A DNA stretch of 29,978 nt, from assembly GCA_016840855.1 (NCBI GenBank), contig JAEORO010000216.1, forward strand, positions 1 through 29,978. Direction: 5' to 3'. The notes beneath the pieces were generated by a model. The model had not been told where the DNA came from. It was given only the letters and a program-made list of their open reading frames with translations, and did no database searches. The stretch is from Candidatus Thorarchaeota archaeon (GTDB lineage Archaea > Asgardarchaeota > Thorarchaeia > Thorarchaeales > Thorarchaeaceae). This document shows positions 1-29,978 of the stretch, one piece after another (the stretch's first letter is position 1; every line of letters begins with the position of its first letter). Both the position numbers and the translations under genes were made by a program.

Positions 1-96
1 ACAATCCACAGCTTTCTCGTATTCAGTGCATCCATTCTCGTGTTGGAAAATTATGGTTTCGTCTTTTTCCGGGTCTTTCCCCTTTTCAAATAACAC
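1..96 (-). CDS. possible 5' end of a hypothetical protein running off the left window edge
   Basis: GTG at 96-94 opens a stop-free frame to position 1 (MLFEKGKDPEKDETIIFQHENGCTEYEKAVDC...), divergent from eS26. Too short to confirm. Confidence 0.3.
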   Translation of the reverse strand, partial: MLFEKGKDPEKDETIIFQHENGCTEYEKAVDC

Positions 97-240
97 TCTA
101 TGATATAAGTATGAATGTCGCGACTTTTTACTACAGAAAGGATCGTTACTGCGTTGCAGAATTGTAACTAATCCACAAGGCTTTAAACTAATATGCTGCA
201 AAACATCGCGGCCTTAAACCAAGGTGGAATATTTTTTCGA

Positions 241-525
241 TTGGCAAAGAAAAGAAAATCATCGGGTCGAGCAAAAGGAGGAGCTGGTCACAAAGGCAGC
301 GTTCAATGCTCGAGATGTGGACGACTAGTCCCAGCAGACAAAGCTAAGAAATACACGAAAAATGTTAGCTCGGTAGAACCCCAGATTGCACGTGAACTCC
401 GACAAAGCGGAGCATATATTCCAGTCCACAGAGTAACATCATACTACTGTGTTAGCTGTGCTGTGCATTCAGGAAAAGTTCACATCCGAGATGTACGAGC
501 GAGAAAATCATCAGTTGCTCGCTAG
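241..525 (+). CDS. rps26e: 30S ribosomal protein S26e (eS26)
   Basis: MAKKRKSSGR N-terminus, zinc ligands C-x2-C (VQCSRCGRLVPADKA) and YCVSCAVHS, basic C-terminus. Start moved from the listed 193 to TTG 241, which gives the typical eS26 N-terminus. Confidence 0.93.
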   Translation: MAKKRKSSGRAKGGAGHKGSVQCSRCGRLVPADKAKKYTKNVSSVEPQIARELRQSGAYIPVHRVTSYYCVSCAVHSGKVHIRDVRARKSSVAR

Positions 526-619
526 GACATTCAAAGGATGAGCTTTGCATCCCAGTGTAACATCATAGGACAAATCACTTGATTAGTGGATACGCCAAAT
601 CCCTAGTTTTCTAGTCCAA

Positions 620-1066
620 CTATACATAACTGCTCTCATCAGGACCTTTGCCAACCATCTGTTCTAATATACCATCATAGTCAGCATAAGATCTCAGTCC
701 AGGTATTTGGCCAAGGGGTTTTCCATCTTTAAAGGCGATGACCATGGGAACGGATTGCACTCCAAATTGAGTAGTTGCTCGTCTATTTCTATCAATGTCA
801 ATCTTTGCAAAGAACACTTTTCCTTCATAGTCTCTGGCTAATTCTGAAAAAATAGGAGCAAGAACCTTGCACGGACTGCACCACTCTCCAAAGAAATCAA
901 CGAAAGCAAGTTTTGTCTTTTGAATAGTCTGCCAAAAATTATCATCCGTCAAGAGATTAACTCGACCATTTGCCATAGGTTCCATGACTTTTGGTTGTTG
1001 AGCTCGTTCCATTAGAATCTGCATTTTCCTCCGGCGTATTTCTTCAAGCTCATCATCATTCAGCAC
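620..1066 (-). CDS. trxA: thioredoxin with N-terminal DDELEEIRRRKM extension
   Basis: VDFFGEWCSPCK active site and GVQSVP cis-Pro motif. The likely start is GTG 1066, preceded by AGAGGTG; the listed start is 1147. Confidence 0.9.
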   Translation of the reverse strand: MLNDDELEEIRRRKMQILMERAQQPKVMEPMANGRVNLLTDDNFWQTIQKTKLAFVDFFGEWCSPCKVLAPIFSELARDYEGKVFFAKIDIDRNRRATTQFGVQSVPMVIAFKDGKPLGQIPGLRSYADYDGILEQMVGKGPDESSYV

Positions 1067-1203
1067 ATGAACACCTCTTTCGGATGTGCATAAATCTTGC
1101 ACAACCGTATATGAATTCTTCGATTGGGCGATGATGACTTCCAACATTTTACTTATTCAGGTCTGTTTATATTCTGCTCTGCAAACGCTGAGCAAAGACG
1201 CAA

Positions 1204-2139
1204 ATGATGCCTGTTGAATCAAAGAAAAGCTCTCCCAGATATTATGTCATGCTTGTAATTGCTATGGCTTTCTGGGGTGGTAGTTGGCCTTCAGCTAAGA
1301 TTCTCGTAGGGATCGCTCCTCCAATGACAATTGGTTTCTTTAGATTCTTCACAGCGAGTGTTTTGTTCCTCATCCTTCTATACGCAACCGAGCCTCAGCC
1401 AAGACGAATTTTTAAAATGACGAATCTCAAAATTTTATTCTTTGTGGGATTGACTGGGGTTTTTGGCTATGGTGTTCTCTTTCTCACTGGGATGCGTTTT
1501 ACGACTGCAACACAAGGAGCCATAATTGCAGGTTTTAATCCCGCCACAGTGAGTCTTGTTGCACACCTGTATCACAAAGAACGTCTCCCACAAAAGTGGC
1601 AATACATTGGTTTTCTACTAGCTTTCCTAGGCGTGATCTTTGTCGTTGGAGTTCAAGCACTTCTTGAATTTAACTTTGAATATTTAATTGGTAACTTGAT
1701 TATCCTCGTGGCTATGTTCACATGGGGCCTCTATTCCTCTATTGGCAAGCAAGCTATGAAAACGTTATCTCCCCTTGAGGTCACAACAGGAGGATCTATT
1801 GTTGGAACATTTCTATTTGGGATGGGTGCTTTAACAGAGGAAGTCTGGGCACTTCCAGCAATGGTTGACTCAGTGTTTTGGCTCAATGTGCTTTACCTGG
1901 GAACTTGCGTTACTTTCATCGGCTTCTTATTCTATTTCATTAGTATCAACGAGCTCGGTGCGACACGATCCGGAGGATTCATCAATCTTGTACCTGTTTT
2001 TGGTACTATCTTCTCTTTTCTCATCTTGCATGAAGAAATATTTTGGACATATGGGATTGGTTTGTTGCTCGTCATAGTTGGAATCGTTGTCATCAATCTA
2101 CCGAATTCTAGGAAAACAGCTATTGCGGAACAAAGATAA
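1204..2139 (+). CDS. DMT/EamA family transporter
   Basis: About 10 hydrophobic segments in two repeats, with FWGGSW, PMTIGFFRF and NLVPVFG motifs. Confidence 0.9.
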   Translation: MMPVESKKSSPRYYVMLVIAMAFWGGSWPSAKILVGIAPPMTIGFFRFFTASVLFLILLYATEPQPRRIFKMTNLKILFFVGLTGVFGYGVLFLTGMRFTTATQGAIIAGFNPATVSLVAHLYHKERLPQKWQYIGFLLAFLGVIFVVGVQALLEFNFEYLIGNLIILVAMFTWGLYSSIGKQAMKTLSPLEVTTGGSIVGTFLFGMGALTEEVWALPAMVDSVFWLNVLYLGTCVTFIGFLFYFISINELGATRSGGFINLVPVFGTIFSFLILHEEIFWTYGIGLLLVIVGIVVINLPNSRKTAIAEQR

Positions 2140-2191
2140 TGGTGTTGAATTCAACAGAAGATGGATTTTGAATCCTAATAGGGTGTGATGT

Positions 2192-3706
2192 ATGGAAACT
2201 TACAATAGATTGATGACAAAATCAAAAGACCTCATTCTTCTCAAAACTGCATTAAGTCTTGTAAGATGGGATTATGAAACATATATGCCTCCGAAAGGAT
2301 TGATGTTAAGGAGTGAACAACTGTCTGTTCTGCAAAAACTTGTTCATCGAATGACTACCAATCCTGAGATTGGGAAACTACTTGATGAATTAGAAAGCAC
2401 TTCATCGAAGCTAAATGAAGTTCAAAATCGGAATGTCTTCTTAATACGTCGTGAATTTAACAAAGAAACCAGCGTTCCTGAAGACCTTGCCGCTAAAATT
2501 GCCAAGCAGCAACCAATCAGTGTAACATCTTGGAAGAAAGCAAAGGCTGCTAGCGACTGGAAAATTTTCGAGCCAGATCTACAGAAGACAGTTGATTTAG
2601 CCAGACAACGCGCTGAGTTTGAAATGAAAGCGAAAGAGATTCCAATTCTTTATGATAACATGCTAGATGAGTTCGAGAGAGGTATAACAGCTTCGGAAAT
2701 AGCCAAAGTTTTTGGAGAATTGAGGGATAAATTAGTACCCTTGACTAGGAAATACGCAGAAGTTTCCAATGATTTCGATTCTACATTCCTAAGCAAGAAA
2801 GTACCAATAGATATTCAGAGAAAAATTGCCACAGACTTAGCAACTTTGGTAGGCTATGATACTGTAACCGACCAAGCTGGTGGCCGGATAGATGAAGTAG
2901 AGCATCCCTTTACTTCCGGATATTATGATGATGTCCGAATTACGGTGAAATATCATGAAAATAATGTGTCCTCTGCAATATACGCTATTCTTCATGAAGC
3001 TGGTCATGCGCTTTATGAACAGAATTTGAACCCTGATTGGAAGTTTCAAAGAATAGGTTGGTTCACATCATATGGCATTCATGAATCCCAATCCAGATTT
3101 GTCGAAAACATGATAGGCCGATCGCCAGAGTTTCTAAGTTTCTATCTACCAAGACTTAGGGAGATTACTGGCGGTTCATTTCCAAGAGTTGATGATGACA
3201 CATTCATTAAAGCTATGAATTTAGTTGAACCGACTCTCATTCGTATAGAAGCTGATGAAGTGACATATTCACTGCATATCATTATACGGTTTGAGATTGA
3301 GAGAGACCTATTCTCGGACAAGATTAGCATTGATGAGCTACCTCAAGTCTGGAATGAGAAATATAGCGAATACCTTGGAATTGATGTTCCTAGCGATGCG
3401 AGTGGTGCTCTTCAAGACACACACTGGGCAAGTGGATATTTTGGTTATTTCCCCAGTTATGCGCTTGGTAACATATACGATGGAATGTTACTCGAAAAAA
3501 TGCAACAAGACATACCCTATTGGTTGAGTGGTGTATCAAAAGGAGAAATTTTACCTGTTATAGATTGGATGAAAAATAATGTTCATCTAAAATCAGACCT
3601 TTACAATCCTGCGGACCTGATTGAAAAAGTAACGGGCAAGAAAATGACTGCTAAACCATACCTTGATTATCTAGAAAAGAAATATACGACGATATTTGGA
3701 TTCTGA
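2192..3706 (+). CDS. metallocarboxypeptidase, family M32
   Basis: HPF, DVRIT, HEAGH (HEXXH), HESQS, IRIEADE, DTHW and GYFPSYALG motifs; 504 aa. Confidence 0.95.
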   Translation: METYNRLMTKSKDLILLKTALSLVRWDYETYMPPKGLMLRSEQLSVLQKLVHRMTTNPEIGKLLDELESTSSKLNEVQNRNVFLIRREFNKETSVPEDLAAKIAKQQPISVTSWKKAKAASDWKIFEPDLQKTVDLARQRAEFEMKAKEIPILYDNMLDEFERGITASEIAKVFGELRDKLVPLTRKYAEVSNDFDSTFLSKKVPIDIQRKIATDLATLVGYDTVTDQAGGRIDEVEHPFTSGYYDDVRITVKYHENNVSSAIYAILHEAGHALYEQNLNPDWKFQRIGWFTSYGIHESQSRFVENMIGRSPEFLSFYLPRLREITGGSFPRVDDDTFIKAMNLVEPTLIRIEADEVTYSLHIIIRFEIERDLFSDKISIDELPQVWNEKYSEYLGIDVPSDASGALQDTHWASGYFGYFPSYALGNIYDGMLLEKMQQDIPYWLSGVSKGEILPVIDWMKNNVHLKSDLYNPADLIEKVTGKKMTAKPYLDYLEKKYTTIFGF

Positions 3707-3714
3707 TAAATAAC

Positions 3715-3748
3715 GGCGTTCAAAAACAGAACGCCATTCCTTTTTTTT
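3715..3748 (+). terminator. hairpin plus oligo-T terminator after the M32 gene
   Basis: GGCGTTC (3715-3721), a 7-nt loop, GAACGCC (3729-3735), then T8 at 3741-3748, just after the stop codon. Confidence 0.7.
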
Positions 3749-3802
3749 GCTAAGAGTTATCTTTGTTCATGAGGAGAATAATAACGAGGGTATCAAAGAG
3801 AA

Positions 3803-4318
3803 ATGACCTCTGATTCTTGGGATAATCCTGGATCCTACAATTACTGGCGACCTTTATTGGCAATAATTAATTTTGGTAGCTTATTGTTCTATGGTGCTGG
3901 ATTAATGAGACCTACAGCAGAACTATGGGACTATATTTTTGTAGCAATTGGCTGCTATTTTACTTTGAAATTTGGTCGATATATGTCCAGAGCGCACCAA
4001 TTTAAACAAACACGAATGCAACCTGGTGATATGGATGAATTTCCTAGCAAGGGAATCTATTCGAAAATTAGACAGCCAATATCCGCAGCGCTCATCTACA
4101 TGAATCTAGCATATGCTTGTTTCTATAGGTCATTTGGCTTAATTCCAGCTGTCGCGATATTCGTAGCTTTTTGGTACATGTTAGCGCGGTATGAAGATGG
4201 CAAGATGCTGAATAAGTTTGGTGATGAATACAAAGAATACATGAAATACACAGCGATGCTACGTGGCGGTTCTGATGAACAGCAAAGATTAGCATCATCT
4301 GGATATGATATGTATTAA
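3803..4318 (+). CDS. ICMT/PEMT-like membrane methyltransferase-family protein, divergent
   Basis: About 4 TM segments. GIYSKIRQP matches family GxYxxxRHP, and YEDGKMLNKFGDEYKEY matches EExxLxxxFGxxYxxY. Confidence 0.7.
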   Translation: MTSDSWDNPGSYNYWRPLLAIINFGSLLFYGAGLMRPTAELWDYIFVAIGCYFTLKFGRYMSRAHQFKQTRMQPGDMDEFPSKGIYSKIRQPISAALIYMNLAYACFYRSFGLIPAVAIFVAFWYMLARYEDGKMLNKFGDEYKEYMKYTAMLRGGSDEQQRLASSGYDMY

Positions 4319-4325
4319 ATTATCT

Positions 4326-5093
4326 TTACCCTACAATCTCAGGTTGGGGTAAAGTTACCTTCGAAACTTCATACGAAGCACTTAGAAATTCAACATGACC
4401 CCCGATTTTCGCAATGTCACCACCACGATCCTGAAGGTGAAATTGAGCAATTTCAGTTCCTCCAGGACTAATTGTTCCTAAGCGTTGCATTCTAAATGAA
4501 CTAGTTGACGTGTTTATATCTGCAGGCAAATCGATGTCTACAACGACCATGTCAATCTGATGACTACTCCCATTGTGTACTGAAACATCTAGGATTAACT
4601 CCTCCTTGACGCGTTTAATAGATGATTGGACTTTTACTCCACTTTTGTCAATAACCTCCTGTTGACGTTCTCTTTCTTGTTCAACCTTTGTTTTCGTTAC
4701 TCGTTGTCTTTCGTCAGATAACCTTTGAGATCGTGTCTGTGAAGGTCGTGACACAGGTTGACTTTTTAGGGATCTAGATTGATTTCCCATAATTAAGCTC
4801 AAGAAACCTGGAGCTTCATAGATTACAAAAACCAAACCTGCAATAATCATTGTAGTCCATATTACTGTAAACATGAATTGAGATCTAAAGATAGGATTCT
4901 CAAAGGTTCTGAATAACGGTTCAAAGAAACCTCTCACTATGGGTCCAAGGATTGGACCCAGCATATCCTCCAATTCCTGCCAAAACAATATGCCAAACTT
5001 ATTGATTGGTTGTTCGCCAAATGAAAGAACTATCGAATTCAGAACTATGAGCGTTTTAATGCCTCCAACCATGATTCCCGCAGTGCTCTGCAA
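4326..5093 (-). CDS. membrane-anchored hypothetical protein with charged linker and C-terminal Ig-like (appendage-like) domain
   Basis: N-terminal hydrophobic segments, a TM (FMFTVIWTTMIIAGLVFVIY), a Q/R/E-rich linker and a beta-rich ~105-aa C-terminus. Start is TTG 5093 or ATG 5072. Confidence 0.65.
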   Translation of the reverse strand: MQSTAGIMVGGIKTLIVLNSIVLSFGEQPINKFGILFWQELEDMLGPILGPIVRGFFEPLFRTFENPIFRSQFMFTVIWTTMIIAGLVFVIYEAPGFLSLIMGNQSRSLKSQPVSRPSQTRSQRLSDERQRVTKTKVEQERERQQEVIDKSGVKVQSSIKRVKEELILDVSVHNGSSHQIDMVVVDIDLPADINTSTSSFRMQRLGTISPGGTEIAQFHLQDRGGDIAKIGGHVEFLSASYEVSKVTLPQPEIVG

Positions 5094-5149
5094 GACTACG
5101 TATCTCTGTTAGGATATAATCCTGAAGCGTTATTAATCTTGCAACAGAA

Positions 5150-5938
5150 TTATGATGGAAGTATGAATTTACTTTTTAAAATGCTATCTTGGGAACAAGC
5201 CTTAATGCATTTCCCACAAACATCTTTCTCAATTCCTTTTGTTTTTAAAAACAAAATGTATCGCCTGCAGTTTTCTCGATAGTCAGGTAATTTTTCTCTA
5301 TTCTTTATGAAACTGCATGCTTCTTCACAGGCATTGCAAGAGCCACATTTTGATGCATACTTCTTCCCCCAAATCAAGGGGTATGGGATAATTATTGAAG
5401 CAAATCTAATAGCGCAACTGAATTTCTCATGGATTGTGAGCTGATTTTTCCCTCTCCAGCCTATTCCAGAATTTTCTGCAACAACTCGGTGTGAAATTAC
5501 CATCCTAAAATAATCAGTAACATCACTAACCTTGTCTATAGTACCACCAATGGTTGCAGTCAAGGGAATCCCATTGAATTGGTCAGCTATGTTTTTTGAC
5601 ATTCTATTGAGTGTTTGATTGAGTCGATTGTATTCGTGTGCATACCTATTCCATAGTTTATAATCAGGCAATCCTTTCTGTCGGGAGTCAATATAATCCA
5701 AAACTGATCCTCGATAGGCTATCCCGATGCAGACTATTGATCCTTCTTTCATGAATGAGTCGAATTTGTTACCAGTGAGCTCTCTAAGTTTTTCCTGCTG
5801 AACAGGCATCAATTCATCGAACACAGCCTTGAAACTACCAAAACCAATATCTCCTTGCTCATTCTCGGATTCTAACAGATGAAAAAAATAACCTCTGATT
5901 TCCTCAGAATATTTCGACGCTGTGCTTTGACTCTTCAT
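5150..5938 (-). CDS. QueG/reductive-dehalogenase-like iron-sulfur protein
   Basis: SHRVVAENSGIGWRGKN motif, followed by CGSCNACEEAC...C...CGKCIKAC (eight Cys, consistent with two [4Fe-4S] clusters). Confidence 0.8.
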   Translation of the reverse strand: MKSQSTASKYSEEIRGYFFHLLESENEQGDIGFGSFKAVFDELMPVQQEKLRELTGNKFDSFMKEGSIVCIGIAYRGSVLDYIDSRQKGLPDYKLWNRYAHEYNRLNQTLNRMSKNIADQFNGIPLTATIGGTIDKVSDVTDYFRMVISHRVVAENSGIGWRGKNQLTIHEKFSCAIRFASIIIPYPLIWGKKYASKCGSCNACEEACSFIKNREKLPDYRENCRRYILFLKTKGIEKDVCGKCIKACSQDSILKSKFILPS

Positions 5939-6082
5939 TAGGATTCAACCTACTCTAATTTCTAAATTATCTCATCTTTATGTTCTTATTGAGCTGAATT
6001 AATAGTTCCACAAAAGTAATTACTGACATAGTCCATGCACAATTTGGGATGTAAGAGCAATAAAGCTCGGGAGTACGTAAGC

Positions 6083-7594
6083 ATGGAGTTATACGAAAGA
6101 CTATTGGAGAAGACACGTGAGATTCTTCAATTCTATACTTCGGTCGCTATAATTCGATGGGACCTTCAGACATATATGCCTCCAAAAGGAATTGCACAAC
6201 GATCTGAGCAGCTAGCACTCATGAGCAAAATTCAACATCGCATGGCAAATGACTCTGAACTTGATCATATCCTCACTAAACTTGAGAACAATCTTGATTC
6301 ATTGGACAGAATTCAAAAACGAGAAGTTGAGCTCGCTAGACGGGAGTATGACCGCTACTCAGAAATTCCTGAAGACTTGGTTTCTCAGTATTCTACTCAA
6401 AAAACCTTAGCCACAATCGCGTGGAAAAGAGCGAAGGACACCAATGACTGGAATTTATTTGAATCAGAATTGATATCACTTCTCGAAACATCGAAACAAG
6501 TTGCAGATAAAATCATGGAATCTATCGGAGCAAAGTGTCAGCTCGATGCCCTAATGGACCATTGGGAACCAAGAATGACTACACGTTCTGTATCCAAAGT
6601 CTTCAAGGAACTGAGGAAACAGCTACCTCCGCTTGTTGAAAAATATAGTATTGCCTGTGAGAGCGTGTCAAATGATATCAGGAAACGTAAGGTGCCAATT
6701 GATATTCAAAAACAAGTAGTGACCGATCTAGTTTCTGTGATAGGGTACGACACTACTTCAGAAAATGCTGGAGGTAGAATTGATGAATCCGACCACCCTT
6801 TTACATTAGGGTATTATGATGATGTTCGAATTACAACCCATTATCAAAGTGATGATGTCTTAAGAGCAATTTTCGGTTGCCTACATGAAACTGGTCATGC
6901 ACTCATTAACCAAAATCAAAACAAAGACTGGAAATGGATGCATCTTGGAGAACGATGTAGTTCTGGCTTTAGTGAGTCACAAAGTAGATTCGTTGAGAAT
7001 ATGATTGGGAGGTCTCCAGAGTTTTGGCAGTTCTACTACCCAAGATTCATTGATAGAACAAAGAAAATTTACAAAGATGTCAGGTACCAAGATTGGTTAC
7101 AAGTGATAAATATCGTAGAGCCTTCAAAAATACGTGTTCTGGCTGATGAATTGACCTATGCTCTTCATATCATTATTCGTTTTGAAATTGAACAAGAATT
7201 GTTTGAAGACAAGATGGATGTATCTGAAATCCCCGAGGTTTGGAATCAAAAGTATTCTGAATATCTAGGAGTTGAAATCGAGTCAGATTCAGAAGGAGCT
7301 TTACAAGATGTTCATTGGGCTTGGGCTTATTGGGGCTATTTTCCTACATATACCCTTGGAAATATGTATGCTGCAATGATAGGTGAAAAAATAACGAATG
7401 ATGTCCCTGAATGGAGAGATAATCTTGCAGTTGGAAACATAGCTTGTACTATACAATGGTTAATTGATAATGTCCACAAGAAATCAAAAATGTATGACCC
7501 TGCTGAAATGATTAAGAAAATTACTGGAAAACCGTTAACAGCTGACCCACTTATCAAGTATTTTGATGAGAAATACTCGGCTCTATTTTGTTGA
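6083..7594 (+). CDS. metallocarboxypeptidase, family M32 (second paralog)
   Basis: HPF, DVRIT, HETGH, SESQS, IRVLADE, DVHW and GYFPTY motifs. ATG 6083 (MELYERLL) aligns with the start of the first paralog; the listed start is 6035. Confidence 0.93.
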   Translation: MELYERLLEKTREILQFYTSVAIIRWDLQTYMPPKGIAQRSEQLALMSKIQHRMANDSELDHILTKLENNLDSLDRIQKREVELARREYDRYSEIPEDLVSQYSTQKTLATIAWKRAKDTNDWNLFESELISLLETSKQVADKIMESIGAKCQLDALMDHWEPRMTTRSVSKVFKELRKQLPPLVEKYSIACESVSNDIRKRKVPIDIQKQVVTDLVSVIGYDTTSENAGGRIDESDHPFTLGYYDDVRITTHYQSDDVLRAIFGCLHETGHALINQNQNKDWKWMHLGERCSSGFSESQSRFVENMIGRSPEFWQFYYPRFIDRTKKIYKDVRYQDWLQVINIVEPSKIRVLADELTYALHIIIRFEIEQELFEDKMDVSEIPEVWNQKYSEYLGVEIESDSEGALQDVHWAWAYWGYFPTYTLGNMYAAMIGEKITNDVPEWRDNLAVGNIACTIQWLIDNVHKKSKMYDPAEMIKKITGKPLTADPLIKYFDEKYSALFC

Positions 7595-7661
7595 TTGCAA
7601 TGAAGATAAACCAAAAAGATGATGTGTAATATCTACTCATTCAGCATGACAGTGATAACCA

Positions 7662-8543
7662 ATGCTCAGGTATGAAGGTAGCATTTGGAGACCTCCAAGT
7701 GAAGCCAGGAGTCTAATTCTCCAAGCCACAGTTGGCTGCTCTCACAATGCCTGTATTTTTTGTGTTTCATATAAGAAGAAGAAATACAGAGTGCGAGGAG
7801 CTGCAGGTATTAAGTCAGATTTAGACTTGCTCCCTTCAGATTACAAAAGAAGGATTGATCGTGTTTTTCTAGCAGATGGAAATGCCTTGGCTATGTCAAC
7901 AAATGATCTCATACGAACTCTAGATGTTTTGAAAGCAGAACTGCCATACTTAGAACGAGTGGGTATCTATGGTTATGCTAAAGATGTTCGTGAAAAAACT
8001 GTAGATGATTTGAAACGAATCAATGATGCTGGTCTTGGAATTGTGTATCTAGGTTTGGAAACTGGTGATGATAGCTTGTTACGATGGTGTCAGAAGGGAG
8101 TGAACTCAGAGGAAAATATCGCTGCATGCAAGAAGATTCGTGCAGCAGGTATACCATTGTCAATTACAATAATACTTGGACTTGGTGGTCTTGAAAACTC
8201 TAAACGGCACGCAGGAGCCACAGTTGCAGCTTTAAACAAAATAGATCCTGAATACATCGGAGCTCTTACACTGATGACTCCTTCCGGCACTAGGATAAGT
8301 GAGATGATTCAAAATGGAGAGTTTGAGCCCATGGACCCTTGGGATGTTCTCAAAGAGCTGAAGATGATGGTAGAAGGTTTCAATCTGACGAATTGTGTGT
8401 TTAGGACAAACCATGCATCAAACTATCTGCCAATTAAAGGTACATTGAATGAAGATAGAGAGGTAATATTGCGACTCTTGACTGATATTATTGATAGTGA
8501 TGATAGTGATAGTCTAAGACCTGCTTATTTGCGGGGTCTTTGA
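7662..8543 (+). CDS. radical SAM protein
   Basis: CSHNACIFC (CX3CX2C), plus RPPSEA, FLADGNAL, YLGLETG and FRTNHASNYL motifs of a conserved ~290-aa subfamily of unknown function. Confidence 0.9.
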   Translation: MLRYEGSIWRPPSEARSLILQATVGCSHNACIFCVSYKKKKYRVRGAAGIKSDLDLLPSDYKRRIDRVFLADGNALAMSTNDLIRTLDVLKAELPYLERVGIYGYAKDVREKTVDDLKRINDAGLGIVYLGLETGDDSLLRWCQKGVNSEENIAACKKIRAAGIPLSITIILGLGGLENSKRHAGATVAALNKIDPEYIGALTLMTPSGTRISEMIQNGEFEPMDPWDVLKELKMMVEGFNLTNCVFRTNHASNYLPIKGTLNEDREVILRLLTDIIDSDDSDSLRPAYLRGL

Positions 8544-8589
8544 TTTTGAATAAGAAAAGACATCGGATGGATGACTTTTTCATTCTCCA

Positions 8590-8994
8590 TTACTCTCCGG
8601 GAACTATCAGAACCTGCCCAAGTAGGTCCCCTTTAAGGACAAATGCCTTGATTCTTGATTGAAACACGGACATGTCAGCAGTTCTATCCTCATCCGGTCG
8701 CTTGAACTCTTGTGTCCCTATGCAAGAAAGATGTCCCATACCATTAACACCGTAATAAGACTGAACAACAATAGAATTAGCGGGAATCTTAATTGGCTTG
8801 ATAGCCACAAATTGGGATTCACCCACCAAGAATGCTACTTTCTCATTTGCTATAACCGGAACAAGTCGTACCCTTGACCAGTCTAGTGATACTGTTTTCT
8901 CCTCCATCCCGTCAACTGCTGTTCTCAACCGATCCATTCCTAAGCTCAGTAGATCTTGGCTACAACTTATAACATAGATTTTTTCAGACATCAT
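8590..8994 (-). CDS. DUF22-like archaeal protein
   Basis: IKPIKIPANSIV...GH...KGDLLG pattern recalled from archaeal DUF22 proteins. Last gene of the dsrEFH-like run. Confidence 0.55.
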   Translation of the reverse strand: MMSEKIYVISCSQDLLSLGMDRLRTAVDGMEEKTVSLDWSRVRLVPVIANEKVAFLVGESQFVAIKPIKIPANSIVVQSYYGVNGMGHLSCIGTQEFKRPDEDRTADMSVFQSRIKAFVLKGDLLGQVLIVPGE

Positions 8995-9013
8995 TATTCA
9001 CCTACACATTTTA

Positions 9014-9313
9014 TTACAAAGAGATGATTTTATCGTATTTCTCCATAAGAATGTCCACAATCTCAGGATAATCTACTTGATGTACATCCGCAACCAATCG
9101 AGAGCCAATCCCACGTTCTTCAATATGATGCTTTGAAGCATGAACAGTTACTTTTAGTTCTTCAATCTCGGCTGAATATGGACAACCTTTGTCAGCGAAA
9201 TATACTCCATCTTGAACTAATAATAGATCAATTTCAATACCCTGTGATTTCAAAGCATTGACTATTTCTTTAATGCTTGTGCAATGATTTGAAAGCCAAA
9301 TTATGTACTTCAA
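9014..9313 (-). CDS. DsrH/TusB-like sulfur relay protein
   Basis: LLLVQDGVY, EERGI and VDYPEIVDIL motifs; 99 aa; TTG start with GGAGG upstream. Confidence 0.8.
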   Translation of the reverse strand: MKYIIWLSNHCTSIKEIVNALKSQGIEIDLLLVQDGVYFADKGCPYSAEIEELKVTVHASKHHIEERGIGSRLVADVHQVDYPEIVDILMEKYDKIISL

Positions 9314-9326
9314 CTCTATTTCCTCC

Positions 9327-9677
9327 TTAGAACGTCAGAACGATTTCGTTCTCGATGAACGCTTTGGCAATGTCGTCTTCCTCGAAGACTTCCACATTCT
9401 CGAAGATCTCCTCCGTTGAGATATTTCGTTCTTCTAGAGACTTCTTGCTTGCACAAATACGACCATCAAAGCTCTCGAAAGTTGATTTAAACATTCGAAT
9501 ATGCATTATATCTTGGTTCTTTATGAGGCCATAAACTCCATCACCAATAAAGAGCAATTGTGATTGATGATCCATCCCAAACATTCCCACTGCAGCACGC
9601 CATCCTTCAGCAGCAATTATCTTTCCAAAAGGCTTGTTTGTCACGAGAACTAGCACTGGTTTTTCTGTAAACTCCAT
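9327..9677 (-). CDS. DsrF/TusC-like protein
   Basis: PFG...AEGWRAA, LFIGDGVY, SLEER and a C-terminal VLTF. Confidence 0.8.
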   Translation of the reverse strand: MEFTEKPVLVLVTNKPFGKIIAAEGWRAAVGMFGMDHQSQLLFIGDGVYGLIKNQDIMHIRMFKSTFESFDGRICASKKSLEERNISTEEIFENVEVFEEDDIAKAFIENEIVLTF

Positions 9678-9688
9678 TTTGATTACTC

Positions 9689-10057
9689 CTACATTGTCAA
9701 TGTTACTAATCTTTCAGCTTCCCCAACAATTTCTGCGAATTCTGTCAAGCCAGTGACCTCAACCCCTGATATGAAATCGCCACCAGCTTGATCGAAACCT
9801 CTCGCAGAGGTACAAAGTCCACATGCCTGGAATTCAACTCCCTCATCAGCAAGCTCCTGCAGCTTCTCATTCATTGGTCTGTCTGGATCTGGATCTTGGT
9901 TTAGTTTTGCATTATTGACGCCATCAACAAAAAGGAATACTTTAACACCATATCCCTTGGCAAGTGCAGCTTTACACAAGTCATAGAAAGTATGGCTATT
10001 TTGGTAAGTATATGGCGATGTGGTCAGTAAAACGCCAAGTATCTTCTTCTCCATCAT
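9689..10057 (-). CDS. DsrE/TusD-like sulfurtransferase
   Basis: TTSPY, VFLFVDGV and ACGLCTSARG, which carries the active-site Cys. Confidence 0.85.
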   Translation of the reverse strand: MMEKKILGVLLTTSPYTYQNSHTFYDLCKAALAKGYGVKVFLFVDGVNNAKLNQDPDPDRPMNEKLQELADEGVEFQACGLCTSARGFDQAGGDFISGVEVTGLTEFAEIVGEAERLVTLTM

Positions 10058-10133
10058 TCATCATCTCTATGATTGAATGGTCAGGTCGCCAAAAATAGTA
10101 TTAAAAATCTAACTCAGTGACTATAATTTAAGT

Positions 10134-10679
10134 TCAGCCAGCTTCAAGTAGCACATTTCTCCTGTTTTTCAGAAGCTGAATTATGCCAGTAAAAGGATTG
10201 ACCATTGGAACCTGCGCTTGATAGGTTTTATAATCGGCTCCAAACTTTTCCAAGTTCAGTTCCTCTTCAGATATGACTACTAAAATGATAAAGGGAATCT
10301 GAAGGAACATACAAAAGATGCAAAGCCAATGTTGAGAGGTAAAAGCTAGGGCGATGGCAAACATAGTCCAACCTACAGAAAAAGGGTGGCGGATTATCCC
10401 ATAAATTCCTGTCTGGATAAGATCTGCAGTAAATGCCCAACTCTTTCTCTCCTCAGATGTGTCATACTTCATTAGAGCTGTTACTGATACTGTAATGATA
10501 AGAAAACTCGGTATAAATAACAACCAAGCAACCCATCTCACAGATTCAATGCCAGCAAAATTGTAACTATACGCGAATACGTAAAGCTGCAAAATGAAGA
10601 AAATGCCTCCTGCAAAATTTGCTATCTGATTCTTAAAACTGAGGGCACTTCTTGTATCTTCTGTCATTAAGAAAGTCAA
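10134..10679 (-). CDS. ICMT/PEMT-like membrane methyltransferase-family protein
   Basis: TM segments, TGIYGIIRHP and EEELNLEKFGADYKTYQAQVP. Confidence 0.8.
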   Translation of the reverse strand: MTFLMTEDTRSALSFKNQIANFAGGIFFILQLYVFAYSYNFAGIESVRWVAWLLFIPSFLIITVSVTALMKYDTSEERKSWAFTADLIQTGIYGIIRHPFSVGWTMFAIALAFTSQHWLCIFCMFLQIPFIILVVISEEELNLEKFGADYKTYQAQVPMVNPFTGIIQLLKNRRNVLLEAG

Positions 10680-10810
10680 GAAGAGGAGTTAGTATATCTG
10701 CATTATCATTTTTCATATCTGATAAATGAGTGCGACAAGTTATTTTGGCAACCTTGAATACCTTAATGTACTGGAATTATTTTCATTCTCAAGTTATTGG
10801 AGGTAAATGA

Positions 10811-11884
10811 ATGGTCGAAGATCCAATAATCGTCTACATGGATAAGGAAGGAAAGCAACGTGAACTCGAAATAGATGATGAAGAAACCATTTTGGATCTA
10901 TCGAAAAAAGGAGTCACAGCTATTGACCTTCAAACTGTTCTTGCAATCCCTGTATTAAAAGAGCTTGAACTAGGTGGTAATTCACTTGAAGAGATTGAAC
11001 TTTCACCATTATCTAAATGTCAGGATTTACAGAAGCTGAGTCTTTTCAAAAATCAATTCAAATCAATAAATCTAAACCCACTGAAGGATTGTAGTGTTCT
11101 TGAAGAACTCAATCTTGGTTCGAATCAACTTGAAACAGTAGATTTGTCTTCCCTAGGATCCTCCAAGTTTCTTAAGAGGTTAAGGTTATTCAATAATGGA
11201 TTGATTAAGATTGACATCAAACCTCTATCTGGTTGTGAAAGTCTTGAAACCCTTGAAATTGAGAATAATGAAATAAAATCTATAGATCTCACGCCACTAT
11301 CAAATTGCAGTAATTTTCAACAATTGAACCTCATGTATAACAAACTCAAGATGATTGATTTGGCTCCATTATCGAGTTGCACCATGCTGAGGTTCGTGTA
11401 TCTTCATCATAATCAATTGGAAAATATTGATCTCACCCCGTTTGGAAATTGCAGTGATCTACGTATTCTCCGGCTAGGTGGAAATTCAATCAAAGAGATT
11501 AATCTAATCCCTCTTTCATCATGCGTTGAGCTTCGACGTTTAGGACTTGCTATGAACAGGATTACATCATTAGATTTGAGTCCTCTAGCAGGAGCTGAAC
11601 ATCTTTCTAGTTTAGATATTGCAGGAAATCAACTAACAAAACTTGACCTTAATCCACTTGGTAACTGTGAAGAGCTTACTGAGCTTTATCTCTATAGTGA
11701 TCACCCAGAAGAGAATGAATTTACTAAATTGGATATCTCACCATTGTTCAACTGTGCAGATCTTGAGGATTTTGGTGTGAGTGACGATACAAAATTGGTA
11801 GCTGACAAGAATCTCAAGGACGAAGACGATATTCCAATAGCAATAGATGAATTATTAGACGAAAAAAGGATAGATTGGATCTAA
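10811..11884 (+). CDS. leucine-rich repeat protein (about 12 repeats of 24 aa), no signal peptide
   Basis: Consensus LxxLxLxxNxLxxIDLxPLxxCxx; GGAGGT RBS upstream. Confidence 0.92.
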   Translation: MVEDPIIVYMDKEGKQRELEIDDEETILDLSKKGVTAIDLQTVLAIPVLKELELGGNSLEEIELSPLSKCQDLQKLSLFKNQFKSINLNPLKDCSVLEELNLGSNQLETVDLSSLGSSKFLKRLRLFNNGLIKIDIKPLSGCESLETLEIENNEIKSIDLTPLSNCSNFQQLNLMYNKLKMIDLAPLSSCTMLRFVYLHHNQLENIDLTPFGNCSDLRILRLGGNSIKEINLIPLSSCVELRRLGLAMNRITSLDLSPLAGAEHLSSLDIAGNQLTKLDLNPLGNCEELTELYLYSDHPEENEFTKLDISPLFNCADLEDFGVSDDTKLVADKNLKDEDDIPIAIDELLDEKRIDWI

Positions 11885-11965
11885 ATCCCCATTTCGCGCG
11901 TATGCATATTAGATTTAAATAAAGGAAAATCTCAGAGAAATTAACTGACACGAAGAGGACTTGCG

Positions 11966-12202
11966 ATGTCAATGAGGGAGCAAGAACTTGCAAGAATTGC
12001 GAGATTGTACGCGAGGTACTTGAATGGCCCATTAGGTCATGGAGTAATGGACCATCTCAAAGAAGGTGAGAGTTTTACAATCAGGTCTCAGGATGAAACG
12101 TTAGAGATAATCAAAGTCGATGGAAAAGCTGTTGTCAAAGTTGTTGAAGATCCTACAACAAAGGCTACAAATGATGTTGGGGGTCTATCAAACCTTCACT
12201 GA
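11966..12202 (+). CDS. small hypothetical protein
   Basis: 78-aa ORF filling the intergenic gap, with GAGG upstream and a helix-then-strands pattern. Confidence 0.6.
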   Translation: MSMREQELARIARLYARYLNGPLGHGVMDHLKEGESFTIRSQDETLEIIKVDGKAVVKVVEDPTTKATNDVGGLSNLH

Positions 12203-12261
12203 TTCTAAAGCAAAGCGGATATAACTAAAAACTACCGACGCAAAACTAGGTTGTGCTTCAT

Positions 12262-12909
12262 ATGGTAGTTGAAATGGATGATGCTACAAGAGAGCAGGTT
12301 CGAGAAATGTTCTCAGACATAGATAATGATGTTATAATTCATCTCTTCATTGAGGAGAAGAGTTGCCTTTATTGTAATGATGTGAAGGATTTGGTAGAAC
12401 AGGTTGCAGAGTTATCTGAAAAGATCAAGATTGTTGAACATAAGGGAGCTCTAGACGGTCCTATAGCAAAAGAGATGGGTGTAAAGTTTCATCCTGCTTT
12501 GGTACTTCATGGGAAAGACAAGTATAACATCAAGTTTTATGGCATTCCTGCAGGCCACGAGTTTGGTGCCTTAATTGGATCTATTATTGATGTATCTAAA
12601 GGAACAGCACCGTTACCGCCCGACATCATTGAGGACATCATTTCAATTGACAAGCCAATAAACATCAAGGTGTTTGTGACCCCTCAGTGTCCATATTGTC
12701 CAAATATGACAAGGTTAGCTCATCAAGCAGCTATTTTGAATCCACTCATTACCTCAGAGATGTATGAATCCCTTGAGTTTCAGCAATTGACAGAGAAGTA
12801 TGAAGTATTTGGTGTTCCCAAGACCATTATCAATGAAACTACTACTATTGATGGTCTATCACCTGTTGAAATGTTTGTTGAGAAACTTTTCGAAGCCATT
12901 GATACATGA
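12262..12909 (+). CDS. protein disulfide oxidoreductase (PDO, two thioredoxin folds)
   Basis: CLYC and CPYC motifs, plus FYGIPAGHEF and VFGVPKT. Start is ATG 12262 or GTG 12253. Confidence 0.9.
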   Translation: MVVEMDDATREQVREMFSDIDNDVIIHLFIEEKSCLYCNDVKDLVEQVAELSEKIKIVEHKGALDGPIAKEMGVKFHPALVLHGKDKYNIKFYGIPAGHEFGALIGSIIDVSKGTAPLPPDIIEDIISIDKPINIKVFVTPQCPYCPNMTRLAHQAAILNPLITSEMYESLEFQQLTEKYEVFGVPKTIINETTTIDGLSPVEMFVEKLFEAIDT

Positions 12910-12951
12910 CACTTCCAAAAATGATTATAGAGAGAATGGGTTTCAGGAGTT

Positions 12952-13236
12952 ATGGAAACCCAATCTTTTGTCATAATGCTGAGACCTACAAACGACTATG
13001 GTGTTCAAGGTACAAACGAAAAAGTGTCTGAGCACTTCAAATACCTCCAGAGTCTTTTGAAAGATGGAACCTTAACTATGGCAGGTAGGTTTTCAGAGGT
13101 ACTTATTGGACTTGTAATGATTGAAGCAAAATCGAGAGATAACGCTCTCGAAATCATGCGAAATGATCCTGCAGTTAAATCAGGAATATTTCATGCAGAA
13201 CTTTATCCCTGGCGTATTGCTTTGAAAGCGGAATAG
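12952..13236 (+). CDS. YciI family protein
   Basis: EHFKYL...MAGR...NDPAVKSG...ELYPW; GGAG RBS upstream. Confidence 0.82.
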   Translation: METQSFVIMLRPTNDYGVQGTNEKVSEHFKYLQSLLKDGTLTMAGRFSEVLIGLVMIEAKSRDNALEIMRNDPAVKSGIFHAELYPWRIALKAE

Positions 13237-13242
13237 GATAAT

Positions 13243-14178
13243 TTAGTCATCTTGGCATGTGAAGGTGAACTCAGTTTCATTAACATATTTGTAGGCTTGA
13301 TATGCAGCATGAACACCTTCGGCAACGCCTGTGATAGCTTGTTTGAACTCACTATCCACAACATCCCCCGCGGCATATATACCTTCAATATTAGTGCGAC
13401 TTGAACGATCAATCTTAATCTCACCTTTTTCGTTCAACTCAACACCAAGCTTCTTTGCCAATTCAGAATATGGGATTCCACCAATTGCAATAAAGATTCC
13501 ATCAAGTGTCAAGATATCTTTATCATTGTAAGGTTTGTCCAGTTTGACTCCCATAACTCTCTGGTCACCAAGTATCTCAGTGACATTTGTTTCAGTTATG
13601 ACCTCTATCTTTGGTTCTCTTTCTACACGACGAGCATTCACAGGTTCAGGTCGAATTTTTTGTCTTCGATAGATTATGTACACTTTAGGACAATATTTTG
13701 CCAAGAGCAATGCTTCCTTGACCGCGCTATCACTTCCGCCTACAACCCCCACTACTTTATCTTTATACAGCGGAGCATCACATAGGGCACAATAGCTAAC
13801 ACCTTTATTCTTCAGTTCGTCATGACCTGGGACCTCAAGCTCGCGTTCCTTCATACCTGTCGCGAAGAGTACTGACTTTGCCAAGAATGTCTTGTTTTCT
13901 GTGATCACATAGAAGATATTCTCTTTTGTTCTAAAGATGTCAGTCACAGTTCCGGTTTCAAGTAATACAGGGTAATCTAAAGCATGTTCCTTCAACTTAT
14001 CTGCAAGTTCCTGACCAGTCATCTGTATATACCCAGGATAATTTGCTACGTCATCAGTAAGGGTTATGGTCCCACCTTCTACGCTTCCAATTACCACTAC
14101 GCTTAGGTCTAAGCGTGCAGCATACATTGCAGCACCGTATCCTGTTACTCCAGAACCAATCACAACTAGATCGTACAC
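13243..14178 (-). CDS. trxB: thioredoxin reductase
   Basis: GSGVTG FAD-binding motif, GVSYCALCD redox centre, GGSDSA, IYRR and GIYAAGD. Confidence 0.92.
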   Translation of the reverse strand: MYDLVVIGSGVTGYGAAMYAARLDLSVVVIGSVEGGTITLTDDVANYPGYIQMTGQELADKLKEHALDYPVLLETGTVTDIFRTKENIFYVITENKTFLAKSVLFATGMKERELEVPGHDELKNKGVSYCALCDAPLYKDKVVGVVGGSDSAVKEALLLAKYCPKVYIIYRRQKIRPEPVNARRVEREPKIEVITETNVTEILGDQRVMGVKLDKPYNDKDILTLDGIFIAIGGIPYSELAKKLGVELNEKGEIKIDRSSRTNIEGIYAAGDVVDSEFKQAITGVAEGVHAAYQAYKYVNETEFTFTCQDD

Positions 14179-14182
14179 CCTA

Positions 14183-14425
14183 TCACACTCCTATCATTCG
14201 TTTAATTCTTCTTTCAGTTCTACGATCAAATCCGATGAAGATTTCTCCATCCATCTTAGTCACTGGCACAGCCATTTGGCCGCTTAATTCCTTGAGTTCT
14301 TGGATTGCATCAGGATTTTTGAGAATACATTTCTCAATGATCTCAACATTGTTACTAGTGAGAAACTCCTTCACCATTTTTGAGTGTGGACAATCTGGTG
14401 CAGTATATACAACAGCTTTGGTCAT
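14183..14425 (-). CDS. glutaredoxin/NrdH-like protein with CxxS
   Basis: VYTAPDCPHS, SGQMAVPV and IGFD. Likely start ATG 14425; the gene ends 4 nt before trxB. Confidence 0.85.
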   Translation of the reverse strand: MTKAVVYTAPDCPHSKMVKEFLTSNNVEIIEKCILKNPDAIQELKELSGQMAVPVTKMDGEIFIGFDRRTERRIKRMIGV

Positions 14426-14580
14426 CAATGAACACTTCCAATACCCAAATTCGAGCGTCAAATTGATTTATGCGTACACTGATATAAATTATGAATAGTA
14501 CACACGAGTATTTCGACTCTTTGATAACAATCTTAAGCAAAAATTGAGTTGAAAGCTCTTAGAATTGGAGTGAGCTATAT

Positions 14581-15057
14581 ATGAACAAGGAAGAAACTCT
14601 CGCTTTCATCGATAAGCAAATCGAACTTGAAAAGAAGATTGTAGAGATTGTTTCTGAGAATGTTGCACAACTTGGGAACGCTTTTGTCAAGGACCTTCTT
14701 CTCGCAGTTTCAACAGATTCCAAGAAACATGCTGAGCTGCTCAAGTCCCTTCGAAAGGCTGTTGAAGGACCAACACCTTTCATCAGCGAGAAAGAAAGAG
14801 ATAAGATTGCCAGAGGAATTGAGGCGCACATTAAGATGGAAGAACAAGCTGTAGTGACTTATGGAGAACTTGTAGAGAAAAGTAATAGCGAGCAGGTAAA
14901 AACCATCGCAAGCATGATTCGAGAGGATGAGTTTCGCCATCATGCGCTTCTGAAGGAACTACACAAAGCAGTTATTGAACCTGAAACTCTCACTGAGGAT
15001 GATATCTGGGATGTAATGTGGAAGGACACACCTTGGAAAGGTAGCCCTGGTGGTTAG
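14581..15057 (+). CDS. ferritin-like four-helix protein
   Basis: Two helix-pair repeats (QIELE...DSKKH and HIKME...DEFRHH) and a C-terminal WKDTPWKGSPGG tail. Confidence 0.75.
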   Translation: MNKEETLAFIDKQIELEKKIVEIVSENVAQLGNAFVKDLLLAVSTDSKKHAELLKSLRKAVEGPTPFISEKERDKIARGIEAHIKMEEQAVVTYGELVEKSNSEQVKTIASMIREDEFRHHALLKELHKAVIEPETLTEDDIWDVMWKDTPWKGSPGG

Positions 15058-15061
15058 TATA

Positions 15062-15613
15062 TTATTGGTCAGAAGCATACCTGTCTACTATTGATATGAA
15101 ACCTTCATCTAGTTGGTCAAACCCAATACCAGTTCTGGCAGATATCATTTGACCAACCATATTGTATTTCTCTATGAGATAGCGCATCTCATTGCTGACA
15201 AAATCAAACCGTGCTTCGTCCAAAAGGTCAACCTTGTTTGCCACAAGCATGAATCTTGATCCATCACCGTTGTTTAATCTGAGATTACTGTTCTCCTCTA
15301 TAGCTGGAATCCAATATCCTTCCAGATTATCCAATGTTTGCATTCTTGTGACATCAAAGAACAAAAGACCAACAGATGCCCCTCTAATCATTGCCTTCAT
15401 TTGTTCGATGAACCGAAGCTGTCCTCCAAAGTCCCAGATGCTTAGAACTACATCTTTCCCACTCGGAGTAGTCACATGTTTAGTATCAAAGCTAGCGCCA
15501 ATAGTTGTTCTAAGAAAATTGGGATCCGGAAAATTACCTGTTGTATACCTTTGAGTGAACGAGGTCTTACCACATTCTGTATCCCCAAGGACGACAGCTT
15601 TCAAGATCTTCAT
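15062..15613 (-). CDS. Ras-superfamily (Rab-like) small GTPase
   Basis: G1 GDTECGKTS, G2 TTIG, G3 WDFGGQ, G4 NKVD, G5 SAR. No C-terminal Cys. Confidence 0.93.
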   Translation of the reverse strand: MKILKAVVLGDTECGKTSFTQRYTTGNFPDPNFLRTTIGASFDTKHVTTPSGKDVVLSIWDFGGQLRFIEQMKAMIRGASVGLLFFDVTRMQTLDNLEGYWIPAIEENSNLRLNNGDGSRFMLVANKVDLLDEARFDFVSNEMRYLIEKYNMVGQMISARTGIGFDQLDEGFISIVDRYASDQ

Positions 15614-15622
15614 TTATTTCAC

Positions 15623-17062
15623 CTAATGTTCCAACACTATTGAACCATCCTCTTCTACACCATGGTCACTAAGTTCATCTAATTCTTTAACAGTGCGAGA
15701 TAAACGTGCTACTACAGGAGGACTGCTGAAAACTGCGATTCCACCTGCTAGTAACAAAATAGCAATAGAAATAATTGGAATTGCAGGAGGTTCTGGTGGA
15801 ATAATATCAGAATACATTGAAACGATTGCTATCATCAGAGCAGAAATAATAAACATCATCAATCGCCTCGCTGCAACAACTCCACCTGCTCTTGCTATTC
15901 GAACAGATAGTCGAATAAACATGAGTGTACCTATAGCAATGATAAGTCCAATTGCCATCCAGACATAATCATTGTAGACAGTAGTTGGCTGAGTCAATGG
16001 AAAAGTCATATATGCCACAGATGTTCCGAAGATAATCATTGTTTCACGAGTGAATGTCAGTACCCAATCACCATAGAATGAGGATGCAGCTGCCAGCATA
16101 AACGCGATAATTGCACAAGAAACAAGGACAGCATCAACCCAAACAAGATATCGATTCCATGCCATTCTTTGATTAATGTATAAGGACCATGATAGAGAAT
16201 GTGTAGAAACTACTAATGCTATGAAGGTGACAACTGCTCCCAAGTAAAGGGGCATTCTAGCACCGGTTTGTTCTGCTTGGGCGAGGAAGTACTCCAATGG
16301 AGCAATCAAACATAATGCTGCGAATAATTCAACAATAACAAAGTAAAAAGTTGGCCAAGCTCCAGCTCGCAATGAAGCTATAAGTAAAGGCATTTCGATT
16401 GTTATGGTGAAGAACAGTATGAAGGTGGCCATTGTAGTTCTCCAAGGTCTGCGAATGGAACTAAAAACTGTAGCAGCTACGATAAGGGGAATAACTTGCA
16501 GAATATAGTACTGTGGATGGGCAAATGTCCAGTCTGTAGCTGCGATGATCCAAGTCGCCATATATAAAATAAGAACCACAAGCAAAGATGCTGAGAAGGT
16601 CGAAGGGTTCTCGCGCAAGAGCACCACTGCTAGGTAAACAGACACTATTAGCAAAATGGATAATCCAATCAACATGAAATAAAACAGGAATCCAAAGTAT
16701 CCTTCCAAAAAATTACTAGCAAAAACAGCTGCGATAATGAGGGTTGTGATGACTGTACCCTGTTTTGCGCGATGTGTCGGAAAGAGAATCCATAATTCGG
16801 CGACCACAATGGCTCCGAGAAAGAAGGCTCCGGTACCTGTAATCATGAACATTAGTGGTTCATTCATGATTAGGAAGATTTCAAGAGCCATTGCAATCCC
16901 AGTCAACGAATAGGCAAACAATGCACGTTTCGTTTCCAAACCAATATCAGAGTAAATTTCTCGAATTCGTCTAGCAAAGACAAGTAGAGATAATAATAGA
17001 ATCAGAATAATTACTGTTCCCGAATCAACGAGTGCCTTATCAAAATCTATTGGTATTTGCAT
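15623..17062 (-). CDS. polytopic membrane protein, about 15 TM segments
   Basis: 479 aa of alternating hydrophobic stretches and short loops, with an acidic C-terminal tail. Confidence 0.8.
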   Translation of the reverse strand: MQIPIDFDKALVDSGTVIILILLLSLLVFARRIREIYSDIGLETKRALFAYSLTGIAMALEIFLIMNEPLMFMITGTGAFFLGAIVVAELWILFPTHRAKQGTVITTLIIAAVFASNFLEGYFGFLFYFMLIGLSILLIVSVYLAVVLLRENPSTFSASLLVVLILYMATWIIAATDWTFAHPQYYILQVIPLIVAATVFSSIRRPWRTTMATFILFFTITIEMPLLIASLRAGAWPTFYFVIVELFAALCLIAPLEYFLAQAEQTGARMPLYLGAVVTFIALVVSTHSLSWSLYINQRMAWNRYLVWVDAVLVSCAIIAFMLAAASSFYGDWVLTFTRETMIIFGTSVAYMTFPLTQPTTVYNDYVWMAIGLIIAIGTLMFIRLSVRIARAGGVVAARRLMMFIISALMIAIVSMYSDIIPPEPPAIPIISIAILLLAGGIAVFSSPPVVARLSRTVKELDELSDHGVEEDGSIVLEH

Positions 17063-17066
17063 TGCA

Positions 17067-17444
17067 TTAACCCCATAAACTACTTATCTCTCGCCCTCTT
17101 CTTCGAAGCGCTTTGGTAACAATTTGTGTTAGCCAGTCTTCCGAAGCATTTTCATTTTCCATTATCAGTGAAAGGACAGGATTGGCTTCTTTCTCGCTAT
17201 CAGCTTCACAGATGAACAGATGTTTTGCACGTTGAACATAACCCACAACACCCTTGCCAGATTTCATATAACTGGGAGTATTTGATTCGACAGGAGTTGG
17301 TCCATCTCTCTTAAGGGCTGTTGAAACAAGCTGGACAATTCCTGTTAGAAGAGCTACTCTCTCTGAACTCTGTTCTTCAGGGGGATACAATACCTTTGAT
17401 TCCATATTGTCTAACATAACTCTGGCAACCATACGAACAACCAT
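17067..17444 (-). CDS. hypothetical protein, longin-like fold suspected
   Basis: 125 aa with an apparent strand-strand-helix-strand-strand-strand-helix-helix pattern. The ATG overlaps the upstream stop (TAATG). Confidence 0.6.
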   Translation of the reverse strand: MVVRMVARVMLDNMESKVLYPPEEQSSERVALLTGIVQLVSTALKRDGPTPVESNTPSYMKSGKGVVGYVQRAKHLFICEADSEKEANPVLSLIMENENASEDWLTQIVTKALRRRGREISSLWG

Positions 17445-17743
17445 TAGGATTTACCTCCGAAAGCCTTTGTTAACCAGTCAATTTCCTTGGAGTCTTTCTT
17501 TTTCGACTCGGTTTTATCACTAGCAGATCGATGCGGTACTACAATGTCACGGATGCCCAAACCTTCTCCATTGCGGAGATTGTAGAGAGTCACCAAAAGC
17601 TCATGGTCCTTCTCACATCTGACAATAAGTGTTGGAGAGCGACCTTCATTTTGAATCCGTTCTTTCACTGTATCTGCCTCAGTGTCACTCATTTGGACTG
17701 AAGCATTACCTTTGCATTCTGGACATTTAAAACGGATTTCCAT
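17444..17743 (-). CDS. small zinc-finger-like protein
   Basis: FKCPECKG...VRCEKDH (C2-CH ligand set); AGAGGT RBS upstream. Confidence 0.65.
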   Translation of the reverse strand: MEIRFKCPECKGNASVQMSDTEADTVKERIQNEGRSPTLIVRCEKDHELLVTLYNLRNGEGLGIRDIVVPHRSASDKTESKKKDSKEIDWLTKAFGGKS

Positions 17744-17947
17744 TGCAGCATGCTACCTCTATCGTTGGCCCCGTTTTTTTCTGGAAATGAATTACTTAAG
17801 GTTAATTCGTCGAGAGCCCAGAAAAATAGCTAAAATTCTTGATTGATAAAAGGTGAGTATTACTATGCGACTGCCCTAAGCCAATGCTTATGTTGAATTG
17901 GAACTGATGATTCTAGTACCATTTAAAATCGGAGCGCGAAATTGCTT

Positions 17948-19849
17948 ATGACAGTAGAGGATGTCAAGCGAACTGATAGTGGTCCTGCTTTAATGCTTGC
18001 TAATGAAGCGGTCGTTAGAGGAGCACTCGAGGCGAACGTGAAAATTGTAGCATTCTATCCAGGTTCGCCAACATCAGAAATCTTAGACACTTTTGGAGAG
18101 GTCTTAGAACACTTTGGTGATTACAAGATGCATATTGCAGCAAACGAGAAAGTTGCTTTGGAAACTGTTGCAGGAGCATCAATGGCTGGTATGCGGTCAT
18201 TCACCTCAATGAAGAGTGTAGGAATGAATGTCGCCAGCGATTCTATGTTCTCAATAGGATACACAGGCCTCAATGCGGGATGTGTTTGTCTGATCGCAGA
18301 TGATCCATATGCACATTCATCCCAATCCGAGCAGGATGGACGATACTTTGGCGAAGCCGCATATGTCCCGATGATAGAACCCGCTACATCTCAAGAAGCA
18401 CTCGATATGACTAAGTGGGCTTTTGAGATTTCTGAGAAACACAGGACGTTAGTCATTATAAGAACCACAACTAGAGTCAACCATCAAAGAGGAATGGTGA
18501 ATCTTGGGAAGTTAAATCGGAAACCATTCAAGAAGAATAAATGGGCTGACATTAAAGGTCAATATTTCACAGTCGGTTCAGTCGCACGAGCTTTGAAAGC
18601 CAAGCTCCTAGAAAAGACGAACGCAATCAGACTGGACTTTGAGAAGACAGATTTCAATAAGGTTGTACCAGGCAAAGGCAATGTAGGGATACTTACTGCT
18701 GGAGTCTGTTTCCTTCATGCTCAAGAAGCTATGAAGAATCTTGACATCAAACTACCTGTATTCAAGCTAGGAACGTTATTTCCACTTCCAGAAAAGAAAC
18801 TCACTGAATTCATTAAACCATTATCAACTCTTATCATTGTTGAGGAACTTACGCCTTTTCTGGAAACTCGTATTGCTGCTCTCGCGCATCAAGTGAATCC
18901 GAATCTAAACATTGTAGGTAAGAAAAGCGGACATTTCTCAGAAATGCTTGAATACAATGTGCCTATTGTCGAAAAAGTCCTTGCTGAAGTTCTTGACAAA
19001 GAAATAAGCACTGACTATGATGCAGTATTACAGAAAGCCCAGAAACTAAAAGAGATTCTGCCTGAGAGACCTCCAATCTTCTGTCCTGGTTGTCCTCATC
19101 GAGGAACGCTTTGGGCTTTTAGACAAGCATTGCAACAGTTGAGAATTCGAAACAAGATTGTATTCAACAACGACATTGGGTGCTACTCAATGGCATTTCT
19201 GCCTCCCAATGAGTTTTCTGACTCGATGTTAGCCATGGGAGCTTCACTTGGGATATCTGCAGGAATGGAGATGGCTCTGGAAGACAAGGTTATTGCGATG
19301 GTGGGTGATAGTACTCTCTATCATGCTTCACTACCTGGGATTGTCAATCTGATTCATCACAACTCCAATGTCACTTTGTTTGTATTAGACAATTCAGTCA
19401 CGGCGATGACTGGACAACAATTCAATCCAAACTCTCCATTTAACGCTGGAGGAATGCCCGCCAGAAAAATCAACATGGAGAAGATGTTCGAGGGTCTTGG
19501 CGCAGACAAGATTGTGGTTATTGATCCTTATGAAACACGTGACTGCGTAGGTCCTATAAAGGACGCAATCGAAACAGAAGGATTCTCAGTGATCATCTCT
19601 CGGCGTGAATGTGCACTCTATGGAGACCGCGAGAAGAAAAAACGTGGTGAGAGAATCACTCCTAGTGAGAATGTAAAGGATACATGCAAGAATATCTATT
19701 CCTGCATAAAAGAGTTCTATTGTCCGGCAATCACCATTGATGAATCGGATGCAAAAATGACCATCCAACAGGACTTGTGTGATGGATGTCTTGAGTGTAG
19801 ACAAGTCTGTCCAGTTAATGCACCCCGGCATTTGGAGGTGAAGAAATGA
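17948..19849 (+). CDS. iorA: indolepyruvate ferredoxin oxidoreductase subunit alpha
   Basis: YPGSPTSEI, NEKVALE, SSQSEQD, RPPIFCPGCPHR, DIGCY, TPP motif GDST...LDN...AMTG and a C-terminal ferredoxin CDGCLECRQVCP. Confidence 0.95.
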   Translation: MTVEDVKRTDSGPALMLANEAVVRGALEANVKIVAFYPGSPTSEILDTFGEVLEHFGDYKMHIAANEKVALETVAGASMAGMRSFTSMKSVGMNVASDSMFSIGYTGLNAGCVCLIADDPYAHSSQSEQDGRYFGEAAYVPMIEPATSQEALDMTKWAFEISEKHRTLVIIRTTTRVNHQRGMVNLGKLNRKPFKKNKWADIKGQYFTVGSVARALKAKLLEKTNAIRLDFEKTDFNKVVPGKGNVGILTAGVCFLHAQEAMKNLDIKLPVFKLGTLFPLPEKKLTEFIKPLSTLIIVEELTPFLETRIAALAHQVNPNLNIVGKKSGHFSEMLEYNVPIVEKVLAEVLDKEISTDYDAVLQKAQKLKEILPERPPIFCPGCPHRGTLWAFRQALQQLRIRNKIVFNNDIGCYSMAFLPPNEFSDSMLAMGASLGISAGMEMALEDKVIAMVGDSTLYHASLPGIVNLIHHNSNVTLFVLDNSVTAMTGQQFNPNSPFNAGGMPARKINMEKMFEGLGADKIVVIDPYETRDCVGPIKDAIETEGFSVIISRRECALYGDREKKKRGERITPSENVKDTCKNIYSCIKEFYCPAITIDESDAKMTIQQDLCDGCLECRQVCPVNAPRHLEVKK

Positions 19850-20478
19850 GTAAAGCTGGAAAGACATTCAACATTATGTTCGCAGGTGTTGGTGGACAAG
19901 GACTTATGCTTCTTTCAGCCATTCTTGGAAAAGCAGCTGTGGATTCAGGTCTTGAAGTAATGACAGGAGAGCAACATGGTCTCTCACAGCGACAAGGCTC
20001 GATCTATGTACATTTCAGGATTGGAGAATCAATCTCGCCTCTGATTCCATATGGTAAAGCTGACATGATGATTGCTATGGAAGCTAGCGAAGCATTGAGG
20101 TATGTTGAATACCTCAAGGAAAATGGAGTAGTGATAATGAGCAACCGAATAATGCCCTCAGTAACTGAAACAAAGAATGTGGCTTTGGACAAAGAGAAGC
20201 AGACCAAGTATCTTACAGTCGATAAGATTGTGCAAAGTCTAAAACAAGTAACAAACCGTATTGTCCTATTAGATTCATTAGATTTGGCTCTCAAAGCAGG
20301 AAATGCCAGAACAGAGAATTCAGTACTTATTGGGGCGACCGTCGCTTGTGAAGATTTTCCAATTCCAGCTGAAGAGGTCAGAAAAGCAGTCCTTGCCCTA
20401 GTCCCTACAAAGACTGCAAATGCAAACTCGAAAGCGTTTGATCTTGGTAGAGATGCTGGAAGTACTTGCTTGGAATAA
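19846..20478 (+). CDS. iorB: indolepyruvate ferredoxin oxidoreductase subunit beta
   Basis: GVGGQG, EQHGLSQRQGS and EALRY motifs; ATGA overlap with iorA. Confidence 0.93.
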   Translation: MSKAGKTFNIMFAGVGGQGLMLLSAILGKAAVDSGLEVMTGEQHGLSQRQGSIYVHFRIGESISPLIPYGKADMMIAMEASEALRYVEYLKENGVVIMSNRIMPSVTETKNVALDKEKQTKYLTVDKIVQSLKQVTNRIVLLDSLDLALKAGNARTENSVLIGATVACEDFPIPAEEVRKAVLALVPTKTANANSKAFDLGRDAGSTCLE

Positions 20479-20490
20479 TTATCAAATATT

Positions 20491-20516
20491 ACTGGAGGAA
20501 GTAATTTTCCTCCAGT
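20491..20516. terminator. perfect 10-bp hairpin between convergent genes
   Basis: ACTGGAGGAA, loop GTAATT, TTCCTCCAGT, lying in the 41-nt gap between the iorB stop and the stop of the 1743-aa gene. Confidence 0.65.
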
Positions 20517-20519
20517 TTC

Positions 20520-23500
20520 TTATTTGAAGGCTTCATCGAGAATTGTGGTTGGTAAACTCGCTTTCTCAACTATTGCACTAATTTCATCTCGATTCAAGTA
20601 CTTTGCAAGGTCGCGAATATATTCTATAAAACGCTCATTCTCTGAACTAACCATTGATCGAGCATTGAATAGAAATACAAACGAAATTTCAGTTAATTCA
20701 CTACTTGGAATTTGGCTCTTCATCGATTTTTTAGCAATTCCTAGTGCCGCTTTGAAGACTCCAAGTCTGAATGCAGATGTTGCTTGTGGCTTCCATTTTT
20801 CTAGTACCTGAATCAGCGCATCTCTGTAAGCAGCTTCAACGTCTGGGGTCCACACAGCTCGACCAAATTCGTTGACTTTTAGTTTCATATGGCGTCTCAG
20901 GATTCTGTCTCTATCAATTGGATTTTCCATCAATTGATTTGCAAGCTCGATTTGTTTTTCGACTCCTACACTATTTTGAAGGTAAAGAGAAATTTGATTC
21001 GGCGAAATTCTATCCTTGGCACTAAGACATGCGATGATTGCTGATACAGGATCAACGATAGGAATACCTGAGAGTATTTTATCTGCTAAATCATCGGATG
21101 ATGCCTGCAACCAATTTTCTGCATCTATTTTAAACTGGCTAGTAGTTACGAGTTCTTGGACAGCTTGGCTCAGTCTATTCTGAAGTGTTGTGGCATAGCT
21201 GCCTAGTTTGAGTTTAATTTGAGGATGCGGATCGTCAACAGCAAACATTGCGGTTCGAAGACTATAGACATAATCAGCGAGCGAATCAATGTTTGCAGAA
21301 CCGGAAACACTCCCTTGCAATACCTGTTTTTCAATCTGGTTTAGAAGTTTCTCCCCTAAAGCATGATCTTTTAGTCCAGCAATCACCGGAACCAATGTAG
21401 TACTTGTGATGTGTTCAACCGATACCCCCATTCCTTCAGCTGCAGAAGTGACTGATTTGATTGCGTCAATAGCGTCATCTATTGACTTGAGCGACCCAGT
21501 GCTAGCTGATTTTGACACAACCTGAAGTGCAGAAATGCGGTCCTTGTTACTTGGTTCTTGAATAAGTTGTTCTAGAATAGGAGAAACTGCTTCTTCCTTT
21601 GTCTTGTCACTAATACTAATTGAAGTAATGTACTTAGCTATCTCTTTTGGCTTGTAGCTAGGGGTCATCAATCTAATAACCACAGAAGCAATCTCATTTT
21701 GCTGGTTTTCATTCAAAACTTGTGTTAGTTTTATCATCTTGGGGACTGATTTGACTGAGAGTATGTTTTGCGATGCATCTTCAATTCTGCCAAGGTTCAT
21801 CAAAAATCTCATGAGATGCTCATTATCCACACGTTCTTTTATTACTGAAAGAAGTAATTCCTGGTTTGAGGGGTCTCGTTGAAGTTTCGATGCAATGTAT
21901 AGAAGATCTCCTTCGGACTGGGAAACAAATTTTGATTGGGTTTCATCATCCATAGTATTGAGGTGATTTAGTAAATTTACAGCGTATCCGTAGTGGCTAA
22001 GAGTTGAAAGATCACGAAAAGTTTCTGCAGCTCCTTCGATATTTCCTTCCTCTAAATCTGCTATAGCTTTGTATAAGGAGCCCTTTTCCCATTGATCTAA
22101 ATTAAAGAAAACTCTGGAGGCCGTTCTAAATTCGCCTTTTAGAACCGATGCATTGGCTAGTGTTTGTAAGTCATTGAAGACAGCTCGTCCAAATTGATTC
22201 TTTAGTTTTGACATCATTTCCTCGGGTAAATTCTCTTTTACTGCTATTCTTGTTGCGGCTCGTGACATCATATTTTTGCAATAAAGATCGAATGCTTCAC
22301 CATTTTCTCCAGCAATTTCCGCATCCAGTCCTTGTTTCAATGAGGCGACTTTTGTACCTTTAATTCTTGTAAACAAACCACCTGCAACGACACACGCACT
22401 CAAAGCGGGAATGATAAACCAAATGACGGGTGAAACCCAGTGACTACTAACTAATACAAGCATGTCATAGTCACAGCATACTGTTTGTACCCCTATGGTA
22501 ATTAGCACATTCAGATTTTGTGAGCCTGTACTTCCAAAAATAACAAGCAGCTCGAAGCTGTGCGATGAGAAACCTGGCAACCATGAAGCTTCAGAAACCA
22601 AAAGGATTTCGTTATTCAAACTCACTTGAACAATTGTTTCAGCTTCAACGTCCTGAGGGTTGAACACAAGAATCTCAAGATTCCAAATTCCGAGTTCAGT
22701 GTACGCTGGTGATTCAATTGAATGAATGACTAAGTTAGGCCATTCAAGAATAACTTGAGTATAGAAAGTATCATTCGTGTTAACATCAGTAATCTCGACA
22801 TCATAGACTCCAAGAGGAGATGCAGAATTGAAATGGATATCAAAAATGCCCATCTCGGTACTGGTGCAAATCGCAGTACCTGAAGTCAGAAGATTATCTT
22901 CAGTGTCATACACATTGATGCTATATGTTCCTGCATATGCATAGATATAACCTACAGGATCATGCATACCTAATGGAAGATGATAGGTTGACCCTGGATG
23001 AGCACGAGCAGTTCTTGAAGGGCCAACACTCACGCATCTATCCATTATCGGATAGCATTGAGCATTCCAATCGTAGAATGTGATATCTGGATCGCCGAAT
23101 ATAATGAATTGCAGAGAACTTGCACCTATAACTGCGGCATCTGATGATGAAACATAACTATCAAGTCCGATATCGGATAACGCATATCGATGAGAATTTA
23201 TATCAAAAGCTGAATCGATAGCTTCTCCTAGTGTTTCATGATTATTAACCATAGACTGAACAACATTGTATTCAAACATATCCGCAGGTCCTACAAAAGT
23301 GTCCGTCCGGCAGGCAAGAACTGCGTCAGCACCGCTTTCCATAATGGTACTTGGACCATAGCTTGATCCAACTTGACAAGAGTCTAAGAACGCAAACATT
23401 CCGCGGAGGTTTGCACCCGTCACAAGTTCACTGATGTTGTAGATGTTCATATAGTTCTCAGGAGGGTATACAACATATTGGGGACTTTCTTCAGTATCAG

Positions 23501-25751
23501 CATCTGGTGAGGATGCTGAACGTCCACTATCATATCCACGCCATGTGTTAGTATAGAATAATGCTACCCGGCCATCGTGTTCGTATAGGTCATATCCTAT
23601 TCCTCCGTGTATTGTAGCAATCCATGTGTAAGGAGCGGTATTCAATTCACTAATTGTACTTGGGCCAACCTGCATTACTGGTGAGAGTCCGGAAGTTGAT
23701 ACTAATGATGAGAAGTCATTTGAATTATCAATAGTTCTGTACGCTCTGTTGTTTGCCATCACTTGGTCCCCATATGAATAAACAAGATAACTTCCAAGGA
23801 CCTCATGAGACCTACTAGACAGTGACATGAGTGGTATCCTAAGAACTGAACGCATTAGTTGTACAAGAGTTGCTTCTGTATTAATAGAGGAATATCGTCC
23901 CGCATCAGCTAATCCTGTCAGTGCTCTCTCAAAAGATGGTGGAAGGGCTTCACCAGGCCCATAATATGGTGCAATGGTGATAACATTATCTACAGAATCA
24001 ATACCAGCGATTGACGATAACCACGGAAAGAATCGGTCAGCTATTGCTGTCATTGTTGTGATAGGAGGGTTCATGTCACTAAAGTCCGCATCATTAGTCC
24101 AGAAATCTATCAATGAAAATGTAGCAATAAGGGGCATCTGGTATTCCCTATTCCAGCTGAGTTGCTCTGGAATTTGTGAGAGAGTCATTAACCCAGAGTC
24201 TGCATAACTGTAAGGAATCGCTGGGCAACCTCTCTGGGTTGCGGACAAACCAGCAGCTGCAAAGGAAGTTCCTAAGGAATCATAAAGAGCTACCGACCCA
24301 AGTGAGTTACTTCTTTCATCAAGAGCAGAAAGAAGTATTTGGACTTCAGTGAAGTTTTCTACCGCATTCACATTGCAACCTAATGCCTCGAGCTCATTCC
24401 TAATTGTAGAATCACCTTGACCTGTTGGATTCATAAAATAAACAGTTTGAGGAGAGATGTATTGAATGGCCTGTTCTGTGACAGAATCAAGAGATCTCCC
24501 ATTTGTGTATAGAAGCGGTGCACCAAGATGTGACGCAAGACTAGCACCATTTGCAGCATTTGCTGCAGCTGCCTGAAAGTCATTATTAATCACATTTTTC
24601 ACTATGCTTAGGTCATAGGACACAGAAGTATCTTCTGCACTGTAAACATATGCTCTATACGAACCAGGAGTTGGGTGGGATAAGCTTACAGAAATCTCAC
24701 TGACTTCGTTAACACCCTCAAACAACGCAAATCTATTGGCATTTAGAATGATATTGCCAGAAGGATCCAATACATTGAGACCAATATTTCGAGGTGTACC
24801 GCCAATGACTGATAAATCAAAGTCTATTTTGCAGTCTTCTCCAGGGGCAACAGTGAAGGTGTAGAAGTCAGCATCTGGAATATCTATATCGAAGTGAAGG
24901 TTGACTGTCCTGCTATACTCATAGAAATCAATTGCATGAAGAATCCAAGTCGAACCTGGACGTTCATCGTAAGGATACATTACTGTTCGACCGTCATAAT
25001 AAGGAAAATCCATTGGATAGTATCTAGAACCTTCTTGCGCAAGCAAGTCGAACCAAATGTAACTGTCTCCACTTGTTAGCGTGATGATTGCGCCTCCTCC
25101 TGTTGGTGAGTATGTACCAAAGTATTCCCAATCCGAGCTGGCTGAAGTGCTTCCACTTCGACTCGTACTATACATCGCATTCAGAGTTGCGGATGTATCC
25201 GCGATGGTGATGCTATCAGAGTACAGAGGTGAAAATGGAGCTTCTGTAAGAACCACTGTTGAGGTCCCAGCGAAGAATTCTGTGGCAAGATTTGCAGCCA
25301 TTTCTATGTGATCAGTTCCCGAGATTGTATAATGAGTGTCTGCTATAGATGTCAGTGCTTGGTGGTCAGGATTTTGAACATTTCCAACAAAGACCAATTC
25401 ATTCAGCGACCCACCAAGCAGTTCGAGCCATTCGTTTAATGGTGATGCGTAATCTTCAATATCATCAGGCAAGACAAGTCCGGAAGTTGTGTGAGTGCTA
25501 TTGGAACGGATTGTGAGAGGCACCGCAGCAAGGTAATTGAAAGCATTTGTCAGGTCATTCCCAGAATCGCCCACCATGACTGTTAGATCCATTGGGATGA
25601 CCCCTGAATATCCCGAATATTGTGAAGGCAAAACGGATTCTAAATCAAATACTGTATTACTTTGAATTGATGACTGGATAAATGCACCCTGAATTAAAGG
25701 CGAGAAGAACATGATTGCAAACCAAATCCCCATCAGTAGCCGCTTGTTCAT
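20520..25751 (-). CDS. type I membrane protein: signal peptide, CWB2-like segments, PPC-like domain, peptidase C25-like domain, Ig-like domains, TM and cytoplasmic alpha-solenoid
   Basis: MNKR plus a hydrophobic N-terminus; ANGASLASHLGAPLLYT; TIHGG (H715), FLDSCQVG (C792) and IIFGDP; TM at about aa 1105-1127; helical C-terminal ~615 aa; GAGGAGGG RBS. Confidence 0.75.
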   Translation of the reverse strand: MNKRLLMGIWFAIMFFSPLIQGAFIQSSIQSNTVFDLESVLPSQYSGYSGVIPMDLTVMVGDSGNDLTNAFNYLAAVPLTIRSNSTHTTSGLVLPDDIEDYASPLNEWLELLGGSLNELVFVGNVQNPDHQALTSIADTHYTISGTDHIEMAANLATEFFAGTSTVVLTEAPFSPLYSDSITIADTSATLNAMYSTSRSGSTSASSDWEYFGTYSPTGGGAIITLTSGDSYIWFDLLAQEGSRYYPMDFPYYDGRTVMYPYDERPGSTWILHAIDFYEYSRTVNLHFDIDIPDADFYTFTVAPGEDCKIDFDLSVIGGTPRNIGLNVLDPSGNIILNANRFALFEGVNEVSEISVSLSHPTPGSYRAYVYSAEDTSVSYDLSIVKNVINNDFQAAAANAANGASLASHLGAPLLYTNGRSLDSVTEQAIQYISPQTVYFMNPTGQGDSTIRNELEALGCNVNAVENFTEVQILLSALDERSNSLGSVALYDSLGTSFAAAGLSATQRGCPAIPYSYADSGLMTLSQIPEQLSWNREYQMPLIATFSLIDFWTNDADFSDMNPPITTMTAIADRFFPWLSSIAGIDSVDNVITIAPYYGPGEALPPSFERALTGLADAGRYSSINTEATLVQLMRSVLRIPLMSLSSRSHEVLGSYLVYSYGDQVMANNRAYRTIDNSNDFSSLVSTSGLSPVMQVGPSTISELNTAPYTWIATIHGGIGYDLYEHDGRVALFYTNTWRGYDSGRSASSPDADTEESPQYVVYPPENYMNIYNISELVTGANLRGMFAFLDSCQVGSSYGPSTIMESGADAVLACRTDTFVGPADMFEYNVVQSMVNNHETLGEAIDSAFDINSHRYALSDIGLDSYVSSSDAAVIGASSLQFIIFGDPDITFYDWNAQCYPIMDRCVSVGPSRTARAHPGSTYHLPLGMHDPVGYIYAYAGTYSINVYDTEDNLLTSGTAICTSTEMGIFDIHFNSASPLGVYDVEITDVNTNDTFYTQVILEWPNLVIHSIESPAYTELGIWNLEILVFNPQDVEAETIVQVSLNNEILLVSEASWLPGFSSHSFELLVIFGSTGSQNLNVLITIGVQTVCCDYDMLVLVSSHWVSPVIWFIIPALSACVVAGGLFTRIKGTKVASLKQGLDAEIAGENGEAFDLYCKNMMSRAATRIAVKENLPEEMMSKLKNQFGRAVFNDLQTLANASVLKGEFRTASRVFFNLDQWEKGSLYKAIADLEEGNIEGAAETFRDLSTLSHYGYAVNLLNHLNTMDDETQSKFVSQSEGDLLYIASKLQRDPSNQELLLSVIKERVDNEHLMRFLMNLGRIEDASQNILSVKSVPKMIKLTQVLNENQQNEIASVVIRLMTPSYKPKEIAKYITSISISDKTKEEAVSPILEQLIQEPSNKDRISALQVVSKSASTGSLKSIDDAIDAIKSVTSAAEGMGVSVEHITSTTLVPVIAGLKDHALGEKLLNQIEKQVLQGSVSGSANIDSLADYVYSLRTAMFAVDDPHPQIKLKLGSYATTLQNRLSQAVQELVTTSQFKIDAENWLQASSDDLADKILSGIPIVDPVSAIIACLSAKDRISPNQISLYLQNSVGVEKQIELANQLMENPIDRDRILRRHMKLKVNEFGRAVWTPDVEAAYRDALIQVLEKWKPQATSAFRLGVFKAALGIAKKSMKSQIPSSELTEISFVFLFNARSMVSSENERFIEYIRDLAKYLNRDEISAIVEKASLPTTILDEAFK

Positions 25752-25900
25752 AGTTCAGTACCCTCCTCTATCTGAATGATTAGTTGTTCAGTCTGTTTTC
25801 TAACCCTTCTAAATCGTAACAGGGTGATTAGTAGTAAGATGCTCAGTAGTGCGGTTGCACCCAGTGCTACTATCTGTAACATGTCCACAATAAACTGCAT
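25748..25900 (-). CDS. 50-aa single-TM microprotein (absent from the ORF track)
   Basis: MQFIVDMLQIVALGATALLSILLLITLLRFRRVRKQTEQLIIQIEEGTEL. TAATG overlap with the upstream stop and ATGA overlap with the downstream start. Confidence 0.8.
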   Translation of the reverse strand: MQFIVDMLQIVALGATALLSILLLITLLRFRRVRKQTEQLIIQIEEGTEL

Positions 25901-28900
25901 TATTCTTCCTCCCCCATATAATCAGGTTCTTCTTTTAACACTCCCCGAGGTTTTCGTCTCATCCTGTAGAACATCCTCTCGTTTACGAGGAAAACCCCTA
26001 GTGCAGGAATTATACTCCCAACGACCACAACACCAATAGTCAGTAGTTCACTCAAAGGCATAGGCACATCATAACGAAGCGGATTTCGACCACCATGAAA
26101 TTCATCGAAGTCGGAAACGCCATCTGAGTCAGTATCAGGATTGAAAATGTCAGTTCCCATGTCCCATTCTTCTTTGTTGGTCAGTCCATCCCCATCAGCA
26201 TCTGAGTCTGCATCTGCCACAAGTGGATCTGTCCCCGCGAGATATTCTTCGTAGTCAGACATTCCATCAAAATCTGTATCGAATAAAGTCGGGTCACTAC
26301 CAAACTGGAGTACTTCGAAACCGTCAGATAATTCATCGGAGTCTGAATCCACTAAGAGTGGACTTGTACCAAGAATTAATACTTCGTAACCATCTTCCAA
26401 GAGATCTTTATCCGTATCATCATCTATAGGACTTGTACCATAGGTCTCAATCTCTTCAAGATCTGTGAGATCATCTGAGTCAGAATCTCCACTGTTTGGA
26501 TTACATCCGTTGAGATATTCATCAATATTTGAAAGACCATCCAAATCAGCATCACCAGCTGAATCGTCGACTAGAATATTCAGCCCGTATGTATATTCCC
26601 AGAAGTCAGGCATGAGATCTGAATCAGAGTCACTGCTTGCTGGATTAGAGCCAAGATTGTACTCCTGAAGATTGGTAAGACCATCTGACTCAAGGTCTCC
26701 ACCTGCATCATTTATTGTCGGATTTAGACCATTGAAATACTCCCAACCATCTGGCATTAAATCAGAGTCTGTATCGTTGTTATTTGGAAGAGTTCCAATT
26801 ACATACTCTTGGAGGTTAGTTAGCATATCTGAATCGAGATCACCAGTGGTGTCATCTACAAGCGGGTCAAGACCATAAGTGTACTCAAATCCATCAGGCA
26901 TTTGATCGTCATCTGAGTCTACATCATTTGGATATGTTCCGATGCTGAACTCAAGGATATTTGTCAAATTATCTTCATCAGCATCGAACTGCGAATCATC
27001 TGCTCTCGGATTTAAGTTATACAACACTTCGTAGCCATCTGGCATAGAATCAGAATCTGTGTCATTATTTTTGGGATTAGTTGAATATTCAAATTCTTGA
27101 AGGTTAGTCAATGTATCATTATCAGGATCAAGAGACGCATCATTTACTAGTGGATTCAGAGCGTATAATACCTCCCAACCATCTGACATCAAATCACTAT
27201 CACTGTCTTTGTTGAAGGGGTGAGTGCCATATGTGCTCTCTTCAATATCTAGAAGTCCATCCGAATCAGAATCGCCTATTGGAGGTAAGATAACGAGAAA
27301 AACTTCGTTGCTTCCCGAATAAGATGAGTCGTACGCATTGGTTATCCAAAAGTTAGAGCTTCCAGTATACCCTGAAACATACATCTTTGAGTCGCTATCA
27401 ATAATCATTGCGCGACAACAGTCATCATTGGATCCACCAATATAGCTCGAAAATATGAGGTCATCTAGATTCTTGTTTATTTTGAGCAGGACTGTATCAT
27501 ATCCTCCACTTATTGTTTCAGAGAAGGCAAGCTCCATAGGGAAATTGGATGATGTTGACTCAATTGAGAGATACACATAACCCATAAAATCAATCCCGAG
27601 TCCATATGCTCTCTCAGTACCCGAACCTCCGAGATATGTCGCTGTTTCTATACTACCACTTTGAGCATTTACTCGCATGATTACTACATCATATCCACCA
27701 TTGTGTGAAAGGTCAAACCCATTTACCACGGGAAAGTTGCTACTCGCTGAAAAACCAGACAGGATGATATCGCCGTCAAGATTCTCACCAATTCTGACCA
27801 AGTAGTCATCAGAGGACCCTCCATAATAGGTAGAGAAAATGATACTCGAGAACTCCGAATCAAGCTTCGTTAAGAAGGCATCATATCCGCCATTTTGCGT
27901 TGTATCATATGCATTAATCATTGGAAAATCAATAGATCCGGTTGTTCCTGTAAGTAATATACATCCATCAGACATGAAGTTCATATCGTAGACAATATCG
28001 TAGCCTGTACCTCCAATGTAGGTAGACATCTCAATTTGATGGTCTGAAATATCAATTCTAGAAATAGAACCATCAGTGTTTCCACCATAGGATACATCAA
28101 ATGCTCCTTCAGTTATGGGGTAATTGCTCGAACTAGTATATCCGAATACCCAGACATCATTATCAGCACCTAAACGAAGTCCATTACCAATATCTCTCCC
28201 AGTTCCACCCAGATATGAAGAGTACAATAAACTGTTACCTGCACTGTGAAGCTTAATGATATATGAGTCATGATCACCTCTAAATGCATTCTGGAAAGCA
28301 TCTGCAGTTACAGGGAAATCACTACTTCGAGTGTAACCAGTCAGATAGATATGATTAGATGCATCGAGTACCATACCATAGGCTGTATCGTAGTACGACC
28401 CTCCAATGTATGTAGAGAAAATTAGTGTTTGACCGTCAGCAGCAAATTTTGTGACAAAGATATCCATACTGGATACAGTACTATCATAGCCATTGACAAT
28501 GGGGAAACCAGAACTGTATGTATATCCACTTACTACAATATTACCTAGACTATCGAGTTGCACAGCATAACCACATTCATCACTTGTGCTTCCAAGATAA
28601 GTGGAATAGATGGGTTCTCTGTTAACAATAGGATCATTAGGATCAAATGGATCGGTCATTAGGATTAGTATCTCTGTGCCATCTCCAAATGAGTCTCCAT
28701 CAGTATCAACAAGATGGGGATTTGTACCATAAGTCACGACTTCTTGGAAATCATTCAAAGCATCTAAGTCCGTATCAATTTTGTCAGGTCTGGTTCCATT
28801 CCTGAACTCGTAAAGGTTCAAGAGACCCTCACCATCCAAATCGAGAAACGCGTCAGTTGCATTCAACGGATCAAGACCATAGAAAATCTCCCAGTCATCT

Positions 28901-29978
28901 CGCATTTCATCTACGTCACTATCAATGGAGTCAGGTAGTGTTCCGTAGACCAAGACTTCTATACCATCTGGAATTGTGTCTTTATCTGTGTCGACAAGTG
29001 TAGGATCGCAATTGTAGAGATGAACTTCAGATCCATCCAGCAATAGATCTAGATCGGTGTCATTGAAATTCGGGTCGCAACCGTAGAGGAACTCTTCAGC
29101 ATTCGTGAGTCCATCAAGATCGGGATCAAGAGCTGAGTCATTGAAACTTGGATTCATTCCATTGATGATTTCCCAACCGTCCCACATCGAGTCCATGTCT
29201 GTGTCTCTCTTCACCCAGCTGCAGTTGTAGTATGCTTCATCATCGTCACTGATGCCATCAGAATCGAAATCGTCAAGATTTGGGAGAACGAACAGAAATC
29301 CATCCTGACCCGCAACAGAACCATCTAGTTCGTTGTATACTGGGAAGTTCGAGCTGAATGTTCTTCCCACAACAATTGCTCGCCCCAACTCATTCACAGC
29401 AATTCCATAACCAAACTCGTCACTGCTGCCGCCATAATAGGTAGAGTACTTCAAAAAGCCAGTGTCATTCAGTTTGGTTACAAATACATCTTGGTTTGAG
29501 TTATGGGTTTCATCATATGCATTATAGACAGGGAAGTCGGTTCCATCAACACGTCCAGTAAGGTAAACATTATCAAACGCATCAATATCGATCCAATACC
29601 CATAGTCGTAATTGTTGCTTCCTATGAATGTAGAATAGATTAGCATAGAGCCATCGCCAGTGAATTCGAATACTATTGCGTCATAGTTGTTATCCTTAGT
29701 GGGATAAATCGCATTTACAACCGGGAAGTTACTACTCTCCGAATAACCACCGATAATGACATTGTCATGAGAGTCAATGGCAACTCCCCTACCTCTATCA
29801 TCATATGAACCACCCATGTAAGTGGACCAGAGTATTGTTGTACCATTAGAAGCTAGTTTGACAAGTACGCAATCGTACTCTCCATTGAATGAATTATCGT
29901 ACGCATTCACCATTGGGAAGTTTGATGATGACGTCCTTCCAGTGAAGAACACATTCTCTGAGGAGTCTACATCTATGT
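25900..29978 (-). CDS. giant surface protein with SBBP beta-propeller repeats, TSP3-like Ca-binding repeats and a C-terminal TM anchor (5' truncated)
   Basis: Repeated YSTY(L/I)GGS..D.G.GI..D...Y.TG.T.S.NFP units and DxDxDG(L/M)xDxxE...G.(D/N)P units; TM LLTIGVVVVGSIIPALGVFLV followed by RMRRK. The frame stays open to the window edge (IDVDSSENVFFTG). Confidence 0.9.
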   Translation of the reverse strand, partial: IDVDSSENVFFTGRTSSSNFPMVNAYDNSFNGEYDCVLVKLASNGTTILWSTYMGGSYDDRGRGVAIDSHDNVIIGGYSESSNFPVVNAIYPTKDNNYDAIVFEFTGDGSMLIYSTFIGSNNYDYGYWIDIDAFDNVYLTGRVDGTDFPVYNAYDETHNSNQDVFVTKLNDTGFLKYSTYYGGSSDEFGYGIAVNELGRAIVVGRTFSSNFPVYNELDGSVAGQDGFLFVLPNLDDFDSDGISDDDEAYYNCSWVKRDTDMDSMWDGWEIINGMNPSFNDSALDPDLDGLTNAEEFLYGCDPNFNDTDLDLLLDGSEVHLYNCDPTLVDTDKDTIPDGIEVLVYGTLPDSIDSDVDEMRDDWEIFYGLDPLNATDAFLDLDGEGLLNLYEFRNGTRPDKIDTDLDALNDFQEVVTYGTNPHLVDTDGDSFGDGTEILILMTDPFDPNDPIVNREPIYSTYLGSTSDECGYAVQLDSLGNIVVSGYTYSSGFPIVNGYDSTVSSMDIFVTKFAADGQTLIFSTYIGGSYYDTAYGMVLDASNHIYLTGYTRSSDFPVTADAFQNAFRGDHDSYIIKLHSAGNSLLYSSYLGGTGRDIGNGLRLGADNDVWVFGYTSSSNYPITEGAFDVSYGGNTDGSISRIDISDHQIEMSTYIGGTGYDIVYDMNFMSDGCILLTGTTGSIDFPMINAYDTTQNGGYDAFLTKLDSEFSSIIFSTYYGGSSDDYLVRIGENLDGDIILSGFSASSNFPVVNGFDLSHNGGYDVVIMRVNAQSGSIETATYLGGSGTERAYGLGIDFMGYVYLSIESTSSNFPMELAFSETISGGYDTVLLKINKNLDDLIFSSYIGGSNDDCCRAMIIDSDSKMYVSGYTGSSNFWITNAYDSSYSGSNEVFLVILPPIGDSDSDGLLDIEESTYGTHPFNKDSDSDLMSDGWEVLYALNPLVNDASLDPDNDTLTNLQEFEYSTNPKNNDTDSDSMPDGYEVLYNLNPRADDSQFDADEDNLTNILEFSIGTYPNDVDSDDDQMPDGFEYTYGLDPLVDDTTGDLDSDMLTNLQEYVIGTLPNNNDTDSDLMPDGWEYFNGLNPTINDAGGDLESDGLTNLQEYNLGSNPASSDSDSDLMPDFWEYTYGLNILVDDSAGDADLDGLSNIDEYLNGCNPNSGDSDSDDLTDLEEIETYGTSPIDDDTDKDLLEDGYEVLILGTSPLLVDSDSDELSDGFEVLQFGSDPTLFDTDFDGMSDYEEYLAGTDPLVADADSDADGDGLTNKEEWDMGTDIFNPDTDSDGVSDFDEFHGGRNPLRYDVPMPLSELLTIGVVVVGSIIPALGVFLVNERMFYRMRRKPRGVLKEEPDYMGEEE

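What the first reader, a model, noticed from the sequence alone, without database searches (positions are those of the whole stretch)
15062..17743. Four-gene operon: Zn-finger, longin-like protein, ~15-TM membrane protein and Rab-like GTPase (candidate membrane-coupled GTPase switch)
Seen: four co-oriented genes separated by a TAATG overlap, a 4-nt gap and a 9-nt gap, with neighbours on the opposite strand at both ends. The last gene has intact G1-G5 motifs and no lipidation Cys. Known: longin domains form or scaffold GEFs for Rab-family GTPases in eukaryotes (Mon1-Ccz1, TRAPP, DENN), and Asgard genomes encode many small GTPases and longin/roadblock proteins. Inference: this is a self-contained receptor-regulator-GTPase module in which the membrane protein recruits or activates a non-prenylated GTPase.
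Basis: partly seen in the sequence, partly recalled or inferred. Interest (0 to 1): 0.85.

Follow-up and report, generated by a model that had tools for sequence, protein, structure and literature searches.

The report
Thorarchaeal Rab-like GTPase membrane operon
A four-gene operon found only in Thorarchaeota-type Asgard archaea joins a Rab-like GTPase that has no lipid anchor to a zinc-ribbon protein, a small possibly longin-like protein and a 15-helix membrane protein, which names concrete candidate partners for an Asgard small GTPase.

Summary
Four co-oriented minus-strand genes (99, 125, 479 and 183 aa) are joined by a TAATG overlap, a 4-nt gap and a 9-nt gap, and both neighbours lie on the opposite strand. 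The last gene is a true Ras/Rab-like GTPase. The first is a Brz-type zinc ribbon with invariant C-C-C-H ligands. The third has about 15 TM helices and no extramembrane domain.

Only three weak leads point that way.

The gene order is kept in 12 of 12 related loci. The whole cassette occurs as two old paralogous copies, A and B, in tandem in some genomes, and A partners pair with A and B with B. All four genes are under purifying selection. The two unnamed families are confined to Thorarchaeota-type MAGs.

Best reading: a self-contained, membrane-tethered small-GTPase switch. Its closest working analogy is MglA–MglB–GltJ(ZnR), or a longin-based Rab regulator. "Receptor" is not supported. Binding, and GAP versus GEF activity, remain untested. 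I rate it a new variant of a known kind, of moderate to high interest.

The parts
17791..17807 (-). Conserved promoter-like element, AATTAACCTTAAGTAAT (BRE/TATA-like, CTTAAG core), ending 47 nt upstream of the first ATG.
   Evidence: The CTTAAG core is invariant in an alignment of 11 upstream regions. L002 has no upstream DNA, and L012 was left out because its spacer is about 1 kb. The pattern AATTRRCCTTA occurs once in the window against 0.04 expected. It also lies upstream of the second cassettes in L010 and L011. Its role as a promoter is inferred.
17444..17743 (-). Gene 1: a 99-aa zinc-ribbon protein. It has an N-terminal Brz-type zinc beta-ribbon (about residues 5-52), a variable charged linker and a conserved C-terminal E-x-D-W-x3-F-G motif.
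   Evidence: C7, C10, C43 and H47 are invariant in 14 of 14 sequences. Pfam Zn_ribbon_Brz scores 21.5 bits against a cut-off of 27.9 for the window protein. It matches 14 of 14 members at E<=1, best 3.9e-6. dN/dS is 0.10.
17067..17444 (-). Gene 2: a 125-aa soluble alpha/beta protein of an orphan family ('p125'). It is possibly longin/roadblock-like and has an invariant C-terminal G-x-E-I...L-W tail.
   Evidence: 86 homologues were found. A profile search of 1.84 billion representatives gave only 15 hits, none longer than 171 aa. Nothing in Pfam, NCBIfam or PDB passes a threshold. dN/dS is 0.04. A GGAGGT Shine-Dalgarno-like motif lies at 17453-17458.
15623..17062 (-). Gene 3: a 479-aa polytopic membrane protein of an orphan family. 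It has about 15 TM helices, a predicted N-out/C-in topology, loops of 16 aa or less, and a 31-aa acidic cytoplasmic tail. Its best conserved loop is LRENPSTF (149-156).
   Evidence: No Pfam, NCBIfam, PDB or Atlas family was found. No internal repeat was found. 46 homologues were found. dN/dS is 0.15.
15062..15613 (-). Gene 4: a 183-aa Rab-like small GTPase with G1-G5 intact, no N-terminal amphipathic extension, no C-terminal tail and no C-terminal Cys.
   Evidence: Pfam Ras PF00071 scores 86.6 bits against a cut-off of 21.6. The best PDB chains are Ypt7 (1.6e-17), Thorarchaeota Rab 7ezb (6.6e-17) and Rab28/27/7. The motifs are invariant. NCBI names relatives 'Rab family GTPase'. dN/dS is 0.04.

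Best explanation
This is a lineage-specific (Thorarchaeota-type Asgard) operon that encodes a complete, membrane-tethered small-GTPase switch.

The Rab-like GTPase has no lipid anchor, no amphipathic helix and no tail. It can therefore reach a membrane only through a protein partner. The operon-encoded 15-TM protein is the obvious anchor or target, through its conserved cytoplasmic loops (LRENPSTF, RRPWR, RE) and its acidic C-tail.

The 125-aa alpha/beta protein is probably of the longin/roadblock kind. It is translationally coupled to the zinc-ribbon protein. I take the two to form the nucleotide-state regulator (GAP or GEF platform) or a GTP-state adaptor of the GTPase. The zinc ribbon would act as a co-factor that docks through its conserved C-terminal W/F motif. 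This resembles the ZnR of GltJ, which binds MglB and boosts GAP activity on MglA.

Shown: gene structure, protein families, conservation, unit-wise duplication and purifying selection.

Inferred: co-transcription, every protein-protein contact, the direction of regulation, and the cellular process that is controlled.
For: Gene layout:
- Tight co-oriented spacing, with Shine-Dalgarno-like motifs before genes 2 and 4, and one conserved promoter-like element upstream of gene 1 only.

Conservation of order:
- The order ZnR-p125-TM-GTPase is kept in 12 of 12 loci. Nine are complete and three are cut by contig ends. Synonymous sites are saturated against most of them, with dS above 0.8 for all but L001.

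Duplication as a unit:
- L011 carries two complete tandem cassettes. The second is 48/44/27/53 % identical to the window's four proteins. L010 carries the start of a second cassette.
- The p125 and GTPase trees each split into an A and a B clade (92/16 and 59/68; B support 0.98 and 0.995).
- Clade-B p125 proteins sit three accession numbers from clade-B GTPases in 3 of 3 MAGs checked.
- 5 of 5 contig-length-matched GTPase pairs are A plus B.
- A similar AATTRRCCTTA element precedes the B cassettes as well.

Protein features:
- The GTPase has all catalytic motifs and no membrane-targeting feature.
- The most conserved loop of the TM protein is on the predicted cytoplasmic side (mean conservation 0.95).
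- The p125 leads are Intu_longin_1 (the INTU/CCZ1/HPS4 first longin) in 7 of 40 members, always in the same register (residue 20 to profile position 26), in both the A and B clades. Atlas neighbours are 'Roadblock/LAMTOR2' and a cluster with Fuz_longin_1, both at 0.89. A crude beta-beta-alpha-beta-beta-beta-alpha-alpha order fits.

Precedent:
- For ZnR plus a roadblock GAP plus a Ras-like GTPase at a membrane protein: PMC11135422, passages read.
Against:
- The longin leads are all below threshold (best E 0.017, 15.8 bits against a cut-off of 23.7). An equally weak and probably spurious family, DUF7812, matched more members: 12 of 40.
- Profile and single-sequence searches of the PDB found no longin or roadblock chain.
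- The flanking genes (IOR upstream; rubrerythrin, glutaredoxin and thioredoxin reductase downstream) are also syntenic in these loci. Order conservation alone is therefore partly shared ancestry.
- The TM protein has no recognisable domain and evolves fastest of the four. It is 27 % identical between A and B, with dN/dS 0.15-0.24. Its role as anchor rather than regulated effector is a guess.
- The zinc ribbon's only family hint is to a domain named after a transcription regulator.
Confidence: 0.5

Rival explanations
1. Effector reading. The GTPase is not regulated by p125 but signals through it. p125 would be a GTP-state-specific adaptor, in the way the longin-fold SRX domain of SR-alpha binds SR-beta-GTP (recalled). 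The 15-TM protein would be the regulated end-point, for example a transporter, channel or membrane-shaping protein that is switched or positioned by the GTPase.
For: The evidence that the four genes form a module is the same as for the best explanation. The TM protein is a compact all-membrane protein with short loops, more like a transporter or enzyme than an anchor or receptor. L007 has two TM genes for one GTPase. This fits a variable output better than a fixed anchor.
Against: No transporter or enzyme family matches the TM protein in Pfam, NCBIfam, PDB or Atlas. No intramembrane charged residue is invariant. Nothing distinguishes a regulator from an effector for p125.
Confidence: 0.2
2. 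The zinc-ribbon protein is a Brz-like small transcription regulator. It controls the operon, or the membrane-protein gene, rather than being part of a GTPase complex. The conserved AATTRRCCTTA element would be its site.
For: Pfam Zn_ribbon_Brz matches 14 of 14 members (best E 3.9e-6). Brz is a small zinc-finger protein encoded directly upstream of, and regulating, a polytopic membrane-protein gene (PMC2253796, abstract start in the search listing only). The conserved element precedes both the A and B cassettes.
Against: The window protein is below the Pfam cut-off (21.5 against 27.9 bits). It is far below the NCBIfam Brz equivalog cut-off (14.2 against 100). The TAATG overlap with p125 suggests stoichiometric co-production. 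The protein has an extra conserved C-terminal W/F motif after a flexible linker, which looks like a protein-docking peptide. It co-duplicated and co-diverged with the other three genes. The element is equally well explained as a plain BRE/TATA promoter.
Confidence: 0.12
3. The four genes are neighbours only by inherited synteny and have no shared function. The GTPase acts elsewhere.
For: The flanking redox and IOR genes are conserved too, so these genomes keep long-range synteny. Tran et al. report that MK-D1 GTPase genes are generally not in operons with regulators (PMC10933270, passages).
Against: - The genes overlap or lie 9 nt or less apart.
- The whole cassette is duplicated with its order kept, at 27-53 % identity.
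- The A/B clades pair up.
- The B cassette is present or absent as a unit between the GTPase and the rubrerythrin gene (L011 against the window).
- p125 and the TM protein are known only in this context.
Confidence: 0.05

Closest known systems
MglA-MglB with the ZnR domain of the membrane protein GltJ (Myxococcus xanthus; PMC11135422, passages read)
   Same: A prokaryotic Ras-like GTPase is encoded next to a small alpha/beta regulator. A zinc-ribbon module linked to a membrane protein binds the regulator's C-terminal segment and boosts GAP activity. A flexible linker follows the ZnR.
   Different: - The GTPase here is Rab-like, with a canonical DxxGQ motif.
- p125 gives no Roadblock/LC7 match at any threshold tried.
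- The ZnR is a separate 99-aa protein of the Brz type, not a domain of the membrane protein.
- The 15-TM protein is unrelated to GltJ.
- No binding was tested here.
Longin-based Rab regulators, in particular Mon1-Ccz1 acting on Rab7/Ypt7 (family knowledge recalled; PMC3747258 seen in a search listing only)
   Same: The GTPase's best solved relatives are Ypt7/Rab7. The only family-level hint for p125 is the first longin domain of INTU/CCZ1/HPS4.
   Different: The eukaryotic GEFs are large multi-longin heterodimers, whereas p125 is a single 125-aa domain. The match is below threshold. The GTPase is not prenylated. No orthology is shown.
Asgard operon of a LAMTOR1-like Roadblock protein, a Rab-like GTPase and a DENN protein (Liu et al. 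preprint 10.1101/2020.10.19.343400, passages read)
   Same: It is a conserved Asgard gene neighbourhood that joins a Rab-like GTPase to a small putative Roadblock-superfamily protein, and it was proposed as a GTPase regulator module.
   Different: None of the four proteins here has a DENN domain. This cassette adds a 15-TM protein and a zinc ribbon. It is restricted to Thorarchaeota-type MAGs rather than found in most Asgard.
Thor-Rab, PDB 7ezb (PMC10933270, passages read)
   Same: It is a Thorarchaeota Rab-like GTPase with a eukaryote-like core and no C-terminal Cys. It is the third-best PDB match of this GTPase (E 6.6e-17).
   Different: It is a paralogue and not the same protein. The local alignment covers 130 residues and is far from identical. 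No partners are known for Thor-Rab. That paper notes that partners are hard to predict from genome layout.
Brz, the bacteriorhodopsin-regulating zinc-finger protein of Halobacterium (PMC2253796, search listing only)
   Same: It is a small archaeal zinc-ribbon protein encoded directly upstream of a polytopic membrane-protein gene. The Pfam domain named after it matches 14 of 14 ZnR members.
   Different: The match is below the curated cut-offs for the window protein. The ZnR here carries a linker and a C-terminal motif, has C-C-C-H ligands, and sits in a GTPase cassette.

Membership tests
Ras-superfamily small GTPase (Pfam PF00071) | A profile match above the curated cut-off. | tested here: met
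   86.6 bits against a cut-off of 21.6, E 1.8e-24, covering residues 5-167.
Ras-superfamily small GTPase (Pfam PF00071) | G1 P-loop, switch-I Thr, G3 DxxGQ, G4 NKxD and G5 SA[KR] all present. | tested here: met
   GDTECGKT, T37, DFGGQ, NKVD and SAR are present and invariant in 12 of 12 aligned sequences.
Rab family in the strict (eukaryotic) sense | The closest solved relatives are Rabs. | tested here: met
   The top PDB chains are Ypt7, Thor-Rab and Rab28/27/7/2/14. There are 435 hits in all and the best 60 listed are nearly all Rabs. NCBI names relatives 'Rab family GTPase'.
Rab family in the strict (eukaryotic) sense | C-terminal Cys residue(s) for geranylgeranylation. | tested here: not met
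   The only Cys is C14. The protein ends about 10 residues after the last helix, and there is no C-terminal Cys in any of 12 sequences.
Rab family in the strict (eukaryotic) sense | RabF motifs and phylogenetic placement inside eukaryotic Rabs. | not tested
Resemblance of the switch and interswitch regions was seen only in the pairwise alignments to Ypt7.
Longin domain | A match to a longin-family profile above the cut-off. | tested here: not met
   Intu_longin_1 matches only below threshold, in 7 of 40 members. The best is E 0.017 at 15.8 bits against a cut-off of 23.7. The window protein itself has no longin hit at E<=1.
Longin domain | A beta-beta-alpha-beta-beta-beta-alpha-alpha sandwich fold (order recalled). 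| tested here: inconclusive
   Chou-Fasman propensities averaged over the 40-sequence alignment give that order, with no N-terminal helix. This is a low-accuracy method.
Roadblock/LC7 (MglB-like) | A match to PF03259, or an N-terminal helix before the first strand pair (order recalled). | tested here: not met
   There is no Robl_LC7 hit among 40 members at E<=10. The sequence starts directly with a strand-like segment. The only hint is an Atlas neighbour named 'Roadblock/LAMTOR2' at 0.89, which is a lead only.
Zinc ribbon (Brz type, PF23454) | Two metal-binding knuckles with four ligands. | tested here: met
   C7-x2-C10 and C43-x3-H47 are invariant in 14 of 14 sequences.
Zinc ribbon (Brz type, PF23454) | A profile match above the curated cut-off, or the Brz equivalog. 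| tested here: inconclusive
   The window protein scores 21.5 bits against 27.9. 14 of 14 members match at E<=1, best 3.9e-6. The NCBIfam Brz equivalog scores 14.2 against 100, which is not met.
Asgard RB / Rab-like GTPase / DENN operon | A DENN-domain protein in the cassette. | tested here: not met
   None of the four proteins has a DENN hit.
Operon (single transcription unit) | Co-orientation, minimal spacing and conserved order. | tested here: met
   Spacings are -1, 4 and 9 nt. The order is kept in 12 of 12 loci.
Operon (single transcription unit) | One transcript covering all four genes. | not testable with these tools
   No expression data were available. Only a conserved promoter-like element upstream of gene 1 was found.
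Known anti-phage defence systems (PADLOC) | Any protein matching a defence-system model. | tested here: not met
   0 of 4 proteins match at E<=0.1.

The most novel reading that the evidence does not exclude
The cassette is an archaeal prototype of Rab membrane targeting. A Rab-like GTPase with no lipid anchor would be recruited by its own dedicated polytopic membrane partner. It would be switched by a minimal single-domain longin regulator with a zinc-ribbon co-factor. The two old paralogous cassettes (A and B, each with its own GTPase, regulator pair and membrane protein) would then mark two distinct membrane sites or states in one cell. That would be a pre-eukaryotic form of 'one Rab, one membrane identity' that does not need prenylation.
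Probability: 0.2. Interest if true: 0.85.

Novelty: new variant of a known kind. Interest (0 to 1): 0.6.

Why it matters
Asgard genomes encode dozens of small GTPases and longin/roadblock proteins, but who partners with whom is largely unknown. Tran et al. state that MK-D1 GTPase genes are generally not in operons with such regulators, which makes partners hard to predict (PMC10933270). Dey et al. list 'will operons reveal targets of Loki GTPases?' as an open question (PMC4917890).

This cassette gives one Rab-like GTPase three fixed, co-inherited, co-duplicated candidate partners, one of them a membrane protein. All of them are small enough to express, so three questions become directly testable:
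- How a non-prenylated Rab-like GTPase reaches a membrane.
- Whether a single small alpha/beta domain can act as its GAP or GEF.
- Whether a zinc ribbon acts as a co-factor, as it does in the bacterial Mgl/GltJ system.

Tried and rejected
No model, and so no fold search, could be made for p125, the TM protein or ZnR.
- Complex prediction (ZnR + p125 + GTPase, with the GTPase as partner) was not available, and nothing was folded.
- The Atlas did not hold the window's own p125. I used a 72 %-identical stored homologue instead. The Atlas gave no named family for a TM homologue; the nearest was HisKA_7TM at 0.83, which is chance level.
- PDB sequence and profile searches found nothing meaningful. 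This covers p125, ZnR and the TM protein.
- I tried to obtain true Roadblock sequences for a profile-profile test through GTPase neighbours on plasmids. There was one weak hit, a Nostoc plasmid, with no roadblock neighbour. I abandoned this route, so no hhalign test against a real longin or roadblock alignment was done.
- A defence-system reading was rejected: 0 of 4 proteins match in PADLOC.
- No internal duplication of the TM protein was found (hhalign of halves and thirds, probability 0.9 % or less).
- The sigma-70 promoter scan was no better than shuffles, and no intrinsic terminators were found. That scan is not designed for archaea.
- A scan for clade-specific residues gave only 1 fixed A/B difference in the GTPase and 4 in p125, too few to map an interface.
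Full report
**Observation**

The window carries four ORFs on the minus strand:
- 17743..17444 (99 aa, 'ZnR')
- 17444..17067 (125 aa, 'p125')
- 17062..15623 (479 aa, 'TM')
- 15613..15062 (183 aa, 'GTPase')

ZnR and p125 share one base (TAATG). The next two junctions are gaps of 4 nt and 9 nt. GGAGGT lies 8 nt before the p125 start, and AGGTGA overlaps the TM stop just before the GTPase start.

Both neighbours are on the plus strand. One is a rubrerythrin-like gene ending 4 nt from the GTPase stop. The other is a divergent 2-oxoacid:ferredoxin oxidoreductase alpha gene 198 nt upstream of ZnR.

**What the four proteins are**

*GTPase.*
- It matches Pfam Ras at 86.6 bits (cut-off 21.6), Roc at 69.9, and Arf and Gtr1/RagA only at about 23.
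- Its best solved relatives are Ypt7 (E 1.6e-17), the Thorarchaeota Rab 7ezb (6.6e-17) and Rab28/27/7.
- G1-G5 are intact and invariant in 12 of 12 aligned sequences.
- The single Cys is in the P-loop. There is no N-terminal extension and no C-terminal tail.
- It is therefore Rab-like in its core but fails the Rab criterion of a prenylatable C-terminus.

*ZnR.*
- C7, C10, C43 and H47 are invariant, as are GRSPT, TLY and LGxRD.
- After a variable charged linker comes a conserved C-terminal E-x-D-W-x3-F-G motif.
- Pfam Zn_ribbon_Brz matches 14 of 14 members (best E 3.9e-6). The window protein is below the cut-off at 21.5 against 27.9 bits.

*TM protein.*
- It has 15 hydrophobic segments and loops of 16 residues or fewer.
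- K+R counts are 18 on the predicted cytoplasmic side and 4 outside, which gives an N-out/C-in topology.
- It has a 31-residue acidic cytoplasmic tail. Its most conserved loop (LRENPSTF, mean conservation 0.95) is on the cytoplasmic side.
- It matches no family in Pfam, NCBIfam, PDB or the Atlas and has no internal repeat.

*p125.*
- It matches nothing above threshold in Pfam, NCBIfam or PDB.

**Is p125 longin-like?**

This could not be settled. Three weak leads agree:
- Intu_longin_1 (the first longin domain of INTU/CCZ1/HPS4) matches below threshold in 7 of 40 members. The match is always in the same near-full-length register. It occurs in members of both paralogue clades.
- Language-model neighbours of a 72 %-identical homologue include clusters named Roadblock/LAMTOR2 and one in which 34 % of members carry Fuz_longin_1. 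Both score 0.89, which the tool calls a lead only.
- Alignment-averaged Chou-Fasman propensities give the order beta-beta-alpha-beta-beta-beta-alpha-alpha with no N-terminal helix. As I recall it, that is the longin order and not the roadblock order.

Against this, an obviously spurious family (DUF7812) matched even more members at similar E-values: 12 of 40. I put the chance of a longin/roadblock-type fold at about two in three.

**Conservation**

A scan of GTDB species genomes with the TM alignment returned 12 loci, all of them Thorarchaeota-type MAGs. The order ZnR-p125-TM-GTPase, with overlapping or nearly abutting genes, is present in 12 of 12:
- Nine are complete.
- L002 is cut at the ZnR end.
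- L009 and L012 are cut inside the TM gene.
- L007 has two TM genes in tandem.

Synonymous sites are saturated against all loci but L001. dN/dS against L001 is 0.10, 0.04, 0.15 and 0.04 for the four genes.

One caveat applies. The flanking IOR and redox genes are syntenic too, so conserved order alone is partly shared ancestry.

**Duplication as a unit**

The stronger argument is that the cassette duplicates as a unit.
- L011 carries two complete cassettes in tandem. The second is 48/44/27/53 % identical to the window's proteins. L010 carries the start of a second cassette before its contig ends.
- I built trees of 108 p125 sequences and 127 GTPase sequences. Eight GTPase fragments shorter than 170 aa were dropped. 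Each tree splits at the midpoint root into an A clade and a B clade (92/16 and 59/68; B support 0.98 and 0.995).
- Clade-B p125 proteins lie three accession numbers from clade-B GTPases in 3 of 3 MAGs checked.
- A clade-B TM protein is adjacent to a clade-B GTPase.
- 5 of 5 GTPase pairs that share a contig length are one A plus one B. One of these pairs is L011. Another is five accession numbers apart.
- In the window and its nearest relatives the B cassette is absent from this site. The cassette therefore comes and goes as a unit.

**Distribution**

- The p125 profile found only 15 representatives among 1.84 billion (13 at E<=1e-10). None is longer than 171 aa, so no fused forms were seen.
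- Word-indexed searches gave 86 p125 hits, 46 TM hits and 126 GTPase hits (the last at E<=1e-20, all 50 % identical or more).
- Wherever a source names the hits, it is as Thorarchaeota. A few records carry the label 'Lokiarchaeota archaeon'.
- The module is lineage-specific and not Asgard-wide.

**Signals**

An alignment of 11 upstream regions shows an invariant CTTAAG core inside AATTAACCTTAAGTAAT, ending 47 nt before the ZnR start (window 17791-17807, minus strand). L002 has no upstream DNA, and L012 was omitted because of its roughly 1-kb spacer.

The pattern AATTRRCCTTA occurs once in the window against 0.04 expected. It also lies upstream of the B cassettes of L010 and L011. I read it as a BRE/TATA-type promoter. 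A regulator site is the alternative reading. There is no room for promoters in the three internal junctions.

**Mechanism (inferred)**

A soluble Rab-like GTPase without any membrane-targeting feature is encoded with a dedicated polytopic membrane protein. That protein's best conserved features face the cytoplasm. Two small, translationally coupled proteins carry conserved C-terminal Trp motifs.

The closest working precedent is bacterial. In Myxococcus, the ZnR of the membrane protein GltJ binds the C-terminal helix of the roadblock GAP MglB and raises its GAP efficiency on MglA about fourfold (PMC11135422, passages).

The eukaryotic analogy is longin-based Rab regulation (Mon1-Ccz1 acting on Rab7; recalled). 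This is hinted at only by the Ypt7 and CCZ1-longin matches.

I therefore favour a membrane-tethered switch in which p125 and ZnR set or read the nucleotide state and the TM protein is the anchor or target. Whether p125 is a GAP, a GEF or an effector, and what process is controlled, is open. 'Receptor' is not supported, because there is no ectodomain.

**Literature**

Four full-text searches found no description of this cassette.
- Liu et al. (preprint, passages) say most Asgard ESP genes are not in conserved neighbourhoods. They describe a different GTPase operon (LAMTOR1-like RB, Rab-like GTPase, DENN).
- Tran et al. (passages) solved a paralogous Thor-Rab. They note that GTPase-regulator pairs are hard to infer from genome layout.
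- The 2026 structural survey (passages) does not mention operons.
- I could not see the supplementary asCOG or structure-cluster tables, which may already list these families.

**Verdict**

This is a real, conserved and so far apparently undescribed GTPase cassette. It is a new variant of the known 'small GTPase plus small regulator' operon theme, with two orphan protein families. Its value is that it makes the question of Asgard GTPase partners directly testable.

Noticed in passing
L011:5324-10709 and L010:4109-7568: Two paralogous copies of the whole four-gene cassette (A then B) lie in tandem. The window and loci L001-L009 have only the A copy at this site. In some MAGs the B cassette seems to hold two genes between p125 and the GTPase, because the accession numbers are three apart.
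   Followed up: partly
L007:4537-7461: There are two tandem copies of the 15-TM gene (63 % and 68 % identical to the window's) inside one cassette.
   Followed up: no
window 20520-25751 (-) and 25900-29952 (-): Two giant ORFs (1743 and 1350 aa) carry only beta-propeller (SBBP) and TSP3 repeat matches, plus a weak CWB2 hit. They are probably very large surface proteins.
   Followed up: no
window 10811-11884 (+): A 357-aa protein is made almost entirely of leucine-rich repeats (LRR_8 E 5.9e-30). This is a eukaryote-like repeat protein a few kb from the GTPase cassette.
   Followed up: no
window 3803-4318 (+) and 10134-10679 (-): Two small membrane methyltransferase-like proteins match PEMT. The second also matches isoprenylcysteine carboxyl methyltransferase (ICMT) weakly (E 1.5e-4, below the cut-off). 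This is curious beside a Rab-like GTPase that has no prenylatable Cys.
   Followed up: no
window 12253-15057: A redox cluster next to the cassette holds a thioredoxin-fold protein, a YCII-like protein, thioredoxin reductase, glutaredoxin and a rubrerythrin-like protein. It is syntenic in the related loci. No functional link to the cassette is evident.
   Followed up: partly
window 2192-3706 (+) and 6035-7594 (+): Two paralogous M32 (Taq-type) carboxypeptidase genes lie within 4 kb of each other.
   Followed up: no
window 9014-10057 (-): A DsrE/DsrE/DsrH-like (TusBCD-type) sulfur-relay trio sits next to a DUF22 protein.
   Followed up: no
window 193-525 (+) and 620-1147 (-): A ribosomal protein S26e gene and a thioredoxin-domain protein with a secondary OST3/OST6 match (E 4.7e-7).
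   Followed up: no
window ~17865-17890 (-); alignment A5 columns 131-155: A second conserved block (ACATAAGCATTGGCTTAGGGCAGT in the window) lies in the divergent intergenic region, nearer the IOR gene. It is possibly the IOR promoter or a shared regulatory site.
   Followed up: no
L012:2997-4062: The spacer between IOR and the cassette is about 1 kb here, against about 200 nt elsewhere. It may hold an inserted gene or element.
   Followed up: no

Follow-up and report, generated by a model that had tools for sequence, protein, structure and literature searches.

Herein we report an architectural variant of the C25 cysteine peptidases that is previously undescribed, encoded by a single open reading frame (P0001; minus strand, ATG start) within the 29,978-nucleotide stretch of DNA that was analysed (the window). 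Its domain architecture and fold assignment leave little doubt that P0001 is a type-I membrane protein, in which a C25-type ectodomain is connected by one transmembrane (TM) helix to a cytoplasmic solenoid. We further propose, with a probability of roughly 0.4 and partly by analogy, that P0001 would be an active endopeptidase tethered at its own cell surface, where it would cleave surface proteins, most plausibly maturing or shedding co-expressed ones such as the SBBP/TSP3 adhesin encoded upstream, and that the solenoid would act on the inside as a platform where proteins dock and by which the enzyme is positioned, assembled or regulated. The catalytic activity, the substrate and the binding by the tail are things that we infer. 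C25 peptidases are familiar as proteins that are secreted or attached to the surface, and in sediment archaea they are counted as digestive exo-enzymes; our literature search returned no account of a C25 ectodomain joined through a TM helix to a sizeable cytoplasmic part; supplementary tables of metabolic surveys might list members under C25.

The source of P0001 is a Thorarchaeota (Asgard) archaeon, and its 10 relatives of 36–72% identity, where named, are recorded as “hypothetical protein” from Candidatus Thorarchaeota (MAGs). The 1743-residue reading frame that an initial annotation of the window had delimited was recovered with the same coordinates (Table 1). Ten full-length relatives show the complete architecture at 1719–1743 aa, and the P0001-type tail is also found in two that are longer (1927 and 2023 aa). 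Judged from the sequences, the combination of motifs and architecture exceeds chance, because the active-site residues are invariant across 14 diverged proteins and the architecture recurs.

Table 1 Features of P0001 and its gene neighbourhood, with positions in the window.
Feature	Position	Strand	Basis
P0001, whole gene, 1743 aa + stop	20520..25751	-	10 relatives, 36–72% identity
Signal sequence at the N-terminus, residues 1 to ~23 (MNKR, hydrophobic core, QGA)	25683..25751	-	hydrophobicity window 5–25; model helix 2–21, then low-confidence linker 22–50
First alpha/beta module, residues 52–170, weakly CWB2-like	25242..25598	-	alternating strands/helices, pLDDT about 90; weak second profile match to Cwp6 CWB2 region, profile positions 133–172
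Two beta-sandwich domains, residues 177–388; second (284–384) PPC/pre-peptidase-C-terminal-like	24588..25223	-	DSSP all-beta; sub-cut-off Pfam PPC; 3afg/9ues profile match
Second alpha/beta module, residues 390–535, CWB2-like	24147..24584	-	Pfam CW_binding_2 at 392–439, sub-cut-off; Cwp6 profile match
C25-type (gingipain/PorU-like) cysteine-peptidase domain, residues 564–900	23052..24062	-	C25-positive homologs P0027, P0030 and P0040 over aligned region; Foldseek ranks 1–7
His715 codon, proposed catalytic His; strand 709–713 then H-G-G	23607..23609	-	invariant in 14-protein clade; in 22/26 relatives
Cys792 codon, proposed catalytic Cys; strand 786–790 then S-C	23376..23378	-	invariant in 14-protein clade; in 22/26 relatives
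FGDP motif, residues 885–888, end of peptidase domain	23088..23099	-	motif search, alignment to C25-positive relatives
Two Ig-like/MG2-like beta-sandwich domains, residues 914–1102	22446..23012	-	DSSP all-beta; weak Pfam MG2; Foldseek partial matches
Single TM helix, residues 1104–1130	22362..22442	-	Kyte-Doolittle maximum 2.27; model helix 1109–1129; K/R 0 in 15 residues before, 3 after
Predicted cytoplasmic all-alpha solenoid, residues 1131–1743 (613 aa)	20523..22361	-	AF2 pLDDT 89.3; DSSP 38 helices
50-aa ORF, one TM helix, basic-then-acidic tail	25748..25900	-	sequence; packing against adhesin and P0001
Upstream surface protein (adhesin), at least 1358 aa, 5' end beyond window: SBBP beta-propeller + TSP3 repeats, C-terminal TM, 24-aa tail	25900..29976	-	Pfam SBBP 5.2e-23, TSP3_bac 2.6e-5; TM 1304–1334
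Inverted repeat between convergent 3' ends of P0001 and POR-family gene	20491..20516	.	10–11 pairs, terminator-like on both strands

The C25 assignment is one of transitive homology plus predicted fold, because P0001 itself reaches neither a family model nor a gingipain in the PDB. The whole protein gave nothing above cut-off in Pfam or NCBIfam, and Pfam Peptidase_C25 (PF01364) did not match it at E ≤ 0.1, nor its isolated residues 560–910 at E ≤ 10; PDB sequence searches (phmmer with P0001 and with P0030) and PDB profile searches (alignments A2, A3 and A5) reached no gingipain. When the ectodomain was searched by phmmer against 1.84 billion representative proteins, 39 matches were obtained at E ≤ 1e-3, and 3 of the 28 matches scanned passed Peptidase_C25 at the cut-off used of 23 bits (P0027 33.4, P0030 43.1 and P0040 26.7 bits), their phmmer E-values being 3.0e-20, 8.7e-18 and 3.5e-6, respectively. 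A profile of the P0001 clade aligned by hhalign with a profile of the C25-positive group with a probability of 100% (E 1.9e-69) over residues 51–899. By these two methods P0001 is thus homologous to accepted members of C25, while a match to the family model at the gathering score is found only among its distant homologs.

The predicted structure points in the same direction. The AF2 model of the ectodomain (pLDDT 81.8, pTM 0.78) was compared with the PDB using Foldseek, and ranks 1–7 were all C25 peptidases (PorU 6za2; Kgp 4rbm and 6i9a; RgpB 1cvr and 4ief; E 4.6e-11 to 2e-8, probability 1.00), with E-values of 4.6e-11 for PorU 6za2, 1.2e-9 for Kgp 4rbm (target TM 0.49) and 6.5e-9 for RgpB 1cvr (target TM 0.43). 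The TM-scores over these matches are modest (0.15–0.5) and the rmsd is high (14–30 Å) because the aligned regions cover several domains; for the catalytic domain, the model has the C25 fold at target TM 0.43–0.50 for Kgp/RgpB. The C25/clan CD fold read from the letters in the initial annotation therefore holds, through C25-positive homologs and the Foldseek ranking, although P0001 itself lacks a Pfam C25 match, and the separate modelling of the domains suggested there gave a C25-like ectodomain and an all-alpha solenoid for the tail.

The initial annotation had also singled out TIHGG, FLDSCQVG and FGDP together with the His and Cys codons, and translation of the reading frame placed all of them as described, with TIHGG at residues 713–717 and FLDSCQVG at residues 788–795. 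Both proposed catalytic residues occur in the setting typical of clan CD, WIATI-H715-GG followed by FAFLDS-C792, with each residue immediately following a hydrophobic beta-strand in a confidently modelled region. A GDP motif near the domain end is a hallmark of C25, and in P0027, P0030 and P0040 the Pfam C25 profile match ends (positions 372–374 of 374) a few residues past the aligned GDP. No substitution is seen at H715, G716, D790, C792 or G886 across the 14 aligned proteins of the P0001 clade (27–72% overall identity), and at least 90% of them share F885 and P888. The site is covered in 26 relatives: His and Cys are both present in 22 and both absent in four, and in none does only one of them occur, so the proposed pair is kept or lost jointly in 26/26, in line with the pairing of His715 and Cys792 originally suggested. 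P0001 is probably catalytically competent, as far as conservation and the model indicate; retained catalysis is argued for its clade because the dyad, G716, D790 and the GDP motif vary little or not at all across 14/14.

Gingipains and P0001 are alike in having an alpha/beta module, a catalytic alpha/beta domain and an Ig-like domain, His-Gly and Cys after strands, and GDP near the domain end, and the Kgp/RgpB structures occupy ranks 3–7 for the ectodomain model. P0001 differs from them in its extra N-terminal modules, its own TM anchor, its 613-aa cytoplasmic domain and the spacing between His and Cys, which is 77 residues in P0001 and 70–95 across all relatives as compared with 33 between His211 and Cys244 as given for RgpB (PMC9559808), in agreement with the insertion relative to gingipains that had been anticipated.

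The ectodomain is predicted to start with an alpha/beta module and to continue with two beta-sandwiches, a second alpha/beta module that is CWB2-like, the C25 domain and two Ig-like domains. The accessory modules were traced mostly by sub-threshold matches. CWB2 (PF04122) scored 21.1 bits in P0001 against a cut-off of 24.9 and was seen in 6/8 family members at E ≤ 1, and the family profile matched the CWB2 region of Clostridioides difficile Cwp6 (5j72) at E 7.1e-9. Profile matches to the C. difficile modules (Cwp6/Cwp8/SlpA; 5j72, 5j6q, 7acy) lie at residues of about 400–470; these modules form a triplet in C. difficile, whereas P0001 has one or two CWB2-like ones, and its host is not known to have a peptidoglycan-type wall. 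From its position, the second alpha/beta module (390–535) may be the counterpart of gingipain sub-domain A. For PPC, the sub-region of P0001 gave E 1.9e-3, which is under the cut-off, with PPC found in 5/8 family members at E ≤ 1, and the family profile matched the C-terminal jelly roll of a subtilisin-like protease (3afg/9ues) at E 3e-3 to 3e-5. Pfam MG2 was weak in P0001 (E 0.094) and reached 4e-5 to 7e-5 in P0016 and P0018, and Foldseek returned partial matches of the ectodomain model to sandwich domains of complement C3/C5 and transglutaminase.

With regard to topology, both the signal peptide and the single TM helix of the initial annotation were recovered, the former as an N-terminal hydrophobic segment (residues 5–25, after MNKR, with a model helix) and the latter, first put near 22372–22440, at 22362–22442. 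All 12 long-tail proteins are free of K/R over the 15 residues that precede the TM helix and carry 1–6 over the 15 that follow it. Within P0001, Lys makes up 2 of 1078 residues outside (0.2%) and 45 of 613 inside (7.3%; Fisher p 2.4e-18). Taken together, the signal sequence, the one TM helix, the positive-inside pattern and the Lys content assign the predicted tail to the cytoplasm, the side on which the initial annotation had placed it. Lys depletion was rejected as proof of Lys specificity, since other exported proteins in the window are Lys-poor too, and the density of N-glycosylation sequons failed to separate ectodomain from tail (0.37 vs. 0.16 per 100 aa, both under expectation). A hydrophobic stretch at residues 1558–1578 was considered as a second TM helix and rejected; it is hydrophobic in 2 of the 12 long-tail proteins (P0001 and P0013) and lies within a modelled solenoid helix. 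In P0011, a hydrophobic segment is found elsewhere in the tail (1640–1661).

The roughly 615 helical residues noted after the TM helix turned out to be 613, modelled as an all-alpha solenoid (AF2, DSSP, Foldseek) with 38 helices and one small hairpin (mean pLDDT 89.3); the first 285 residues hold about 20 helices of short length, and longer ones follow. Its Foldseek matches were only generic TPR/ARM/HEAT solenoids (E 1e-4 to 2e-3, probability 0.9–1.0, TM 0.1–0.2). Scaffolds of this kind (SKI3/TTC37 7qdr, Ctr9 7dkh, Naa15 4hnw, CRM1) resemble the tail in helix-turn-helix stacking, with helices of about 10–15 residues, but the tail belongs to no Pfam repeat family and has no detectable repeats: Pfam found no family in residues 1131–1743 at E ≤ 10, and an hhalign self-comparison gave no off-diagonal match. 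The likeness to TPR/ARM/HEAT families is consequently at the level of the fold and not of the repeat family. Profile searching of the PDB with the tail gave CDC16, IFT172 and designed armadillo proteins at E 0.004–10, weak matches that were rejected as not significant. An alignment of the tail alone, used for a profile search, gave three matches, all fragments of the P0001 family, and a search for shorter stand-alone relatives found none. The tail diverges faster than the ectodomain (64 vs. 79% identity with P0002; 22 vs. 47% with P0011). As modelled, it is an orphan solenoid domain of the P0001 family.

A tail of 594–620 aa is present in 12 of the 14 members of one clade (SH-aLRT support 100), across ectodomain identities down to about 32%. 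The other two, P0015 (193 aa) and P0018 (no tail), may be truncated records; if not, the tail is dispensable. Outside this clade the tails are short or absent, so a big cytoplasmic domain is indeed uncommon among these relatives, in line with what had been remarked for C25. The nearest comparison is a set of C-terminally anchored archaeal C25-like surface proteins (P0030, P0027, P0024, P0031 and P0035; metagenomic), which are homologous to P0001 (phmmer E 1e-12 to 1e-23) and share with it the succession of modules between the PPC-like domain and GDP, the signal sequence, the one TM helix and a long His–Cys spacing (79–95). They differ in having tails of 0–56 aa and in sitting on another branch of the tree, and three of the wider archaeal set pass Pfam C25, which P0001 does not.

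Such bare C-terminal anchors, as in P0030, would suit nutrient scavenging, in which the C25 domain would digest detrital protein, the TM helix would keep enzyme and products close and the tail would aid placement or stability only. In sediment archaea and Asgard MAGs, C25 “gingipain” genes are regularly entered as extracellular peptidases, as in PMC6461988 and bioRxiv 10.1101/2025.03.11.642519, and the window also holds two M32 carboxypeptidases as well as a pair of 2-oxoacid:ferredoxin oxidoreductase genes that adjoins P0001. We nevertheless regard scavenging as somewhat unlikely: a plain anchor is enough for tethering (P0030, P0024, P0027), which leaves the 613-aa tail kept in 12/14 unexplained, and the peptidase and oxidoreductase neighbours lie outside the gene string of P0001, the oxidoreductase genes being convergent to it.

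Four relatives that lack both His and Cys (P0026, P0034, P0038 and P0033) keep the fold and have tails of 137–213 aa, with a TM helix in three; P0026 is named Lokiarchaeota/Promethearchaeota and P0034 Helarchaeota. Because these four keep the fold without the dyad, non-catalytic roles exist, to judge by sequence, in the P0001 superfamily. R609 and R619 are moreover invariant in 27/27 sequences, the dyad-less four included, and the CWB2-like modules match cell-wall-binding domains. All three observations would fit a receptor for adhesion or ligands, with an ectodomain whose CWB2-like modules bind glycan or whose peptidase cleft binds protein, a tail that relays or anchors, and catalysis as a secondary matter. 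Within the clade of P0001 itself, the conservation of the dyad, G716, D790 and GDP speaks against such a role, which we consider improbable.

The surface endopeptidase with a docking tail draws on the gene neighbourhood for its candidate substrate. A 50-aa ORF is packed between the adhesin gene and P0001: it shares base 25900 with the adhesin stop (TAATG), its own stop overlaps the P0001 start (ATGA), and GGAGG stands 7–10 nt ahead of the start codons of both P0001 and the 50-aa ORF. The exact sequence of this ORF occurs as a predicted protein in a public collection, on 5 contigs, and its association with P0001 is suggested by the packing only. Adhesin, 50-aa ORF and P0001 may form one transcript. 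At a second locus (L001), a related SBBP/TSP3 protein (E 3e-69, with 35% identical residues along 504 aa) is encoded about 5 kb from a P0001 homolog and is not adjacent to it, so that the adhesin–P0001 link comprises two loci only, L001 being the one locus confirmed among the 600 pattern matches listed. PADLOC defence models matched none of P0001, the 50-aa ORF and the adhesin, tRNA and Rfam scans of the whole window gave no hits, and a scan for sigma-70-type promoters, which is uninformative for an archaeon, found 7 vs. 14.7 expected.

Two further readings follow from placing protease and solenoid on either side of the membrane. Circumstantially, a protein that combines a protease with one TM helix and a sizeable cytoplasmic domain could suggest proteolysis-triggered signalling, whereby cleavage in cis or trans (shedding) would alter or free the tail in a Notch/RIP-like manner, and K385, the single invariant Lys in an almost Lys-free ectodomain, lies at a domain boundary. 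K385 is, however, inside a modelled beta-strand, and neither the tail nor the neighbours showed an intramembrane protease or a transcription-factor-like domain; we deem this reading very improbable. It is also conceivable, though improbable, that P0001 is an Asgard “outside-in” receptor, whose protease or protease-like ectodomain would sense or remodel the surface and whose solenoid would recruit cytoskeleton, small GTPases or membrane-remodelling factors, maybe clamping the acidic tails of its neighbours, as an analogous forerunner of eukaryotic type-I receptor/sheddase complexes of which the catalytically dead, tail-bearing Loki/Hel relatives would be the pure-receptor form. Both single-pass neighbours do end in acidic C-termini (adhesin ...MGEEE; 50-aa ORF ...EEGTEL). 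The term “receptor-like” used in the initial annotation would be an interpretation of the architecture.

For the surface endopeptidase that we favour, the processing role would be analogous to that of PorU of P. gingivalis (6za2), the top Foldseek match of the ectodomain, which likewise has a multidomain surface C25 fold (TM only 0.15). PorU is the T9SS (type IX secretion system) sortase/C-terminal signal peptidase, of C25 type, and processes other surface proteins; it is associated with the bacterial outer membrane and is not known to have a TM helix or a cytoplasmic domain. PorU works in the T9SS, whereas the host of P0001 is an archaeon without one; the C-terminal T9SS sorting domain (Por_Secre_tail) had no Pfam match in P0001, whose C-terminus is instead the TM helix and cytoplasmic domain, and phmmer and profile searches of the PDB gave no sequence-level match between PorU and P0001. 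A type-I membrane cysteine peptidase of clan CD is also known in GPI8/PIG-K, the GPI transamidase subunit, which processes C-terminal hydrophobic anchors of surface proteins; it is eukaryotic, belongs to family C13 and not C25, has a short cytoplasmic tail and was matched in none of our searches with P0001.

Since the P0001 family escapes both Pfam and NCBIfam, surveys of C25 that rely on annotation would miss it. In this family a C25 fold is connected across the membrane to an extensive, conserved scaffold in the cytoplasm, and its hosts belong to the archaea that stand nearest to eukaryotes. Should the tail bind partners within the cell, P0001 would be a rare archaeal single-pass protein of receptor style that joins surface events to the cell interior, and it would provide a handle on the organisation of surface proteins in Asgard cells. 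If the tail merely places the enzyme, the family would still represent an architecture that is new and confined to one clade, along with an orphan solenoid domain that is likewise new.

The open reading frame at 20520..25751 on the minus strand encodes the protein under study, P0001 (1743 residues), and what the initial annotation read from it is confirmed: TIHGG occupies residues 713-717 (His715 codon 23609-23607), FLDSCQVG residues 788-795 (Cys792 codon 23378-23376) and FGDP residues 885-888, with 77 positions separating the His and the Cys. Kyte-Doolittle windows outlined three hydrophobic segments, one at the N-terminus following MNKR (5-25), a strong one (1104-1130) and a weaker one (1558-1578), the last of which was rejected as a membrane span, as its hydrophobicity is not conserved and it lies within a modelled helix. 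The layout of the ectodomain is summarized in the table.

Predicted segments of P0001 and the inverted repeat beyond its gene
Feature	Position	Remarks
Signal helix	P0001 2-21	
Disordered linker	P0001 22-50	
Alpha/beta module	P0001 52-170	
Two beta-sandwiches	P0001 177-388	Second (284-384) PPC-like, matching the jelly roll at the C-terminus of subtilisin-like proteases
CWB2-like alpha/beta module	P0001 390-535	Family profile vs Cwp6, E 7.1e-9
Predicted catalytic domain	P0001 564-900	
Two Ig/MG2-like sandwiches	P0001 914-1102	
TM helix	P0001 1109-1129	
Inverted repeat, 10-11 bp	Window 20491-20516	Where the P0001 and oxidoreductase genes converge, between their 3' ends; terminator-like, both strands

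A word-indexed search retrieved 10 relatives at 36-72% identity (full-length members 1727-1743 aa), the named ones being hypothetical proteins of Candidatus Thorarchaeota MAGs, and none of the 10 carries a precomputed Pfam domain. Exhaustive phmmer searching of 1.84 billion representatives with residues 1-1130 yielded only 39 proteins at E<=1e-3, 15 of them at E<=1e-30; distant members with names include P0016 (Thorarchaeota), P0026 (Lokiarchaeota/Promethearchaeota) and P0034 (Helarchaeota). As far as names go, the family is small and Asgard-associated.

The proposed membership of peptidase family C25 failed every direct sequence test but was recovered through relatives and predicted fold. On P0001 itself Pfam gave only a sub-threshold CW_binding_2 match and NCBIfam no match, isolated residues 560-910 had no C25 match in Pfam even at E<=10, and PDB sequence searches reached no gingipain with either single sequences or family profiles. 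When 28 of the phmmer matches were scanned with Pfam, three passed the Peptidase_C25 cut-off of 23 bits (P0027, 33.4 bits; P0030, 43.1; P0040, 26.7), having matched the ectodomain query at E 3.0e-20, 8.7e-18 and 3.5e-6, respectively, and their C25 region aligns with P0001 residues ~600-900. Profile-profile comparison of the P0001 clade (14 sequences) with the C25-positive group (9 sequences) gave a probability of 100% (E 1.9e-69) over residues 51-899, with the HG and C columns aligned. Residues 1-1130 were modelled with AlphaFold2 from a 27-row alignment (mean pLDDT 81.8, pTM 0.78), and the model retrieved PorU, Kgp and RgpB from the PDB at Foldseek ranks 1-7 (PorU 6za2, E 4.6e-11 and 7.7e-11; Kgp 4rbm, 1.2e-9, and 6i9a, 1.3e-8, target TM 0.49-0.50; RgpB 1cvr, 6.5e-9, and 4ief, 2e-8, TM 0.43-0.45), followed from rank 8 by multi-sandwich glycosidases and, lower still, by Ig-like domains.

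In this model, strand 709-713 precedes His715 and strand 786-790 precedes Cys792, both within blocks of pLDDT 83-92; the intervening sequence includes an additional hairpin (728-742) and a loop modelled at low confidence (744-757). The suspected insertion relative to gingipains is real, because the RgpB pair (His211/Cys244) is only 33 residues apart (PMC9559808), and long spacings of 70-95 residues are common to all P0001 relatives. Among the 26 alignment rows (of 27) that cover the sites, 22 have both His and Cys, four have neither and none has a single one, a joint retention or loss that is expected of a catalytic pair; H715, G716, D790, C792 and G886 are invariant in 14/14 members of the P0001 clade. 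The four relatives lacking the pair (P0026, P0033, P0034 and P0038; Loki- or Hel-named where named) retain R609/R619 along with the fold, and three have in addition preserved the TM helix, followed by Lys-rich tails 137-213 aa long; P0034 matches TPR_8 weakly. The four look like pseudo-protease forms of a P0001-type surface protein, and such predicted catalytically dead relatives keep alive the view that P0001 is itself a receptor or adhesion protein, set against the pair being conserved in its own clade.

Given its N-terminal signal sequence and single TM helix, P0001 should have its tail inside the cell. The 15 residues before the helix contain no Lys or Arg and the 15 after it contain 1-6 in all 12 proteins with a tail like that of P0001, and lysine is split between ectodomain and tail (2/1078, 0.2%, vs 45/613, 7.3%; Fisher p 2.4e-18), as it is in 12/12 long-tail proteins (0.2-1.5% vs 2.8-7.4%). 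Cytoplasmic proteins of the window contain 4-11% Lys and the exported adhesin encoded upstream 1.4%; N-glycosylation sequon density was uninformative on topology. Taken together, signal sequence, single TM, K/R pattern and Lys split argue against an extracellular tail. The ectodomain (22443-25673, minus strand) avoids Lys to an extreme degree, K308 and K385 being the only ones, which is below the adhesin's 19/1358 (p 1.3e-3); of the two, only K385 is invariant across the 14-protein clade. Such avoidance may protect a Lys-directed protease from itself, or it may be general among the exported proteins here.

The tail was modelled from a 16-row alignment of residues 1131-1743 (mean pLDDT 89.3, pTM 0.58), and the large helical cytoplasmic region that had been claimed is borne out as a predicted solenoid-like array of 38 helices and one hairpin over 613 residues, in which ~20 short stacked helices fill the first 285 residues and longer ones follow. 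Foldseek matched it to generic solenoid scaffolds only (SKI3/TTC37, Ctr9, Naa15, CRM1, IFT-A and designed repeat proteins; E 1e-4 to 2e-3, TM 0.1-0.2). No Pfam family was found at E<=10, no internal repeats by hhalign self-comparison and no relatives among shorter proteins, and a tail-only profile search gave just three matches, all fragments of the P0001 family. Among the 47 proteins gathered in the analysis, 18 match the tail at E<1e-20, among them P0016 (1927 aa) and P0017 (2023 aa), with ectodomain identities to P0001 of just 32-33%. In an ectodomain tree of 26 rows (P0037, without the catalytic region, omitted), all 12 long tails fall within one 14-row clade (SH-aLRT 100), the remaining members of which are P0015, with a 193-aa tail, and P0018, with none; members of the sister group (n=12) either have tails of 0-213 aa or lack a TM helix. 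Identities of tail vs peptidase domain (64% vs 79% with P0002, 22% vs 47% with P0011, 21% vs 38% with P0016) show that the tail evolves faster, its length nonetheless being kept.

Upstream on the same strand lies the adhesin gene, whose product (1358 aa or more) combines SBBP beta-propeller and TSP3 repeats with a C-terminal TM helix and a tail of 24 aa. It is followed by a 50-aa ORF (25748-25900, minus strand) with one TM helix; the start codon of this ORF overlaps the stop of the adhesin gene (TAATG) and its stop codon the ATG of P0001 (ATGA), GGAGG preceding both starts. This small protein, basic at RFRRVRK and acidic at its end (EEGTEL), is predicted in identical sequence on five public-collection contigs. 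In the one related locus compared (L001, a Thorarchaeota MAG), a tail-less 1270-aa homolog lies ~5 kb from an SBBP/TSP3 protein that shares 35% identity with the adhesin over 504 aa. There, a DUF2341 ORF overlaps the homolog's start (4474-9302, plus strand; the two are fused in P0021, another record), and an adjoining 1192-aa protein (10429-14007, minus strand) has five lamin-tail domains and an endonuclease/exonuclease/phosphatase domain. Convergent with P0001, downstream, are two subunits of a 2-oxoacid:ferredoxin oxidoreductase, which looks indolepyruvate-type from size and domains.

Elsewhere in the window, an Asgard-style GTPase string (15062-17743, minus strand) places a 183-aa small GTPase of the Ras/Roc family immediately after a 479-aa protein that has ~15 hydrophobic segments and two small ORFs (125 and 99 aa, the latter with CxxC pairs) without Pfam match. 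A thioredoxin-fold protein (620-1147, minus strand), for which the eukaryotic OST3/OST6 family is a secondary match (E 4.7e-7), adjoins ribosomal protein S26e (193-525, plus strand). Two M32 (Taq-type) carboxypeptidase paralogs (2192-3706 and 6035-7594, plus strand), within 4 kb of each other, are in keeping with peptide-based metabolism. Three adjoining small DsrE/DsrF/DsrH-like genes (TusBCD-like sulfur relay) sit beside a DUF22 gene (9014-10057, minus strand), and a 357-aa leucine-rich-repeat protein (10811-11884, plus strand; LRR_8 5.9e-30) has no obvious signal sequence.

Starting from the architecture, C25-like fold, conserved dyad, topology, solenoid tail and tight gene packing, which we regard as established, P0001 would be an active surface endopeptidase whose tail may dock cytoplasmic partners. 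We prefer a role in processing or shedding co-expressed surface proteins, because the top structural match of the ectodomain is the processing enzyme PorU, because the gene is packed with that of the adhesin and because, as the relatives show, a bare anchor suffices for a digestive enzyme. That last point also weighs against a nutritional role, which we nevertheless consider nearly as likely, this being the standard view of C25 genes in sediment archaea (PMC6461988; 10.1101/2025.03.11.642519). The predicted ectodomain fold is a known one, the architecture and the tail domain new; in the open-access article texts searched, we found no description of this family or of any C25 peptidase that carries both a TM helix of its own and a large domain in the cytoplasm. 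The finding would gain in significance if the tail does connect the surface of an Asgard cell with machinery inside it.
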